Virus record (IMG/VR): IMGVR_UViG_3300045988_172855
DNA length: 64,000 nt
Source of the DNA: a virus
Direction: 5' to 3' (one strand)
Shown here: one piece after another, positions 1 to 64,000 of the stretch
Position numbering within the stretch: position 1 is the first letter of the stretch
Layout: each line of letters begins with the position of its first letter
The notes under the pieces: model-generated
Seen by the model: the letters and a program-made list of their open reading frames with translations, nothing else
The model's database searches: none
Told to the model about the DNA's origin: nothing
Translations under genes and position numbers: made by a program

Positions 1-105
1 CAAATCAAGTGTTCCATTAGGATTGATTTTCTCAATCGTAAACTTTTTCATTGGATAAAAATTGTAGGTTACCATACGTCCTAATTTTGCGTTAAACTTT
101 TTCAT
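1..105 (-). CDS. hypothetical protein, N-terminal fragment (gene runs off the left edge)
   Basis: ATG at 105..103 (MKKFNAKLGRMVTYNF...), frame open to position 1. It lies about 45 nt downstream of the promoter box at 150..188. Confidence 0.5.
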   Translation of the reverse strand, partial: MKKFNAKLGRMVTYNFYPMKKFTIEKINPNGTLDL

Positions 106-149
106 TGTCTTTATTTTTAATCGTTAATACTCTTGTTGTTCCTTTTGGA

Positions 150-188
150 TGCCTAAAGATACACCTTTGTGACATGTGTAGCAACACA
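150..188 (-). promoter_or_regulatory. Bacteroidota-type promoter box (-33 TTG / -7 TATCTTTAG)
   Basis: Minus strand reads TGTTGCtacacatgtcacaaaggtgTATCTTTAGgcatccAAAAGG. Member of the recurring box family. Confidence 0.55.
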
Positions 189-277
189 TTCATCAACTTT
201 ATGGTCTAAATTAAGATCTATTAATATTTGACCACGAGTTTAAACACATTTTAATCATTGAGATATAGGAATGTAAA

Positions 278-323
278 GAGATCGTAGCGAAACTTGAATT
301 AAACAAGAATCAACTACGATCTC
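278..323 (-). terminator. hairpin terminator candidate after the 354..968 gene
   Basis: Perfect 10-bp stem gagatcgtag / ctacgatctc (278-287 and 314-323). The loop is large (26 nt). A T-rich tract follows on the minus strand. Confidence 0.4.
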
Positions 324-353
324 AACCTGAAAACAAATGATAGATAAAGAAGC

Positions 354-968
354 CTAACTATTGAGTTCCAATGTAAATTCTGCTTTTATTTCATCAATGC
401 CTGTTTTAATGTTTGCATACGCACGAGCATTGTTCTCACCTGTAGGTGAATAAATTTCATTTTCAATGATTTCAACAAACTTTTTAACCCACTCTATTTT
501 CATGTAGTCGCTTAATCTTCGTCCTCTCAACATAAAATTACTATATTCAATACTACGATTCTTAAAGATCGCTCCTACACGTGTTTCAATCTTCTTACGA
601 GTAGCTTCTCGGTCATCGATATTGTTTTCGGCACGCACAGTTTTAACAAGCCGACACAATTTTTCGCAATCGAGATCAAAAAAGTTGCTACATATTGAAC
701 TGATCTGCATTTGTGAAATCGGTCTTAGTCCTTCGTTAATGTCAGCTAAGACGCTGTTTTGTTGTTTAGTCTCATTAAGTAGAGTCTGCATTGTTTCTTC
801 TTGTCGAGTAACAATACCTTCAATCAAATGTCTAAACCATTTGAAAACAAAAAACCACATCATTCCCGTTATTACGAGAAATAGAGCACATATCATAATT
901 GTGATGCCATAATTACTGACACCTTCTGCAGTTTCAAGTACTGCCTTTGTTCCAGTAGGTAAATCCAT
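354..968 (-). CDS. membrane protein, possible holin or lysis-associated protein
   Basis: Single N-terminal hydrophobic helix (ITIMICALFLVITGMMWFFVF). Sits immediately downstream of the endolysin gene. No catalytic motif seen. Confidence 0.45.
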   Translation of the reverse strand: MDLPTGTKAVLETAEGVSNYGITIMICALFLVITGMMWFFVFKWFRHLIEGIVTRQEETMQTLLNETKQQNSVLADINEGLRPISQMQISSICSNFFDLDCEKLCRLVKTVRAENNIDDREATRKKIETRVGAIFKNRSIEYSNFMLRGRRLSDYMKIEWVKKFVEIIENEIYSPTGENNARAYANIKTGIDEIKAEFTLELNS

Positions 969-991
969 GTTATACTATATTTTATGTTAGA

Positions 992-1465
992 TCATGCTTT
1001 AAAATAAGTTATTTTATCCCAAGTTCCCATATCATAAACGTCAAAGTGTAACCAAGTAACATCTTTCTCAAGACGAATAGGATATGGAAGTTTATGTTTA
1101 TTGAGATCAATCAACTTTCGTGCTTCTTCAGCACTCATACCGACAACAGTAATATCGAACGCATTTCCTGTACAATGAGCACTCATATAGACTTTTTCGA
1201 GTCTTGTCTTTTCTTTAGGGATTTGACAGAGATTACAACGCAGTCCTCTTTGAGTATAATTCCCTGATGGCGATTTCCAGTTATTAATTATAAACGGTTT
1301 CTTAATAATATCACGTCTCAAAACGAGTAAGGTCTCCAATGCTTGTGTAGAGAAGAATGACCATATCTGTGTTTCGTTATATTTATTCATAACGTGTTTA
1401 CAGACAAGTTCTTCGAGTTTGAAAAACTTTTTAATCTCACTTATAAGTTCAACTCTATTCATCAT
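992..1465 (-). CDS. endolysin, peptidase M15 family (VanY / L-alanyl-D-glutamate peptidase-like)
   Basis: SAHCTGNAFD fits the SxHxxGxAxD zinc-ligand motif. A distal His lies in WLHFD. Confidence 0.75.
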   Translation of the reverse strand: MMNRVELISEIKKFFKLEELVCKHVMNKYNETQIWSFFSTQALETLLVLRRDIIKKPFIINNWKSPSGNYTQRGLRCNLCQIPKEKTRLEKVYMSAHCTGNAFDITVVGMSAEEARKLIDLNKHKLPYPIRLEKDVTWLHFDVYDMGTWDKITYFKA

Positions 1466-1485
1466 AATTGTTTTGGTTTAATAAA

Positions 1486-1525
1486 GAAGAGTTCGCTAAC
1501 ATTTTACTGCCAACGAACTCTCTTC
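1486..1525 (-). terminator. hairpin terminator candidate
   Basis: Stem agagttcg / cgaactct (1488-1495 and 1514-1521), followed on the minus strand by TTCTTTATT. Confidence 0.45.
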
Positions 1526-1557
1526 AACTTTTACTAATAATTTATATAACTTCTACT

Positions 1558-1576
1558 CTGTAAAAGTACTCAATTC
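1558..1576 (-). promoter_or_regulatory. weak -7 box variant (TACTTTTAC) upstream of the lysis genes
   Basis: Minus strand reads gagTACTTTTACag. No clean TTG at -33. Confidence 0.3.
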
Positions 1577-1603
1577 AATTTAGTTATGAATAGAAAAAGG
1601 TTC

Positions 1604-2086
1604 TCATCCTTCTTTAATCTCTTCTACTTTTGGTTCAAATGACGTTTTCTTCCATTGATCAATAAAGTGTTCGATCAATCTCCTGCCTTCAATTGCGACT
1701 TTTTCGAGTCGTTCATCCGGTTCCATAAACTCTTCTGCCATTACAGATGCGATACGTTTGACCTTACCAACATATTCGATAAGGTCATCTTTCTTATCCA
1801 ACTCGTCTACAGACTTCTTTGTAATGATATTGAAAGCAATCGCTTCGACAACATTTTTATACTTATTGACACTAGAAACAGCTTTTTGTGCCTGTTGAAC
1901 GTAATCGTTGACAGATTGTGCATTTTGAAAATCTTCTTCAGACCAACCTTCAAGTTTACGTGCTGCCTGATAAATTGTTCTCAACTCCTGCATATTCAAT
2001 GCAATACCTGCCTGTGCGACTTCTAAGCAAAATAATGAAAAACGTACATCGTTTGTTGTTTGATTGTTGTTCATAATTTTATCCAA
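1604..2086 (-). CDS. hypothetical protein
   Basis: 160-aa ORF, co-directional with its neighbours and overlapping the next gene by 8 nt. No recognisable motif. Confidence 0.6.
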   Translation of the reverse strand: MDKIMNNNQTTNDVRFSLFCLEVAQAGIALNMQELRTIYQAARKLEGWSEEDFQNAQSVNDYVQQAQKAVSSVNKYKNVVEAIAFNIITKKSVDELDKKDDLIEYVGKVKRIASVMAEEFMEPDERLEKVAIEGRRLIEHFIDQWKKTSFEPKVEEIKEG

Positions 2087-2333
2087 TAAATTCTTTATAA
2101 TCTACGTCATTAATATCTTTGATTTTCCAACACTTATTTTGATTCTCGTCTAACGAGACAACAAATCGACATTTTAGAACAAGAGATTCGACTAAAATCT
2201 CTTCATCTACTTTACCCTCCCATGATCGTGAAGGTGTACAGACTGTGTAATATGTTCCAATGTCAAAAAGTGCTACTTTAGGACACTTAGTCTGTAGCAC
2301 TTTTTCTAATTCACTCAAAACTTCTGTCGTCAT
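2079..2333 (-). CDS. hypothetical protein
   Basis: 84-aa ORF with 4-nt and 8-nt overlaps to its neighbours, which suggests translational coupling. Confidence 0.55.
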   Translation of the reverse strand: MTTEVLSELEKVLQTKCPKVALFDIGTYYTVCTPSRSWEGKVDEEILVESLVLKCRFVVSLDENQNKCWKIKDINDVDYKEFIG

Positions 2334-3064
2334 TCGTTTTTAGAGTTCAAATCAACGAATTCAGTGACCTCACCTTGTTTGTTGACAATAAGAAGTTTGT
2401 TACGATCCTTACTCAAGAAAACATAACGGTCTTCGTCAACAAGAACAGCAAAATCGAACTCTTCACCTTTATATCGATACTTGACCTCAGTCGTCATCTT
2501 AGCATCATCAGTAGAAATCTTTTTTTTGTCCCATTTTGATTTATAGACAATTGATTTAAGTTCTTCATCTGATAAATATACAGTGAAAAGAATTTTCGGA
2601 TAACTTTCGGGCACGATTGAAGTACTTCCGTCTTCTTCAATTGAAAGTCCAAAATTAATAGGTGAATTTTCGAGATGTGAAATGGTTTCTTTAATAAGTT
2701 CTTCATCATCTCCTAATTCAAACAATACTCCGTCTTTTAATGCTTCAACGAGTTCTTTAAGGTCATTTGGTTTCGCCCAACTTTCAACTAACATTTCGAA
2801 GTCACAATATTCCATAGACTCGACCTGATGTAGAGACGATTCACTTTCAACGTTAATTTTGATTGCCTTTTGACCGTTCTTAGTACGAAATGCTGTTAGA
2901 TGAAATGCGAAACCACATTCTTCTAGAATCGCAATTGTTTTATAAACAGCATCATCAACAGCATCTTCATCGTTCTTTTCAATAAATTGATTGAAATCAA
3001 TCGTAAGCTCTTTGTTTGAAAGAAGTTTTTTTAATTCTCTTCTAATTTTCTCCTTTGTTTTCAT
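2330..3064 (-). CDS. hypothetical acidic protein
   Basis: 244-aa ORF rich in D and E. Lies downstream of the promoter box at 3193..3228. Confidence 0.6.
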   Translation of the reverse strand: MKTKEKIRRELKKLLSNKELTIDFNQFIEKNDEDAVDDAVYKTIAILEECGFAFHLTAFRTKNGQKAIKINVESESSLHQVESMEYCDFEMLVESWAKPNDLKELVEALKDGVLFELGDDEELIKETISHLENSPINFGLSIEEDGSTSIVPESYPKILFTVYLSDEELKSIVYKSKWDKKKISTDDAKMTTEVKYRYKGEEFDFAVLVDEDRYVFLSKDRNKLLIVNKQGEVTEFVDLNSKNE

Positions 3065-3192
3065 TGTTTTTAACTGTTTAATTTAATATTCGATAGAGGA
3101 AAGAAGAACGATTCGTCTGTGTGATATAATTAAAAGTATAACATGGATTAATAATAAATTGTTTATCAAACTCTTTCGTTCTCCTTTCAATG

Positions 3193-3228
3193 CTGTAAAG
3201 ATACTACTTTGTTATCTCTTCAACAACA
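3193..3228 (-). promoter_or_regulatory. promoter box, sub-class II (GATAACAAAGTAGTATCTTTAC)
   Basis: Minus strand reads GTTGTTGaagagataacaaagtagTATCTTTACagc, with 17 nt between TTG and TA. Confidence 0.5.
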
Positions 3229-3521
3229 CTGTCGTTATTTTCGGTCCTCTTTTCCATTGAATTGTAGATATTAAGAATTGTATCTACAGTATTAAGTTCT
3301 ATAATTTCCGATTTATCTTTCGCTATATATAAGTTATCAATCAGCTGGATATACAACATTCCTTTATAATTAAAAACTTGTTTACGAACTATTTGTTTAT
3401 ATTTCTGTGAAAGATCTGTACAACGAAAACCTTCACCGACAACACTGTAAATACAAAGAACTGTTTTTACGTCATTGTTATTATTAATATAAAAAAGTCT
3501 TTTTTTGATCTTTTGATACAA
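3204..3521 (-). CDS. hypothetical protein
   Basis: 105-aa ORF. Overlaps the upstream ORF by 38 nt, so the true start may be internal. Confidence 0.5.
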   Translation of the reverse strand: MYQKIKKRLFYINNNNDVKTVLCIYSVVGEGFRCTDLSQKYKQIVRKQVFNYKGMLYIQLIDNLYIAKDKSEIIELNTVDTILNIYNSMEKRTENNDSVVEEITK

Positions 3522-4107
3522 AGATATTGTTACAACGATCGCTCGGTGTCACTTCTTCATCTTCAAAAAGAAATGCTGAATATACAATCACCTTAAAATT
3601 CTTTCCGTCATTAAACCAATTATAAATGTATTGCCAACGATACATTTTCTTCAGATCCATAATAAAATCGATCAACGGAATTGTAGGATAGGGATATGAT
3701 AGATTTACATCTTCTTTTACCGATTTATCTGATATAAAAACATTACCGGTGACACGTTTACTTTCTGTTAAATTCATGTTCGAAATCACGTTCTCACAAT
3801 CAAATTCAATAGCAATTTCGTCTAATGTCATACTTAAACTTCTGATACTTTCACATATCGGCATGTTTATACAAAATCCACTGTAATACTTGTTCATCCA
3901 AGACTTCTTTGTGACAAAATCAGTATCTTCTATACTTAGAAAGTCTTTTGCAATTGCCGTAGGTTTTGGTCTCATACACTTTTTCGAATCATAAAAGACC
4001 TTTGCCCCTGTAATCCAATTGATCGCTTCTACAATCTTTATATCAATTGGACCGTCTACGTAAATAATGATGTTTCTCCACTTCTCATTGAATTCTTCTC
4101 TTGTCAT
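3484..4107 (-). CDS. hypothetical protein
   Basis: 207-aa co-directional ORF. No recognisable motif. Confidence 0.6.
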   Translation of the reverse strand: MTREEFNEKWRNIIIYVDGPIDIKIVEAINWITGAKVFYDSKKCMRPKPTAIAKDFLSIEDTDFVTKKSWMNKYYSGFCINMPICESIRSLSMTLDEIAIEFDCENVISNMNLTESKRVTGNVFISDKSVKEDVNLSYPYPTIPLIDFIMDLKKMYRWQYIYNWFNDGKNFKVIVYSAFLFEDEEVTPSDRCNNIFVSKDQKKTFLY

Positions 4108-4110
4108 AGC

Positions 4111-4629
4111 TTAGGATAATTTAAATGTTTCTATTCTGTTTACAATCTTCGATAACTTATAATCAAATGCGTCAAGAATAATCTCCTTGTTAGTTTCGAC
4201 CTCTATTCTCTTTAGCAACACAGTTCCATCACGCTCGTTCTTTGATACTGAATAAGTATACTCATCAGTGTTTCTATAAACACTATCACTCGATACACCA
4301 ATTGATGCATATTGTTCACTTATCTCTAATTTATCTTTAGAGATCACAATGTGTACGTAATCGTTAATCTTCTCCTTAATCTTTTCCATTGTTTCGGGAT
4401 TTATTAATTCAATACGTTCGTCTCTCATAATTTCTAGGAACTTGTTCAACTTCTCTTCGTCATTGAACTTTATCTGTAAAACGGTAATATTATCCTTACC
4501 GTCTACTCTTCTTTTGATGTATCTTCGTGAATGATCGTATAGATACATTGCTTTGTGTAGGGTAGTTTGTTGTTCCCAAGAACAGACTTTAATAAGTTCT
4601 GTGTAATTTATATAAATCTTTCGTTCCAT
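4111..4629 (-). CDS. hypothetical protein
   Basis: 172-aa co-directional ORF with 3-nt spacing to the next gene. Confidence 0.6.
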   Translation of the reverse strand: MERKIYINYTELIKVCSWEQQTTLHKAMYLYDHSRRYIKRRVDGKDNITVLQIKFNDEEKLNKFLEIMRDERIELINPETMEKIKEKINDYVHIVISKDKLEISEQYASIGVSSDSVYRNTDEYTYSVSKNERDGTVLLKRIEVETNKEIILDAFDYKLSKIVNRIETFKLS

Positions 4630-4631
4630 TG

Positions 4632-4808
4632 TTACTTTATTTTTATCGTTAAACTATTCTCATTTGCATAAGCGACTGCTTTCTCTAGTTCATCGAATCG
4701 TTGTGATGAACTATTGTAATACATTCCTGTTCTTACATTGATAAAATTGACCTGATAGCAAGTTCTGCCATACATTCTAACTCGTACTATTTCTGCTATA
4801 TCTTTCAT
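4632..4808 (-). CDS. small hypothetical protein (58 aa, below the ORF-track cut-off)
   Basis: Hand translation: MKDIAEIVRVRMYGRTCYQVNFINVRTGMYYNSSSQRFDELEKAVAYANENSLTIKIK*. The ATG directly abuts a -7 box. The stop is 2 nt before the next gene's ATG. Confidence 0.5.
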   Translation of the reverse strand: MKDIAEIVRVRMYGRTCYQVNFINVRTGMYYNSSSQRFDELEKAVAYANENSLTIKIK

Positions 4809-4822
4809 GTCCTAAAGGTACT
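4809..4822 (-). promoter_or_regulatory. -7 box (TACCTTTAGG) abutting an ATG, possible leaderless transcript
   Basis: Minus strand reads TACCTTTAGGACATG. There is no clear -33 TTG because a terminator hairpin lies just upstream. Confidence 0.35.
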
Positions 4823-4829
4823 AAATTAT

Positions 4830-4858
4830 TAGAAAGAGTGGAACTTAATGTTCCACTC
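4830..4858 (-). terminator. rho-independent terminator
   Basis: 9-bp stem gagtggaac / gttccactc with a 5-nt loop, followed on the minus strand by TTTCT. Confidence 0.6.
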
Positions 4859-4869
4859 AATCATTGTTA

Positions 4870-5292
4870 TTAGAGACTCAATATGAAATTATAAACTTCT
4901 GCAAGACCATCGTAGTCTAATGATTGTAAATCTTCAAAAATCTTTTCTTCACAATATTCACGTTCATCATCTTCATCGTCTTCATCGTCTAAGATAGAAC
5001 GATATTCGTTACCGTTGATCTTTTCGTATACCTTTTTAAGTTGTTCGAGATCAAGCTCACTTATTCTATCAGCCACTTCATCGTACAGATCTGAGTAACA
5101 ACTTTCGAGATCAAAATCACATCCGGCTGGATATGCATCTTCGTCATTTGATTCGAACAATTCGTAACCTTTGTAAAAGTACTCTTTTCCTTGTTCATCT
5201 ACTAGAATTGTAGGATTTACTTGTTTAACTGTCAGTTCAACTCTTCTGCGATTTGAGTAAAACATCACTTCAATTTTGTCATTTGTTGTCAT
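4870..5292 (-). CDS. highly acidic hypothetical protein
   Basis: 140 aa with runs such as DDEDDEDDERE. Forms a monocistronic unit between the promoter box at 5344..5383 and the terminator at 4830..4858. Confidence 0.65.
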   Translation of the reverse strand: MTTNDKIEVMFYSNRRRVELTVKQVNPTILVDEQGKEYFYKGYELFESNDEDAYPAGCDFDLESCYSDLYDEVADRISELDLEQLKKVYEKINGNEYRSILDDEDDEDDEREYCEEKIFEDLQSLDYDGLAEVYNFILSL

Positions 5293-5343
5293 AGTTGTTA
5301 AAATTTTAATTGTTAATACTAATGTGTCTCATTTCTTTCGACG

Positions 5344-5383
5344 CTGTAAAGATACACCTTTTTGATACACTGGACAACAATTT
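5344..5383 (-). promoter_or_regulatory. promoter box, sub-class I
   Basis: Minus strand reads ATTGTTGtccagtgtatcaaaaaggtgTATCTTTACagcgtcGAAAGAAA. Confidence 0.55.
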
Positions 5384-5427
5384 CGACCATAAATTTCTAA
5401 AATATTTTTATGTGCTACATTATTATT

Positions 5428-5547
5428 TTTCCATTTATATTGATCTTTCTATATCTCAGTAAATTAGTCGATACACTGCCTAGACATTAATCTCGCTGCA
5501 CAAAACACCAATATTTGCTGTCCAAATTCGATTTCCATTTATATTGA
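5428..5547. repeat. two copies of a 16-bp direct repeat in a non-coding region
   Basis: tttccatttatattga occurs at 5428-5443 and 5532-5547, inside the roughly 330-bp ORF-free interval 5293..5622. Confidence 0.6.
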
Positions 5548-5588
5548 AAATAAAATAGGATCAAACAGTCTCACGACTCCTTGATCCT
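5545..5588 (-). terminator. hairpin terminator candidate
   Basis: Stem aggatcaa / ttgatcct (5557-5564 and 5581-5588), followed on the minus strand by ATTTTATTTT. Confidence 0.5.
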
Positions 5589-5622
5589 TCTATAGAATAA
5601 TTAAACTAACTAAACAGAACAC

Positions 5623-5814
5623 TTATGGTTGCCATGTAATTGAGTCAATACTTACCGGAATGTAATCCGGATATTCTTTCTCTAGTCTTTCGAAAATCAT
5701 TGTTTCTTCTTTATCGCTTAGAGGGAGTTTTGTTATTTCTACGTCATTCAATGGAACGTGCATTTGTACTTTTACTCCTTCTTTTTGTTCAAATGTTACT
5801 AATATAACTATCAT
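5623..5814 (-). CDS. small hypothetical protein with a strong Shine-Dalgarno site
   Basis: The track starts at a GTG (5820). The ATG at 5814 is preceded by AAGGAGGTGAAT. The gene is flanked by long non-coding stretches. Confidence 0.55.
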   Translation of the reverse strand: MIVILVTFEQKEGVKVQMHVPLNDVEITKLPLSDKEETMIFERLEKEYPDYIPVSIDSITWQP

Positions 5815-5992
5815 ATTCACCTCCTTTCTTCTTTTATTGGTAGTTAAACTTTGTTTTAATTCACTATTTGATAAATATTGCGTTCATTTATTATCTTATA
5901 TGTTGTTTCTTTAATTAAACTTATTTAAACGAATGGACCTATTCTCACGAACCGGTCCAGTTCTAACAATTAAATTAACTATATGACAACAT

Positions 5993-7105
5993 TCAAATTC
6001 TTTTCATTTGTTTTAATCTTTGTAGCAATTCTTTCTTCTTTTCTTGTCCTACTTTTTCTTCAATCACCTGAGCATCAGTTATTTCTATAGGATTCATTTC
6101 GTGTAGGAATGTTGAATTTGCTACTTGAAGTTCGCCCCAATCGTATGCTTTGATCATGTCTCCGGGCAACTGTATCTTTTCCTGTCCTAATATGTTCTTA
6201 TTGAATCCGTTGAAATCTTTGTACCAACTTGTTGCCAATTGATGTATCAGTATCTCAGGCCTGATGCCCGACTTAGCCGCTACCAATCCTATAATTATGC
6301 TATTTATAGGGATTTCTCGCATGATTCTTGTTACGTTCTCTCCTCCATGTATAGTTGCATTTATATCTATTTTTCCATCAACAGTCAACTTGAGTTCATT
6401 ACCTTTTACTTCTTTTCTCGCTTGTTCGAGTAAATTACGGACTTCTCGTGACATATTCAGAGCTTTTGTCTCTTGGTCGTTATTGATATAGTATTCGTAT
6501 TTTAAGTAGAGATCTGTCAACATATCATTTATGATCTCTAATCGTCCGGATTCTGTTGCGACTTTATATTTATCACTCTTTAACAGATATTTAGCTTGTC
6601 TTGATTCGATTACGTTCTTGTTCTCATTATAGAATTTCGTCAACTCATCATCGTTGAGATCGTAACCTTCTTTTGACTTAATTATCTTTTTTACATCCTT
6701 AGCTGAACACATTGAACCAAATAGGTCAATTAACTGAGGAGTCAACTTTGCTAACGCTTTACTTCTGTCGTTATAGAGATCAAACGTATTATAATATCTT
6801 TGTTTTGCATGATTATATTCTGCGATCAAAGGAAGTATTATTTCTTTCCTAATTTCCTGAGCATCAGCAATATCCTCGTCTCTTGCTCCTCTTGATTTCA
6901 TAATACCTTTTACGTTGACGTACTTTAGATCAATGACATGCGTTTCGTTGTTCTTTCCTATGTATGTCAAAAAACGGTCCGAACTCTCGTCTAAAGCCCG
7001 TCTCTTGAGCTCGTAATCAATATACGAATTCTGCATGTGTGCCGAAGCAATTTGTACGAAATCCGGTGCTTCTTTTAATATCTCACTTCTATCAATTTGT
7101 TTCAT
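5993..7105 (-). CDS. hypothetical protein (370 aa)
   Basis: Long ORF downstream of the promoter box at 7130..7166, with a coiled-coil-like K/E-rich C-terminus. No catalytic motif recognised. Confidence 0.65.
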   Translation of the reverse strand: MKQIDRSEILKEAPDFVQIASAHMQNSYIDYELKRRALDESSDRFLTYIGKNNETHVIDLKYVNVKGIMKSRGARDEDIADAQEIRKEIILPLIAEYNHAKQRYYNTFDLYNDRSKALAKLTPQLIDLFGSMCSAKDVKKIIKSKEGYDLNDDELTKFYNENKNVIESRQAKYLLKSDKYKVATESGRLEIINDMLTDLYLKYEYYINNDQETKALNMSREVRNLLEQARKEVKGNELKLTVDGKIDINATIHGGENVTRIMREIPINSIIIGLVAAKSGIRPEILIHQLATSWYKDFNGFNKNILGQEKIQLPGDMIKAYDWGELQVANSTFLHEMNPIEITDAQVIEEKVGQEKKKELLQRLKQMKRI

Positions 7106-7129
7106 TTCTACTATCGTTTACTATTTTAT

Positions 7130-7166
7130 GCGTAAAGATATAGATAATAGTTTGATCTCGCAATAG
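7130..7166 (-). promoter_or_regulatory. promoter box
   Basis: Minus strand reads ATTGcgagatcaaactattatctaTATCTTTACgc, with 20 nt between TTG and TA. Confidence 0.5.
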
Positions 7167-7252
7167 TAAAATTCAAATTAGTACCATATATTGTTTACCA
7201 ATTGTGAATCTTCATTTGTTTCTGTTTTGATTTCTTGTTGTTCCATGTGTCT

Positions 7253-7456
7253 TTAATTTATAGGTTCAAAATCTAATCTTTTTATTTTGCACTTTTCTCG
7301 TGCCTTTAATTTAGGAGATTCAAGTATTCGATATCCGTCATTGTGTTCTAAACGAAATGACTTTCCTCTGATATAATAAAGGCAATTCAAACATTCGTAT
7401 CGAGATTTGTTTCCTCTACAATACAGTTTATACTTTTTATCCATCTTTTTCAACAA
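7253..7456 (-). CDS. small Cys-rich hypothetical protein
   Basis: 67-aa co-directional ORF containing CRGNKSRYECLNC. Confidence 0.5.
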   Translation of the reverse strand: MLKKMDKKYKLYCRGNKSRYECLNCLYYIRGKSFRLEHNDGYRILESPKLKAREKCKIKRLDFEPIN

Positions 7457-7715
7457 TATTCTTTTTGTTCACTCTTAAATCAGTCATAGATGCCTCTTTA
7501 TATGGATAATCTGCAACTACATTTTGTTGAACAAGTTGATCTTTGACTTCTTCATCGTTTTTAACAAGCCATATCTTTATTCTTGTACCTTCACCAAAAC
7601 CACAAATACCGACAATGTGACGATATCTGTCGTTGTTCTTTAAAGTCGTTCCTTTTTTCAAATCATTTGTATAGTAGATTTGAATCTCTTCATCGAAAAT
7701 TAAAATTGTTATCAT
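7437..7715 (-). CDS. hypothetical protein
   Basis: 92-aa ORF with a 4-nt overlap to the upstream gene. Confidence 0.55.
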   Translation of the reverse strand: MITILIFDEEIQIYYTNDLKKGTTLKNNDRYRHIVGICGFGEGTRIKIWLVKNDEEVKDQLVQQNVVADYPYKEASMTDLRVNKKNIVEKDG

Positions 7716-7915
7716 AATGTTGCAGTTTTAAGTACAGTATCCAATCCAAGTAATATGTTATCTTTCTCTTCTTCTGTATCAAAATAGAAGTGTTCCCAAA
7801 CATTCGAGATTTTGATCGCAATTACAAACTTCTTCGTTGACGAAGTCTTACCGAGATCTTTGTATCGTCCAATTGACGTAATTTTGATTCGTTGATCGTT
7901 AATTCTTATAAACAT
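7712..7915 (-). CDS. hypothetical protein
   Basis: 67-aa ORF that overlaps both neighbours. Confidence 0.5.
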   Translation of the reverse strand: MFIRINDQRIKITSIGRYKDLGKTSSTKKFVIAIKISNVWEHFYFDTEEEKDNILLGLDTVLKTATL

Positions 7916-8261
7916 AAGGCAATTTATTTAAATCTTTATACCATTGATTAACTGTCTCTTGTGCTCCCATTACTTCTAGATTGCCAGTAAGTTCTTGTAC
8001 TGAAAAGACTCTTATTTTAGGAGTATATGCTTTACCGTTATTAATAGTTGTATTCGGTATCGAATATACTTCTAATTCAAACAAATAACCCATAACTAAC
8101 GGTCCAAAGTGCGGTTCGATATTCATAGTATAAACTGACATTTTACGATCTTTATCATCTACGCCTTTATATTCGATAATAAACGTACATACAAAGTGAC
8201 CTTCATTGTCATAGATCTTCGTTACTTGATTCTTGTGTATCGTTCCAATTATCTTCTGCAT
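7899..8261 (-). CDS. hypothetical protein
   Basis: 120-aa co-directional ORF. Confidence 0.55.
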   Translation of the reverse strand: MQKIIGTIHKNQVTKIYDNEGHFVCTFIIEYKGVDDKDRKMSVYTMNIEPHFGPLVMGYLFELEVYSIPNTTINNGKAYTPKIRVFSVQELTGNLEVMGAQETVNQWYKDLNKLPYVYKN

Positions 8262-8719
8262 AAATATTGATTAGTATTTATATTTATATTTAGAAAGGCT
8301 TCTATTGAAGCTCGTTCTATCAACTCTTCCTCAGATTTAGTTCGATCATAAAAAGCGGCGTTTAGATCGATAGATGTGAAAATATATTGATTTGGAATAT
8401 CAAAGTCTTTATTATAAATCCGACCAAATTCAAACACTGTATTACAAATTACGATTTGATTCTTTTCGTTTATGGCAAAATCAATATCATTGTTAATGCA
8501 CTCTTGAGAAAGAAGTTCAATTAGTCGTAATATAACAATTTCAGGTCTTTCATAAGGTATCCAAACGCGATTCTTAATCTTTAAAAATGAGAAGCAATTG
8601 AGTTGAGCAATTCCAATCAACGTCCATACAAATAAAAGATTTCTTTCATCGTTTTCACAAGACTCTTTATTGAAAATTTGATGTAACTTTTCAACATCTA
8701 CTTGTTGTTTTGTTGTCAT
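8249..8719 (-). CDS. hypothetical protein
   Basis: 156-aa co-directional ORF. Confidence 0.55.
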   Translation of the reverse strand: MTTKQQVDVEKLHQIFNKESCENDERNLLFVWTLIGIAQLNCFSFLKIKNRVWIPYERPEIVILRLIELLSQECINNDIDFAINEKNQIVICNTVFEFGRIYNKDFDIPNQYIFTSIDLNAAFYDRTKSEEELIERASIEAFLNININTNQYLCRR

Positions 8720-8928
8720 AAATCTTCATTATTTAATTTCTGTATATCGTTTCTATCGATATCTGTATCGTAACCTGAACTTTTTACATCAATACATTGT
8801 GACTTATCATCGTAAGGACAATTTGTCGCATATTGACAACTTAAACATGCGTTCGATAGACTTTTATTTATGTCTTTAACTTCACTTGCCATAATTTTAC
8901 TTTTTGGGTTGATTATTTGCTTTTTCAA
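8716..8928 (-). CDS. small Cys-rich hypothetical protein
   Basis: 70-aa ORF containing CLSCQYATNCPYDDKSQC. Confidence 0.5.
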   Translation of the reverse strand: MKKQIINPKSKIMASEVKDINKSLSNACLSCQYATNCPYDDKSQCIDVKSSGYDTDIDRNDIQKLNNEDL

Positions 8929-9100
8929 TTAATTGTAAATTTTGAGGCCAAAATGCTCTTTGCTCACCATCAATCTTCAAATGATAATATTTAGAAGATC
9001 CTTTCCCACACACACTTGCAATTGTGCTTATTTGACCTTTCAGAGCTAAATTAGAAGAGTGTAATATCTTTACTCTATCACCTACACCAAATGTTGCCAT
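8897..9100 (-). CDS. hypothetical protein (start moved to the ATG at 9100)
   Basis: The track start at 9145 is a TTG. The ATG at 9100 (MATFGVGDRVKIL...) lies 2 nt after the stop of the small ORF 9103..9246. Confidence 0.5.
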   Translation of the reverse strand: MATFGVGDRVKILHSSNLALKGQISTIASVCGKGSSKYYHLKIDGEQRAFWPQNLQLIEKANNQPKK

Positions 9101-9102
9101 TC

Positions 9103-9246
9103 TTATTTTCTTTTTGAGATTATAAATTGCATTTGCGACATCCAAAGTGTTATGAACATGATCGTTAAGAAATACGGCTCTAAATAATTTTTTACGATCA
9201 CTAATCCCACTGGGAATAAATTCATTAAATCAATAAATTCTTTCAT
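9103..9246 (-). CDS. small hydrophobic protein (47 aa, below the track cut-off)
   Basis: Hand translation: MKEFIDLMNLFPVGLVIVKNYLEPYFLTIMFITLWMSQMQFIISKRK*. It is the first ATG after the promoter box at 9269..9302. Confidence 0.4.
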   Translation of the reverse strand: MKEFIDLMNLFPVGLVIVKNYLEPYFLTIMFITLWMSQMQFIISKRK

Positions 9247-9268
9247 ATCGTTTTTATTTTAATTGTTA

Positions 9269-9302
9269 TCTAAAGATACTACTTTGTTATCGAAGGATCA
9301 AC
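9269..9302 (-). promoter_or_regulatory. promoter box, sub-class II
   Basis: Minus strand reads TTGatccttcgataacaaagtagTATCTTTAGat, with 20 nt between TTG and TA. Confidence 0.5.
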
Positions 9303-9533
9303 TTTCAATTGATAATTTTTCACCAATTTGTATCCCATTTCTTTTAGGAAAACCTGCACAACCATATAGTTAATGATCTCTTTCCCATTGTGTTTATAAG
9401 ATCCTATGAGATTGTTGTTATAAGACCATTTTTGAAATTTATTTGATCCAATAAACTTCCACAATAAATCATCGTATTCTTTATCTGAAAGAATCTTTGA
9501 TTCTCCTTGAGGATTTGTCAACTTTACCATCAC
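9279..9533 (-). CDS. hypothetical protein
   Basis: 84-aa ORF with a 4-nt overlap to the upstream gene. Confidence 0.55.
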   Translation of the reverse strand: MMVKLTNPQGESKILSDKEYDDLLWKFIGSNKFQKWSYNNNLIGSYKHNGKEIINYMVVQVFLKEMGYKLVKNYQLKVDPSITK

Positions 9534-10075
9534 TCTAATTGTTTATGATACGAAACTTCTTCTAATTGCGACATCATAAGCATTGCTTTTTTCAGTTCTT
9601 CCCATTTTTCAAAAGTCATTTCACTTTTAGTTGCTGTTTCTTTATCATCTGAAAAAATATTATGTTTATTAACAAATGAAATTGCTAATGTATCTAGAAT
9701 TTTAGCACGTTCTTTTTTTAATTGTTTCCAATAAAAATCAAACATACTTCTAAGATCAATTTCTTGTGTCTTAGTCAGTGAAAAGTAGATTATATTCGAG
9801 TATTTATTGTGTTGATAACTAATTTCTTTTCTGTTAGTTATCTTACAATAACATTGAAAAAGAAGTCTTCTTGCTAATTTATCATTATAAGGTAATTTAA
9901 AAGAAACCCATTCCTCTTTTTCGTCAAAAAGAGTATCAATATCAATGTTATATTGAGCACATAAATCATCCAATGCTCTTTTGGCAGCTAAAACCTCGCC
10001 TCTTTCACCTCGATCAACAAGAGCTTGTAATTTTTTGACTTTGTCAATTACTTTTTCGTATTCCATATTAATCAA
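9530..10075 (-). CDS. hypothetical protein, N-terminus resembles DUF2786-type helical domains
   Basis: KVIDKVKKLQALVDRGERGEVLAAKRALDDLCAQY resembles the KxxKLLALA...EA..A pattern of that family. The match is by eye only. Confidence 0.45.
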   Translation of the reverse strand: MINMEYEKVIDKVKKLQALVDRGERGEVLAAKRALDDLCAQYNIDIDTLFDEKEEWVSFKLPYNDKLARRLLFQCYCKITNRKEISYQHNKYSNIIYFSLTKTQEIDLRSMFDFYWKQLKKERAKILDTLAISFVNKHNIFSDDKETATKSEMTFEKWEELKKAMLMMSQLEEVSYHKQLE

Positions 10076-10348
10076 TTATTTTAAATCCAAAAATTTAGCT
10101 ACTTTATTTGCAACACCTGTAGGAGTTGAACAATTAGAAGCAGTTTCGATAGCATGATCTATACCGTCTTGCCAATAAGTAATTTGAATCGTAATTTTAT
10201 TTCCAGTGAAATAATAATGCAAACAAGCGCATTTGTCTCCTTTACGAATATCGCCTTTGAAATAATTGTAACTACGTCCATCAAGTTTACTTGTTAAAGC
10301 GTCTTTAATTTCTTTTTTGCTTGTCGGTGTAAGAATTTGTCTTGTCAT
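10076..10348 (-). CDS. hypothetical protein
   Basis: 90-aa ORF, first gene after the promoter box at 10393..10430. Confidence 0.55.
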   Translation of the reverse strand: MTRQILTPTSKKEIKDALTSKLDGRSYNYFKGDIRKGDKCACLHYYFTGNKITIQITYWQDGIDHAIETASNCSTPTGVANKVAKFLDLK

Positions 10349-10392
10349 AATCGTTCTTTTTTAATTGTTAATACTGTTCGTTTCTTTTGGTG

Positions 10393-10430
10393 TTGTAAAG
10401 ATACACCTTTTATCTCAGATACCAAAAGTT
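10393..10430 (-). promoter_or_regulatory. promoter box, sub-class I
   Basis: Minus strand reads TTTTGGtatctgagataaaaggtgTATCTTTACaacaccAAAAGAAA. Confidence 0.55.
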
Positions 10431-10461
10431 TATCTCAAAATTGTGGTCTTATTAAGATTTA

Positions 10462-10501
10462 TTAAGAAAAAGGACAACTCGTTTCACAACGAATCGTCCT
10501 T
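10462..10501 (-). terminator. hairpin terminator candidate
   Basis: Stem aaggac...gtcctt extended by imperfect pairing, followed on the minus strand by TTTCTT. Confidence 0.5.
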
Positions 10502-10517
10502 AAAATCAAAAAGTAAA

Positions 10518-10946
10518 TTAGCATGAAATAAATTCTTTTATCTTGGTCTCTGAGATTTGAACGACACGAGACTCATTTATAATCTCCTCTTTTAATATTT
10601 TAGAGGTTATTATTCCGGCTTCAGTATTGTTCGCAGCCTCAACTAAATACGAGATCTTATTTTCTTTAACTTTATCATTCGTGTCATTTACAGTTAAGAA
10701 AATGCACTTACACAAAAACCAAAATCCCTTTTCTTTATTCGGATGAACTTCACTTACACCTATCTCTTTTATAGGTGAAATTACGTAATCGACATCAAGA
10801 TTTTCGTTAGCCCATTGTGTCGCTTGAGCTTCAGCATCTGTATAATTCTCAGCTTTACACGCGATTACATCTGAAAACTTCTTCATTTTGGGATAACGAG
10901 AATCAGTATCGTCATCCCAATAAGTTATCGTTATTTCAAAGAACAT
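10518..10946 (-). CDS. hypothetical protein (possibly DUF4494-like)
   Basis: 142-aa ORF overlapping the DpdA-like gene by 11 nt. The family assignment is a memory-based resemblance only. Confidence 0.5.
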   Translation of the reverse strand: MFFEITITYWDDDTDSRYPKMKKFSDVIACKAENYTDAEAQATQWANENLDVDYVISPIKEIGVSEVHPNKEKGFWFLCKCIFLTVNDTNDKVKENKISYLVEAANNTEAGIITSKILKEEIINESRVVQISETKIKEFISC

Positions 10947-11721
10947 CGTTACAACATTCTCTTAAAAAGTTAACATTCTTTTTTATAAGATCCATTATAT
11001 TAGGATCGATTTCACGATCAAAGTAATCTGCAGGAGTTGGAACTCTTACGAATTTTTCACTGTCACTCAAATCAATACCGTTCATTGCAGCGAGAATAGG
11101 ATAACAACTGTCTGTCGATCTAAACCTCATACCTGTGTACGGAATGAACTCTCTCGGATCACCTTGACCTAAGAAATGTAACTGTTTGCGTAACAAATTC
11201 ATACTCTTCAAACGTGACACAACTACTGATCGAGAATAAGCTATATTATCACTCTCCATAATATGCGGAATCGCCTTCTTACTCATACCAATACAAGTCA
11301 CGTATCTACTCATCAAAAAGAATCTGTAGCAATCAAGCCATTCATCCCAATTCTTACCTTGAGGACAAGCAAGTAGACTTGTAAACATTAAGTTACTCTT
11401 TGCTCTTTCGATTTTCAACCACTCAACAAATTGATTAAAATTTCTCATCGTCTCATTGCGATTGTATAGAACATCTAAAGGAATGACCTCATTCGGTTGA
11501 ATCTCTTTCGTCAGCTTAAACAACTCTTCGTTAGTCAACACTTCGCCTTCATCACCAACACCCGAATCCAATATTGTGAAACGACCGTCTGCAATTGCTT
11601 TTTTAGTATATTCTCGATACTCAGAACTCTTCTTATACAATTGTCCTAAGATATAAAAATTCTTATCGCCTAGTTCACTTAACTCTAAATGACTCATAGG
11701 AGGTGTTACAAATACTCTCAT
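10936..11721 (-). CDS. dpdA: DpdA-like guanine transglycosylase (TGT superfamily) candidate
   Basis: FTILDSGVGDEGE resembles the catalytic DSG(G/A) motif of tRNA-guanine transglycosylases. Its size (261 aa) is typical of phage DpdA. It is coupled to the PTPS-like gene, and folE-queE-queD are present in the window. Confidence 0.5.
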   Translation of the reverse strand: MRVFVTPPMSHLELSELGDKNFYILGQLYKKSSEYREYTKKAIADGRFTILDSGVGDEGEVLTNEELFKLTKEIQPNEVIPLDVLYNRNETMRNFNQFVEWLKIERAKSNLMFTSLLACPQGKNWDEWLDCYRFFLMSRYVTCIGMSKKAIPHIMESDNIAYSRSVVVSRLKSMNLLRKQLHFLGQGDPREFIPYTGMRFRSTDSCYPILAAMNGIDLSDSEKFVRVPTPADYFDREIDPNIMDLIKKNVNFLRECCNDVL

Positions 11722-12635
11722 TCTTCAACGTTTTTTATTATAGTTAAATTATCATATTCTTCGTTTATAAGATATTCAATAAAATCATCGAAACCAATTG
11801 ATTTCTCGCCACTCAAAACATCTTCGAATGATTTATCTTTATCTTTCGAAAACAATCTCTTTTCAAATCGAAGTCTTCTTTTAGATTTAGGTACAGAAAG
11901 ATATATTACATGATAATCTTTTTGATCTAAACCTAATGTAACCCCTTTAAACACTTCAATCTGTCGACAACCTGTAACAATAATGTTCTCACAACCTTCA
12001 GAAATAGCTGATTTTATCAAATCGTTAAGCATCTCAACAATACTTTCATTAAGACACTTATTAAAAATTCTATCTTGTGTGTTTGTCAAATGACGAACAA
12101 TATCACCTACTTCAAATATAACATGTTTTTCACCTACATTTTTCTTCTTGTCTGATAACTTTTGAGTAAAATAAGTTTTACCCGAACAACAACCGCCTAC
12201 AACGAAAAGTATATTCACATTCTGTTTAGAATTACATTCACTTTGTTGTTCTTTTTCACCATCTTCAGGAACTTTTTTTACAACAGCATAGTTTTCACCA
12301 TCTTCACTTACTTCCACCTCTTCGAAATCAAATTGCTTTAACACTTTCTTAGCAATCTGTTCGCAAGATTGACTTCCGAAATCATATATTGCTGTACCTG
12401 CAATGATGGGTGTATTGTGTTTTATATAACTTTCAACTCTATTCTTGAGTAATATAAACTCTTCATCACGATTATCGTGATTAACCCGTTTTTTACAATT
12501 AAATTTGAAAAGATGACGGTGCGGTTGCTCAAGAAACTTAACACCATCACCGTGATTTGCTGAAGCATTTGGATAACAATGCATACCTTCGATTTCGAAT
12601 TTAATCCCAACCAATGTTTCTAATTTTGTTCTCAT
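11718..12635 (-). CDS. fusion protein: PTPS/QueD-fold-like N-domain plus P-loop kinase-like C-domain
   Basis: The N-terminal part has FEIEGMHCYP...EQPHRHLFKF...SCEQIAKKV, which is like the H-x-H and SCE layout of QueD/PTPS. The C-terminal part has the Walker A motif VGGCCSGKT. Confidence 0.5.
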   Translation of the reverse strand: MRTKLETLVGIKFEIEGMHCYPNASANHGDGVKFLEQPHRHLFKFNCKKRVNHDNRDEEFILLKNRVESYIKHNTPIIAGTAIYDFGSQSCEQIAKKVLKQFDFEEVEVSEDGENYAVVKKVPEDGEKEQQSECNSKQNVNILFVVGGCCSGKTYFTQKLSDKKKNVGEKHVIFEVGDIVRHLTNTQDRIFNKCLNESIVEMLNDLIKSAISEGCENIIVTGCRQIEVFKGVTLGLDQKDYHVIYLSVPKSKRRLRFEKRLFSKDKDKSFEDVLSGEKSIGFDDFIEYLINEEYDNLTIIKNVEE

Positions 12636-12636
12636 A

Positions 12637-12897
12637 TCAATAAGTTATGTTAAATCTTTCTTTCGCTTTCTCAGGTCCTATACCGTAAGTCTTACATAGA
12701 CATCTCTTCTTATATTGACATAAATTAACAGGACCTCTATAAATCACTTTTCCATCAAATACCAATCTCATTATCTTTTCGCCGTTGATATTTTTATTTC
12801 TACTTTTACGAAAATTTTTTCGTTCTTCATCAGTCATTGATTTCGACCAACCATTTTTATGATAAATGAAATTTTTTAATGTTTCGTCCATAATCAA
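12637..12897 (-). CDS. hypothetical protein
   Basis: 86-aa basic ORF, tightly packed with its neighbours. Confidence 0.5.
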   Translation of the reverse strand: MIMDETLKNFIYHKNGWSKSMTDEERKNFRKSRNKNINGEKIMRLVFDGKVIYRGPVNLCQYKKRCLCKTYGIGPEKAKERFNITY

Positions 12898-13223
12898 TCT
12901 CCCGGCTCAATTATACATATCGGTATCGCTGGATATTGTAGAACTAAAGGAATACACCTCGAATCGACTTTAGTATTCTTTCTCTTTAGATCTGCCATTA
13001 CTTGTGTAAATTTCTCTCTTTCTATTTTAATACACAATGGCTTAGGTCTATACTTCGAATCTTTCTGAGTCTCAATTCGTTCCATCTGCATGTGAATTTC
13101 AAGTGCTTCTTTACAAGGTAGGAATTTTTCAAGACTAGGAATCTTATTCGCACTAATTAACATTACTTTATCACCGCGTACCGTTTCATTAATGACAGGT
13201 ACAAACATCTTTTCTTTTTTCAT
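12894..13223 (-). CDS. hypothetical protein (start moved to the ATG at 13223)
   Basis: The track start at 13232 is a GTG. The first ATG gives MKKEKMFVPV... Confidence 0.5.
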   Translation of the reverse strand: MKKEKMFVPVINETVRGDKVMLISANKIPSLEKFLPCKEALEIHMQMERIETQKDSKYRPKPLCIKIEREKFTQVMADLKRKNTKVDSRCIPLVLQYPAIPICIIEPGD

Positions 13224-13233
13224 ATTTTTCACT

Positions 13234-13323
13234 TTAATTTATATAATCATATTCATCGTCATCTTCGAGATCAAACTCTTCAAAGTCACTTTGCGTAGTA
13301 ATTTCGTAATCACTCATATTCAT
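13234..13323 (-). CDS. very small acidic peptide (29 aa), speculative
   Basis: Hand translation: MNMSDYEITTQSDFEEFDLEDDDEYDYIN*. It fills the gap between the helicase gene and the next ORF. Confidence 0.25.
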   Translation of the reverse strand: MNMSDYEITTQSDFEEFDLEDDDEYDYIN

Positions 13324-13329
13324 TTGATT

Positions 13330-14787
13330 TTAAATTGAACAATATATTAACTCACGTTTTGCTCTTGTAATTGCTACGAACTTGAGACAATATTCACTAT
13401 ACAGAGCTTCTTGTGTTCTGACCTTATCGCTAGGGATCAAACCAGGATTTAAAAAGAATACTCTATCACTTTCAAGACCCTTTGACTTATGTATTGTACT
13501 TAATACAATACCTTCAACATCTTCTGTGTAAATCCTTTTAATATTTTCCTCCATTATAGAAATATTGTTCCATATACTTGATAATCTATCTATAATGGAA
13601 CATTTCTCAACAAGATTTTCATAAGATGGTTGTTGAATTGCTGATGCGCGACTCATACCTTTATCCATCAATTCTTGTATCTTCTGTTTTTTAAGAATTT
13701 CAAGATCTTGAAAATTAGTGATCTTATCTAAAATCGCACACAGTGCATTGCCGAAGTCTTTATCTTTAATTGTAGCCTTTTTGCTGTTTTGCAAAAGATT
13801 TATAAATGCCTCTACAAGTGGTAAATTATTTCTACATAAAACAAAATCACCTGAATTAGCCTCTTTTAATTCACCTAATCTTACACAACCTTGAATTGCA
13901 TTCTCTGAAGCTTCGATACCATTTGAAAAAACAGTTTTAGCTTCATTTACAATTGACTTAGCGCATCTATATGTTATATCAAGAGGCAATGTCACTGTAT
14001 TAGCAAGATTTTGTAAAAGTTTAAAATTTGATACACTCGCGCCCTGAAATGTGTAGATGTTTTGCCTTGGATCACCAACAGCTATAAATCTGCCTCCAAT
14101 AGGTTTGATATATCTTAATAGAAGTTCTCTCTGAATTGTATTCATATCTTGAACTTCATCTGCAACAACAAGATCGTATTTAGGAAAATCGTCTTCGTCA
14201 ACGAGAATGTATGGAAGATACAACATATCTGTAAAATCCATCTCAAAATCACGATTACTATTGATCTTACGAGTTCGCTTTATCCATTCCTGCTCAATAT
14301 CTACGATATCTTGAACCATTCGATCACGAAATTCAATATCCTTATCAACGCATATATTGTTTATATCATTTTGATAATCAACGAGTAAATTCATACGAAT
14401 AGCATTCCATATATCTTGTAATTCAAATAGATATCTCAATTGCTGCTTTTCAGGTACGTCTTCTAAATTCAATATCTGTCGTCCTATTTTAAAGCATTTG
14501 TTTTCACTTAATTTTAATTTGAAATTAAAATTACGAAGCAATACTTTAAGTCCTTTAGAATGAAATGTACTTACTTCAACTCTTTCAGGCAATCTAGTTT
14601 TCAGTTCTTCAGCAATGCTCTTATTAAACGCTGAAAAGAAACACTTCTTATAAGGTGCAGTTCTTCGACAACACTCTACAATCGTTGTCGTTTTTCCGGA
14701 CCCTGCTGTAGCCTCTATTACTATATTTTGACTCGTTTTTGCATACGTATCAAAAACTGCATTTTGACGATCACTCCAATTTTTCAT
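13330..14787 (-). CDS. UvrD/PcrA/Rep-like superfamily 1 DNA helicase
   Basis: Walker A is ATAGSGKTT. Motif II is VADEVQDMN. Motif III is VGDPRQNIYTFQGA. Motifs V/VI are TIHKSKGLESDRVF and VAITRAKREL. Confidence 0.85.
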   Translation of the reverse strand: MKNWSDRQNAVFDTYAKTSQNIVIEATAGSGKTTTIVECCRRTAPYKKCFFSAFNKSIAEELKTRLPERVEVSTFHSKGLKVLLRNFNFKLKLSENKCFKIGRQILNLEDVPEKQQLRYLFELQDIWNAIRMNLLVDYQNDINNICVDKDIEFRDRMVQDIVDIEQEWIKRTRKINSNRDFEMDFTDMLYLPYILVDEDDFPKYDLVVADEVQDMNTIQRELLLRYIKPIGGRFIAVGDPRQNIYTFQGASVSNFKLLQNLANTVTLPLDITYRCAKSIVNEAKTVFSNGIEASENAIQGCVRLGELKEANSGDFVLCRNNLPLVEAFINLLQNSKKATIKDKDFGNALCAILDKITNFQDLEILKKQKIQELMDKGMSRASAIQQPSYENLVEKCSIIDRLSSIWNNISIMEENIKRIYTEDVEGIVLSTIHKSKGLESDRVFFLNPGLIPSDKVRTQEALYSEYCLKFVAITRAKRELIYCSI

Positions 14788-15254
14788 TTCAAATGATTTT
14801 CGTTACCAACTAAAGAAATTATTTGTTGAGAATATTTGAAAATACTTACATAATCCTTCTGTCTTTTCAAAGCAATCTTTTTCTTTAAAACACTCATTAT
14901 ATCGGCATAACGAATATCATCTTGACATAAGAATCTATTGTAATCAAATTCCTTAACAACCCAAACATCAAATATGATTTGATTAAAACAAAATCTAAAA
15001 TGATTTTCTATTGTTGGATAACGACAGCTATCATCGTGACCTTGATATGTTGAATTTAGCAATTTCAATATCTTGATTATGTTAGGATCATCTGTTCTCA
15101 ATTCCAAATCGATATCGTTCGGCTGACAATCAAATCCATGTTGGTAAAGTGCCAAACTTCCACCAACAATAAAGTCTTTGCTAATTTCTTTTTCAAATTT
15201 TTTTAACGCATCAATCATTATCGATACATTAACTGCAATTTCAAAATCTTTCAT
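14784..15254 (-). CDS. small nucleotidyltransferase-fold protein (LnuA / ANT(2'')-like)
   Basis: VGGSLALYQHGFDCQPNDIDLEL matches the GG-x(n)-DIDL signature of minimal nucleotidyltransferases. The size is about 160 aa. Confidence 0.45.
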   Translation of the reverse strand: MKDFEIAVNVSIMIDALKKFEKEISKDFIVGGSLALYQHGFDCQPNDIDLELRTDDPNIIKILKLLNSTYQGHDDSCRYPTIENHFRFCFNQIIFDVWVVKEFDYNRFLCQDDIRYADIMSVLKKKIALKRQKDYVSIFKYSQQIISLVGNENHLK

Positions 15255-15733
15255 TCTGCTTCAATTTTATCTAGTTCGTATTCAGTAAAATTCTTATAAT
15301 TAGCTAATATATCAGCTACTGCATTACCATAAACAATTGGATCGTTTATATTCTTTTTGTGACCTGGATGCCATATTAATCTTAATCTAAGTTTCTTACG
15401 ATCTTTGAGTTCCTTTAATATAGCTTTCCACAGATCAACATTCATACATCCTTTCCAATCATTATCAACCCATTCTTTAATGTTTTTAACAAGACCATCG
15501 ACAACATATTGACTATCACTATAAACCGTAGCACTTATAGGAATATCTTTTCTTAGAGATTGAATTGCTGTCAATAATGCTCTCATTTCACATCTACCAA
15601 TTGTAGTTTTCTTATAACCTTTTGAAATGAAAGTTTCTTCACCGTCACAAATCATATAGACGCCAATTCCTCCCTTTTTGATTTTCCAATAACAGCTTCC
15701 GTCTGTAAAAATTGTTATCTCTTTTCTTTCCAT
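15251..15733 (-). CDS. rnhA: ribonuclease HI
   Basis: Contains ITIFTDGSC...GGIGV, a central E (CEMRAL), and WHPGH...NAVADILA. Same order as E. coli RNase HI. Confidence 0.85.
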   Translation of the reverse strand: MERKEITIFTDGSCYWKIKKGGIGVYMICDGEETFISKGYKKTTIGRCEMRALLTAIQSLRKDIPISATVYSDSQYVVDGLVKNIKEWVDNDWKGCMNVDLWKAILKELKDRKKLRLRLIWHPGHKKNINDPIVYGNAVADILANYKNFTEYELDKIEAE

Positions 15734-15768
15734 GCCTAAAGATACTACTTTGTTATCGATAAATCAAG
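15734..15768 (-). promoter_or_regulatory. promoter box, sub-class II, abutting the rnhA ATG
   Basis: Minus strand reads TTGatttatcgataacaaagtagTATCTTTAGGCATGG. The ATG begins 3 nt after the box. Confidence 0.5.
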
Positions 15769-17452
15769 ACTTCGTGTTCTTATTCTTTGACTTTAACCTC
15801 TTAATTAAGGCCCAATCTGTCGATTCGTCGTTATTAGAAACTGTATCGTGACCTTTAATTACTGCATTCGTTATCACAGTCTTTTCATCAATAACTTCCT
15901 TTAAATCTGCATCAATAGTTTCGCTCGATAATATATAATATATATTCATCTCCTGTTTTTGACCCATTCTATCTATACGAGCTTTAGCTTGATCAAGATC
16001 TGAAGGTCTAGGAGGCAATTCTAAAAACAACATATTACTACAATGTTCTTGTAATCCATCTACACCTGTAGAAAGTGTTGCAATATTAGCAAAAACAAAC
16101 TGTTTATCTCTTTTAAATTCTTCAACTCTCCTCATCTTCTCATCTGTTGTTTGTTCACCGATCACCAATACACTATCTTTTGCAAATTCTTTTTGCAATT
16201 GTTTTAGAGGCTCGGTTCTTACACCAAAAACGATTAATTTTTCATCTTCTGCAATCTCTTTCCATTCTTTTAAAAATGCGGTAATGAATTTCATCTTACC
16301 TTTAATGGATAGATCTTTCAAATTCGCTAATTTAACTAAATGTTCAGCTCGTCTCGCTCTCTCTGCAGCCTCAAGGTCTATATCTTCAAGATACTCAATG
16401 AAATTTTCTTCGGCTTTTTGATACTCTTTCTTATTCGTTATCTCGCATTCGATTGTTTGTTCTATAACATTAGGAAGCTCTTTCAAAACATCGTTTCTTT
16501 CTTTTCGATAGTAACAGTAATGTTTCAATATATTGTGTAACTCTAATGTGTATGTAGCTCCTGAGCAATCTAATCCAAATCTCGTTATTTTTGCATTACA
16601 ATATCTATTTAAAAAATATTTCATATTCGGAAATATTTCGTCAAATCGTCCTAATATCCTTAGAATATTTATAAGCTCTTGAGGTCTGTTCTGAATAATC
16701 GTTCCGCTCAATGCAAAGACTTTATGTGCTTTTTTCACAATTTTTTCAACAGCCTTCGACCTCATTGTTTTGGGATTTTTACATAAGTGTATCTCATCGA
16801 GAATAACACATCCCCATTTTTTAGACAAACTTCTGCTATACCTTAATTTTAACTCTTCGCCCCTTTTTGTTTTTTTAAACAAGTAATCGTAGTTTATAAT
16901 AGTAACGTCTACTTTCCAATCTAAATCATCACCATCTTTAGAGTCTATAATATGTATTGTCCTATTAGGATTACACCTTTTCCATTCTCTCTCCCAAGAT
17001 GTCTTGACTGTAGACGGACATATAACTAAACACGGGAAAAGATCAAGTAATTCAACTGTTGCAATTGATTGGCGTGATTTACCTAATCCCATAGAGCAAC
17101 CGTTGATACAATTATCGTGATTTATCATATAAGTTACTCCCTCAATTTGATAATCTCTCAAATTAAGAGGTAACTTAAGAAAGTCAATTAATTGTTTCAC
17201 TTCACTTTCTTCAACATAATTGTGTATAGGATTTAATTTGATTTCTTGAGGCCGATAAATTCGTTTATTTTCAAAATTATTTTCCTCAAGAAATCCCTTT
17301 AATCTAGACGATATCTCTAAATTAAGTTGTAAATACCATTCTTTAGTTGCATTATTATATTTAGCTTTGAATCTCTTCATAGCTTCAACTAAATGCGGTC
17401 TATAATCAAAACCTATATATATCCAATCTTTTTCTCTATAGTAATATCTCAT
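15764..17452 (-). CDS. SNF2-family helicase / DNA translocase
   Basis: Contains DYQIEGV, GLGKSRQSIA, ILDEIHLCKN, LSGTIIQNRPQEL and QAKARIDRMGQK. The track start (TTG at 17476) lies in a hairpin, so the ATG at 17452 is preferred. Confidence 0.85.
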   Translation of the reverse strand: MRYYYREKDWIYIGFDYRPHLVEAMKRFKAKYNNATKEWYLQLNLEISSRLKGFLEENNFENKRIYRPQEIKLNPIHNYVEESEVKQLIDFLKLPLNLRDYQIEGVTYMINHDNCINGCSMGLGKSRQSIATVELLDLFPCLVICPSTVKTSWEREWKRCNPNRTIHIIDSKDGDDLDWKVDVTIINYDYLFKKTKRGEELKLRYSRSLSKKWGCVILDEIHLCKNPKTMRSKAVEKIVKKAHKVFALSGTIIQNRPQELINILRILGRFDEIFPNMKYFLNRYCNAKITRFGLDCSGATYTLELHNILKHYCYYRKERNDVLKELPNVIEQTIECEITNKKEYQKAEENFIEYLEDIDLEAAERARRAEHLVKLANLKDLSIKGKMKFITAFLKEWKEIAEDEKLIVFGVRTEPLKQLQKEFAKDSVLVIGEQTTDEKMRRVEEFKRDKQFVFANIATLSTGVDGLQEHCSNMLFLELPPRPSDLDQAKARIDRMGQKQEMNIYYILSSETIDADLKEVIDEKTVITNAVIKGHDTVSNNDESTDWALIKRLKSKNKNTKS

Positions 17453-17464
17453 CACATCAATTTT

Positions 17465-17507
17465 TATATAAAGCAAAGTGGATCTTATTTCACAACAAAA
17501 TCCACTT
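17465..17507 (-). terminator. hairpin terminator candidate after ligA
   Basis: Stem aagtggat / atccactt (17476-17483 and 17500-17507). The U-tract is weak. Confidence 0.4.
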
Positions 17508-17545
17508 CAATACTCAATTTATAAATTTAAAGCAAAATGTTAAAG

Positions 17546-19486
17546 TCAGCAGAGGAATTTCTCTTTGAACTCCGTGGCTGTAAAGATCGGAATTCCTAGA
17601 CTCTCTGCCTTCAATTCCTTTGTCGAATTGCTTCCCTTTTCTTTTACCACCACGCACGTTGTTTTCTTACTCACCGAAGATCCTATCTTATGACCCATTT
17701 CAGTAAGTTTTCTCTCCCAATCTTTATTTCTGAATCCGGTAAAAACAATTGTCATCTGACCATCAAACGATTTCTCTTCAAGACCGTAATATGTAATAGG
17801 AATTGTAAACAAATCTGATGTCCATGACATCCACCAATCCATAATCCCCATGATGAAAGCGTAAGCTGTATTAAAACCCACTCCTTCTACACATCCTTCA
17901 ATCTCAGATGCCCAATTCTCATTACACTCCTTGGCAAAAGAAGATATGTCTTCGTAAGTATATAGTTTCAATCCATTGAGAATCTTTTGACACGTTTTCT
18001 CAGCTATAACTCCTTTAAAAAAATTATAAGCTGTCATCATTTTTGCAAAATTAGTACCTTTCTTTCTCAGCTCTTCAAATTGTTTCGAAAGTACTTTTGC
18101 CGCAACATTACCAAGACCTTCAATGTTTTTGAGTTCATTTTCATTCAATCTAATAATGGATGTAGGATCTTTATATCCTGCATTAAAAATCTTCTTGATA
18201 GTTGGTTCTCGAAACTCTTTAAAGTCAAGTATAGAGAAAAAATAAACACATCTAGATAATAATACGCCTTCACATTGCGAATTCGTACACATCAAGTCTA
18301 CATTATTCGAATCCCACACTAATTCTTTACCACATATTGGACAAACTGTAGGAGTCTTTGAATATGTATTTGTATACGAAACTGTTTTAAGATGTTTTGG
18401 AATAACGTCTCCTGAACGACATATCACTACTCTTGCTCCCGGAACAATATTGTTCTCAACGATATAACGAGCATTATATGCAGTACATTTTGATACAGTC
18501 GCGCCACACAATTCAATCGGTTCAATCTCAACAACAGGAGCTAATCTTCCGTCCTTAGAAATTTGCCAACGAACCTCTTTTACAACAGTTTCTTCTCTTT
18601 CTGACCATTCAGGATTTTTATAAGCAATAGCATATCTAGGATTATTATTCGCAAGTCGTCCTAATTCTCTTCTTTTCTTTGCATTGTTTACATCAATCAC
18701 AAGACCGTCACATTTATAACCTTTTGTCAATTTTTCAAATAAACTATTCATAAGATTGACAAAACCGTCTTCGTCTTCAAGTGATTTTACTGTAATTGTT
18801 GAGAAATTAACTCTACTTTGTTCGCAACTACACTCGTTTAAAATTTCGAGTTGCTTCTTCTTATCCCAATCCTCATTGTCACATCCATATCTTACATAAT
18901 TAACGTATTTTACAAACTCACTAACATTTGGTGAGTTGAGAAGACCTGCAACAGCATTTCTTGCAGATTTATATCCTGCTTCATCTTTGATTTTCAAAAA
19001 ATCTGCTGTTTTAAAAATCGCTTCACCGAATGAGAAAATCGGAAGTTCGTTGTCAAGAGATTGTGTATAAATTGCATTGTTTATACATTTTTCAAAATGT
19101 TCAGTACAATTTTGTCCAAATTCTCCATCACCACGAGTCCAAGCATTTCCAACTGTCTCTAATACACATAATGAAATCCCGTCATATTTAGGTGTAACAA
19201 TCAATTCATCTGTAGATTTTAAATCAATAGATTTGATCCATCTCAAAATCTCTTCGTGCGACTTCACCTTCTCAAGTGAGAACATAGGAATCGGAAGTTT
19301 CTCCTTTCTATCTTCAGACACTTTGTCTTGTACACCTTTCTTAAACCATTCAGAATCCGGATTTAATTCTTGTAATTGATCAACAAGTTGATCAAATTCT
19401 TGATCCGTTACTAATGGATTACCTTTTCGATACGCATCATTATATCTACGTATCAAACATTCTAATTCTAAAACTTCTTTATCCAT
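17546..19486 (-). CDS. ligA: NAD-dependent DNA ligase
   Basis: Has the KxDG adenylation motif (TPKYDGISL), an OB domain, a Cys4 zinc finger (CPICGKELV...C..C), an HhH region, and a C-terminal BRCT-like IVFTGF. Length is 646 aa. Confidence 0.85.
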   Translation of the reverse strand: MDKEVLELECLIRRYNDAYRKGNPLVTDQEFDQLVDQLQELNPDSEWFKKGVQDKVSEDRKEKLPIPMFSLEKVKSHEEILRWIKSIDLKSTDELIVTPKYDGISLCVLETVGNAWTRGDGEFGQNCTEHFEKCINNAIYTQSLDNELPIFSFGEAIFKTADFLKIKDEAGYKSARNAVAGLLNSPNVSEFVKYVNYVRYGCDNEDWDKKKQLEILNECSCEQSRVNFSTITVKSLEDEDGFVNLMNSLFEKLTKGYKCDGLVIDVNNAKKRRELGRLANNNPRYAIAYKNPEWSEREETVVKEVRWQISKDGRLAPVVEIEPIELCGATVSKCTAYNARYIVENNIVPGARVVICRSGDVIPKHLKTVSYTNTYSKTPTVCPICGKELVWDSNNVDLMCTNSQCEGVLLSRCVYFFSILDFKEFREPTIKKIFNAGYKDPTSIIRLNENELKNIEGLGNVAAKVLSKQFEELRKKGTNFAKMMTAYNFFKGVIAEKTCQKILNGLKLYTYEDISSFAKECNENWASEIEGCVEGVGFNTAYAFIMGIMDWWMSWTSDLFTIPITYYGLEEKSFDGQMTIVFTGFRNKDWERKLTEMGHKIGSSVSKKTTCVVVKEKGSNSTKELKAESLGIPIFTATEFKEKFLC

Positions 19487-19487
19487 A

Positions 19488-19595
19488 TCATTTCATTATT
19501 TGAGACAATTCTGCTTTTGAATTTTCTTTGATGGGATTTGTGATATTCTTTACGATAAAATCACGATCTGAATTTGTTAATTTTTGACTTGCCAT
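19488..19595 (-). CDS. small hypothetical peptide (35 aa), speculative
   Basis: Hand translation: MASQKLTNSDRDFIVKNITNPIKENSKAELSQIMK*. Its stop is 1 nt from the ligA ATG. Confidence 0.3.
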   Translation of the reverse strand: MASQKLTNSDRDFIVKNITNPIKENSKAELSQIMK

Positions 19596-19606
19596 AATTA
19601 TATGTA

Positions 19607-19927
19607 TTAATAAACATTTTCTTTATTCGAAATCATCCATATATAATTCTCATGTCCAAATTTGAAATCCTTTTTTGGTCTACTTTGAACACGATCTTCA
19701 AGAGTTATAGGATTTAATTCTGCCATCTGAAATGGTAAATGAATTGAAAAATCTGTAATATCTTGAGCTCCTCGAACTTCGTTAAAGAAAACATCTCTCA
19801 CTTTAGGTGAGAAGCTCTCGACAATATAAGCTCTCAAGTCTCCAAAAAAATCTATAACGATTACTTGCTTCTGTGTCGCAGCAACAAGTGTCCATAGATT
19901 GTCTAATGCTTTTTGACTTATTTCCAT
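19607..19927 (-). CDS. hypothetical protein
   Basis: 106-aa ORF, first gene after the promoter box at 19941..19977. Confidence 0.55.
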   Translation of the reverse strand: MEISQKALDNLWTLVAATQKQVIVIDFFGDLRAYIVESFSPKVRDVFFNEVRGAQDITDFSIHLPFQMAELNPITLEDRVQSRPKKDFKFGHENYIWMISNKENVY

Positions 19928-19940
19928 CTCTTTTATTTTT

Positions 19941-19977
19941 GTTGTAAAGATACTATTTTATTATGTCAATTGCAACT
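19941..19977 (-). promoter_or_regulatory. promoter box
   Basis: Minus strand reads GTTGcaattgacataataaaatagTATCTTTACaac. The ATG lies about 15 nt downstream. Confidence 0.5.
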
Positions 19978-20309
19978 TAATCGAGACCAAAAAATTGTTT
20001 AGTTACTTGTTCTCGCTTATGTTTGATGACCTCTGAAATATTTTCCTTTTTTAAATTATCTCGATAACGCTTTTTAAGCATACTTGCTTTATCTTCATTA
20101 CTCTTTGAATTAAACGAAGTAAAACTAACATTTATACCATTTCCTTTTCGCAATTCTTCTCTATAAGACATCTCTTTTCCACATATAGGACATCTTGGTA
20201 TATTAGAGAGAACTGTTTCACCATTCTCATACTTAAATTCTGCTTTAACTAGAATATCTTCTTTAGCATGATTTGAACATGCTTCGTTATTACACCATAC
20301 GTATATCAT
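19977..20309 (-). CDS. zinc-ribbon hypothetical protein
   Basis: Paired C..C..H and CPICGKEM motifs. 110 aa. Confidence 0.55.
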   Translation of the reverse strand: MIYVWCNNEACSNHAKEDILVKAEFKYENGETVLSNIPRCPICGKEMSYREELRKGNGINVSFTSFNSKSNEDKASMLKKRYRDNLKKENISEVIKHKREQVTKQFFGLD

Positions 20310-20312
20310 ATC

Positions 20313-20801
20313 TTATAAATTTTTTCTACGACCATATTCTGCAATTAACAACGAATCTGCAAAATTATCGTCTTCATTTTTACATCTTTCTGTTCTTCTT
20401 AAATCTACAGTTGGAAATAACTTGTGACAAGCCATAAAACTCATTACCTTTTTATCGTCATTCTTAGCAATACCTTGGTGCATCACCTTTTGCCATGTTT
20501 TAGGTGCAACCTTTGTATATGGTAATCCTAATGTTGATAAAGTACCTTCTATCACTCCTACGATCCAACCGAAATTAAAATTTGATTTCGCAGATGAACC
20601 AAAAATCGAATGTACGTCCTCGAGTACAACATGACACCTTCCTTCGTAAATGCTCAAGTCGAATAAGTTTTGACTTATTTCAACAACGTCAACGACTTTT
20701 GAATTTTTCAATAAAGGGAAAGATTTAATCACTTTCCCATCTACGTTTACAATCGATACAAATCCTTTTTGACCAGGATCGATCCCTATATACACTTTCA
20801 T
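20313..20801 (-). CDS. ruvC: RuvC-like Holliday junction resolvase
   Basis: N-terminal IGIDPGQKG, central VLEDV, and C-terminal DNFADSLLIAEYG. These are the acidic catalytic positions of the RuvC fold. Confidence 0.7.
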   Translation of the reverse strand: MKVYIGIDPGQKGFVSIVNVDGKVIKSFPLLKNSKVVDVVEISQNLFDLSIYEGRCHVVLEDVHSIFGSSAKSNFNFGWIVGVIEGTLSTLGLPYTKVAPKTWQKVMHQGIAKNDDKKVMSFMACHKLFPTVDLRRTERCKNEDDNFADSLLIAEYGRRKNL

Positions 20802-22804
20802 TCTTCTAGTCTACTTATTCCGTTTTCTTTTATAATTCGAATTTGACTTATCTCTTCATTAATTTTAGGTACATGCGTAACAATTATAGACGATTGTTTC
20901 AAAAATTTAATTGAAGAGATGATGTTTTCAATTCCCAACGAGTCAGCACTCTCAAGTATTTCGTCAACTAACAAAAATTGCATTCCACCATATTGCTTCG
21001 TCGCATTGATCATTTGTTGGATTGCTAATATTAATGCAATTTCTGTTCTCGCCTGTTCTCCTCCTGAGTAATAGAAAAAAGACTCCATCTCATCGCGAAA
21101 TACATAAGGAGTTATTTCTTCTTTAACTTTTCCTTTTGCATCAACTTTAAAACCTTCAATCATTAATCTAAGATCACTTCCCATTGATTTAAGTATCTCG
21201 TTAGCACGAGATTGGATATTTTTTAATTGCTCCATAGCGAGATACATTTTAAAATCTTTAAATCGTTGTGTCCACCTTTGAATTTTAAAGATTTCATCAT
21301 TTTTGTTTGTAATCTTCTTACATTGATCATCAATAAGATGTTCGGTTTCTTTGATGGTGTTTTCAATCTCATCAGTACTTTTCTTTACCACCTTAGTGTT
21401 TTTCAGATCCTTAATGTAAGCTAATTTCAAAGAAATTAAATTCTCACCATTTTCAATCTCATTTTGCAGTGTCTTTACAAGATTTTCTTTTGATTTTATC
21501 TGTTGATCTAAACCTCCTATATTGTGTTCGAGTTCAAGGATCTTCTTTTTCAAACTTCTCTGTTGATTTGCAACTTCATCAAACTCTTTATCAGTCTGAG
21601 ATTTCAAAGACATATATTCATCTAAAACGGAATCAAGCTCTTCAATTGATTTTTCTGCAATCTTCTTTTCTTCAGACTCTTTATTTAACTCAATTTCAGC
21701 AGCTTCCTTTTGTTTTTTAATCTCTTGAACCGTTTTATCTGTTTTAAGAAAAAACTCGTGTTGACAATTAGGGCAAACTATAATTCCCGAAAGTAAAACT
21801 TCTATTTTATTAAGAGTTCTCTTAATGTCAACAATTCTATTTTGAATAACATTTAGAGAGTTCTCTTTAGTCCGCTTTTCTTGTCTACACACATCTACAT
21901 CTTCGTCAATTTCTTTGTAAATTGTATCAAAATTAGAAGTATCTATGTTCGAGAGTTCCTCTGAAACCTTTGTACGTAATTTTTCCAATTCACTTAAAGA
22001 ATGCTTTAAACCTAAAGCAGATTGTTGCTCTTTTGAAATACGAAGTTCGTTTGATTCAATAGCCTTTTTAACATCTTCAATGTAATCTTCAGCTTTTTTG
22101 ATTTCTTGAAGCTGCTCCTCTTCAGGATTACTATCAAGAATTTCTTGAAGCTGTTCCTGATATACCGAAAGTTTCCCTTCATAAGACGCTTTTGATCGAT
22201 CCAATGCCTGTTTTTCTTCGTTTAAAACCAAAACCTTATCATCTATAATGGATTTTGTTTTATCTAACATAGAGAAGTTTATAAACCGACTTATTAAAGC
22301 TAACTTTTCTGTGTTAGATGATCTAAAAAACGAATTATAATTACCTTTTGAGACAATATAATATGACTTTGCATCTTCGGCCGAAATTTCAACCCAATTA
22401 GCAATATATCTATTACCATCGAGAACTGTTGCAAATTGAACTTTCTCGATCTCAATCTCATCACCGTCATGGATCAAATATATTGCTAACACAGAAGATC
22501 CTTTTGCTCTTAGCTCTCTTTCGATTTTTAGAGTTTGTCTGCGAATTGGACAATAAATAAACACGCAGATATATGCCGTATCAAATCCCTTGCGTATTAA
22601 CTTCTTATCTTGTTTATCACGAAGATTTACTCCATAAATTCCGTAAAATAATCCTTGTTCTAAGAACGATTTACCTGATCCATTTGACAACTGATCGTCT
22701 TGAGTACGATTTTCACCAATGACAGCGATCGCCTCTTGTTGAAAATCGTACTCAATAGATTCAAATGGACCGAAATTTTTCAATACTATTCTTGTTGGGT
22801 ACAT
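20798..22804 (-). CDS. sbcC: SbcC/Rad50-like ATPase
   Basis: Walker A is NGSGKS. A long coiled coil carries a CPNC zinc hook. The signature motif is YSGGEQ and Walker B is LLVDEILE. Confidence 0.85.
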   Translation of the reverse strand: MYPTRIVLKNFGPFESIEYDFQQEAIAVIGENRTQDDQLSNGSGKSFLEQGLFYGIYGVNLRDKQDKKLIRKGFDTAYICVFIYCPIRRQTLKIERELRAKGSSVLAIYLIHDGDEIEIEKVQFATVLDGNRYIANWVEISAEDAKSYYIVSKGNYNSFFRSSNTEKLALISRFINFSMLDKTKSIIDDKVLVLNEEKQALDRSKASYEGKLSVYQEQLQEILDSNPEEEQLQEIKKAEDYIEDVKKAIESNELRISKEQQSALGLKHSLSELEKLRTKVSEELSNIDTSNFDTIYKEIDEDVDVCRQEKRTKENSLNVIQNRIVDIKRTLNKIEVLLSGIIVCPNCQHEFFLKTDKTVQEIKKQKEAAEIELNKESEEKKIAEKSIEELDSVLDEYMSLKSQTDKEFDEVANQQRSLKKKILELEHNIGGLDQQIKSKENLVKTLQNEIENGENLISLKLAYIKDLKNTKVVKKSTDEIENTIKETEHLIDDQCKKITNKNDEIFKIQRWTQRFKDFKMYLAMEQLKNIQSRANEILKSMGSDLRLMIEGFKVDAKGKVKEEITPYVFRDEMESFFYYSGGEQARTEIALILAIQQMINATKQYGGMQFLLVDEILESADSLGIENIISSIKFLKQSSIIVTHVPKINEEISQIRIIKENGISRLEE

Positions 22805-23772
22805 AACTCTTTCTTTACGGTTTCATATATTTCATTAAATAACTCTTGATCCTCAATAAGCGATTCGCGAACAGAATCCATACCTTGACCTAATTTATAA
22901 TCGTCTCCATAATAAAACCACGAACCTCTTTTTTGACAGATACCTAATTTTACAGCTAACTCAACTGCTTCTTGAATTGTATCGAATCCTATTCCGAAAC
23001 GCAACATCACTTCACAGTTTCTAAATGGAGGAGCTATTTTATTTTTAACAACTTTGATTTTTGTTTTATTTGCAACAGCAATGTCACCATCTTTATCCGT
23101 TCCGATTCGAGCAAATTCAACTCTTTGCGTTGAATAGAATTTCAATGCCTTGCCTCCAGGTGTCATTGTTGTTGCTCCTCCAAAACCAAAACCTCCACCA
23201 ACCTTATCTCTTAATTGGTTAATACAGAATAGTATATTATTGTTCTTTTTACATACATTTTTCAAGATACTTAATTGAGCTGACAATAGTCGAGCAACAA
23301 GTGCTACCTTTGCATCACCACTTTCTCCTTGTAGAGTTGCTTGTGGTACAAGACCTGCAACAGAATCAAGAACAACTAAACCTATTTCAGGACACATTAA
23401 CATTTCGCGAATAATTTCCATCGCTTCTTCTGCTGAGTTTGGCTGCGATAAAATCCAATTATCATTAGAAATATCTACACCAAGTTTTCTCGCATAATCC
23501 AAATCTAATGCCTGTTCAACATCAACATATCCTACAGCTTTCTTCTGTGTTTTTTGTACAGATGCACAAAGATGTAATGCACACGTACTCTTTCCACTAC
23601 TTTCATTCCCAAAACACTCATGAATTCGGCCTAAAGCCCATCCTCCACCAAGAACATTATCTAACGCTAGAGATCCTGACGATACAGTCTCGACTTCTAC
23701 ATTAGTTCCCACAATCGCTTCTTTTCCAAATCTCTTTTCAATTCTACCGAATAAATCGTCCAATCTACCCAT
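22786..23772 (-). CDS. recA: RecA recombinase (bacterial type)
   Basis: Collinear with E. coli RecA. Matching segments are SGSLALDNVLGGG, GNESSGKST, VVLDSVAGLVP, GGKALKFY and VVKNKIAPPF. Confidence 0.9.
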   Translation of the reverse strand: MGRLDDLFGRIEKRFGKEAIVGTNVEVETVSSGSLALDNVLGGGWALGRIHECFGNESSGKSTCALHLCASVQKTQKKAVGYVDVEQALDLDYARKLGVDISNDNWILSQPNSAEEAMEIIREMLMCPEIGLVVLDSVAGLVPQATLQGESGDAKVALVARLLSAQLSILKNVCKKNNNILFCINQLRDKVGGGFGFGGATTMTPGGKALKFYSTQRVEFARIGTDKDGDIAVANKTKIKVVKNKIAPPFRNCEVMLRFGIGFDTIQEAVELAVKLGICQKRGSWFYYGDDYKLGQGMDSVRESLIEDQELFNEIYETVKKELCTQQE

Positions 23773-24806
23773 TATAATACTTGCTTTAAAATGTTATAAC
23801 CTTCTTCGTAATTGTAATCGTTTTCTTTGCACCAATCTTTAAATTTAACAGCAATATCACTATTAGAGAGAGCTTTCACTTCTTCAGCAACTTCAATTTC
23901 TGCAACTTCAAGTTCCTTTGCCTTCAATTTAACATCAATACCAAGTTCTTGATAAACCTTCTTATCGATTGATTTTAATTGATCTTGACTACCAACTATT
24001 TCGACACGAACATAATCATCGGGATTATTTTCTTTCAGTGCTTTAATAACCTTATCTACTTGTTTGAAAGTCATTTCATCTAAGTTCACGACCTCCTTTT
24101 TATATCTCTTACCATCAGAAGGTATTAAATTATACGAAAGATCTTCGTATAATATCCAAAATCCCTTTCTGTCATCCTCACCAAAATTATTTTGAGTAAT
24201 AGATCCCAAATGGATAACGTTTTTAGTCAACTCTTGATGATCATGATAATGACCAAGAAATACTTTACCCCAATCTTTAAATAGAGAAGGTTTAATTTCA
24301 CTTTCCACTTTAGAACCATCGTTGTTTCTACTACCTTGCATTGCAATATGAGAAAACAGTACACTATGACCTGGCCTTTCAATTGATTGATTAGAGATTT
24401 CATCTAACCATATTTCGTTATCAAAAAACGGTAAAAAATAACAGTGTACACCATTTACTTCACGAAAATCAAACATATCGATAAGATCAAAATTCGGATG
24501 ATATTTATATACATCGAGAAAAGATTTTTCGCTATCGTAACTTGTTTTATCGTGATTACCTGGAATACAGATTATTTTTTGTCCTTCTTCTTCATACATC
24601 TCAATTATTTCAGTCAAAGCATCGAGCGTTTCTTGTCTTTGACTAATACGCGAATCAAATATATCGCCGAGCCATATATGAGTATCGATACCCATATCTT
24701 TAGCTATCCATATCTCTTGACGAGTCAATTCTTTAATGTCTTCAAGGTTAGAAGGTTTAAGATGCCAATCGGTACTCATTACCGCTATAGGTTTTATTTC
24801 TGCCAT
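23772..24806 (-). CDS. sbcD: SbcD/Mre11-like nuclease
   Basis: Calcineurin-like phosphoesterase motifs: DWHL, LGDIFD, GNHD and GHYH. Confidence 0.85.
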   Translation of the reverse strand: MAEIKPIAVMSTDWHLKPSNLEDIKELTRQEIWIAKDMGIDTHIWLGDIFDSRISQRQETLDALTEIIEMYEEEGQKIICIPGNHDKTSYDSEKSFLDVYKYHPNFDLIDMFDFREVNGVHCYFLPFFDNEIWLDEISNQSIERPGHSVLFSHIAMQGSRNNDGSKVESEIKPSLFKDWGKVFLGHYHDHQELTKNVIHLGSITQNNFGEDDRKGFWILYEDLSYNLIPSDGKRYKKEVVNLDEMTFKQVDKVIKALKENNPDDYVRVEIVGSQDQLKSIDKKVYQELGIDVKLKAKELEVAEIEVAEEVKALSNSDIAVKFKDWCKENDYNYEEGYNILKQVL

Positions 24807-25426
24807 AAATTATAAGTTAAAGTTGCTCCTACAAATAAATCGATTTTTTTAGAAAACATTCCGTAACCAACACCAATAGAAGGTCCAATAGAAAATCTAG
24901 GTTTTTTCTGTCTTTCGTTCCAGGTAATTACGTTTTCAATCTTTCCAGGAAGGTACGAATTTATTTCCAAACGATTATTATCACCAACTTGTTGACGGGT
25001 TATAGTAAATTCATTTGTAAGATTAAATATAAGTTTATATTTCCACAAATGAGAAGACCATATTTTAAGATCATATCCTATTGTATCGGTTTGAATGTTA
25101 AAATGATAGAGAGAGTCTTTTTCAATTTGTTTGTCAATAACTTCTTCCTTACCTTCGTATTTATATTTATATTCAAATCGAATCGCTTCAACCAAAGCCT
25201 CCTTATCTTTCAGTTGCTTATAAAGCTCCTCATTCTTCTTTTTCAATTCAGAAAATTTAGACGAAGGATATAATTTGGTATATCGATTCAAAGAATCTGT
25301 ATAAAATTCAATCTCATTTTGCAATGCTTTAATATCTCGATCCTTTTTGTTCGATCTGATATTAAAAAACAACAAACCAACGAATAATCCGACTATCAAA
25401 ATAATAAAAATCCACTTATCTTTCAT
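24794..25426 (-). CDS. membrane-anchored hypothetical protein (start moved to the ATG at 25426)
   Basis: The track GTG start would read through a perfect palindrome. MKDKWIFIILIVGLFVGLLFF gives an N-terminal TM helix. Confidence 0.55.
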   Translation of the reverse strand: MKDKWIFIILIVGLFVGLLFFNIRSNKKDRDIKALQNEIEFYTDSLNRYTKLYPSSKFSELKKKNEELYKQLKDKEALVEAIRFEYKYKYEGKEEVIDKQIEKDSLYHFNIQTDTIGYDLKIWSSHLWKYKLIFNLTNEFTITRQQVGDNNRLEINSYLPGKIENVITWNERQKKPRFSIGPSIGVGYGMFSKKIDLFVGATLTYNLWQK

Positions 25427-25441
25427 ATAAATCGAATTTAT

Positions 25442-25461
25442 GGGGAAGAAATTTCTTCCCC
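25442..25461 (-). terminator. perfect 20-nt palindrome (hairpin) after the SSB-like gene
   Basis: ggggaagaaatttcttcccc, lying between the stop at 25471 and the ATG at 25426. Confidence 0.45.
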
Positions 25462-25470
25462 ATGATTTTA

Positions 25471-26844
25471 TCACTTCTTACCTCTCTCAGCACGCAATCT
25501 TGCTAATTTATCTTTAACAGATTCAGAAACAGCTCTAGATGCCTTTGTTGCTGCTTTTTCTACAGGCGACTCATCTGCAGCGGCGGCTTCTTGTGAATCA
25601 CCCTCATCAAAAGGGAGGTCTTCAACAACTTTTTCTTTATAGTCGTCAAACGGAAGCATCATCCCTTGTTTCATCAAATCGTACCACTTACGCATTTCTA
25701 CGATAGGTAGATCAGGTAATACTTCAGTTCCTTCGTATTCTGTTTCGATATATTGTTTCAATTCCGCCTTCATTTTGATCAATGGAGGATAACCTGAAGT
25801 TGTTGATTTTGAAGCTGTTTGTGTTGGCTTTGCAGAAGGTTCGCGTTTGACAGAAACTCTAACTTCGTCCTCTTGCTCATCTTCTTCATCATCATTAGAA
25901 GAAACTGTAGTTTTCTTAACGTCTTCAACTTCCGGAACAAGTGCTTCCAATTGTTCCAAACGATCTAAAAATTCATCGTTTTCAAAAACATCAAAACCAT
26001 ACTTTTCATCAATTCTTTTAAGACCTTCAAGCTGCATATCCCAATCCTTGCGCGAAAAGACGTCTACATATTGATCTTCTAATGAAGGTAATTGATCTAA
26101 TACTTCAAGAACTGAATCAGGCACTCTATTAGATTCGAAAAACTCATCCCAAGTCTCACCTACTTCAGGCAAACCACAAGAAAGATCGTAAACATTTTTC
26201 TTCTTTTCATCCTTGTAATAGTTGATAATCAACGGATACCCTGTTTCGTGATCAGAAAATACGTCCAAACTCACTGCCTTCTTTGATCTCTCAATAGAGA
26301 TTGACTTCATAGCCTTCCACCATTGAGGACGAATATCCATGCGGTGAATTTCCTTGTCATATAAAACATAAGCTACGTAATTCAATGTAGGAGCTATTCC
26401 CCATACCCATTCACCGTTTGTTTTACGAAATCCAGTAATAGGAGCTCTAAATTTCTTACGCTCATCAGAATCCTGAATTTCTGCAGCCATTTTATCTATA
26501 TATTCAATATATATCGCAACAGCATCTTGACCTTGCATTCGATCACTGTGTACATCTGATGTAAAGACGTCTTTCATTCGAATCTCTTTTTTACCAGTAT
26601 CTTTACCATCTTTGTCAAAAACAGTACACTCGATAGGTAATTTTGCACACTTGCGAGGAATATACGGTCTTTGAGTTTCAGAAGGTAAAATTCGAATCTC
26701 ATAACGACCTTCTTTTGCAAGGGATAAAAAACTTGCTCGACCGCCTTGTTTGCCGAACTGACTCATTGTTTCTTGAGCTTTATTCAAGTTTTCATCTACT
26801 TCTTCAATGTTAGCTTTTTTAAATTTCGAACGATCAAATGCCAT
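25471..26844 (-). CDS. single-stranded DNA-binding protein candidate (T4 gp32-like)
   Basis: Basic N-terminus (FDRSKFKK). GRYEIRILPSE resembles gp32 AVIRFLPSK. The C-terminal tail is long and acidic. It sits in the replication module. Confidence 0.5.
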   Translation of the reverse strand: MAFDRSKFKKANIEEVDENLNKAQETMSQFGKQGGRASFLSLAKEGRYEIRILPSETQRPYIPRKCAKLPIECTVFDKDGKDTGKKEIRMKDVFTSDVHSDRMQGQDAVAIYIEYIDKMAAEIQDSDERKKFRAPITGFRKTNGEWVWGIAPTLNYVAYVLYDKEIHRMDIRPQWWKAMKSISIERSKKAVSLDVFSDHETGYPLIINYYKDEKKKNVYDLSCGLPEVGETWDEFFESNRVPDSVLEVLDQLPSLEDQYVDVFSRKDWDMQLEGLKRIDEKYGFDVFENDEFLDRLEQLEALVPEVEDVKKTTVSSNDDEEDEQEDEVRVSVKREPSAKPTQTASKSTTSGYPPLIKMKAELKQYIETEYEGTEVLPDLPIVEMRKWYDLMKQGMMLPFDDYKEKVVEDLPFDEGDSQEAAAADESPVEKAATKASRAVSESVKDKLARLRAERGKK

Positions 26845-26848
26845 AATT

Positions 26849-27136
26849 TTAATTTTTTAATTTGTTAATAATTTTATTTACTACTTCGTTACTGATTTCT
26901 TTATACTGATTAATATACTCTTGAAATGTTTTAAAATCTTCCTCTTTTTCAAAAATTTCAAAGTCTGCAATCTTTTTAGAAAGATGTTCAAGCGAAAGAC
27001 CATAAGCAATTGCAGTTTCAACTCTCACATTCTCCTTTCCTCCTCGATTACCGTAAGAGACTTTAATCAAATCCCAATTAAAGGGTGCATGTAAACATTG
27101 TTCTATGAAAAATGTTTCAGTTAATTTTATCCTCAT
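26849..27136 (-). CDS. hypothetical protein
   Basis: 95-aa ORF coupled to its neighbours. Confidence 0.55.
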   Translation of the reverse strand: MRIKLTETFFIEQCLHAPFNWDLIKVSYGNRGGKENVRVETAIAYGLSLEHLSKKIADFEIFEKEEDFKTFQEYINQYKEISNEVVNKIINKLKN

Positions 27137-27663
27137 TGTTTCGGTTTATGTATTATAAATGAATTAATTTTGCCTTCAACCAATTCTTGAAAAAATTCCT
27201 TTGGTACAACTTTAGGGAGTAAATTATTCAACTTTTGATCTTTACTTCTGATTGCCCAAAATAAAGAATCGAGTTTATCTCTCTTAGATTCAAGTTCAAT
27301 CTGATCTAGTACCGCTTTTTGATACTCCTCATTCAAAAGAATGATTTCATCAAGACCTTTTTCTGTCAACTTTACAGCTTCACCATCAACAGAAACTTGT
27401 CCGTGATTTTTCAGAGCTTCTCTACGATACTTTTTCTTTAATTGAGATACAAAAACGTCACAATAAAGTTTAGCTTCTTTAGCTTTTCGCTCATACTCAG
27501 CTTTCCACATTCCAACCTTATTTAGCAAAGCTGAAATCGTTACAGCTTCACCATATAAGTTTGAATAGTTAATCGTTGTTACTTCATCTAATTCAATATC
27601 TTCATCTGCATCAGGTGAATGTAAAACGATTGTTTTATCTCCTTCTTCTACTATGATATTCAT
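27133..27663 (-). CDS. hypothetical coiled-coil protein
   Basis: 176-aa ORF, first gene after the promoter box at 27683..27722. Confidence 0.55.
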   Translation of the reverse strand: MNIIVEEGDKTIVLHSPDADEDIELDEVTTINYSNLYGEAVTISALLNKVGMWKAEYERKAKEAKLYCDVFVSQLKKKYRREALKNHGQVSVDGEAVKLTEKGLDEIILLNEEYQKAVLDQIELESKRDKLDSLFWAIRSKDQKLNNLLPKVVPKEFFQELVEGKINSFIIHKPKQ

Positions 27664-27682
27664 ATCTATCTTTGTTTTATAT

Positions 27683-27722
27683 AGGTAAAATTACTGTTTA
27701 TTTTAGTTTAATCCAACAAACT
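27683..27722 (-). promoter_or_regulatory. promoter box
   Basis: Minus strand reads TTTGTTGgattaaactaaaataaacagTAATTTTACc, with 20 nt between TTG and TA. Confidence 0.5.
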
Positions 27723-27759
27723 TTTCTTGAATGAGTCATTGTTTGTTTTGAATTTTTCA

Positions 27760-30700
27760 TCAACTTAAAACAGTAAATGACGTATTCAAATTTGTTTGTA
27801 GAACATATTCTTGTCTCCACTTGTCAAATTGAATATATCCATCTACCAATAGAAGATTGTTTTTACTTTCTCTCAAAAAGTCGGCATATTCAGCGAACAA
27901 ATCAGGGAAAACAATTACATTTATAAATTCGTAATTACTTTCTAAAACTATTGTTGCGAACAATCCTTTCTTCGATTTACGCTCGATAATATCAATAACA
28001 AAACCTCCGATAATCGCACACTTAGAGCGATCGTTGCCATCCCAATATTTCAACTCACTTACATCAAAATATTCTGCATCTGAAAATGCATCGTCTGAAT
28101 GATACTCCTCAATTAGACGTTTATAATCAAAAGACGCAAATCCGGATAACTTCTTCTGTTGTAACGTCCACCACCAATCGTTTTTCTCCTTTCTTGCTTT
28201 TATAATGTTAGTTAAAAGATCCTTATCTTCAAGAATTTTTACTCTCTTATTCTCACGATAAGACTCTATTAATCTCAATCGTTCGTGTGGTGCAGTGATG
28301 TTTTCAAGTTTATCGAACGCTCCACTATAAATGAGATTTTCAATAACTGACTTATTGACTGGCGAACCTTTTACAACACAACGATCAATAAATTCATCTA
28401 ATGAGAAAAATTCACCATGTTTTTCTCGTTCATTGTGAATAAACTCTTGAGCTTTATCTCCACATTGCTTCACTGAATTCAAAGCCCAATACATACTACT
28501 TGTTTTGACATCAGAAACAATGTTTATATCACTTTTATTTATATCAACAGATTTAATTGTAATATTACCTAACTTCTGAATTTCATTGATGTAAAACGGA
28601 TAATCCTCAATCTTCGCATGTGAGAATGTTACAGACCAAAACTCAATGGGATAATGAGCTTTCAGCCAAATGCAGTTATATCCATTTCTCGAGTACGCAA
28701 TTGCATGACTAAAATTAAAAGCATACTTACCAAACTCCTCCATCTGTTTCCAAAGATCTTGAGCATACTTTTCTTCAACTCCAAAACGCTCAACATAACC
28801 TTTTACAAATTTATCGCCAAAACTCTTTAATTTAGATGTAATTTTTTTACCCATGCAATTATGAGCTAAAATTCCACCTACAAAAGCGTACGGGCTTCTA
28901 TCAGATGTCATTGTAAAATCATAAACAGGAAGTTTACCAACCCTATCGTAAGATTCTACTTTCAAAAAACAGAATTCTCTTTTTAAAATGTTTTCAAGAT
29001 ATTTACTTCTTCCACATCTTTTCAATATTTTTTCAGCTCTCCTATAAGTCAAGTCAAAAGGACGATTGATTCCGTAATTCAAAATATTCTTTCCTAACAA
29101 CTCATTGCAATTATATCCGGAATGATCAATGAGATTTTTAATAATAGGTTGCCAAATTTCAAAAGGTATTTTGTATTGACTATAAGAATCTAGATCAAAA
29201 TCCTCTAACTTAAAATTAAATCGTTCTTTAATTTTTGTCGAATATGGTTCGAGCATTGCTTTGATCTTCAAAGCGTCTTCAATAGAAGAAATTCCTATAT
29301 CATAATATTTCTCAGGATATTCTGCAAAACTTCTTGAATTTGTTGTAGTTAAAACTCCAAGACAACTAAAAAGAATATTTATCTGATCAATCAATTCCTT
29401 TGATTTAGAAGAATAACCTATTAATAACCCTCCCTTTTTAGAAGCAACATAGCCATCAAAATCAATTAATTTCCCAAGAACAAATAATTGACATTCTTCA
29501 TTTAAAGAAAAAATGTAGTCAGGTAACCTTTTTTCATCTGATTTAACAAATTCAAGACCTAAATCTGTAACAACAGAGTCTTTTATCTTTAAGCTCGTAC
29601 ATCCTGTATATTGATTATAATATTCTTTAGGCTCTTCTCGAACAAATTCTTTATAACATCTTTTAAATTCACTCAATTCTGACTCATCTTTATTAACAAA
29701 ATTACACGAACCAATAGTTCCTATAGATCCTTCTGTCAATAAAGCTATCATTAAATAAAGTTCTTCTTTAGATTTAGATAGTGTTCCAAATCTTCTACTA
29801 AGATCTTTGTAAACATAGTGTCCTACACAATCCTTAGCTTCTAACCAACCAACTTCTGTTAATAATTTATGATCCGGAGTGCATGTAAAGTGATTGTCTC
29901 CTTGCATATTCAATTTAATACACTCCTTTTCTTTTTTATAAACTCTTCTATAAACCTTATTCCATTTGAAACAACACTCTTTTTCATTATACGTAGTAAC
30001 GGAAGTAAATGGTTTTATATTTTTAATTTTAACAGCTCCATCAGGAGTCCAAAACAATTCTTCACCCCAAATACATTTTCTCACTGAATCTGTCGTTTCT
30101 AGGTCAAATCCTGCCAAATGCTGACATAATCTCATTATATCCTCCTGAGTAATCAATAATCCTAAATGTGGACGAAGAATATCTTCTGCTCCTATAGGAT
30201 ATTCGATTTCACTTTCACCTCTCTTTCTCAAGATATATTCATTGTGATAATTATTTTCAATTGGACCAGGACGATATAATGCTGCACATAATCCCATTTC
30301 ATCGAGACTGTGTGGTTTCATCTGTACACAATACGAAGAAAGTCCTTTTGCGCCAAAATGAAAAACGTCACCTAAATAACCTTTTTCAATGTACTCAAAA
30401 ACAATTGGATCGTCTAAAGGAACGTCATTATAAAGATCTAATTTGATACCACGATTTTTCTCAATCAATTTTAAAATATCAGCTAATTTATCAAGCTGAG
30501 CAATTCCTAAAATATCTTCTTTCAAAAAACCAGCTTCTTCAATTTCTGCACCTTCCCATTCTGTCACTACCAGTCCATTAGACTCTCTAACTGGCACCCA
30601 TTGTGCTGACGATTTCTCATCAGGATATACGACTGTACCACATGCGTGAATTGATGCTGATTTAGGAGAATTCAAACAAACCATAACGTCATTGATTAAT

Positions 30701-31044
30701 TCTGTATGACTTTTAACAAACTCTCTTAACTCTGTATCACTGCAGATAACTCTGAAAAAATCTTCAATACTTTTCATACCCTCCTCGTCTCTCAATTTAG
30801 AAGTAATTCTTCTAACTGTTCCTATCGAAATACCTTCACAACGAGCAAGATCTGTAATTGCAGCTTTTAATTGCATTGTCGTATATGTTCCAAGTGACGT
30901 CACTTGCGTTATACCAAATCTTTTTTCCATATACTCTTTAACTCGAGGGCGTTGTTGGCCTTCAAAGTCTGTATCAATATCAGGCATCGATCCGAGTTGT
31001 CTTATTTCTTGAACTTCTTTTTTAAGACTTTTAATCGTTATCAT
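27760..31044 (-). CDS. dnaE: DNA polymerase III alpha (DnaE-type), C-terminal part, interrupted by an intein
   Basis: Contains MPDIDTDF, SIHACGTVV, LKEDILGIAQL, ALYRPGP and FNFSHAIAYS...LKAHYPIEF, in the same order as bacterial DnaE. Confidence 0.85.
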   Translation of the reverse strand: MITIKSLKKEVQEIRQLGSMPDIDTDFEGQQRPRVKEYMEKRFGITQVTSLGTYTTMQLKAAITDLARCEGISIGTVRRITSKLRDEEGMKSIEDFFRVICSDTELREFVKSHTELINDVMVCLNSPKSASIHACGTVVYPDEKSSAQWVPVRESNGLVVTEWEGAEIEEAGFLKEDILGIAQLDKLADILKLIEKNRGIKLDLYNDVPLDDPIVFEYIEKGYLGDVFHFGAKGLSSYCVQMKPHSLDEMGLCAALYRPGPIENNYHNEYILRKRGESEIEYPIGAEDILRPHLGLLITQEDIMRLCQHLAGFDLETTDSVRKCIWGEELFWTPDGAVKIKNIKPFTSVTTYNEKECCFKWNKVYRRVYKKEKECIKLNMQGDNHFTCTPDHKLLTEVGWLEAKDCVGHYVYKDLSRRFGTLSKSKEELYLMIALLTEGSIGTIGSCNFVNKDESELSEFKRCYKEFVREEPKEYYNQYTGCTSLKIKDSVVTDLGLEFVKSDEKRLPDYIFSLNEECQLFVLGKLIDFDGYVASKKGGLLIGYSSKSKELIDQINILFSCLGVLTTTNSRSFAEYPEKYYDIGISSIEDALKIKAMLEPYSTKIKERFNFKLEDFDLDSYSQYKIPFEIWQPIIKNLIDHSGYNCNELLGKNILNYGINRPFDLTYRRAEKILKRCGRSKYLENILKREFCFLKVESYDRVGKLPVYDFTMTSDRSPYAFVGGILAHNCMGKKITSKLKSFGDKFVKGYVERFGVEEKYAQDLWKQMEEFGKYAFNFSHAIAYSRNGYNCIWLKAHYPIEFWSVTFSHAKIEDYPFYINEIQKLGNITIKSVDINKSDINIVSDVKTSSMYWALNSVKQCGDKAQEFIHNEREKHGEFFSLDEFIDRCVVKGSPVNKSVIENLIYSGAFDKLENITAPHERLRLIESYRENKRVKILEDKDLLTNIIKARKEKNDWWWTLQQKKLSGFASFDYKRLIEEYHSDDAFSDAEYFDVSELKYWDGNDRSKCAIIGGFVIDIIERKSKKGLFATIVLESNYEFINVIVFPDLFAEYADFLRESKNNLLLVDGYIQFDKWRQEYVLQTNLNTSFTVLS
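28858..30075 (-). mobile_element. intein (406 aa) with a LAGLIDADG homing-endonuclease domain, inserted in dnaE
   Basis: The host motif (R)RAMGKK is interrupted: VRK|CIWGEE...GGILAHN|CMGKK. It starts with Cys, ends with His-Asn, and the +1 residue is Cys. The two LAGLIDADG blocks are LMIALLTEGSIG and LGKLIDFDGYV. Confidence 0.85.
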
Positions 31045-32656
31045 AATCTAATAATATATCTCCTTCTTTTAATTCACCTGCTTTAACTATCATCTTTTCT
31101 TCGTTTCTAAAGATACGAACAAAACTTGTACAAGGTATAATAATAGGTGATGAACTTTCTTCGTTAATGATAACCTCTTCAATCTTATCGTGACGTATCA
31201 AACGACCTGTTGTTAAGAATCTTTCAAATAGTAGATCGTAATCAAGAGGATTAATATAATTCAATCCTAGTAAATACGAAATCAAACATCCACAAGCTGA
31301 ACCACGACCAGACCCAATTAGAATGTCTTCTTTCTTACACCACTTTACAATGTCTCTAAGCATTAAAAAATAGTCGACTACTTCACCATCTTCGATTACC
31401 TTCATCTCTTTTTCAAGTCTCTCAACAACTTCATCTTCAGAATAATTTTCAAGTATCTCAGGATGTTCTTCGAGTCCTTTGATTATGAGATCTTCAAACA
31501 TAGCAATATTATCTTCATATTGTAAAGCCTCTTCGTCAGTCATGTAATATACAGGCATGTGTCTATTTTGAGTCTCTATTACAAAGTTACATTCAAAAGA
31601 AATTTCTTTCAAATTTTGAACAGCTTTTTCAAATGTATCAAAAAACGCCTCATCGTCTCCGAACAACTTACCAAGCTCTTCAAAATATTCTTGATAATTT
31701 TTCATATATTGATTATCACTTTCATAAGTAACGACCTTCGCTAAGGTATTCATTTTTCTCTTAATAGGAGACCATTCTTTTTCAACATAATACGCATCAC
31801 ACATTGCAACCGGATTCATTTTACTGTCAAAAAACTTTTTCAAATTTTTCAAGTAAAATTCATCACGATCATCTTTTTCGTATTCAACTGTATCTAATTG
31901 ATAAAATGAAATAATTTTCTTGAGTTCTCTTGGAATCTTCGTATAATCAATTGTTTTAGGATCCCATATAAAAATCAAACCCTCTTCACTCTCAAGAATA
32001 TCTTTTTCTGTTACATATTCTGTATTAGTCTTGTTCATCAATTCATTTAGATGTAACAAATTCTCCCAGCCTTTTTGATTTTTAACAAATGCTTTGATTG
32101 TGTAACGAATATCGTTTACTTCATCGGAAACCTTAATCTCCAAACCTTGAATAGCTCGTATTCCATTTTTCTGACACGCAGTCTGAAATTTCATTGCTGC
32201 AGCAAGTGTACCTTTTTCACACAAACCTAAACTAGTGATCCCTAAAAATTTAGCTTTCTTACACCATTGATCGTATAGACACATTCCATTCATCAATTCG
32301 AACGGTCCATGAATACCAAGATATGTATCTATATAAAGACTTTCGTCTACCAATTTAGCTCTACCGATCCATTTTACAGGTTGTAGCTTTACAGACTCTT
32401 CTTTACCTTTTTCTAAAGCATACCAAACAGATCCAAAGCAAAAAATATAGTAATCGTATTCAGTTCTATCACACGCCCAATTAAAGTGTTCATCAAAATA
32501 AACACCTCTTTCATTTTTATCCCACTTAAACGGTTCAAAGAGTTGATAAACTTTATCGTTTATATCAATTAAAAATTCATCTTCGTCTTCTAAAACTTTA
32601 TATTCAATAAAATTGTCTTCTAAATATTGTAGAAGTTCGGCAAACAATTCCCTCAT
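31031..32656 (-). CDS. dnaE: DNA polymerase III alpha (DnaE-type), N-terminal part (PHP-like domain)
   Basis: GSGRGSACGCLISYLLGLNYINPLDYDLLFERFL matches DnaE PGRGSAAGS...[11 protein letters not shown]. The ORF then carries a 55-aa non-homologous tail and stops, overlapping the next ORF by 14 nt. Confidence 0.8.
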   Translation of the reverse strand: MRELFAELLQYLEDNFIEYKVLEDEDEFLIDINDKVYQLFEPFKWDKNERGVYFDEHFNWACDRTEYDYYIFCFGSVWYALEKGKEESVKLQPVKWIGRAKLVDESLYIDTYLGIHGPFELMNGMCLYDQWCKKAKFLGITSLGLCEKGTLAAAMKFQTACQKNGIRAIQGLEIKVSDEVNDIRYTIKAFVKNQKGWENLLHLNELMNKTNTEYVTEKDILESEEGLIFIWDPKTIDYTKIPRELKKIISFYQLDTVEYEKDDRDEFYLKNLKKFFDSKMNPVAMCDAYYVEKEWSPIKRKMNTLAKVVTYESDNQYMKNYQEYFEELGKLFGDDEAFFDTFEKAVQNLKEISFECNFVIETQNRHMPVYYMTDEEALQYEDNIAMFEDLIIKGLEEHPEILENYSEDEVVERLEKEMKVIEDGEVVDYFLMLRDIVKWCKKEDILIGSGRGSACGCLISYLLGLNYINPLDYDLLFERFLTTGRLIRHDKIEEVIINEESSSPIIIPCTSFVRIFRNEEKMIVKAGELKEGDILLDYDND

Positions 32657-32659
32657 ATC

Positions 32660-32709
32660 TTTTTCTTTAAAGAAAAGGGGTTGAGTAAACTCATATCACT
32701 CAACCCCTT
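32660..32709 (-). terminator. strong rho-independent terminator
   Basis: 12-bp stem aaggggttgagt / actcaacccctt, followed on the minus strand by TTTTCTTT. Confidence 0.7.
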
Positions 32710-32732
32710 CAACTAATTTTCAACTTTAACTT

Positions 32733-33218
32733 TTATTTTTCAACAGCTTCAAAGTGCTTATCGCAAACATGCTTAACAACTGTATAATATGTGCTACATG
32801 CTTTTGCAATCTGATAGAATGAACGGCCATCGTTTTTCAATAGTTCGTCGTAAATCTTGGAAGAAATTTCACTCAGACCTTCAGGCTTTTCACCTTTCGG
32901 TTTCACATTCAAAACAACTTTCGGAGCACGCGGTTTCTTTTCTTTCGGTTCTTTTGCAGTTTTTTCTTTCTTCGCAACTTCAGGATCGGGATCTTCTGCG
33001 TCTTCAGCAACAGTTTTAGCATGCTCTTCAACCATCTGTTGTTCGTTTGCAACATCTTCATCAGAAGCAATCATTTCTTCGTCAGTAACAGTTGTAATAC
33101 CAGCTTTCTTCTGTTCAATCAACTTTTCCAGTTCATCTCTGCTATACTTAGCATAATTTTGAATACCCAATTCATTTGCTTCTTTACGCAACAGCAATAA
33201 TGATTTTTTTTCAGCCAT
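32733..33218 (-). CDS. Rho_N/SAP-like domain protein with a K/E-rich linker (possible DNA-binding protein)
   Basis: LLLLRKEANELGIQNYAKYSRDELEKLI resembles the Rho N-terminal/SAP helix-extended-helix. It is followed by the low-complexity stretch KKEKTAKEPKEKKPRAPK. Confidence 0.45.
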   Translation of the reverse strand: MAEKKSLLLLRKEANELGIQNYAKYSRDELEKLIEQKKAGITTVTDEEMIASDEDVANEQQMVEEHAKTVAEDAEDPDPEVAKKEKTAKEPKEKKPRAPKVVLNVKPKGEKPEGLSEISSKIYDELLKNDGRSFYQIAKACSTYYTVVKHVCDKHFEAVEK

Positions 33219-33258
33219 AATTCATTTGTTTTTAAGTTATTATTTTTGTTTCTTTTGA

Positions 33259-33298
33259 CGCTGTAAAGGTCGATCTATTTCTTCAATGTAGCAACATG
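33259..33298 (-). promoter_or_regulatory. promoter box, sub-class I (deviant -7 box GACCTTTAC)
   Basis: Minus strand reads TGTTGCtacattgaagaaatagatcGACCTTTACagcgtcAAAAGAAA. Confidence 0.45.
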
Positions 33299-33307
33299 TT
33301 GTCGAAA

Positions 33308-33880
33308 TTATTTTTCAGAAAAGACTACCTCCTTTATTTGCATCATTCTCTGTTCTACTGTACCCGTCACCCTTAAATGTGGAATATCAGAATTTTTCAA
33401 AATCTGTTGAATCTTTTGATCAAAAGATTCACGTAATAATTCATCGACTAATCTTTCTCCGTCATTCTCTACAGGAAACTCAATAGGTGTGTACACTAGA
33501 AGTGATAAATCGTCCTTTCTTCTGATAACTTCTTTTCTTTGAAAGAACTCTTCTGTACTCATATCTATAAAATCCTCACTACCTACCGGCATCTGATCAA
33601 ATAAAACAGACGTAAATGCAGCAACATCAATTATACATCTATCAGCAACAGAAGGAGCTTCAAACATCTTCGAAAGAATTTCATTATATCGATCAAAAAT
33701 CATTCGTTGAGTCTCTGAATTACTTTTTTCATTGATCTCACGTCCTTCTTTATGAAGATCTCTTACAACATTTGTAAAAAATGACCAACCTTCAAATTGT
33801 GGATCCTTTTTCATTGCTTCAATAAGAGTTGTCTTACCTGTACATGACGATCCGCAAAAACTTATTTTCTTGTACTTCAT
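33308..33880 (-). CDS. P-loop NTPase / kinase-like protein
   Basis: The Walker A motif is FCGSSCTGKTT at the extreme N-terminus. It is the last gene of the deazaguanine operon. Confidence 0.6.
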   Translation of the reverse strand: MKYKKISFCGSSCTGKTTLIEAMKKDPQFEGWSFFTNVVRDLHKEGREINEKSNSETQRMIFDRYNEILSKMFEAPSVADRCIIDVAAFTSVLFDQMPVGSEDFIDMSTEEFFQRKEVIRRKDDLSLLVYTPIEFPVENDGERLVDELLRESFDQKIQQILKNSDIPHLRVTGTVEQRMMQIKEVVFSEK

Positions 33881-33882
33881 AA

Positions 33883-34431
33883 TTATCTTAAATCACCTGA
33901 TCCGTGTATTACATTTCTCTTTTTACGAGATGCTAATTTTTCATTATTTTTAAGAGCAATCTCTTCAATCGTTAATCCTAAAGATTTTGAAAGACCGTTC
34001 AAATAACTCCAAACATTCTTCCACGCTTCAACAGTCTGATCTTTTCTGTTTTCTGAAAAATGATTGCATGAATCCTCAGACCAATCATCTCTCAAAAACT
34101 TCTTAACTTGCTCAGCAATTTTACCAACTTCTGAAACAATATCAAACGGAGACGGCATCCGAACATCTTCATTCCAATTCCAATCGTCTTCAATGGGAAG
34201 ATTCAGTTCTATGCGAATCATTGCTAAATACCACATCATATCTCCAATTTCTAATGCAACATCTTCAATATTCGCTTCATCTTTCATTTTTTCAAACGTC
34301 TCACCCATCTCTCCAGCTAAACCAATTACAACATAAGGAATCGCTACTTTAGGATTGTATATAGGCGTTTGATTTGCCTTTGCTTCATATTCTTTGTAAT
34401 TCATCTTCTTATTTTTTAGAACAATTTTCAA
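33883..34431 (-). CDS. mazG: MazG-like nucleoside triphosphate pyrophosphohydrolase
   Basis: Contains GLAGEMGETFEK...EIGDMMWYL, the EExxE/D metal motifs of the all-alpha NTP-PPase fold. The ATG at 34404 would remove the overlap with folE. Confidence 0.7.
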   Translation of the reverse strand: MKIVLKNKKMNYKEYEAKANQTPIYNPKVAIPYVVIGLAGEMGETFEKMKDEANIEDVALEIGDMMWYLAMIRIELNLPIEDDWNWNEDVRMPSPFDIVSEVGKIAEQVKKFLRDDWSEDSCNHFSENRKDQTVEAWKNVWSYLNGLSKSLGLTIEEIALKNNEKLASRKKRNVIHGSGDLR

Positions 34432-35044
34432 TCATTTTATACACTTCATCACGGCTTCCAATTTCGTTAGTCTTGAAATAACCTGAACAGTACGTTGTTT
34501 GCATTTCCGAATTATCTTCAACACCACGAAGTTTTACACACGTATGTTCAGCTCTGATGTGAACAAAAATACCTTGATTTTCACCGAGAATTTCATTCAA
34601 ATAATCGTGAATTTGTTTACATAGATATTCTTGAGTTTGAGGTCTTCTTGACAAGAAATCTACAATACGGTTTAATTTAGACAAGCCTATAATATTACCA
34701 TCTTTTTTCGGAATATAAGCCACATCGCATGTTCCAAAAAATGGTAAAATATGATGAGCACAGAAACTATGAACCTCAACTCCTCCTTGAAAGACAATAC
34801 CATCGTAACCATTTTCATTCGGAAATACAGTAATCTTTGGAGGATTATCATAAGCTCCACCGCCCAATTCTTTTACAAAAACCTTTGCAACACGATAAGG
34901 TGTCTTCTGCATACTTGGATCATTTCCCCAGTCATATCCTAATGCTGTTAAAAACTCGCCATAAGCCTTCGTAGCTCTTGACATCATTTCTTCTCTTTCT
35001 TTTTCAGACAAAACCATATTTTGTCCTGCTTTAATTTTCATCAT
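34409..35044 (-). CDS. folE: GTP cyclohydrolase I
   Basis: CAHHILPFFG matches the FolE zinc/active-site motif CEHHxxPF. The size is about 210 aa. Confidence 0.85.
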   Translation of the reverse strand: MMKIKAGQNMVLSEKEREEMMSRATKAYGEFLTALGYDWGNDPSMQKTPYRVAKVFVKELGGGAYDNPPKITVFPNENGYDGIVFQGGVEVHSFCAHHILPFFGTCDVAYIPKKDGNIIGLSKLNRIVDFLSRRPQTQEYLCKQIHDYLNEILGENQGIFVHIRAEHTCVKLRGVEDNSEMQTTYCSGYFKTNEIGSRDEVYKMIENCSKK

Positions 35045-35048
35045 AACT

Positions 35049-35900
35049 TTATCTTTCTTTTTCAGTACCCCAAATCACTATTTGTAAGCGATCGGTATAA
35101 TTATATCCATGTTCAGCACAATATTCAGCAACCATTCTTCTGTTTTGATTGAGTTGGTCATTTGTTGCACCTGCCGGCATTAGAGTTATATTCCACGGTT
35201 TGATAAATTTCATATCATACCACAATTCTTCCTCATTGTTTTTGTAAAATGGTTGCCTCTTTTCTCTTCGCTGCGAGATGTCATAATCAATCAATTCACG
35301 AATATGTTTTTCAATTTCTTCGAAATCTTCTTGACCTCCTACAACATATTTCAATCTGAAATCCTTAGCAAATGTAATCATTGTCCACAGTGCTTCTTTA
35401 TTGAAACGTTTATGTGAATGTGACTTCATCGCATCACTCATTTTTATTCCGAGTTTTTCGCACTTCTCTTGAGTAGGTTCTGATGAACTAAGTTTTGGAG
35501 AGATGTTTAAAAGATCAATTCTCTTCAAGAGCTCGCTGTCAACTACAATACTTCCATTTGTTTCAACTATAATATACTTATCGTATTCTCCGTCACATAT
35601 ATCAATAAGTTCAGAAACAAATTCAGGATATAAAAATGGTTCTCCACCTGTTATCGAAACAGAAGGAGTAAGTGGATGTTTCTCTAACAAATTGATCACA
35701 TCTTGATAACAATACTTACCTTTGTCAGCTTTAAAACTTGAATATGCTGTATCACATATACTATTTGCAAACATACATCTCAAATTACAACCTGACAATC
35801 TAACGAAAATTGTCGGTTCTCCGGCTGTTACAGATTCTCCTTCAATAGAATTAAACAATTCTATAATCGGTCTTTTTTCATTTAATTGCATCTTTGTCAT
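35049..35900 (-). CDS. queE: 7-carboxy-7-deazaguanine synthase (radical SAM)
   Basis: Contains SIEGES and the cluster motif CNLRCMFANSICDT, as in QueE. Confidence 0.8.
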   Translation of the reverse strand: MTKMQLNEKRPIIELFNSIEGESVTAGEPTIFVRLSGCNLRCMFANSICDTAYSSFKADKGKYCYQDVINLLEKHPLTPSVSITGGEPFLYPEFVSELIDICDGEYDKYIIVETNGSIVVDSELLKRIDLLNISPKLSSSEPTQEKCEKLGIKMSDAMKSHSHKRFNKEALWTMITFAKDFRLKYVVGGQEDFEEIEKHIRELIDYDISQRREKRQPFYKNNEEELWYDMKFIKPWNITLMPAGATNDQLNQNRRMVAEYCAEHGYNYTDRLQIVIWGTEKER

Positions 35901-36487
35901 ACTTGTTTTTCGATTTTAGGATTTTCGAAATACTTTACACCTTCAGGCATTCCTTCAGCAAAAAATCGTCTGAGTTCAATCGGCCAATCTTTCTGTACTC
36001 CTTCTGAAAACTCTGCTTTCAAATCTACCGGTAAAAAACAAGCGTCATGTTCAAATGCAGTTGCACTTCCTGTTCTTGTTTCATAATATTGTACAGAATG
36101 AACGATAACATTCTTTTCTCCGTTATTGAAAATCGTTGCTTTAAGTATCTTATTTATAACATATAACATATATAAAGATAACATTTCTGCAGATGGATTC
36201 ACTGGCAAAACTATCCATCTATCAGACCACTTCTTTACGTCGTTAATGTATTCAGGATAATCTTTTTTCCATAAGACAGTACAGTGATCAAATGAGTCGA
36301 TAAAACTTTTAATCGTTGTTTTCATAAGACCAAAATCCATAAGCATTTGACCTCTGTCTTTCGAACTCGCTGTAAAACTCACTAACACTTTAAAAGAATG
36401 ACCGTGTATAGAGTGGCGGCACCTTTGCGTAGAACAATTTCGCACAATATGTGCCATTTCTCCTTCAAATTCTTTTGTTATAATCAT
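35897..36487 (-). CDS. queD: 6-carboxy-5,6,7,8-tetrahydropterin synthase
   Basis: FEGEMAHIVRNCSTQRCRHSIHGHSFKV matches the QueD/PTPS CxxxHGH zinc motif. Confidence 0.8.
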   Translation of the reverse strand: MIITKEFEGEMAHIVRNCSTQRCRHSIHGHSFKVLVSFTASSKDRGQMLMDFGLMKTTIKSFIDSFDHCTVLWKKDYPEYINDVKKWSDRWIVLPVNPSAEMLSLYMLYVINKILKATIFNNGEKNVIVHSVQYYETRTGSATAFEHDACFLPVDLKAEFSEGVQKDWPIELRRFFAEGMPEGVKYFENPKIEKQV

Positions 36488-36509
36488 AATTCTATCATTT
36501 TTAAATGTT

Positions 36510-36522
36510 GTCTAAAGATACA
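36510..36522 (-). promoter_or_regulatory. -7 box (TATCTTTAG) upstream of queD, with no clean -33 element
   Basis: Minus strand reads attgTATCTTTAGacaac, about 25 nt before the queD ATG. Confidence 0.35.
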
Positions 36523-36526
36523 ATAT

Positions 36527-37006
36527 TTATTTGAAAGAATCGATGGATATGGTGTACAACAACTTAACTTTTATATCATTATAAGGTACCTCTAAAAATC
36601 CCTTATTAACCTTAAGAATCACGATATTTTCATTAGGACGATTTTCAATTACTTTATATTCTTTTTCGTTATAAATAACAATTTGTCCTTTCTGAAAAAG
36701 ATAATACGAATCCCAATAAGAAACACTCTTTTCTGAACTAGGTACATATTGAAAGTTTGGTTTACCTGACTCTCTTAAAAAGTCTTTTTGAAAGAAGAGT
36801 TCTAAAGCAATGTCTGAGTCGAATATACTTGGAAAGTGAAATTTTGTAGTGAGATCAATTATCTTTGCCTTTTTCTTTTCAGCAATATCACTGCTCATTT
36901 TCTTAAAGTGAGGGGTTTCGTATATAATTGCTCTAAGTCTTTGACTGAGATATTCTAATTGTAATATATTTACAAATTCTTGATTGGTTAAATTACGCGA
37001 TTTCAT
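36527..37006 (-). CDS. hypothetical protein
   Basis: 159-aa co-directional ORF. Confidence 0.55.
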   Translation of the reverse strand: MKSRNLTNQEFVNILQLEYLSQRLRAIIYETPHFKKMSSDIAEKKKAKIIDLTTKFHFPSIFDSDIALELFFQKDFLRESGKPNFQYVPSSEKSVSYWDSYYLFQKGQIVIYNEKEYKVIENRPNENIVILKVNKGFLEVPYNDIKVKLLYTISIDSFK

Positions 37007-37104
37007 ATTTTCGAATTTTTCGTGTAAAATAACTAAATTATGTTTAAAACAAAAAGAAAGAGCTACTTAATTCGTAACCCTTTCTTCTATAAAACTTTAA
37101 ATAA

Positions 37105-37461
37105 CTACCAATTAATTTTAACTAATCGACCTCCCCATCCTTTCGTTGTCGAGCCATTATATCCTGTTGATGAAGTCACTAATTTTCTATCTCTCACAAA
37201 TAAACCTTCTTTGTGTAATTCTTTTCCGTATCTACCATAGATAAATTCTCCTGTGAGAAGAGTTCCGTCTTCTCTATATGCCATTGATGTAAATCTACTT
37301 TCTTTTTCAAAATAAACTTTATGTCCTTCATGTTCAATGCAATCCATTTCAACTTCACAAAGAAATGATTCATAAACTTCTTTCATTCTTTTAGTCGGTT
37401 TTCCATTTCTCATTACTGGAACTTGAATTTTTCTAAGTTTTGGCATCATCATTGTTTTCAT
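37105..37461 (-). CDS. hypothetical protein (start moved to the ATG at 37461)
   Basis: The track start at 37536 lies inside the duplicated promoter element. MKTMMMPKLRK follows it by about 40 nt. Confidence 0.55.
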   Translation of the reverse strand: MKTMMMPKLRKIQVPVMRNGKPTKRMKEVYESFLCEVEMDCIEHEGHKVYFEKESRFTSMAYREDGTLLTGEFIYGRYGKELHKEGLFVRDRKLVTSSTGYNGSTTKGWGGRLVKINW

Positions 37462-37481
37462 AATTTTCTGTTTTAAATTGT

Positions 37482-37537
37482 TGTCCTTTTCTTTTGATGT
37501 TGTAAAGGTACACTTTTGATACACGCGGTCCAACAAT
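37482..37537 (-). promoter_or_regulatory. promoter box, sub-class I. Copy 1 of a 56-bp perfect direct repeat.
   Basis: tgtccttttcttttgatgttgtaaaggtacacttttgatacacgcggtccaacaat is identical to 38963..39018. Minus strand reads ATTGTTGgaccgcgtgtatcaaaagtgTACCTTTACaacatcAAAAGAAAAGGACA. Confidence 0.6.
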
Positions 37538-38544
37538 TACAGTAAATTATTTGCGAAAAAATTTATAGGCTCAATCAAATTGTCTAAAGCATCGAGTAAT
37601 TCATTTGCAGTTGCATCCCCTGGGTCTTTCTTTTTATCTTTTAGAAGGGCTATTCTCACATTGAAGTATCTTTGTAGAGAGAGTGAAGCACTTTTAATCA
37701 TTTCAGGTTTATCAGGATCATACATTAAAATGATATTTCGAACACCTCTCTTCTTTCTCAATAGTTTGATCTGATCTGTACCTATGTTATTACCAAATGT
37801 GAATATGCATTTGATCTCGTCTGTTTCGTATAAATGCAATTTATTGTCAACAGATATATAATCAAACATACCCTCAACAATTATCAAAGTGTCAGTGGTA
37901 TCTGTGATATTATCATATCCACCTATAACCTTAGCAAATCCATCGGTAGAGTTTTCATAGCGCAACACTAATTTTTCTTTACCTGCTTTAAATCTCTTCA
38001 GATTGCGTTCGTGCCATTCTTTACTTTTTGTTGATCGTGCTAACCAAGCTACCGTCTTGTGATTCATGGTGAATTGGAAAACAATCTTTTCTTTTAACTT
38101 TCTTTCTAAGAAAAAATTCGTTATAGCCGGTTTAAATTCATTGTAATATCTTTTATTGAATCCTCTTTTATCTAAATATTCATCTTTATTTAAATACTGT
38201 AATTTACTAGGTAATTTACATTCATTAAGTTCAAGAGATTCTTCAACCTCTTCTTCGTCTTCAACCAACGGAGTCAGCTTAGATGTTTTGATACTATTCT
38301 CATAATCTACTTTAGCAAGATCTAATCTAGAGATTTTGGCTAAAAAAGACCTTAAATTAGTTTTCGTTCCACATTTAAAACAATGAAATGTACCATTATT
38401 ATTTTGATCATTAAATCGAATCCCCCACTTACCTCCTTTTCCACAAAAAGGACAGACTTCATCTTTGTTTTGTAACCAACCTGCCGATCCGAATAGAGTT
38501 AGTCCTAACTCTTGGACTAACTCCTCTTTGTCAACTCTAAACAT
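37537..38544 (-). CDS. DNA primase (zinc finger plus Toprim)
   Basis: The zinc motif is CPFCGKGGKW...FHCFKCG. The Toprim acidic motifs are IIVEGMFDY and LMYDPD. Confidence 0.75.
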   Translation of the reverse strand: MFRVDKEELVQELGLTLFGSAGWLQNKDEVCPFCGKGGKWGIRFNDQNNNGTFHCFKCGTKTNLRSFLAKISRLDLAKVDYENSIKTSKLTPLVEDEEEVEESLELNECKLPSKLQYLNKDEYLDKRGFNKRYYNEFKPAITNFFLERKLKEKIVFQFTMNHKTVAWLARSTKSKEWHERNLKRFKAGKEKLVLRYENSTDGFAKVIGGYDNITDTTDTLIIVEGMFDYISVDNKLHLYETDEIKCIFTFGNNIGTDQIKLLRKKRGVRNIILMYDPDKPEMIKSASLSLQRYFNVRIALLKDKKKDPGDATANELLDALDNLIEPINFFANNLL

Positions 38545-38547
38545 AAT

Positions 38548-38934
38548 TTAATTCTCTTTAATTCCAAAAGTATCAAGACCAAAAGTCTCTGCAATATATA
38601 TTGATTTATCTTCATAGCTCATTCCGCGATACCAACGTTGCAACTCACATGCAGAAACACAAAGTATATCGGCTACATAACAACTCATCTTCCAAAATGA
38701 ACATTGGTCGTATGCCCCTATTTCTTTGAGATATTTTTTAGCAAAGTATTTAAGTGCTTTCTTAAGCATGGAAGTTTTATCTTCTATATCATAACGGTCT
38801 GTGCGTAGATAATATTTAAGACTGATGCTATTAACACCTCTTTTGTTAATCTCATCAAAAACATCTTTTGCCCAATACATTTCATCTTCTGTTAACTTCA
38901 TTGCTTTTATGTCTTTGCTGTATATCCGTTTCAT
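38548..38934 (-). CDS. hypothetical protein
   Basis: 128-aa ORF, first gene after the promoter copy at 38963..39018. Confidence 0.55.
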   Translation of the reverse strand: MKRIYSKDIKAMKLTEDEMYWAKDVFDEINKRGVNSISLKYYLRTDRYDIEDKTSMLKKALKYFAKKYLKEIGAYDQCSFWKMSCYVADILCVSACELQRWYRGMSYEDKSIYIAETFGLDTFGIKEN

Positions 38935-38962
38935 TGCTTTATCTCCTATTTTTAGTTAATAC

Positions 38963-39018
38963 TGTCCTTTTCTTTTGATGTTGTAAAGGTACACTTTTGA
39001 TACACGCGGTCCAACAAT
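38963..39018 (-). promoter_or_regulatory. promoter box, sub-class I. Copy 2 of the 56-bp perfect direct repeat.
   Basis: Identical to 37482..37537. Confidence 0.6.
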
Positions 39019-39021
39019 AAA

Positions 39022-40452
39022 TCAGATTTTTTTCGCTTTTGTCAATTTTTTCTCTTTTTCAGGCTTTTCATTTTTTCGCGTTTTTGTAGGTAAACCATTG
39101 AATAGTTGATTGGTTCTTACTCTATCATAAAAACGCCCATGATCATAATCCGTTGCGATAGGAATCACTTCTTGAGACTCTTTGAAGTCGCGAACCTTGT
39201 CATTGTAAATACGCATTGTATCAGTCTTTTTTTCTTCCATTGTCATATTACCTGTGAAAACATAAGAAAACGGCTTTACAAGCGTTTTATCACCCTCTGT
39301 ATAACTTCTATCGATCACTCTCTCGGAATTATCCCAAACCTCAATAGGAACATCACTTGCCTGAGTTGTTGTAAATCCAACCATTTTAAATTCAACACAA
39401 ATATTTTTAAATAACTGAGCGCATGTCTGTAATTTATCTTTTTTGAATTTAGGATTGTTATCTATAATCTTATTTAAACCTGTAGAAACAAGATCTAAAG
39501 AATCGAGAATTAAAACTTTTGGATAAAATCCGTTTGCTTTATGATAATCAAGAACAAGATTTCTTATATCTACCATAGTAGCTTCGCCAAACTTTTCAAA
39601 TCCATAAACATCAATGTCTTGTCCATACTCCTTCATCGTTTGATATGCTCTTAATACAGCCTCCTGATCTTCAGGTTCTAGATATCCTCGCCTAATATCG
39701 TTATACTTTTGTCCTGTCCAATATTGATCGTACTTATCAAGACATGCCTGGACACCTCCTTCTAACTGGATATGTAAAACAGGATGTCCGTCTAATGCAG
39801 CACTCATTCCGTGATGTCTTAATACGGTGGACTTTCCGATACCGGACCTCATTATCCACAATACAGTATCTTCTACTGCAGCACCACCATAGGATATCTC
39901 ATCAAGTCTATCTACGCCAAACGTAACTTTTTCAGGTGTCTTACTAGTCTCAATTTCACTCCTCTTTCTCTGCATTCGTAAATCGAATCCCTTAAATACC
40001 TTTTGAAAAGTTCCTGCATCTTGTCTTAATGAAATTTGCAATATTCGCTGACTTTCAGAAGCATTTGTCTGAATTGCTTCTTCTTTTTTTCCATCTTCAT
40101 ACAAATCGTGAACTTTTTTGCTCAACAGTTGGAATTCTACATCCTTGATATAAGATTCTAACTGATCAATTATTAATTCACGATCTACTTTATTGGCATT
40201 TTTAACTTCTTCAATCGCTTCTTGTACAAAATCATTATCAACATACTTTTGAGAGACTGTTCCCAAAGATGGAATAGTCTCTTTATTTGTAAAAATCTCA
40301 ATCGCTTCTTTTAAAAGAAATTTATATCCAGGCCACTCTTTAGGTATCAATTGATACGTTAAATTACAGACAGCTATTCTTGTTAGATATGGATCTAAAT
40401 AAATTAACTTAAATAGCTCTGCCATAAAATTGGCACTTAGTTTATTCGCCAT
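39022..40452 (-). CDS. DnaB-like replicative helicase (RecA-fold)
   Basis: Walker A is IMRSGIGKST and Walker B is VLILDSLDLV. It lies adjacent to the primase gene. Confidence 0.65.
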   Translation of the reverse strand: MANKLSANFMAELFKLIYLDPYLTRIAVCNLTYQLIPKEWPGYKFLLKEAIEIFTNKETIPSLGTVSQKYVDNDFVQEAIEEVKNANKVDRELIIDQLESYIKDVEFQLLSKKVHDLYEDGKKEEAIQTNASESQRILQISLRQDAGTFQKVFKGFDLRMQRKRSEIETSKTPEKVTFGVDRLDEISYGGAAVEDTVLWIMRSGIGKSTVLRHHGMSAALDGHPVLHIQLEGGVQACLDKYDQYWTGQKYNDIRRGYLEPEDQEAVLRAYQTMKEYGQDIDVYGFEKFGEATMVDIRNLVLDYHKANGFYPKVLILDSLDLVSTGLNKIIDNNPKFKKDKLQTCAQLFKNICVEFKMVGFTTTQASDVPIEVWDNSERVIDRSYTEGDKTLVKPFSYVFTGNMTMEEKKTDTMRIYNDKVRDFKESQEVIPIATDYDHGRFYDRVRTNQLFNGLPTKTRKNEKPEKEKKLTKAKKI

Positions 40453-40453
40453 A

Positions 40454-42136
40454 CTATACTAAATTTATCTCAACTTTTACTTCTTTTTCGTCTTCACGCA
40501 AACTATTGATACAAATAAATGAGGACATGCAAATATCGTCGTGTCCCGAACCAGCTTCCAATTTGCCGTTATCGCTTTTAAAAGTAATGGATGAAAATTC
40601 TCCGAACATCACATTAACTGCGTCTCTCGTCTCACCAACTGCATAAGGACATTTTAATTGTCCTCTCTCAAACATTGCAGAAAGACTTGGTAAACCTGTA
40701 TAAAGATCCTTCTTATTTCCTTCTGTTGTAGTAAAAGGCTCTATATTTTTCAATCCTCTTTCTTTAGCTAAACCTGAAAGTATGGACTGAAAACCATTCG
40801 ATTCACACACTATCTTATTCGGTCTAAATAAACGATCTAGTTGAACAATTTTATCTACTTGTTCATTGTGAGACATACCTCTTTGTCTATAATAATAAAG
40901 TAGATAATAATTCTTCATCGAATCAATACCCCAAATTGTATAAACCGTATAGTCTGCGCCAATATTACCTGAAACAGCAAAATCGACTCCTATATGCACA
41001 CGAGTTAATTTGATGGGGAAATCATCAATTGATGTTGCAAATCGAATTTGCTCCATTCCTATCGTAGATCTCATAAGATACTCGTAAGGGAATATCGTTG
41101 ACGAATCGCTAATAGGAACTACAAGATATTCTCGATTAAATACAATTGTCCCCAACTCTTCTTTCTTTTGAAGAATTTGATCAAAAGTATATCTATCAGG
41201 AGCAAGTGGACGACCGTCAGGAAAAATTACAGGATATTCAAAACAATAAAATCGCTTATCAGTTTTCAATACCTGATATAATTCATTGGGCGAAGAAGAA
41301 TAAGGAGTTCCACATACAAGAAAATAACCGTAAGGTTCTACGATAGGTTCTATAGTACCTTTGATTAATTCTTTGATCTTCTCTCTCTGTTCGTCTGAAT
41401 ATAACGAAGATTCATCAGGCATATCGTCACATACACAGGCTCCAACATGAAGACCGCGAATAAAACCATCTTTACCTCGAACGTGAAGTATTGAACCTGT
41501 TTCTGTCGTGATTCCTGTTTCACCGATACTTGCCTTACCATTTGGATTAAGTTTTTCTTTTATAAGATCATTTGTCTCAATCTCTTCTCTTACTTTAGCA
41601 ATCTGCACTTTCGCTAGAGTCATTGTAGATGTGATATAACAAGTCTCTTTTCGATTTTGATTATCAATTGTATTAGGTATCCATAAAGTCGGTCTACAAT
41701 AACTCCATAATCTCCATAATACAAATGCGTAAGAGAAGGTATAACTCTTACCTGAACCTCGACCACAAAGATAACAACTCCACGGAAACAACTGAATTAA
41801 ATTCCCCCACTCAATATTTCTCCATCCCATTCTAAAACTAGGAAGCATAGAGACAATGAAATAATTAAGCGATTGAATTTTTAATGTCGTGTCCATAGAG
41901 GCCTTAACATTCTCTATATAATCAAGACTTTCAGAATCAAGTGTTCGTCCAAGATAAAGAGCTCTTTCAGATTGACAAAGCATCTCTTGTAACATTCGAT
42001 CAACATCATTAGAATATCCTTCTAATAATTGATTTAAAGCTCTACCAGGTAGATCTTCAATTATTTTGTCGACAATATCACATAAATATCCAACTTGATT
42101 AGCTGATAATAAATCCTTTCCATCAAGTGACGTCAT
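40454..42136 (-). CDS. terL: terminase large subunit
   Basis: Walker A is CGRGSGKS and Walker B is CVCDDMPDE. The C-terminal RNase-H-like nuclease has HIGVDFA...D and GHDD. Confidence 0.8.
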   Translation of the reverse strand: MTSLDGKDLLSANQVGYLCDIVDKIIEDLPGRALNQLLEGYSNDVDRMLQEMLCQSERALYLGRTLDSESLDYIENVKASMDTTLKIQSLNYFIVSMLPSFRMGWRNIEWGNLIQLFPWSCYLCGRGSGKSYTFSYAFVLWRLWSYCRPTLWIPNTIDNQNRKETCYITSTMTLAKVQIAKVREEIETNDLIKEKLNPNGKASIGETGITTETGSILHVRGKDGFIRGLHVGACVCDDMPDESSLYSDEQREKIKELIKGTIEPIVEPYGYFLVCGTPYSSSPNELYQVLKTDKRFYCFEYPVIFPDGRPLAPDRYTFDQILQKKEELGTIVFNREYLVVPISDSSTIFPYEYLMRSTIGMEQIRFATSIDDFPIKLTRVHIGVDFAVSGNIGADYTVYTIWGIDSMKNYYLLYYYRQRGMSHNEQVDKIVQLDRLFRPNKIVCESNGFQSILSGLAKERGLKNIEPFTTTEGNKKDLYTGLPSLSAMFERGQLKCPYAVGETRDAVNVMFGEFSSITFKSDNGKLEAGSGHDDICMSSFICINSLREDEKEVKVEINLV

Positions 42137-42783
42137 TGCAATTCAAATGTATTTCTAAAACGTATTTTCTTCTTATTCGACAATTGTGTCTGACCTTCTC
42201 CTCTCAATTTCTTTATATAAGAAATTAAAAGCAAAGCATTGGCTTTTGTATCTGTCAAAGCTCTATGTGCATCTACAAGATCTATCCCTGCTAATTGACA
42301 ACATGTACTAAGTTTATAATCCATTTGTTCTAAAGCAGATAAATGAGCCCACGATAAAGTATCGATCCAATATTTGACATAATTATCAATATTATCTCCC
42401 ATATCTTCAAAAAAGTTTCTTAAAAAAGGAATATCAAACGATATATTGTGTCCTCCCATACTACACATTTGTCGAGGATTTTTGTATTTTTTAAATATGG
42501 CACAAACTTCTTTGTAAATTATTTTAAGTTCAACACCATTATTTTGTCTCACTTCCTTTTTAATCCCATGTACTTCTTCTGCTTCCTTTGTGTAAATTAA
42601 TTCTTCTTTATACTCATCTTTAAAAATGAAAGATTTTTCTTCAATAATTGAAAGATTTTCACAATCAATTACGACTAAAGCTAATTCAACTGCAGCTATA
42701 TCGTAATATGCTCTTTGTTTACTATTAGGTAAACCTCCTGTTTCAAAATCAAACATTATAATATACTTAGCAGATGTTTTCAT
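42133..42783 (-). CDS. DEDDh 3'-5' exonuclease (DnaQ / epsilon-like)
   Basis: ExoI is MFDFETGG, ExoII is GHNISFDIPFL, and ExoIII is AHRALTDT. Confidence 0.8.
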   Translation of the reverse strand: MKTSAKYIIMFDFETGGLPNSKQRAYYDIAAVELALVVIDCENLSIIEEKSFIFKDEYKEELIYTKEAEEVHGIKKEVRQNNGVELKIIYKEVCAIFKKYKNPRQMCSMGGHNISFDIPFLRNFFEDMGDNIDNYVKYWIDTLSWAHLSALEQMDYKLSTCCQLAGIDLVDAHRALTDTKANALLLISYIKKLRGEGQTQLSNKKKIRFRNTFELQ

Positions 42784-43516
42784 TTATTTCTTGTTTTAAA
42801 AATTCAACTAATTCTTCGATATTATCAGATACACTATTCGATTTCTCAAGATTGTCTTTTGCCCATAGAGGCTGTAAGTTTCTGTAATTGAAACAGATAC
42901 GTTGGTTTTCCTCTTTTGTCAAATCGAAATAAGAACACGGAATGATATGATCAATCTGCCACTTTCCTTCACCTTTTCCTAAATTATCCCACGTCATTCC
43001 AGGTTCAAATTGCATCTCGAGATGAGCTTTCAGCTCATCGATCGAGCAACCGAGAAGATTGAGAGTGTGATCTGATTTCTGATTGTTTTTAAGTGCTGTC
43101 AGAAGTCTACCTCTTAAATTAGAACTAATTTTATAATTTATATCACTAATTCTCTTTTCCTTGTAATATAAAGACGATTTCCCTAAAAGATTTCGTCTTT
43201 TTCTAGACTTTTCGTTAGACTTCTTTCCTTTTTCAGATCGTCTATACTCATCATTTATTTTTCTATAAACAACCTTACCTTTTTCAGAAGTTCGCCATCG
43301 TTTATTCCTCTCTCTTCTCAACAACCTTCCTCTTTCGGAACTAACATAATTCTTTTTACAATTTTTACATTGACAATCATAACCATCTGAACAACGTTTG
43401 TTCATATAAAAATGATCAAGTGACAATTTACATTTACAAACTGAACAAACCTTTAATCCCGTCTCACAATCAAATTTCATCTTTATAAACCTGATTATTT
43501 TCGTTCGCAAGTACAT
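42767..43516 (-). CDS. HNH endonuclease with an N-terminal Cys-rich region and basic repeats
   Basis: Contains WQIDHIIP...NLQPLWAKDN (HNH). The true start is probably MKFDCETG at 43480. Confidence 0.7.
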   Translation of the reverse strand: MYLRTKIIRFIKMKFDCETGLKVCSVCKCKLSLDHFYMNKRCSDGYDCQCKNCKKNYVSSERGRLLRRERNKRWRTSEKGKVVYRKINDEYRRSEKGKKSNEKSRKRRNLLGKSSLYYKEKRISDINYKISSNLRGRLLTALKNNQKSDHTLNLLGCSIDELKAHLEMQFEPGMTWDNLGKGEGKWQIDHIIPCSYFDLTKEENQRICFNYRNLQPLWAKDNLEKSNSVSDNIEELVEFLKQEINENIC

Positions 43517-43718
43517 TGTACATTCGTATTGTACAATGTTTTTTAGGAATCACAACAATCTCATTTCCACCAAGATATTCAGGTAAATGTCCTCTTGTTA
43601 TATAGGCCTGAATGTCATTTCTATTAAATTCTTTACCATTGTCTTTTTTAAAATTCTCATTCATCCAATGCAACAATCCTTGTGCATTAACCTCTCTTAA
43701 TAAATACTTTTCTCCCAT
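43470..43718 (-). CDS. hypothetical protein
   Basis: 82-aa co-directional ORF. Confidence 0.5.
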   Translation of the reverse strand: MGEKYLLREVNAQGLLHWMNENFKKDNGKEFNRNDIQAYITRGHLPEYLGGNEIVVIPKKHCTIRMYNVLANENNQVYKDEI

Positions 43719-43719
43719 A

Positions 43720-44115
43720 TCAATTTCTAGCTATTAATAATCTTTCAAAATCAACATCTCTTTGTTCTTCGTCTTCGTAAATGATATACAAATTTTTAAT
43801 AGGATTATCTTTAAACGAAGCTGTTTCATCTTCTAATTTATTGATAATTATAACAGGCTCTCCCTTTTTATTATACTCTTTCGATTGAGATATAATAAAA
43901 CCTTTCAATAAACTAAAATCGTTACCAAAGACAAAATTACGCTTTTTTATATTACCAGCAAAATTTATCCAATTATCAGCTTCCTCATAAAGTTTCATTT
44001 CATTTTCCTTATCAGGAAGTGTTTCGTAATTTTGCAATCTTGCTGCAAATCTCTTTAAACCTGCACTTTCAAATACTTTGATGCATAGATCAATTATCTT
44101 TCTATCTTGATTCAT
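43720..44115 (-). CDS. hypothetical protein
   Basis: 131-aa co-directional ORF. Confidence 0.55.
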   Translation of the reverse strand: MNQDRKIIDLCIKVFESAGLKRFAARLQNYETLPDKENEMKLYEEADNWINFAGNIKKRNFVFGNDFSLLKGFIISQSKEYNKKGEPVIIINKLEDETASFKDNPIKNLYIIYEDEEQRDVDFERLLIARN

Positions 44116-44536
44116 CTCGTTCTTTTTCTAAAAGTTTAAAAATCAATTCTTCAGGAATTTGCTTTATAAGTTTCGATCTATCACCAAAATCATAAATATA
44201 GTGACAATTTTGACAAGCCAAAACAATATTTTCAGAATCACATCTTAATGTAGGATGTGCTCCTCTTGAAAGAATGTGACTAAAAAATATAGGTTTGGGA
44301 TTATTTCCCAATCTTTTACCACAATGAAAACAAATATGTTTTCTAGTTCTCCATATTTCATCGAAAACCACTTGAAGTTCGTTATTTTCTTTTTCAAGAG
44401 TATTCTTATTCAAAGAACTTTTCTTTCTATCGTCATCGCATTTTTTACAAAGCCATTTATTCCTGTTAAAAATCTTGTGTTCTGTTTTACAACAAACACA
44501 CGGTCTCACTTCTTCTTTAATTCGCTTTATATACAT
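44102..44536 (-). CDS. zinc-finger endonuclease-like protein (NinG/Rap-like), tentative
   Basis: Contains CVCCKTE...CKKCDDD and CFHCGKRL...SHILSRG...ACQNCH, which resembles the lambda NinG family layout. Confidence 0.4.
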   Translation of the reverse strand: MYIKRIKEEVRPCVCCKTEHKIFNRNKWLCKKCDDDRKKSSLNKNTLEKENNELQVVFDEIWRTRKHICFHCGKRLGNNPKPIFFSHILSRGAHPTLRCDSENIVLACQNCHYIYDFGDRSKLIKQIPEELIFKLLEKERDESR

Positions 44537-44775
44537 TAAAAATTTTGATATAATTCAAGATTATTGAAAACATAACACTCTTTATCTCTTATTTGCGGAT
44601 ACATGTAGGATGGGATTTCTGCTATTTTACGGGCATTTCCCCAATATGATATCTGGTCTTTTACATCAAATAGAAGTTGCGGAGTATCATAAAACAGGTT
44701 CAGTTCCCCTTCCTTTTTAACATCTTCATCCCATTTACCTTCGTCACGGGCGATATATAATTTAAAATTGTTCAT
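44536..44775 (-). CDS. hypothetical protein
   Basis: 79-aa ORF. AAGGAG lies upstream of the ATG. Confidence 0.5.
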   Translation of the reverse strand: MNNFKLYIARDEGKWDEDVKKEGELNLFYDTPQLLFDVKDQISYWGNARKIAEIPSYMYPQIRDKECYVFNNLELYQNF

Positions 44776-44784
44776 AATGATTAT

Positions 44785-45072
44785 TCACTCCTTTAATCTT
44801 TTAATTAGTGCATCAGCGCAATTAACCGCATATTTAGCGAGTGCATCAGAATTACCCCCACAGTCATCTGCTATAACAGCCTTAATAATATCTTTCGCTA
44901 ATTCGTACCTACGTTGTTCCCAGTCAATAGTTTCACTAAAGAAATCAAGTTCGCATTCTCTGTAAACCATGTTATCACATACATATAAATAATTATTGTT
45001 ATGTTGAGAGTTGATGTTTAATTGGGGAGTTACATCTACCAAAACTCCTGTTGATTTTATTCTTGCTTTCAT
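44785..45072 (-). CDS. hypothetical protein
   Basis: 95-aa ORF. Its N-terminus MKARIK is shared with the upstream mini-ORF. Confidence 0.5.
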   Translation of the reverse strand: MKARIKSTGVLVDVTPQLNINSQHNNNYLYVCDNMVYRECELDFFSETIDWEQRRYELAKDIIKAVIADDCGGNSDALAKYAVNCADALIKRLKE

Positions 45073-45075
45073 CGT

Positions 45076-45246
45076 TTAATCATTTATTTTAACATAACGC
45101 TTAGTAATAGTACCGAATGAATGATACCGATGCCAAACTATATTTCCACGCTGAATTTCAGTAAGCCAATCACAAGCTTTAAAAACTTGTCCTACATTGT
45201 ATAGGAATGGTCTTTTTTGAATTTTTCTTTTTATTCTTGCTTTCAT
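45076..45246 (-). CDS. small basic protein (56 aa, below the track cut-off)
   Basis: Hand translation: MKARIKRKIQKRPFLYNVGQVFKACDWLTEIQRGNIVWHRYHSFGTITKRYVKIND*. AAGGAGG lies 5 nt upstream, and there is a TAATG overlap with the upstream stop. Confidence 0.45.
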   Translation of the reverse strand: MKARIKRKIQKRPFLYNVGQVFKACDWLTEIQRGNIVWHRYHSFGTITKRYVKIND

Positions 45247-45698
45247 TATTCCTCCTTTGTTTTAAAATGTTCAATCAGTTCGTCTACGGTAGCCTTGTGA
45301 ATGGTATCCGTATTAACATCAATATCACTGTAGACCCAATAGGTAGAGAACTTGGTTTTAGGACACAGAATCCACTTATCCCCATCCGTAAACCATTGGT
45401 ACTTGTCTGTATCATCCCTTAATGCAGCGATAGCCAGGAATAGTTCTTCATTCGTTCCGCAATCAATACGTCCTTTCTTAGTGACAGTATCTACATTATA
45501 TATCACTCCATATAAATTACCATAAGACGTTATAATAGCTTTCCCTTCTTCGATACTTTTATGACTTCCCTTTCCGTCATAATTATGTTCATCTAATGTT
45601 GTATTACCAAAATTAAGTATGTTATACCCCAATTCTTCCAGTCCTATCCGAAGTTCCTGTGTGTTTTTGCGTATAAAGCACGGTGTTGTAAATCCCAT
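45246..45698 (-). CDS. hypothetical protein
   Basis: 150-aa ORF with AAGGAGG 8 nt upstream of the ATG. Confidence 0.6.
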   Translation of the reverse strand: MGFTTPCFIRKNTQELRIGLEELGYNILNFGNTTLDEHNYDGKGSHKSIEEGKAIITSYGNLYGVIYNVDTVTKKGRIDCGTNEELFLAIAALRDDTDKYQWFTDGDKWILCPKTKFSTYWVYSDIDVNTDTIHKATVDELIEHFKTKEE

Positions 45699-45700
45699 AA

Positions 45701-45991
45701 TTATTCCTCCTTAATTATTCGCTCATTTATAATAAACTCTCCATGAATATCAATGGGAAGCATATTGGAAACACTCGCATGATAAGTCTTACCGTCCATT
45801 GCCTTACATAGTGGATGTATTTCTTTAGGCATAGGGGCAGGACATTTTTTACAATGTCTTATCATTTCAAAATGTCTGTTTTCCTTATTGCCACAACATT
45901 CACAATGAATTGGATAGTAAAAATAAGTACGTTCCAACTGGGTTTCTTTTCCACATATTTCGCATCTGCCCCATTCTATTGAATTACACAT
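45701..45991 (-). CDS. Cys-rich (zinc-ribbon-like) hypothetical protein
   Basis: Contains CEICGKE...CECCG...CKKC. AAGGAGG lies upstream of the ATG. Confidence 0.55.
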   Translation of the reverse strand: MCNSIEWGRCEICGKETQLERTYFYYPIHCECCGNKENRHFEMIRHCKKCPAPMPKEIHPLCKAMDGKTYHASVSNMLPIDIHGEFIINERIIKEE

Positions 45992-45994
45992 AAT

Positions 45995-46195
45995 TTATTC
46001 CTCCTTTTCTGTTTTAATATCTGTTACTTTACCACGATTGACAAAGCACTGGTCCATGTTTGGGTTTTCATAAGCTATATCGCAAATGATTTCTGAACTA
46101 TCATCACACTCATTTTGTAATGAGCACTCATCACATATTCCAACGCACAATTCATGCAACACCCCGTCTATTATTATTCCGTTCTTTATTTCCAT
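45995..46195 (-). CDS. small Cys-rich hypothetical protein (start moved to the ATG at 46195)
   Basis: The track start is a TTG that overlaps the upstream gene. MEIKNGIIIDG begins 2 nt after that gene's stop. Confidence 0.5.
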   Translation of the reverse strand: MEIKNGIIIDGVLHELCVGICDECSLQNECDDSSEIICDIAYENPNMDQCFVNRGKVTDIKTEKEE

Positions 46196-46197
46196 AA

Positions 46198-46458
46198 TCA
46201 AATACAATTTCTCATATATGTTTTCCTATCAATCATACCGTTTTCTGATTCTTCTACCAAGCCAAAGAATGTATTAGCATAACAAACATGCTTGTCTATC
46301 ATTATACATATTCCATCAGACGGATAATATTCACATGAAACATTATCATCCCAATCTATATGTTTTTGTGCTTCTTTGGATATATCATCACAAGCAATCA
46401 TATACTCTATGTATTTATTAGATGCTTTTCTTATTTTATCAAATATATTTCCTTTCAT
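46198..46458 (-). CDS. hypothetical protein
   Basis: 86-aa co-directional ORF. Confidence 0.5.
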   Translation of the reverse strand: MKGNIFDKIRKASNKYIEYMIACDDISKEAQKHIDWDDNVSCEYYPSDGICIMIDKHVCYANTFFGLVEESENGMIDRKTYMRNCI

Positions 46459-46468
46459 GGCTTTTCAA

Positions 46469-46729
46469 TTACTCAATATATAAAACAGTCCCTCTATGTA
46501 TCATATCTTCCAATTCTCTTTCCGAAAACTCATCGAATGTATGTTTATCCATAGTGCAAAAATGATACCTTACAAGATGCTTTTCATAATTGATGTTTTT
46601 ATGATAATCAATCATTACATCACTTATAACCGCCTCAACAATCTTACCGTTTACAACAAAAGAAAAACGTGTTCCGACATCATAACACACCTTCTTAAAC
46701 AAAAGAACTTTACTTTCATTCATTTTCAA
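46469..46729 (-). CDS. hypothetical protein
   Basis: 86-aa ORF with AAGGAG 7 nt upstream of the ATG. Confidence 0.5.
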   Translation of the reverse strand: MKMNESKVLLFKKVCYDVGTRFSFVVNGKIVEAVISDVMIDYHKNINYEKHLVRYHFCTMDKHTFDEFSERELEDMIHRGTVLYIE

Positions 46730-47574
46730 TCTCCTTTCCCATAAACATTTACAAACTCGCTGACATCCATATAGTCTATACCGAAATTCTCGGCTGTTTT
46801 CTTGTCACTGTCCGAAAACTGCCCTTCAAGACCGCTTGCATCACCAATCATTAGACAATCTTCTACCTCCAAACTGCAATCTTTCCATGTCTTGTAATTA
46901 TCAAAAAGTTCTTCAAGCATTCCGGTATTCGGCTTTCTCATAGGGTTGCTTCTGTCATTGCTTCCGCAATACTTAAAACGCGTATCAATGTTGCAATAAT
47001 CCATTATACTGTAATTCACATACTCACATTTTACATAAATGAATGATTCCGGAAACAGACCCTTTTCTATCCCTCCCTGGTTTGTCACGATAAAAATTAC
47101 TTTAGGATTCAGATTCTTTATTGCATCTAGGACGTCAAACTTAAACTTCATGTCCCATATACCATTTGGAAACGTCTCACCGCTTGCAGTTTCTATTAAC
47201 GTCCCGTCCATATCACAAAACAAAACTTTATACTTTTTCATTTTTCTATGTGTTTTACTGTTCTTATTCCTTTTTCTGCGTTTCGCAATCTGCTTTCTGA
47301 CACACCTATCGTCCTTGATACGGCATTTCGTTTTAGGTGAATCAAATGAAATCATATCAAAACCTTCAACAACAGGCTTATTGTAATATAGAATAGACGT
47401 TTCTTCATTATCAATCTTATCCTTATCCGTTACTATAACAGCATCACAATCACTGTTTCTAGCTTCCTCAACAGAATCATAACGTTCAAGGGAATATCCT
47501 GTTTCCAGATTTTCAAATAGAAGGTATTCGGATGAATTTATCATTGAACCTACAACAGCAATCTTCTTAGTCAT
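46726..47574 (-). CDS. HAD-IIIA phosphatase (PNKP 3'-phosphatase / HisB-like) with an extra N-terminal domain
   Basis: The C-terminal half has FCDMDGTLIE (DxDxT), IVTNQGG and MIGDASG. A strongly basic linker, KRRKRNKNSKTHRKMKK, joins the two halves. Confidence 0.65.
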   Translation of the reverse strand: MTKKIAVVGSMINSSEYLLFENLETGYSLERYDSVEEARNSDCDAVIVTDKDKIDNEETSILYYNKPVVEGFDMISFDSPKTKCRIKDDRCVRKQIAKRRKRNKNSKTHRKMKKYKVLFCDMDGTLIETASGETFPNGIWDMKFKFDVLDAIKNLNPKVIFIVTNQGGIEKGLFPESFIYVKCEYVNYSIMDYCNIDTRFKYCGSNDRSNPMRKPNTGMLEELFDNYKTWKDCSLEVEDCLMIGDASGLEGQFSDSDKKTAENFGIDYMDVSEFVNVYGKGD

Positions 47575-47723
47575 ATTTTATTATTTTTATAATGATTACA
47601 ATACTTAGGAGTTTTCCTAGCCGTTATTCTCTTCTGTAAAGCCATGCAATACATAAACGGACGAATACCTTGATAGTGTATGCACTCACTACAATGCACT
47701 CCTAAATTCATTACCTTTGCCAT
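47571..47723 (-). CDS. small Cys-rich protein (50 aa, below the track cut-off)
   Basis: Hand translation: MAKVMNLGVHCSECIHYQGIRPFMYCMALQKRITARKTPKYCNHYKNNKI*. AAGGAG lies 8 nt upstream, and there is an ATGA overlap with the next gene. Confidence 0.45.
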   Translation of the reverse strand: MAKVMNLGVHCSECIHYQGIRPFMYCMALQKRITARKTPKYCNHYKNNKI

Positions 47724-47728
47724 AACAA

Positions 47729-48079
47729 TTACTCCTTTACTAGTTCTATCTTAGTGTTCATAAGACAAACATACAAGTTCACCTCCGACATGGTTCCATC
47801 TTTCTTCACCTTGCTAAACAATGGCTCAACGTTATCAAGAAAATCAATTTTATAATCCCTGACATAGGCGTATTGTTTTCTTTCGGGGACAGTAACACTT
47901 TCTAAGCTATCTAATTTTGTATATGTAGATGCAGGAGTGGTAATACACACCTTGCTTCCGATAGGATACTTCACATTGGATTCAATGTACTCTTTTTCTA
48001 ATTTTATCATTTCGTTCTTCAATTCATTCATCTTTGAATTGATAATTTCTCTCTTTGCTTTAAATTCTTCTTTATTCAT
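47729..48079 (-). CDS. hypothetical protein
   Basis: 116-aa ORF with an N-terminal coiled coil. Confidence 0.55.
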   Translation of the reverse strand: MNKEEFKAKREIINSKMNELKNEMIKLEKEYIESNVKYPIGSKVCITTPASTYTKLDSLESVTVPERKQYAYVRDYKIDFLDNVEPLFSKVKKDGTMSEVNLYVCLMNTKIELVKE

Positions 48080-48560
48080 ATCTACATGCTTTATTGTATT
48101 TACATTCTTTACATTTAATTTCGTTATAAAGAGCTCCTTCGTATTCGTCGTTACATAAAATGTATCCTCTAGGAGTATTCCAAAATTTATGTCTCAGAAA
48201 ATCTAAGTATTCTTCTGAAAATCTACTTTGACTTTCTAACGGATTTCGAAGACCTCTTTGTCTAAGAATTCGAGAAACCATAAACATCTTCTCTGACGTT
48301 CTCTCGTTCCATTGTTTTATCGAGTTTAAACACAAACATTTTGCTAAAGTGATATAGAATATTCCCGAATTCTTTCTATCAGATAAAACAATCTGAAACG
48401 ACAGATATTTCCATATCTCATCAGTTGTATTGATCTTAGAATTTATCATAAACTTATTTATTAAATTTATATTTCTCTGAGATCGTTTCAATTCGTAACC
48501 TGGACTATTATTCAGTCTAGCTATCAAATATTCGTATATATCACAAAACTCATCTATCAT
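48072..48560 (-). CDS. hypothetical protein
   Basis: 162-aa ORF, first gene after the promoter box at 48620..48653. Confidence 0.55.
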   Translation of the reverse strand: MIDEFCDIYEYLIARLNNSPGYELKRSQRNINLINKFMINSKINTTDEIWKYLSFQIVLSDRKNSGIFYITLAKCLCLNSIKQWNERTSEKMFMVSRILRQRGLRNPLESQSRFSEEYLDFLRHKFWNTPRGYILCNDEYEGALYNEIKCKECKYNKACRYE

Positions 48561-48579
48561 AACAAAATAGTATCTCTTA

Positions 48580-48615
48580 CTCTTAAAGAAAAGGACGTTT
48601 TGAATTCGTCCTTTT
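48580..48615 (-). terminator. hairpin located between a promoter box and the next ATG (terminator or 5'-UTR structure)
   Basis: 9-bp stem aaaaggacg / cgtcctttt with a 9-nt loop, followed on the minus strand by TTCTTT. Confidence 0.45.
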
Positions 48616-48619
48616 CAAT

Positions 48620-48653
48620 GCCTAAAGATACAAAAATATTATCTATCTACAAC
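48620..48653 (-). promoter_or_regulatory. promoter box
   Basis: Minus strand reads GTTGtagatagataatatttttgTATCTTTAGGCAT, with 19 nt between TTG and TA. Confidence 0.5.
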
Positions 48654-49225
48654 GAATCCTCCCAAATAATTTGTAATTTTAATGTCTCTTCTTGATTATG
48701 CACAATAGGTTTATATCTTGATCCTGAAAATGTAGCTAAGGGGTCTATTTCAGCAACCTTATTGTAATCTATCATAGCTCTCTCTTTATTAATACTTCTT
48801 GAAATCCATAATCCGATCATTTGACCAGGTTCAATATCGCCGATAGTAACTCTAGAATCTTCCGTAGCATCATAAAGCTGAGTATTAAACGGTTTGCTAT
48901 ATATAGAAGGTATTAATTCCATATATTGTTCATCGTTTGTACTCTGAGTAAGAACTGTTGCTCCTATTTGAAAATTACAATAAGCATCTTCAGGAACTTC
49001 AAACCACATTTGAACATTTGATGCGACTTTATCACTATCATTTTGCAAAACAATAGCTCGATATTCTGTTTTTGCGTTCTTAATTGTCAACAAACTTAAT
49101 TCATCGAATAAATTCGAAAAAACATCGTTAGGAACTTGCGTTGATGAAGGAAATCCTCCTATCGAATAAATAGATTTTGTTTGAGCTGCCATATATGCTG
49201 AGCTCACTGTATATAATAGTTTCAT
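48647..49225 (-). CDS. hypothetical protein, probably virion or baseplate associated (by position)
   Basis: 192-aa ORF whose start overlaps the upstream gene's stop by 1 nt, within the fibre gene block. Confidence 0.5.
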   Translation of the reverse strand: MKLLYTVSSAYMAAQTKSIYSIGGFPSSTQVPNDVFSNLFDELSLLTIKNAKTEYRAIVLQNDSDKVASNVQMWFEVPEDAYCNFQIGATVLTQSTNDEQYMELIPSIYSKPFNTQLYDATEDSRVTIGDIEPGQMIGLWISRSINKERAMIDYNKVAEIDPLATFSGSRYKPIVHNQEETLKLQIIWEDSL

Positions 49226-50061
49226 TAGCTTTTTGATTTTGCAAAATTAGACAATGACCAATATTCACTCTTTTTTGTATTATCTACAGAAATAACTCCT
49301 CCATTATTTCTTACACGAGCTAGATAAAACTCGTTGTTTGATTTTGTAGGAGGTTGATCAAGTGTTGTTTCTTGTACAAGGCTAAATGTGTAATAATCGT
49401 AAGTATACAATCCTTCCAACTGAGCATCTGTAAATACCTTGCCCAAAGGTATCGTTCCTAAGATTATTACTTGTAAATTTGTTTCAGCAACAAAGTCAGA
49501 TTCTGACGTTAAAATCAAGTTCTGATTATCCACAACATTAACGATTTGATAAATCCCATTATTTAACGGTTGTGATCCATCGTCTTTAGCAAAACGGATT
49601 GCAACAGGAGTTTTACCTGACTGTCCTCTTACTTTACCACTAAAATTCACAGTTCCAGTAACAGCTCCTTTTTGGTTGATACTAACTAAACCGTCTTCAT
49701 AATTTTTAGTCGAATAACTAACTTTCAACCAATAATAAACGCTATCTGAAGGCACTGCAAAATTGTCATAAATATTTTTGAGATTAATAACTTGTCCAAG
49801 TGAGTTGACGGCCATACCTGGAAGTATTTTTATAGTACCTCCTTGTGTTCCTTGCTCAACTTCAAATGCTTTATTGTCTTCAAAAGTATCATTTGTAACA
49901 AAATCAGCATCAAACTTTTTAGGATTGTTTGTTATAATCCCAAAAGTATAACTTGCACCTATCAAAATTTTACCAAGCAAGGATTCTTGTAAAAATCCTT
50001 GCAAATTCATCAACTCCTCTTTTTCTAGAAAAGTATTTCTATGTACATTTAATTGTGACAT
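49225..50061 (-). CDS. hypothetical protein, probably virion or baseplate associated (by position)
   Basis: 278-aa ORF immediately downstream of the 1809-aa fibre-like gene. Confidence 0.5.
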   Translation of the reverse strand: MSQLNVHRNTFLEKEELMNLQGFLQESLLGKILIGASYTFGIITNNPKKFDADFVTNDTFEDNKAFEVEQGTQGGTIKILPGMAVNSLGQVINLKNIYDNFAVPSDSVYYWLKVSYSTKNYEDGLVSINQKGAVTGTVNFSGKVRGQSGKTPVAIRFAKDDGSQPLNNGIYQIVNVVDNQNLILTSESDFVAETNLQVIILGTIPLGKVFTDAQLEGLYTYDYYTFSLVQETTLDQPPTKSNNEFYLARVRNNGGVISVDNTKKSEYWSLSNFAKSKS

Positions 50062-50077
50062 ATATTATATTTTTTAA

Positions 50078-53000
50078 TTAAAACCAATTAGGAAATTGTT
50101 GTTTAAATAAATCGTAATAAGCAGCTCCTGTACAACCACTAAAACAAGCTGTACTATCTTTAACTTGATCTATTTTAATAATATTTTTAAATATCGGAAC
50201 AGATACTGTAGATATACACAATGGCATTGATAGAGCAATCTGTGTATTACCTATACCGCTATCAGAAATCCCTGGATAATAGATTATTTTAGAACAGCCT
50301 TCAAAAGCACGATCCCAATACAAACAAGTTGTATAAAGACCACTTGTAACTGTCACTTTATCACTTCCTATAGTATATCCAAATAAATCATTAATATTTC
50401 CTTCGAGATTTGTACAATTATAAAACATTTGTGAAATACGTATAATTTTATTCGCATTGTTAGGTGTAACAGATATTCCAACACTTCTCAAGTTTTTACA
50501 AAGAGCAAAACATCTTGTATAGTCAGAACAATCTCTACTAGTAAAGAAATTTGAAGGAATTTGTGTTACACCGCTATTCATAAACGTTTCGACACAAACA
50601 TCGGCATTAACTAGATTAATCGTTGATATATTCAACAAATTTGTTGTACCTAAAAATGTTCTAGTGTAATTATTTAATTCAGTAGATGTGATAGAAAATA
50701 AATTAGAACCTACACTTGATAACCTACTGCAATTAGCAAAAGCTAATTCGAAAGTTGCATTTCGAACAGATCCTGAAAATACACTCGAAGGTATTGATGT
50801 AATTCCTGATAACTCAGCAAATTTTTTTGCTATAAAAGATCCACCTGAATAAGCTGAAATCGTACAAGGCGAAGATAAATTACCGCAACCGCTAAACATA
50901 TCCTCACAACTCGTAATGTTAACAGCATTGATGTTTGCCTGAATGTTTGATAAATTACTGAGATTAAACATATTAGACACATCGCAACCTCTAGATGAAG
51001 GAGATATTGTTCCGGTAACCGAATTTAAATTCTTAGTATTTTGGAAACAATACGTATAACTCTCGATATTTGATCCACCTAATACGTCATTCAAATTAAT
51101 AGATCTTGACAAGCCTGAAGATGCATAAGTATATTTATAATTTGTTCCAAAAGAAAGACATCCCTTTGGAACGCTTCTCAAAGAAGAACATCCAAAGAAA
51201 AAACGTTCAGTTGAACCTGACATCAAACTAGTAGTCCAACCCGGTATTGATGTTAAATTTCTACATCCATCAAATGCTGATTGAGACCAAGATGTATTCA
51301 CTTTCGAAGTAAACCATTTCAAAACTCTAATTAAACTTGTTTTAAAATTCGAACTTAAATCTCCCCATTGTAACGTAGCATTCATTCCGTTAAAATCAAA
51401 TAAGATTCTGTAAGTTCCTTGTTTGCTGTACGTATGACTTTTCTCACCTAAAGTTTGACTTCCATCACCCCAACTTACTCTTAGATTATTTATTCCTGTT
51501 GATCCTGTATTTTTAATAGGTAGTACAACGCTACTTGTTAAGACTTCGAGTAATGCACCGTCACCTTCCATAGTAATGAAAATTGTTTTTGTTGTCTCAT
51601 TAGCACCTACCGAATAACTTCCTCTTTCTGAAAAATAATCAGGCGAGGTGGCTGTCCAAGAATAAGATGCTGCACAAGGAACGTACCAAGATACTTGTCC
51701 ATTACTTCCTGTTACACCTGAACTCACATTGTCTTCAACTGTTACACCTGAAATAGGCATATTATTGGTATCGACAACTCTATATGTAACCTGACAAACA
51801 TTTCTTTTCAATGTCAAATTAATATAAACATCGTCGTTACTTATAGAACCCGATCCATTTTGACTTTGATATCCTGGCTTAAACGCCTGCCAATTAAATG
51901 AGAATCCTGACAAATAAGGACCAAAATTAGCCTTACCGTCTCTTGTCGTATACTTCGTTTGACTGTTTAATTGAATAGTTACATTATCGACAGGAGAACC
52001 TGAATCGTCTTTTACAGTAAAATAAACTCCGTAATAATCAGCACCTAAACCAATTTCAAAACTAGGATTCTCTGTATCGACAACAAATGATTCTGATCTA
52101 GCTCGATAAGTAGGTTCTTTACTTGCTGTACAAACTAAAGAACTACTTGACAACGGCACATTATAAAATGTCGCATTACCACCTCCATCTGTTACACTAG
52201 ATGAATTGTTAAAAGATACAGATGCGCCTGAAATTGGTAATTTATTATTTAAATCATATACATTAATTGTAACTATAGTCGTTTTTCTGACAAAATTCAA
52301 AGGTATATTCATTTTGCCATATACTGAAAAACTTTCTGCTAAATCATAATAATATGCTCCGTATGTAGCTCGATAATTGTAATTACCTTGTTTTAAAGTC
52401 ACTTTAGCTTCACCGTCAATATTTGTTGTCAATATTTGACCTGTATCTAAAGTAATTGTCGCTCCTGAAAGAAAATCGAATCCTTCTTTTGCTACAAATG
52501 TAACTTCAAATTCGGGCTCAGGTTGTTGAGAGATATAAATAGTATATCTATTATCATCTCTCTCTTCTATATTAACGTTACCTGAAGTTGAGTAATAATC
52601 TTGTTTAGAACAAGTCCATTGCCATATACCAACAACCAAATCCCATGTTTCCGCTACACCATTAATGTTGGTGTATTTTGTTTGGCCATTAATCGTTACC
52701 GCAGCATTTTCTAGAAGAGCTTGACTTTCTTTATCTTTTACAGTTACAGCAAGTTTTCCTCTAGCTTTTTGTAAATCAACTACAATTGCAATAGATTGAT
52801 TTGTTACAACTGCAGTTCCTGTTTGGATTTGATAATCCTTTCTACTTATAGTCCAAGGATAATTACCAGGCACTTTATTAAAAGTAGCGTTACCTTTACC
52901 ATCAGTCGTTAGCGTTTCTTCATCCTCTCCTATCCCTAAAACAATAGGTTGATTTGCTACAGGTTGATTATCAATTCTAACAGTAAATACGATATTATAG

Positions 53001-55507
53001 GTTATCAATTTCATCGTCACCTTAACAGTCTGATTTGCTCCGTTCACAATAACGACTCCTTGTCGAATGTAATATCCTTCTTTGTTTACGGTCCAATTAT
53101 ATGAACCTGAAATCCTTACAAATTGAGCAGTCCCTTCTGCTTGAGTAGTGATTATTTCTGTTCCGATTACAACTTGTGCACCATCAAGAGGTTGATCGTC
53201 CTGATCAACAACAGTAAAGTCAATCGTATATCCTATTTGAACAAGATTGATTTCTTTAACGACATCTTGATCGACGACCTCTATAGAACCTTCTTGTGCA
53301 TAAAACTCAGTCTTAGAAACTTTCCAATTATATGTTCCTGCAATCTCAACAAAATTTGCACGACCATTATTGTCTGTCTGAATAGTAGCTCCATTAAACG
53401 TTACATTACACTTAGATACAGGTAACGAATTATTCTTAACCAGGAACGTTACATTGTACTTAGGAATTGGTTTAAACTGAACATCAATAACTGCATTACC
53501 ATATATCTCAAAATCGCTTTCAACTGTAATATAACCAGGTTTAACTACCTTATAATGATATGTTCCTGCAGCTAGTACAAATCCTGTTGCTAATCCTTGC
53601 GCGTTTGACGATCCTGTTTGATCGTTTATACTCTCTCCCGTTACTAATACAGATGCACCTGAAACTGGATCAACACCATCTCTAATTCTAAACGTTACAT
53701 TATAATAAGGTATAGCTTCCATTTCTACGATTATGTTTGTACTGTCAACAATTTCGATAGTTCTTCTAATCGTATAATAATCTTCTAATTCAGCTACATA
53801 TTGATAAATACCTGGAAATACATCAAACGTCAATATTCCACTTGATTGAGTATATTTTGTTTTCCCTGCAAAAGTCAATTTAACATTTGATAAAGGTTCT
53901 TTCGTAATTTTATCTCTTACATTAAACGTAACAACCCTTTCATAGGCAGCACCTTGTAATTGAATATATTCTACAGCATCTTCTGTTACTAATAGAGAGT
54001 TTTGTACTTCTTCGAAATTTTCAGCCTCAACTTTATATAAATATTGTCCTCTAGGAAGAATAATTATTGCTTCTCCATTTACATCTGTTTTCAAAGATTG
54101 CCCAAATACTGTTATAGTTGCATTTGGAATATATTTATTTCTATTTGAAAAAACCTTAAATAAGATTCGATAAGACTCTTCTCCTATATATGGACGAATT
54201 AATTCGCTGCCAAAAATATTTTTATATCCTATCAAATACTTTTTCAAGTAATTTTCAAGAGTTTGTTTTCCTTGATATGAATTGTTCTTATAATATGCTG
54301 CAATAATATCTCTTTCTCCTAAATAACCTTGAGAAAACGGTAGATATAACGGTTTTACTTTAAAATCATAAACATATACATAAGGAGTATTTCCACTCGA
54401 TCTATCTTGGATAAAAATAGGCGCTATATATTTCATAGTAGGCATTAATGATAATGCTCTACCTGAAGGAAAATTCAAACTTGGTACATCAACGAATTTT
54501 TCGTTATTTGACAAAATAAGTCCTCGTATATTATAATAAATACCTTCATTTAAAAGATTTAAAAATTCTGTCGTATGAAACCACATAGAACTTCCTGTGA
54601 TTTGTCCATTTTCAATAACTCCCATTTCTATAGGATTTCCATCTGTAGTTTCATAGCCTGCTACACCAAACTTGAGATTCTGAGTGTCTGTAGCTGCAGA
54701 TATCTTAACTTGCAAACTAATTTCATAACTCATATTAGGATCAACGATAATCAATTTGTCACGATCAACTCGTCCGTCAATACCAACAACTTGATTGCCG
54801 AAGAAGGTCATTGCATTAAAGATCTCATCACCTTCATTTTCATCTTGCGTTATACTAACACTTTCTGAAACTAGTAGTGGGTAATTACTAAGACTCTCTA
54901 CTCCTAAAGTATACTCAAATCCTTTCGTTACATTCATCACTGTATCAGTTCGATCCCATGTAGGTGAGCTATATCCCATTGACCAACCTGTACTTTCGGG
55001 TCTTAATAAAGCAAAGATAAATTCATCTACTGAATTATATCTTATAAGTCTCAGCAATTCTCCTAGAATCTCACCTTCTGTGTTTATAATATCTAATCTT
55101 CCTCTTTTGGAATACTCTTCGAGATAATTATAGAACAAATACTCCATTTGTTCTTGACTATCAACTAAAGCTGTCACAAGACCTCTGTCCTGAATAAACA
55201 GTTCAAACAAAATTCTATTAGAATCGATTTCTTTATATTTTCGCGCATACAAAACTACGAGTGCGAACATATGTGTTACCGTACCCCAAAATGCCTTAAA
55301 ATCAGGATTATCTTTTTTATTGATAAAAGTCGGAAGGATACCATTTCCTTCCAATTTTGCCAATACATTTTCAGCCCAACCCATTACAGCTTTATCGTTG
55401 ACTTCAAAAAATCTGCTGAATATGGTATTGTTATATACAGGAAACTTTGTCGGTTTAAATAAGTCTCCACAAGGATGTTGTTCTTTCGGATCAAGCGCTT
55501 TTTCCAT
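50078..55507 (-). CDS. giant tail fibre / baseplate-associated adhesin (1809 aa)
   Basis: The N-terminal ~460 aa form a unique domain. About a dozen tandem ~90-aa CarboxypepD_reg-like beta-sandwich repeats follow (V.V.D....P..GA.V...G....TD..G.A.F....G.Y.Y.V...GY). Next comes a PKD-like motif (VSWGDGSQT...HTYSKQGTY). The C-terminus carries BspA-type leucine-rich repeats (FDGCRNLTSI, FFGCSSLRSV, FANCSRLSSV, FALCKNLRSV, FYNCTNLEG). Confidence 0.7.
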   Translation of the reverse strand: MEKALDPKEQHPCGDLFKPTKFPVYNNTIFSRFFEVNDKAVMGWAENVLAKLEGNGILPTFINKKDNPDFKAFWGTVTHMFALVVLYARKYKEIDSNRILFELFIQDRGLVTALVDSQEQMEYLFYNYLEEYSKRGRLDIINTEGEILGELLRLIRYNSVDEFIFALLRPESTGWSMGYSSPTWDRTDTVMNVTKGFEYTLGVESLSNYPLLVSESVSITQDENEGDEIFNAMTFFGNQVVGIDGRVDRDKLIIVDPNMSYEISLQVKISAATDTQNLKFGVAGYETTDGNPIEMGVIENGQITGSSMWFHTTEFLNLLNEGIYYNIRGLILSNNEKFVDVPSLNFPSGRALSLMPTMKYIAPIFIQDRSSGNTPYVYVYDFKVKPLYLPFSQGYLGERDIIAAYYKNNSYQGKQTLENYLKKYLIGYKNIFGSELIRPYIGEESYRILFKVFSNRNKYIPNATITVFGQSLKTDVNGEAIIILPRGQYLYKVEAENFEEVQNSLLVTEDAVEYIQLQGAAYERVVTFNVRDKITKEPLSNVKLTFAGKTKYTQSSGILTFDVFPGIYQYVAELEDYYTIRRTIEIVDSTNIIVEMEAIPYYNVTFRIRDGVDPVSGASVLVTGESINDQTGSSNAQGLATGFVLAAGTYHYKVVKPGYITVESDFEIYGNAVIDVQFKPIPKYNVTFLVKNNSLPVSKCNVTFNGATIQTDNNGRANFVEIAGTYNWKVSKTEFYAQEGSIEVVDQDVVKEINLVQIGYTIDFTVVDQDDQPLDGAQVVIGTEIITTQAEGTAQFVRISGSYNWTVNKEGYYIRQGVVIVNGANQTVKVTMKLITYNIVFTVRIDNQPVANQPIVLGIGEDEETLTTDGKGNATFNKVPGNYPWTISRKDYQIQTGTAVVTNQSIAIVVDLQKARGKLAVTVKDKESQALLENAAVTINGQTKYTNINGVAETWDLVVGIWQWTCSKQDYYSTSGNVNIEERDDNRYTIYISQQPEPEFEVTFVAKEGFDFLSGATITLDTGQILTTNIDGEAKVTLKQGNYNYRATYGAYYYDLAESFSVYGKMNIPLNFVRKTTIVTINVYDLNNKLPISGASVSFNNSSSVTDGGGNATFYNVPLSSSSLVCTASKEPTYRARSESFVVDTENPSFEIGLGADYYGVYFTVKDDSGSPVDNVTIQLNSQTKYTTRDGKANFGPYLSGFSFNWQAFKPGYQSQNGSGSISNDDVYINLTLKRNVCQVTYRVVDTNNMPISGVTVEDNVSSGVTGSNGQVSWYVPCAASYSWTATSPDYFSERGSYSVGANETTKTIFITMEGDGALLEVLTSSVVLPIKNTGSTGINNLRVSWGDGSQTLGEKSHTYSKQGTYRILFDFNGMNATLQWGDLSSNFKTSLIRVLKWFTSKVNTSWSQSAFDGCRNLTSIPGWTTSLMSGSTERFFFGCSSLRSVPKGCLSFGTNYKYTYASSGLSRSINLNDVLGGSNIESYTYCFQNTKNLNSVTGTISPSSRGCDVSNMFNLSNLSNIQANINAVNITSCEDMFSGCGNLSSPCTISAYSGGSFIAKKFAELSGITSIPSSVFSGSVRNATFELAFANCSRLSSVGSNLFSITSTELNNYTRTFLGTTNLLNISTINLVNADVCVETFMNSGVTQIPSNFFTSRDCSDYTRCFALCKNLRSVGISVTPNNANKIIRISQMFYNCTNLEGNINDLFGYTIGSDKVTVTSGLYTTCLYWDRAFEGCSKIIYYPGISDSGIGNTQIALSMPLCISTVSVPIFKNIIKIDQVKDSTACFSGCTGAAYYDLFKQQFPNWF
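51640..54100 (-). repeat. tandem array of diverged ~270-bp units encoding CarboxypepD_reg-like domains
   Basis: The periodic protein motif is visible roughly from aa 470 to aa 1290 of the 1809-aa ORF. Boundaries are approximate. Confidence 0.5.
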
Positions 55508-55522
55508 TTTACATTCTTTTAA

Positions 55523-55560
55523 TGCATAAAAATACCAAACAATTTTATATCTACAAACAA
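55523..55560 (-). promoter_or_regulatory. promoter box candidate for the 1809-aa gene, just outside the left inverted repeat
   Basis: Minus strand reads TTTGTTTGtagatataaaattgtttggTATTTTTATgcattaaaagaatgtaaaATG, with 19 nt between TTG and TA. Confidence 0.4.
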
Positions 55561-55561
55561 A

Positions 55562-57037
55562 TTGCTTATTAATTCACAATCAATCACGCTCTATGCCCTC
55601 TACATAAGCTCATCAGGGTGGTTTGCTCCTGTGACGAGTAAGTCGATAGATGTAGAAAATATAAATAATTATTATACAGGTTTACAAGGTAAAGATAAAT
55701 TAAAAGAAGGTACTTCTTCGTTTGGATATTATTTTGATAATCATATCGATTATCGAGGTAATAGTCAACCCATGTTTAGTGTTGCAGATTTTGGTAGAAG
55801 TGGTATATCAATTAATTTGGGTTTTTATTATATTAATGAGTATAATGAAATTATTTCAGATAGAAGTGAGCAATTTCATGCCAATTCTAACAAAGTTATT
55901 TTAAGAGGAAAATTATTGGTAGCTTCCAATCAAATTAACAGTATGGTTGCTGCTATAGGTTGTGTTTCGAGCTCTGATAATCAATTTTCAAGATCTATTT
56001 GGATGGTTTATAAGGGAACGGGTTATAAAGTACGGAGAACTACGAACTTTTCCAGTTCTACTAATTTATTAAAAGCGTACAGTAGTTACACTTTACAAAA
56101 TGCGATATATTGGGGACAATGGAAAGGTAGTGATAATTATATAGGAAGTTATTCAGCTAATCCCTTAGGACATTCACTAACAGTTGGGTACATATTATCA
56201 GATCCCAATTATGGTACTAGCGGAGAAGTTGATATATCGTTAGGTGGTATAGTTGTAAATTTTCTCAAGGCGATATTAATAGAAACTGAAACAGTAACGA
56301 GTGGAACTGTAGGAATATATGCTAAAATCGTTCTTTTAGGCATCCATGATGATCGTAGTAAAACATTGTATTACGTGAAAATACGGTGTTATAATTCAGG
56401 TAGTGTATCGTACATTCAAAAAGTAGGTGATATAGTTTCTTATAAATCAGTCAACCGTCCAATGGGAGCTAATTTATGGTTTACGACTGATAGAAAATGG
56501 ATGTTTTTTCCACCTTCAGGTGATAGTTTTTATCCTAAAGGAATAAACTCATATTATGCTAATGGTCAACAATTGATAGTAGATGGTTCAACTTCTATGC
56601 CTGATGATGTTAGTTATCTGAATTCATCTCACACATCTGCAATGAGATCTGCTTTGCAAAATGTATACGTATTAGAGATTTTGTTTAACAAGACTCAAAC
56701 TAAAATGATTGTATTAACAAATACAACTGGAGCTGCATTTGAAATTGGAGATTTTGAAGGTAATTACAATCCTGATGCTATGTATTGTTTTCAATTGGTA
56801 AATAATTCTTGGGTACAAATTTCAACTCAAGCTATAGATAGACAAAATGTTTTAGCTTCGTATAATTCAACTGGAAATCAAGGTATCAAGTATAAATCAA
56901 GTCTTTCTCTTTGTGATAAATCAAATGATCTCGGTTCATTAGCTATGTTTGGTAGTCAATATAGTTTTAACTGGGCATTTCCTGCAAATAGCAAACCGAC
57001 TGTATTTTATACATCAAAAATAACGTGGGGTGAATGA
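55562..57037 (+). CDS. silent alternative C-terminal cassette of the giant tail fibre (no ATG start)
   Basis: This is the only + strand coding segment in the window. The track start is a TTG, and the first in-frame Met is about 70 codons in. Codons 6-27 (QSITLYALYISSSGWFAPVTSK) are nucleotide-identical to the fibre gene at 58373..58438. The rest is homologous to the fibre C-terminus, for example HTSAMRSALQNVYVLEILFNKTQTKMIVLTN versus HTSAIRSALSNVYVQEIIFNKTSDKMIVLTN. Confidence 0.75.
   Translation: MLINSQSITLYALYISSSGWFAPVTSKSIDVENINNYYTGLQGKDKLKEGTSSFGYYFDNHIDYRGNSQPMFSVADFGRSGISINLGFYYINEYNEIISDRSEQFHANSNKVILRGKLLVASNQINSMVAAIGCVSSSDNQFSRSIWMVYKGTGYKVRRTTNFSSSTNLLKAYSSYTLQNAIYWGQWKGSDNYIGSYSANPLGHSLTVGYILSDPNYGTSGEVDISLGGIVVNFLKAILIETETVTSGTVGIYAKIVLLGIHDDRSKTLYYVKIRCYNSGSVSYIQKVGDIVSYKSVNRPMGANLWFTTDRKWMFFPPSGDSFYPKGINSYYANGQQLIVDGSTSMPDDVSYLNSSHTSAMRSALQNVYVLEILFNKTQTKMIVLTNTTGAAFEIGDFEGNYNPDAMYCFQLVNNSWVQISTQAIDRQNVLASYNSTGNQGIKYKSSLSLCDKSNDLGSLAMFGSQYSFNWAFPANSKPTVFYTSKITWGE
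55577..55642 (+). repeat. left arm of the 66-bp perfect inverted repeat
   Basis: caatcaatcacgctctatgccctctacataagctcatcagggtggtttgctcctgtgacgagtaag is the exact reverse complement of 58373..58438. Confidence 0.95.
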
Positions 57038-57047
57038 TTCACCCCAC
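57025..57047. terminator. bidirectional hairpin terminator shared by the two convergent cassettes
   Basis: 10-bp perfect stem gtggggtgaa / ttcaccccac with a 3-nt loop, tga. That loop is the stop codon of the + cassette. T-runs flank the hairpin. Confidence 0.65.
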
Positions 57048-57052
57048 TTCTT

Positions 57053-60000
57053 TTACCATATTGTATTTGTATAAGATATATAATAATCCACATTATAAGC
57101 AGGTTTACCCCAAGAAAGAGTCCAATTACCGTCATTATCCTGTAATAATAACGAAGGTCTTTTTAAAGAGTCGCTTTCGTTATAAGAATTCCACAAATTA
57201 ACTCTATCGACAATAGAAGAAACGTTTATCCATGATGCCGTATTTGCTTGATAAACAAATGCAAACATTCTATCAGGATTATGAGAATCTCCGTCGAATG
57301 TAAAACTATTTGTAACAGCAAATGAACCTGAAACACTATTCGTCAATACGATCATTTTATCAGACGTCTTATTGAAGATAATTTCCTGTACATAAACATT
57401 TGATAATGCACTTCTAATTGCAGATGTATGAGATGTATTGAGGTAAGAAGCGTTATTTTCAATGTAATTTGTAACATTGCTTGTTATAAATTCTTTGTTA
57501 CCATAATAGGAATTTAATCCTTTTGGATAAGCAATAGATGTATTTTGAGATTTAGGAACAAAAAATATCCATTTTGTATCAAAACTAACCCAAATATTGG
57601 GTCCGAGATTTTGATTAAAAACATGATTTGAAGGAGTTTCGTAAAATGAAGATAAAGAACCTAAATGTCCACTACTATTGACATTGAAATTACCCGTAAC
57701 AATTTCAAAAATATAAGAATCATTGCCTCTTAATATCAAAAGTGCTTTTTTATCAGCGAATCCTATCAATTTTATACCATAATAATCACTTGAAATATTG
57801 TCAGGAAGTACGTGAGCATTTGTAGAACATGATCCTGATAGCAATGCTACAGTATTTTCCCTTATTGCTCTTGATTCAAATGCTTTAGAGAGAACTAAAC
57901 AATAGTCTGAATGATAAATATGACAAAATGCATGAGTACTTGTGTAAGTATTAAATACTCTTTTTATTGATCTTATACTTGTATCTCCGAATGATCTTGC
58001 TGATCGACCTTCGTTTACTCCTCTATATGTAATCGTATTCACATAATAAACACTGTTTGCATGCCATGTAAAATGTTTAAATATATTCACACTATAACCA
58101 TCAGATCCCTTTGAACTATAAATGCATCTTGTTTTAGAAACCTGTGATGTTGTAAATTGCGAATAATTCCTAGTATTGCCGCCATCGGACGGATAAAAAT
58201 ATGTATCTATTGAAGAACTTGCATTTGAAACACTAGCTAAAAATAAACTAGAATTAACGCCAGGTGTATATGGGAAAAAGGCACAACAACTACTAGTATT
58301 TGCATTTTCCCTGCTATATCGATTATTATCTGATATACCGGTATATACTGTTCTAATAGCCCTAGCTACTTTCTTACTCGTCACAGGAGCAAACCACCCT
58401 GATGAGCTTATGTAGAGGGCATAGAGCGTGATTGATTGATCAGAGATGAAAGAAACTGCCGACCCGCTTCGATTAGGAACGGGGAAATTATTTGTTCCAG
58501 TTCCTCCCCAAGCAGTCGATCCCCCTGCTTCAGTCCAGTAATTACCCGGTCTGATTTTTAAAACCAATTGACCACTTGCGTTAGTTGTTCCACTATAATT
58601 TACTGCACTATTATTATTTGACAGTTTTACGATACAACTTGCAGCAACCAATGATGTATTATCACTTCTCTTTACATTGATAGTTAAATTCATTTCAGAA
58701 GGTACTAATTTCAATGTAAAATTAGTTGTGTTCGCGTTAGTTGTGTTCAGTATATCGTATCTTGATGCACTAATGATATATCTATTAGTTAATCCTGAAA
58801 CATATACAGTCGTTTGTCCATTTGAATTTGTAGTTAAATTCTGTGCTGATGCTGACGTAGCGTTACTACCATCTATACCATATACAGTAACAGTTGCTCC
58901 GCTAACATTTGCATTTGTCAAACTATTCTGAACCGTTAATGTTAAAGCCTTAATAGCTGTAAAATATTTTATTCCCGTTACATTGCTAAAATTATATGTA
59001 GGAGTGACATTATACATCGTATGAGTTGTCGTTGTACCTGTTACGAAATAAGCATTTGAAGCTCCCATTGTCGTATTCAAACCAGCTATAAACGTATAAT
59101 TTGCAATAACATAATTTGAATTATGATCAATTCCTAATGTTACAGTGGTAGCTACACCTGCAGTTGTATAAACCGGTTTAAATAAATTTACACCACCTGC
59201 TTTTAAATAAAAATCTCTTGATCCTTGAGTAGGTACTCTGAAATACCATATCAAAATAACATTCTTAGTCAATCGAACAGCACTTTTTTGAATAGAAGCT
59301 GTTGGCATTGTAATATCTACAGACTGCGCTCCCCAATAAGAAGTTCCTCCACCCCAACTCAAAGTATAAGTTCCTTGAATCATCGGACCAAACGAAACTT
59401 GACCGGAAGAGTTGGTGTTGCCACTAAATGTAATTGACGTCTTGTTTTTATTAGTGAGTTTTACAGGACAACCATTTGCATTTCCTTTATCTGCACCTTG
59501 ATAATTATCTTTAATTGTTATTGTAATCGAAGAAGAAGTTTCACTTAAAGTTACATTCCAAGGAGAGGCTTGAGTAGCTGGAATCGATCCTGATGCTGTG
59601 TTATACAAACTCTTAGAAAAGCTGTAACTATAATTAGGAGTTCGTCCTCCTCTATAAACCGTAGCGTTACCACTACCATCTGTAGTTACAGTTTGTCCAA
59701 ATAATGTTGCACTTACGCCACTTATATTCCATCCATAATTAGAACTCTTCACATTTGCAACGAATTGCGTTTTAGACGTCATTGTCATTGTCCACGATTC
59801 ACCTTCTCTTGTCCAAACGTGAGTTTGCGTTCCGTTACTATAATATCCGGCGTTAGCTTTTGGAGTGTAAGAGTACGTCAATCCTGCATAAACTGTATTT
59901 GATTTTCTACCACTTCCATCTAATGTTAACTCAGTTACAGCTCCTAATACAGTTCTATTTACAATTGAATTTAAAAATGCCCCTGTATAAGTTCCTAACT

Positions 60001-63000
60001 TTTCCATTACAGTTAGTGTTACTGTAACAGTTGTTCTCGTAAATGTTATATTATAAGGAGTAGATTGTCCGTGAGTTACAGTTCCGATGTAAGCATTAAA
60101 ATAAGTTGCACTACCATTAATAGGTTTGTCTAAACCACTTCGATAAAATACTGCATTACCACTTCCATCTGTAGTCTTCGTCTGATTAAAATATGTCAAT
60201 GAAGCTCCGCTAATATTTGTATTAGCAGGTACATTGCTCTTAACATTTACAGTTATTTGAGCAGAACATGCCAAAGACATATTAAACGTTTGATTAGCTG
60301 ATGTATAAGTATAACTTTGACTAGGATTACTATAATAATTTGAATGATCAACTACCGCAAAAGTTGTTGGAATACCAAGATATGTTGTTACTGTAGTTGC
60401 ACCATTTATATCCAATGTAATTTTAGAAGAACTTCCATTCTTCGTCATTGTTAATGATTTAGATGCATAAACGTTTGTTCCAGCTATATTCGGAATAGTT
60501 TCTACGACCTTTATTGATACAGTCGCTTGATTTCGACTCATTACAATATTAAAAGGAGAAGTATTCGAAGGAGTAATTGTTCCACTATAATTTGCATGAT
60601 ATGTAACTGTCGAAGTTATCGATTTATCCAAACCACTTCGATAAAATACTACGTTCCCATCCGCACCTGTCGTTTTCGTCTGATTAAAATATGTAACAGA
60701 TGCGTTAGATAGATTAGCTGAAGGAGCATTACTCTTAACATTTACAGTTATTTGAGCAGAACATGTAAGTGTCATATTCCAATTCTCATTGACTGTATTA
60801 AACGTATGTACTTGAGTTGAATTATTATAAAAATTAGCATTATCTACAACAGTAAATGTCATTTCTGTCCCCAAATAACCGTTGAAAGTTGCGTTTCCTG
60901 AAGAGTCAAGAGTTAAAGTTCCCTTTGCACTGCCTGCAGACCAATTTATTTTTTTAGAAGCGTAATTCCAGGTTCCTGTTACTCCTGGAATAGATTCTAC
61001 AACATGAATTTTTACCGGATTGGCTGCACGAGTCAAAATTACCTTTATAGGAGAGACCTGATCACTTGTAATTAAACCTGAATAAGATTCTAGAAAATCT
61101 GCTGATACAGATATATTCCGATTCAATCCACTTCGATAAAATGTCGCATTTCCATCTGTATTCGTCGTCTTAGTTTGATTGAAGTATGTAACAGATGCGT
61201 TAGGTAAAGGTTCTCCAGCTGGAACATTAGCTTCTACATGAACAACTAAAGTTGTAGAACACGTTAAGATCATTGTCCACGATTCACCTATTGTAGCAAA
61301 CGTGTGACTTTGACTAGAATTACTGTAATAATTAGGATGGTCGATTACTGCAAAAGTTGTCGGAATCCCTAAATAACATTTAAATGATATTGCACCATCA
61401 TCATTTAATGTCAACGTTCCGTTCCCGGCTGCATTCGTATACGTGATCTGCTTGTTTGCATAATTTAAATTACCTTCAATGTTAGGAATCGCTTCTTTAA
61501 CATTAATCGTTACTGACTGCAACTCTCTAAACAATTTGATTGCTATAGGAGATGAGTTTGTTGCTTCGATATTTCCGGTAGTTGTTCTATAATCATCTTT
61601 TGTTACAGAATAATCTTTTGTTAAAGCTGATCGATAAAATACTGCATTACCACTACTATCTGTGGTTTTTGTTTGTAAATTATATTGTATATTTGCACCA
61701 GAGATATTAACGTTTGAATAAGTATCTTTAACGTTTAATGTAATCTGTGCAGTTACATTCAAATTCATATTCCATACAAAACCATCTTCTGTCCACGTAT
61801 ACGACTGCGTAGGATTGGAATAAAAATTCGCATAATCATCGACTGTAAATGTATATTCTAATCCTTTGATCAATGTCATAACTGCAGTACCATTTTCGTC
61901 AAGGCTTATGGTAATTTCACCTGCCTTTGAATTCATCGTCAAAGTTTTATTTGACAATGCAGCAAATACTGAACTTGATCCGTATAGCTCTCGAACCTCA
62001 ATCTGAGCATTAATTAACTCATATTGAACCTCTACTTCGAGTTCTGTTCCTGCTTCTGTTTGCGGATGATCAAAAACTCCTGTCGTAACTTCACCAGCTA
62101 ATACAGAATATTGATATGTACCCGTCAAAACATTCGGAATATTAGCTACACCATCGATATCTGTCGTTCCTTCGTAAACTAAAGATTCGTCTTTAGTATT
62201 CGTGATTCGCACTATTATATTTTCAGGAGGCAAAATTCCACCAGTAGAAACTGTAAATTTTACCGGATAGCTTTTTGCTTCTAAAGTAAATTCTAATTTC
62301 GTTTCTTGTCCTGTTGGCGTTAGCGATCCTGTAAGATCGTTGTAATATTGTTTTCGGATTGTATAATTCATTGACACAGGAGACAAATAAATATAAGCAA
62401 TACCTGCATTATTCGTCTCTTGTATTTGATCAACTGACATTCCTGTAAACGTAACTTGCGCTCTTTCTAAATCTCCATATAAATCACTTGAAACGTGAAC
62501 AGGAATTCGTTTAGAACATGTATAAGTTAGAGTTATGTTTTGAGTTGCTCCATTAGAATAATCTAAAGTAAACGGATCTCCTTCTCCTTCGTAAAAACCA
62601 ACCGGTTGAATCGCAAATCGCTCAGGTAATCCAGCGTAAACCGTTTTTGTTACCTGTCCATTTGCATTTGTAGTTAGATTGCTTCCTGAAGAAGTATTTT
62701 TTTCAACATAAAACGGTGACAAAACCAATCCCGCTTTTACAGGATTAGCTGTCGAAGAAATTAACGGAAGAATTTCTTTAATGGTTGCAGTTACAGAAAT
62801 CGTTCTTCTTACTGCAACCATTTCAACAGGATTATCTAAAGGAAGATAAATATCTTTAGTTGCAATATCGTAATTATTATTTGCACTACCAATTGTAATT
62901 CTATATTCTCCTGGCGGGATATTGAATTGTCCGTTTCCTGACGAATTAAAATCTCCATTATCGTCTGTTGTACCTGTAAAAGTGTATTGTTGAGAAGTTG

Positions 63001-64000
63001 TTCCTCCCCACAAACTAGTTACACTTACAGAACAGTTGTTTGCAGAATGTTCGTAAGGAACAGTTGTTAAAACGGATAATTCGAAATTAATTTGACTATA
63101 CTGAAAAATCAAATCCAAATAATTATTCTGTAAAGGCGGTGTAAATCGACCACTTAATACTGTATGATCTGCTACTTTTGCAGAATAATTCATTGTTACG
63201 GGAGAAATATATATACGAGCAATTCCATTTTCATTTGTAATAACAGTTTGATCTAAACTCATTCCCGTCACTGAAACGTCTGCATCAGAAAGCGGTCTCA
63301 AAGTATTTGCTTGTTTCGCTCTTAACTCAAGTTGTTTTGATGCAATAATTCCCATTTCAACAGTAGGATTGTTTATAAAATCCCAAGTTGAAATAAATAA
63401 TCCATCGTTTTCATAAAATCCTGATTCAGCTACCGTCAATTCGTATTGAACTCCTGGCATTACAACGACATTGACTATTCCATTTGAATTCGTTGTATAT
63501 TGTTTAACTGTATTATCGCGAGTACTCTTGACGTTAATCTTTAAACCTTCCTTTACAGGCAAGTAATTAATTGATCTCTTTTGATCAACTTGAATACTAG
63601 CTGTTATTTGATTGTCACCTGTAGTAACTGTTACATCAATTGCTGCACTTCTCGGTGTCACATCTCTTGTTTCAGGATTTACTTCTACAGTTGCTTGTGA
63701 GCCGTCAAGTGTAATGAATGTCTCAGCCGGAACGGTATTGTAATTTAATCTAGCTCCTCCATAAATAAAATCGTATGGCTCATCTACTCCACCTTCTTTT
63801 AATCTTCGAAAAGTTCTAACATAATCATTTAAATCAAATTCAGCACCTGAATTAGGAATTATAAGGTTTGTAGGAACATTTGCTATATAAATATATTCGT
63901 CTGTACCGGCGACTTCAATTGTATTAGAACCTGATGACCTTACTGTAGTCGCATCACCACTTAAATTAGGAATATTTTCTGTAACGAGAACGCTGTTAGT
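57053..64000 (-). CDS. giant tail fibre / receptor-binding protein (more than 2315 aa; the 5' end lies beyond the window)
   Basis: The track starts it at a GTG (63661), but hand translation shows the frame stays open with no stop from 63661 to 64000 (...PAETFITLDGSQATVEVNPETRDVTPRS...). The body consists of tandem CarboxypepD_reg-like modules. The C-terminal 440 aa follow the right inverted repeat. Confidence 0.75.
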   Translation of the reverse strand, partial: TNSVLVTENIPNLSGDATTVRSSGSNTIEVAGTDEYIYIANVPTNLIIPNSGAEFDLNDYVRTFRRLKEGGVDEPYDFIYGGARLNYNTVPAETFITLDGSQATVEVNPETRDVTPRSAAIDVTVTTGDNQITASIQVDQKRSINYLPVKEGLKINVKSTRDNTVKQYTTNSNGIVNVVVMPGVQYELTVAESGFYENDGLFISTWDFINNPTVEMGIIASKQLELRAKQANTLRPLSDADVSVTGMSLDQTVITNENGIARIYISPVTMNYSAKVADHTVLSGRFTPPLQNNYLDLIFQYSQINFELSVLTTVPYEHSANNCSVSVTSLWGGTTSQQYTFTGTTDDNGDFNSSGNGQFNIPPGEYRITIGSANNNYDIATKDIYLPLDNPVEMVAVRRTISVTATIKEILPLISSTANPVKAGLVLSPFYVEKNTSSGSNLTTNANGQVTKTVYAGLPERFAIQPVGFYEGEGDPFTLDYSNGATQNITLTYTCSKRIPVHVSSDLYGDLERAQVTFTGMSVDQIQETNNAGIAYIYLSPVSMNYTIRKQYYNDLTGSLTPTGQETKLEFTLEAKSYPVKFTVSTGGILPPENIIVRITNTKDESLVYEGTTDIDGVANIPNVLTGTYQYSVLAGEVTTGVFDHPQTEAGTELEVEVQYELINAQIEVRELYGSSSVFAALSNKTLTMNSKAGEITISLDENGTAVMTLIKGLEYTFTVDDYANFYSNPTQSYTWTEDGFVWNMNLNVTAQITLNVKDTYSNVNISGANIQYNLQTKTTDSSGNAVFYRSALTKDYSVTKDDYRTTTGNIEATNSSPIAIKLFRELQSVTINVKEAIPNIEGNLNYANKQITYTNAAGNGTLTLNDDGAISFKCYLGIPTTFAVIDHPNYYSNSSQSHTFATIGESWTMILTCSTTLVVHVEANVPAGEPLPNASVTYFNQTKTTNTDGNATFYRSGLNRNISVSADFLESYSGLITSDQVSPIKVILTRAANPVKIHVVESIPGVTGTWNYASKKINWSAGSAKGTLTLDSSGNATFNGYLGTEMTFTVVDNANFYNNSTQVHTFNTVNENWNMTLTCSAQITVNVKSNAPSANLSNASVTYFNQTKTTGADGNVVFYRSGLDKSITSTVTYHANYSGTITPSNTSPFNIVMSRNQATVSIKVVETIPNIAGTNVYASKSLTMTKNGSSSKITLDINGATTVTTYLGIPTTFAVVDHSNYYSNPSQSYTYTSANQTFNMSLACSAQITVNVKSNVPANTNISGASLTYFNQTKTTDGSGNAVFYRSGLDKPINGSATYFNAYIGTVTHGQSTPYNITFTRTTVTVTLTVMEKLGTYTGAFLNSIVNRTVLGAVTELTLDGSGRKSNTVYAGLTYSYTPKANAGYYSNGTQTHVWTREGESWTMTMTSKTQFVANVKSSNYGWNISGVSATLFGQTVTTDGSGNATVYRGGRTPNYSYSFSKSLYNTASGSIPATQASPWNVTLSETSSSITITIKDNYQGADKGNANGCPVKLTNKNKTSITFSGNTNSSGQVSFGPMIQGTYTLSWGGGTSYWGAQSVDITMPTASIQKSAVRLTKNVILIWYFRVPTQGSRDFYLKAGGVNLFKPVYTTAGVATTVTLGIDHNSNYVIANYTFIAGLNTTMGASNAYFVTGTTTTHTMYNVTPTYNFSNVTGIKYFTAIKALTLTVQNSLTNANVSGATVTVYGIDGSNATSASAQNLTTNSNGQTTVYVSGLTNRYIISASRYDILNTTNANTTNFTLKLVPSEMNLTINVKRSDNTSLVAASCIVKLSNNNSAVNYSGTTNASGQLVLKIRPGNYWTEAGGSTAWGGTGTNNFPVPNRSGSAVSFISDQSITLYALYISSSGWFAPVTSKKVARAIRTVYTGISDNNRYSRENANTSSCCAFFPYTPGVNSSLFLASVSNASSSIDTYFYPSDGGNTRNYSQFTTSQVSKTRCIYSSKGSDGYSVNIFKHFTWHANSVYYVNTITYRGVNEGRSARSFGDTSIRSIKRVFNTYTSTHAFCHIYHSDYCLVLSKAFESRAIRENTVALLSGSCSTNAHVLPDNISSDYYGIKLIGFADKKALLILRGNDSYIFEIVTGNFNVNSSGHLGSLSSFYETPSNHVFNQNLGPNIWVSFDTKWIFFVPKSQNTSIAYPKGLNSYYGNKEFITSNVTNYIENNASYLNTSHTSAIRSALSNVYVQEIIFNKTSDKMIVLTNSVSGSFAVTNSFTFDGDSHNPDRMFAFVYQANTASWINVSSIVDRVNLWNSYNESDSLKRPSLLLQDNDGNWTLSWGKPAYNVDYYISYTNTIW
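58373..58438 (-). repeat. right arm of the 66-bp perfect inverted repeat (inside the fibre gene)
   Basis: Exact reverse complement of 55577..55642. It starts on a codon boundary of the fibre ORF. Confidence 0.95.
59450..61800 (-). repeat. about five tandem copies of a diverged 495-498-bp unit (165-aa two-domain module) inside the fibre gene
   Basis: The landmark cgataaaat (FYRS on the minus strand) recurs at 60141, 60639, 61134 and 61632, with a variant near 59650. The protein module is ...VTYFNQTKTT.DGN..FYRSGL...TFAVVDH.NYYSN.SQS.T.... Confidence 0.7.

Follow-up and report, generated by a model that had tools for sequence, protein, structure and literature searches.

A giant fibre gene with two alternative tips

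The window, by which we mean the whole 64,000-nt stretch of DNA analysed here, belongs to a human-gut phage with a genome of ~105 kb. Its clade is widespread and accounts for about 50 IMG/VR contigs. Lacking an integrase and any relative among bacterial genomes, the carrier seems to be a virulent phage, not a temperate phage or a plasmid. From sequence we infer that the host belongs to the Bacteroidales, based on a BACON domain and a terminase 37% identical to that of B. thetaiotaomicron phages. The features around the C-terminal end of its giant fibre gene are as follows.

50078-55507, minus strand: second fibre-like protein of 1809 aa with CarboxypepD_reg / Ig-like repeats, the fixed left border of the putative switch
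55508-55576, minus strand: leader outside the segment, 69 nt, fully conserved among relatives
55577-55642, plus strand: left repeat arm (IR-L), immediately 5' of the parked cassette
55643-57037, plus strand: cassette B ('S' family), the parked tip, 464 aa and stop, lacking both its own start codon and a promoter motif
57025-57047, no strand assigned: bidirectional terminator-like hairpin between the convergent cassettes, with a 10-bp stem, six G-C pairs and a loop of 3
57053-58372, minus strand: cassette A ('E' family), the currently expressed tip, 439 aa and a stop codon at 57053-57055
58373-58438, minus strand: right repeat arm (IR-R), in frame within the fibre gene and encoding QSITLYALYISSSGWFAPVTSK
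58439-64000, minus strand: constant body of a giant baseplate-J/fibre protein, in an ORF open to the window edge (full protein ~3200 aa)

The fibre ORF had been given a start at 63661, which is wrong, since the frame runs open to the edge of the window. In close relatives the full-length protein measures 3196-3223 aa and carries a Baseplate_J domain at its N-terminus. The constant body accounts for ~2740 aa and contains CarboxypepD_reg-like repeats (Pfam). The length that the earlier note assigned to cassette B after the repeat was correct, but cassette A is one residue shorter than the 440 aa proposed. Cassette A shares 95% identity with the cassette that a related contig (L010) expresses. 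The two cassettes share 45% identity over their C-terminal 149 aa and are barely alignable further towards the N-terminus. Neither had a match in Pfam, PHROG or PDB, and the structure model of cassette B was poor (pLDDT 46). That the tip binds a receptor is presumed, without structural or family support for its function, and a difference in receptor specificity between the two tips is inferred in the absence of binding data.

The plus-strand ORF (55562-57037) has a TTG start and only 18 open codons before the repeat. Its lack of an early ATG had been recognised from the sequence, and the first Met is codon 71. The phage's promoter motif was not found on this strand. Only the two convergent cassette ORFs occupy the segment, where no second (chaperone/assembly, U/U'-like) gene was found; the absence of a chaperone gene, already noted, was borne out for the window by Pfam and PHROGs scans and, through close relatives, for almost the whole genome. 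Both cassettes do converge on a single hairpin, as first described. It has T-runs on both strands and would still be central once the segment was inverted. On the leader side, the 60 nt adjoining the repeat are 100% identical in every relative of the window's subclade. At 55527-55535 the leader contains a promoter-like motif, GTATTTTTA, which precedes the next gene by 28 nt; this motif family was found upstream of 10 genes.

Recomputing the repeat agreed with the earlier note in every respect: the left arm is the exact reverse complement of the right (66/66 nt), arm identity falls to background at once beyond both ends, GC content is 32/66 (48%) versus 32.7% window-wide, and both arms are in frame, each coding for the same peptide. 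The repeat comprises 22 codons that close the constant fibre body, with the second, inverted copy placed before the parked tip. The window has no other long inverted repeat. A search with a 24-nt repeat core, allowing up to three mismatches, returned two sites in the window, which were the two arms (expected 0), and no third copy.

The segment occurs in both orientations among related phages

We compared the locus across 16 closely related contigs from human-gut metagenomes, all from the window's subclade. The segment was flipped in five of these (L016, L203, L014/L082, L204 and L009), with breakpoints exactly at the repeats, and the remaining 11 shared one common orientation. The flipped junctions are complete in all but L009, a partial case in which the parked slot holds an E-family cassette. 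An inversion of 55643-58372 that would join the body to cassette B and park cassette A had been predicted from the window alone, and natural genomes with exactly that layout exist.

Between L016 and L001 the flanks are collinear at 98.6% identity, and a 2926-nt segment including both arms is inverted at 97.1%. The cassette parked in L203 is 98.8% identical to the one expressed in L001, while its expressed cassette is 95.6% identical to the one parked there. The segment is likewise inverted between L014/L082 and L004, with flanks at 96% and 92.6%, and an ORF in L014 (22-4947) fuses the body to an S-family tip. L204, a MEGAHIT k141 contig, is flipped and expresses a tip 98.5% identical to the parked tip of L004. 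The S family is joined in frame to the fibre body in L014, L016, L203 and L204.

The flipped genomes are not nearest relatives of one another, which indicates that the flips are independent (polyphyletic). The left flank of L016 is 99.7% identical to that of the window and the left flank of L009 is 99.6% identical to that of L002; the left flank of L082 is 92-94% identical to all others. Five cassette families, defined at a cut-off of 70% identity, were found in both slots across two subclades, and the reading frame through the repeat was kept in all genomes. The segment therefore occurs in both orientations in nature. Frequent switching within one phage population is an inference for which there are no read-level data, and the flips could be rare events fixed in separate lineages.

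Parked cassettes are constrained like expressed tips

The parked cassette was an intact ORF in every relative. Most parked-parked pairs gave dN/dS values of 0.29-0.53, with one near-identical pair unreliable. Most informative pairs that included a parked cassette fell between 0.15 and 0.53, compared with 0.33-0.43 when both cassettes were expressed. The dN/dS values of 2.05 and 0.81 from two near-identical pairs (dS 0.007 and 0.016) are unreliable. Judged by these substitution ratios, parked cassettes are under the same purifying selection as expressed tips and are functional.

The repeat arms evolve in concert

Repeat sequences differed in every genome, with 11 haplotypes in 11 genomes, and six shared polymorphisms at repeat positions 12-42 were always equal in both arms. 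Arm-to-arm mismatches numbered five, against 28.6 expected with shuffled partners, and none of 10,000 shuffles reached five. Conservative site-specific recombination swaps the arms at a single position, without transferring mutations from one to the other. The concordant polymorphisms therefore show homologous gene conversion between the arms, which change together over their full extent.

The layout recurs in two further subclades, where the repeats are 61-81 bp long and unrelated in sequence, which means that it is old; in other relatives the segment is absent. The repeat sits at a homologous protein position (Q-S/T-I-T...) in all three subclades, and at the DNA level the three repeat types have in common only what the conserved peptide requires. 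Perfect repeats of 65-72 bp, a repeat of 68 bp, and perfect repeats of 44-80 bp characterise the respective subclades, and the L004 repeat extends up to 81 bp at 91% identity. Most genomes of the three subclades have perfect arms of 61-80 bp, which are shorter where a mismatch interrupts them. With length and arm identity preserved but sequence not, these observations fit homology better than they fit a binding site. Repeat length may be tuned by selection. In all three types the repeat is richer in GC (38-50%) than the segment (28-33%), which fits biased gene conversion but is weak evidence for it.

General recombination genes without a recognisable invertase

The window and nearly all the rest of the genome (~40 kb, taken from 96-100% identical relatives and not from the phage's own genome) were scanned with Pfam, and PHROGs scans covered the window except for a few ORFs with a Pfam assignment, plus ~60% of the remainder. 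Pfam detected no Resolvase, Phage_integrase, transposase or reverse-transcriptase families in the window or the ~40 kb from relatives, and PHROGs detected no integrase or invertase in most of the window and ~60% of the remainder. The earlier note had seen no invertase in the window; that absence now extends, via relatives, to almost the whole genome. The window does encode general recombination functions, which we infer to be candidate machinery. UvrD is also present alongside the following genes.

20313-24806, minus strand: general recombination module
20313-20801, minus strand: RuvC-like Holliday-junction resolvase (PHROGs)
20798-22804, minus strand: SbcC (PHROGs)
22786-23772, minus strand: RecA (Pfam RecA, E=2e-73)
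23772-24806, minus strand: SbcD (PHROGs)

A proposed two-state switch and its alternatives

On balance we lean towards reading the locus as a two-state invertible fibre-tip switch that is flipped by homologous recombination and not by a dedicated invertase. Recombination between the 66-bp arms would flip the 2730-bp segment, joining the body in frame to cassette B and parking cassette A. The central bidirectional terminator would stop the fibre transcript in either state, and the promoter-like element of the next gene would stay just outside the segment. The crossover would need no dedicated site-specific invertase; its likely agents would be the phage RecA, RuvC-like resolvase and SbcCD, possibly with host equivalents. 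In each infection cycle a minority of the progeny would then carry the alternative tip, as bet-hedging against variable hosts.

The locus has what a homology-driven inversion would call for, namely long arms kept alike by gene conversion, and general recombination proteins with no recombinase found; dependence on RecA is inferred. Inversion by the phage RecA/RuvC machinery, originally a fallback idea, is now favoured because the arms are homogenised by gene conversion, but the enzyme has not been shown. That one homologous process underlies both the conversions and the inversions, as crossovers, is likewise inferred. Gene conversion between the arms does not prove the inversion route: the P1 C segment keeps 0.6-kb identical repeats, yet Cin inverts it at cix sites. 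We put forward more tentatively, and with some doubt, the broader description of a virulent human-gut phage clade with a programmed host-range switch that lacks an invertase: a 61-81 bp in-frame repeat, kept identical by conversion, would be flipped through general homologous recombination, and two tips out of at least 15 cassette families would alternate on a 3200-aa fibre.

The same switch might instead be operated by a site-specific recombinase that acts on a core in the repeat, with gene conversion merely keeping the arms alike. We consider this unlikely but cannot set it aside. The enzyme could be an invertase borrowed from the Bacteroidales host (Tsr-type tyrosine or Mpi-type serine), and such hosts encode many invertases. 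It could also be an unrecognised phage protein: with many phage ORFs lacking a family match, a novel recombinase remains possible. To our knowledge, every characterised fibre inversion system (Mu Gin, P1 Cin, e14 Pin and p15B Min) relies on a site-specific invertase. Gene-altering inversions across bacteria are also enriched beside recombinase genes (PMC9881135). The inner 24 nt of the repeat, TGGTTTGCTCCTGTGACGAGTAAG, are invariant except for the last base in every arm examined in the window's subclade, synonymous positions included, and could be a protein-binding core; just one or two changes would be expected there at 1-6% divergence. Against this reading, inspection revealed no palindromic core in the repeat, and no recombinase family was identified by Pfam or PHROGs in nearly the whole genome. 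A site of 26-34 bp would not require perfect identity across 61-81 bp. Furthermore, three repeat types without a common motif beyond the peptide would need three specificities or co-evolving enzymes.

It is considerably less probable that there is no programmed switch, and that the parked cassette is either a spare module, its inversion or replacement being a rare accident of homologous recombination that host selection fixes in different lineages, or a separate protein. The predominance of one orientation (11 of 16 contigs) is compatible with rare accidents, as is the absence of observed within-sample heterogeneity, for which there are no read-level data. The genomes are also mosaic: the S cassettes of L004 and L014 differ by a dS of 0.017 and their partner cassettes by 0.455, and nearest relatives differ between the left and right flank. 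Against this, genomes with flanks no more than 1% apart have undergone three or more independent flips, and rare accidents would not preserve arm identity in every lineage or across three subclades whose repeats differ. The parked ORF lacks an ATG for 70 codons and has no phage promoter motif on its strand, yet it is constrained to the same degree as expressed tips, and the frame through the repeat is conserved.

Finally, flipped contigs might be assembly artefacts, given that the repeat (66-72 bp) exceeds the largest default k of metaSPAdes (55) and that L009, L016 and L203 have SPAdes-style names, but we regard this as very improbable: the flipped L204 comes from MEGAHIT at k141, with the whole repeat within single k-mers, the MEGAHIT k119 contigs L003 and L004 show the other state, reads of 100-150 nt span the repeat, and selection on parked cassettes and concerted arm evolution are independent of assembly orientation.

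Gut Bacteroidales evade phages through phase-varying capsules and surface proteins. The homology-driven switch that we favour suggests a phage-encoded reply in the form of a reversible pair of fibre tips, an arrangement kept throughout a widespread clade. If true, the switch would be the phage-side counterpart to this surface-structure phase variation. If homologous recombination suffices, programmed inversions would be possible without a nearby recombinase gene, their switching rate could follow from repeat length alone, and inverton searches keyed to a recombinase gene or to short repeats would miss such loci. The locus also supplies matched natural fibre-tip pairs for receptor mapping and a compact design for phages with switchable host range.

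Comparison with known inversion systems

The closest parallels are the Mu G/Gin, P1 C/Cin, e14 P/Pin and p15B Min systems. As in the locus described here, inverted repeats within a tail-fibre gene delimit an invertible segment, and a constant N-terminal part is followed by either of two C-terminal parts while the other is parked antisense; a host-range switch is the presumed outcome. Their crossover sites (gix/cix/hix) are 26-34 bp long with a conserved core and a Fis-bound enhancer, whereas the repeats here are coding, evolve in concert and differ in sequence between subclades. The present segment is flanked by the fibre body and the 1809-aa fibre-like gene instead of a serine invertase, with no Resolvase/invertase gene beside it or in the scanned genome (Pfam, PHROGs). 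It also lacks a U/U'-like gene, and its carrier looks like a virulent 105-kb gut phage.

Two other types of variable locus were considered and rejected. A shufflon (Rci, several segments, 19-bp repeats) does not match one segment with two arms and no third copy, and Pfam found no Phage_integrase in the window or the sequence taken from relatives. For a diversity-generating retroelement, which pairs a reverse transcriptase with a template repeat and a variable repeat, Pfam found no reverse-transcriptase family in the same sequence, and the repeats here are inverted, identical and upstream of the variable parts.

Herpesvirus L/S segments and plastid inverted repeats undergo flip-flop isomerisation by homologous recombination. 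They resemble the present locus in inverting on homology alone, a route that is inferred here, and in having repeats kept identical through gene conversion. Those repeats are kilobases long and re-join no coding sequence, whereas here a coding repeat of 61-81 bp re-splices a structural gene.

In the pneumococcal Spn556II/SpnIII hsdS locus, in-frame repeats also invert and swap specificity domains. PsrA is needed for only one of three repeat pairs (IR1), and inversion at the remaining pairs went on unchanged whichever of 14 recombinase genes was deleted (PMC4948785). Deletion of recA had no detectable effect, so the other pairs are not known to be RecA-driven (PMC4948785). Unlike the fibre locus, the hsdS locus belongs to a bacterial restriction-modification system and has a recombinase gene.

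Scans of bacterial genomes uncovered the gene-altering programmed inversions and intragenic invertons known from gut Bacteroidales (PMC9881135; PMC10028968). A tyrosine or serine recombinase gene usually accompanies them, and those tail-fibre cases that long reads confirmed carried a prophage annotation (PMC9881135; PMC10028968). The element described here differs in lying in a free phage genome without a recombinase gene. What it shares with them is the ecosystem and the use of in-frame inverted repeats to exchange the coding ends of surface or specificity proteins.

An exact inverted repeat brackets two fibre tips

The switch proposed in the earlier note rests on two 66-bp arms, one the exact reverse complement of the other, which we reconfirmed (66/66 nt). 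Either arm translates in frame to the same peptide, QSITLYALYISSSGWFAPVTSK, as had been claimed, and arm-to-arm identity ends abruptly at both borders of the repeat. The repeat has a G+C content of 48%, compared with 32.7% for the genome. No second long inverted repeat was present in the window, where a 24-nt core of the repeat, with up to three mismatches tolerated, occurs in only two places, namely the two arms.

Features of the switch locus
58373-58438: right arm of the repeat, inside the minus-strand fibre ORF
57053..58372, -: cassette A, the expressed tip, fused to the fibre body
57025-57047: hairpin on which cassettes A and B converge, with T-runs on both strands
55643..57037, +: cassette B, the parked tip
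55562..57037, +: ORF with the parked cassette; TTG start, 18 open codons before the repeat, first Met at codon 71
55577-55642: left arm of the repeat, at the 5' end of the sole long plus-strand ORF
55508..55576, -: 69-nt leader, outside the invertible segment
50078..55507, -: second fibre-like gene, 1809 aa

These features match the earlier description of a plus-strand ORF without an ATG start and of cassettes meeting at a single hairpin. Past the repeat, the length given for cassette B (464 aa) stood, and cassette A was counted at 439 aa instead of 440. The extent of the fibre ORF needed correction: it is open up to the window edge, and in close relatives the protein has 3196-3223 aa with a Baseplate_J domain at its N-terminus. 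Cassettes A and B are 45% identical across their final 149 residues and divergent elsewhere. They matched no entry in Pfam or PHROGs, and a profile search against the PDB returned nothing. An AlphaFold2 model of cassette B (8 sequences) reached a pLDDT of only 46 and was unusable. Without such matches or a usable model, it is not shown that the two tips bind different receptors.

Another inverted repeat, 27 nt long and coding for YPKGLNSYY, is nested inside the first, in the conserved C-terminal portion of the two cassettes. Its arms are 96-100% identical in some relatives and degenerate in the window. A nested inversion at this repeat could exchange only the final ~170 aa, giving four tips and not two.

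Positions of the inner inverted repeat
Contig of relative L001, 9490-9516 / 10475-10501: 27-nt repeat
Contig of relative L014, 4441-4467 / 5428-5454: 27-nt repeat
Window, 56465-56509 / 57560-57604: degenerate copy, only 76%

Related genomes carry both orientations

Each repeat arm in contigs of related phages was typed by its upstream side (fibre body or 69-nt leader) and by the cassette family downstream. Two cassette groups occur in the window's subclade: 'E', to which cassette A belongs, and 'S', to which cassette B belongs. Eleven contigs were oriented as the window and five of the 16 were opposite; the earlier note had predicted such a flip, with the body fused to a B-type tip and an A-type tip parked.

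Flipped relatives
L016 (105,859 nt) against L001: flanks collinear (98.6%); 2926-nt segment with both arms inverted (97.1%)
L203 (101,624 nt) against L001: parked cassette 98.8% to the expressed one of L001; expressed cassette 95.6% to the parked one of L001
L014/L082 against L004: inversion exactly between the arms; body, repeat and S-family tip in one ORF
L204 (MEGAHIT k141) against L004: expressed tip 98.5% identical to the parked tip of L004
L009: partial contig; parked slot occupied by an E-family cassette

An assembly artefact, which would have refuted the switch, was rejected because the k of 141 used for flipped contig L204 exceeds the repeat length, so that its orientation is real sequence and not a product of repeat resolution. 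Where a contig ends at or close to the repeat (L008, L070), the break was not counted as a sign of mixed orientation, as short-k assemblers break there anyway.

The closest relatives of the flipped genomes are not one another. Left-flank identity is 99.7% between L016 and the window, 99.6% between L009 and L002, and 92-94% between L082 and all others. These flanks imply no fewer than three independent flips, in genomes whose sequences beside the switch are about 1% apart. Our confidence is high that this locus is a genuine invertible switch of fibre tips, with both orientations seen across genomes and not within one population.

Parked cassettes are conserved and exchanged

Two more subclades share this architecture at the homologous protein position with different repeat DNA. 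In L005 and L006 the repeat is 68 bp long and codes for VAQTITIYAVYVNTAGWYGTLET. In L074, L077 and L079-L081 it is perfect over 44-80 bp and codes for ...SISLVKDQSITIEALKVG.WV; here a single cassette family fills the parked slot of L074 and L077 and is the expressed tip of L079, with 98% identity. Clustering at 70% identity divided 61 cassettes into 15 families, and five of these were parked in some genomes and expressed in others.

Parked cassettes are intact ORFs in every genome. Most informative pairs with a parked cassette had a dN/dS of 0.15-0.53, and expressed pairs 0.33-0.43; for two near-identical pairs the ratio was unreliable. With intact ORFs and ratios like those of expressed pairs, the parked copies seem to reach expression often enough for their function to be maintained. 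None has its own start codon, and they lack a recurrent promoter-like motif, GTATCTTTA(C/G)(A/G). This motif occurs in 11 copies on the gene strand, all but one of them 12-140 nt upstream of gene starts (minus strand; 162, 3204, 5355, 9279, 10404, 15745, 19953, 31116, 36521, 48631 and 55535; also 37511 and 38992). One copy, located outside but close to the segment, precedes the 1809-aa gene by 28 nt. The motif is embedded in direct-repeat families of 23-56 nt, of which the copies at 37482 and 38963 are identical (56/56). It is probably the phage's promoter element, as inferred from these positions; a sigma-70 promoter scan gave only background (24 found, 24.4 expected).

Cassettes are replaced one without the other: between L004 and L014, dS was 0.017 for the S cassettes and 0.455 for their partner cassettes. 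The nearest relative of the left flank of the switch also differs from that of the right flank. The region of the fibre tip is an exchange hotspot among phages.

Some relatives lack the segment. In L072 and L073 (IMGVR_UViG_3300045988_180769 and _181155), a fibre of >3660 aa ends in a stop codon followed by 55 nt and the homologue of the 1809-aa gene, with no parked cassette or inverted repeat. L083 has a different gene set upstream of that homologue and likewise neither element, and no inverted repeat was found in L084-L089. Within the clade, all of these serve as natural 'no switch' controls.

Inversion and concerted evolution of the arms

No Gin/Hin/Cin-type or tyrosine recombinase had been recognised in the window, and profile searches upheld this. 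The window scans were confined to ORFs of 80 aa or more on the minus strand. Pfam found no member of the Resolvase, Phage_integrase, transposase or reverse-transcriptase families, and PHROGs, applied to all but a few of these ORFs that Pfam had already assigned, found no integrase or invertase. The search was extended, as the earlier note had proposed, by walking ~41 kb beyond the window on relatives 96-100% identical in overlaps with the window or one another (L125/L128, L180/L181, L090/L092 and L023). This region holds early genes and a structural module, including a portal, a weak SU10-type capsid match, a NUDIX protein, HNH and GIY-YIG endonucleases, and, upstream of the fibre gene, further proteins without annotation. 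No recombinase was found there among the scanned ORFs, which excluded those <60 aa and non-coding-strand ORFs <130 aa; a lone ORF bridging a gap between walked loci had no significant match. The negative result is limited: many ORFs are unannotated, and for the remainder of the genome the sequence came from relatives and not from the phage itself.

The arms themselves are informative about mechanism. Eleven genomes carried 11 distinct repeat haplotypes, in which six polymorphisms common to several genomes (positions 12, 21, 28, 32, 33 and 42, synonymous changes included) were always alike in both arms of a genome. Arm-to-arm differences numbered five in all, each a singleton. When partners were shuffled, the mean was 28.6 mismatches, and none of 10,000 trials gave five or fewer. 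A mutation that starts in one arm and is later in both must have been copied, i.e. by gene conversion through heteroduplex. In conservative site-specific recombination, DNA is exchanged at one set position and no mutation is copied between arms. Homologous recombination between the two arms is thereby demonstrated.

Inversion would then be the crossover outcome of the same homologous process that converts the arms. The window contains a contiguous RuvC-like/SbcC/RecA/SbcD module. Across subclades, arm length and identity are kept and the repeat sequence is not. Perfect arms mostly measure 61-80 bp, above the minimum for efficient RecA-type recombination, which Shen and Huang reportedly put in 1986 at about 25-90 bp, a value that varies with the pathway. 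Because of the concerted arms, the lack of a recombinase gene in our searches, this module and the conserved, sufficient arm length, we favour homology-driven inversion, with modest confidence in the statement as a whole; the acting proteins and the rate are inferred, not shown. Its main rival, a site-specific recombinase from the host or an unrecognised one of the phage acting on a core within the repeat, remains possible but is less likely. The inner 24 nt of the repeat are invariant save for the last base in all arms of the window's subclade, as such an enzyme might require, and in P1 long identical repeats coexist with a dedicated invertase.

Genome, lifestyle and host

All genes are on the minus strand save the parked cassette, and the window has no tRNA genes. 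Its replication and recombination set comprises a split DNA polymerase III alpha with an intein, primase and helicase, NAD-dependent ligase, RNase H, SNF2 and UvrD helicases, RecA, SbcCD and a RuvC-like resolvase. Terminase, 7-deazaguanine pathway genes and two giant fibre-like proteins are also encoded.

Selected genes
31031..32656 and 27760..31044, -: DNA polymerase III alpha in two overlapping ORFs, the second with an intein and LAGLIDADG domain
34409-36487, -: GTP cyclohydrolase I, radical-SAM (QueE-like) and 6-pyruvoyl-tetrahydropterin synthase (QueD-like) genes in a row
42767..43516, and 726..1625 of L023: HNH / endonuclease VII-like genes

The row of three suggests 7-deazaguanine modification of phage DNA. 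Separately, a GIY-YIG homing-endonuclease ORF in the structural module of L092 (4751-5428) is absent at the same place in its close relative L090.

Relatives are contigs of ~105-107 kb from human-gut metagenomes. One related contig, from ERR13294082, is 98.7% identical to the window, and others derive from the runs behind ERZ28621734, ERZ28582840, ERZ27307765 and ERZ27262489. The locus had no megablast match among GenBank phages, and terminase tblastn found only distant relatives, including an unannotated 19-kb faecal contig (66%) and Bacteroides thetaiotaomicron phages (DAC16 and others, 37%). Given the latter and a BACON domain protein in one relative, the host is likely a member of the Bacteroidales, which is not shown directly. 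Neither the repeat core nor the terminase matched any of 185,579 bacterial and archaeal genomes, which gave no indication of a prophage or of the host. This and the failure to find an integrase are consistent with a virulent phage.

Comparison with known systems

In the searchable literature nothing was found about this clade, its switch or any fibre switch that works without an invertase. Scans of bacterial genomes have revealed gene-altering inversions, whose confirmed tail-fibre cases are annotated as prophage (PMC9881135), and intragenic invertons are described in gut bacteria (PMC10028968); there is a first hint of viral invertons (PMC13501310). In pneumococcal hsdS, two of three repeat pairs still invert after single deletions of PsrA and 13 other recombinase genes, including recA (PMC4948785). 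Inversion without a dedicated enzyme is thus known, although the hsdS mechanism is unresolved.

A shufflon and a diversity-generating retroelement were rejected, as their features were lacking (e.g. no Phage_integrase and no reverse-transcriptase family, respectively, in Pfam scans). The locus follows the same logic as Mu G, P1 C, e14 P and p15B Min. Two features that define this family, an adjacent serine invertase and alternative assembly genes inside the segment, were tested for at the locus and not found, in keeping with the earlier remark that no chaperone gene is present.
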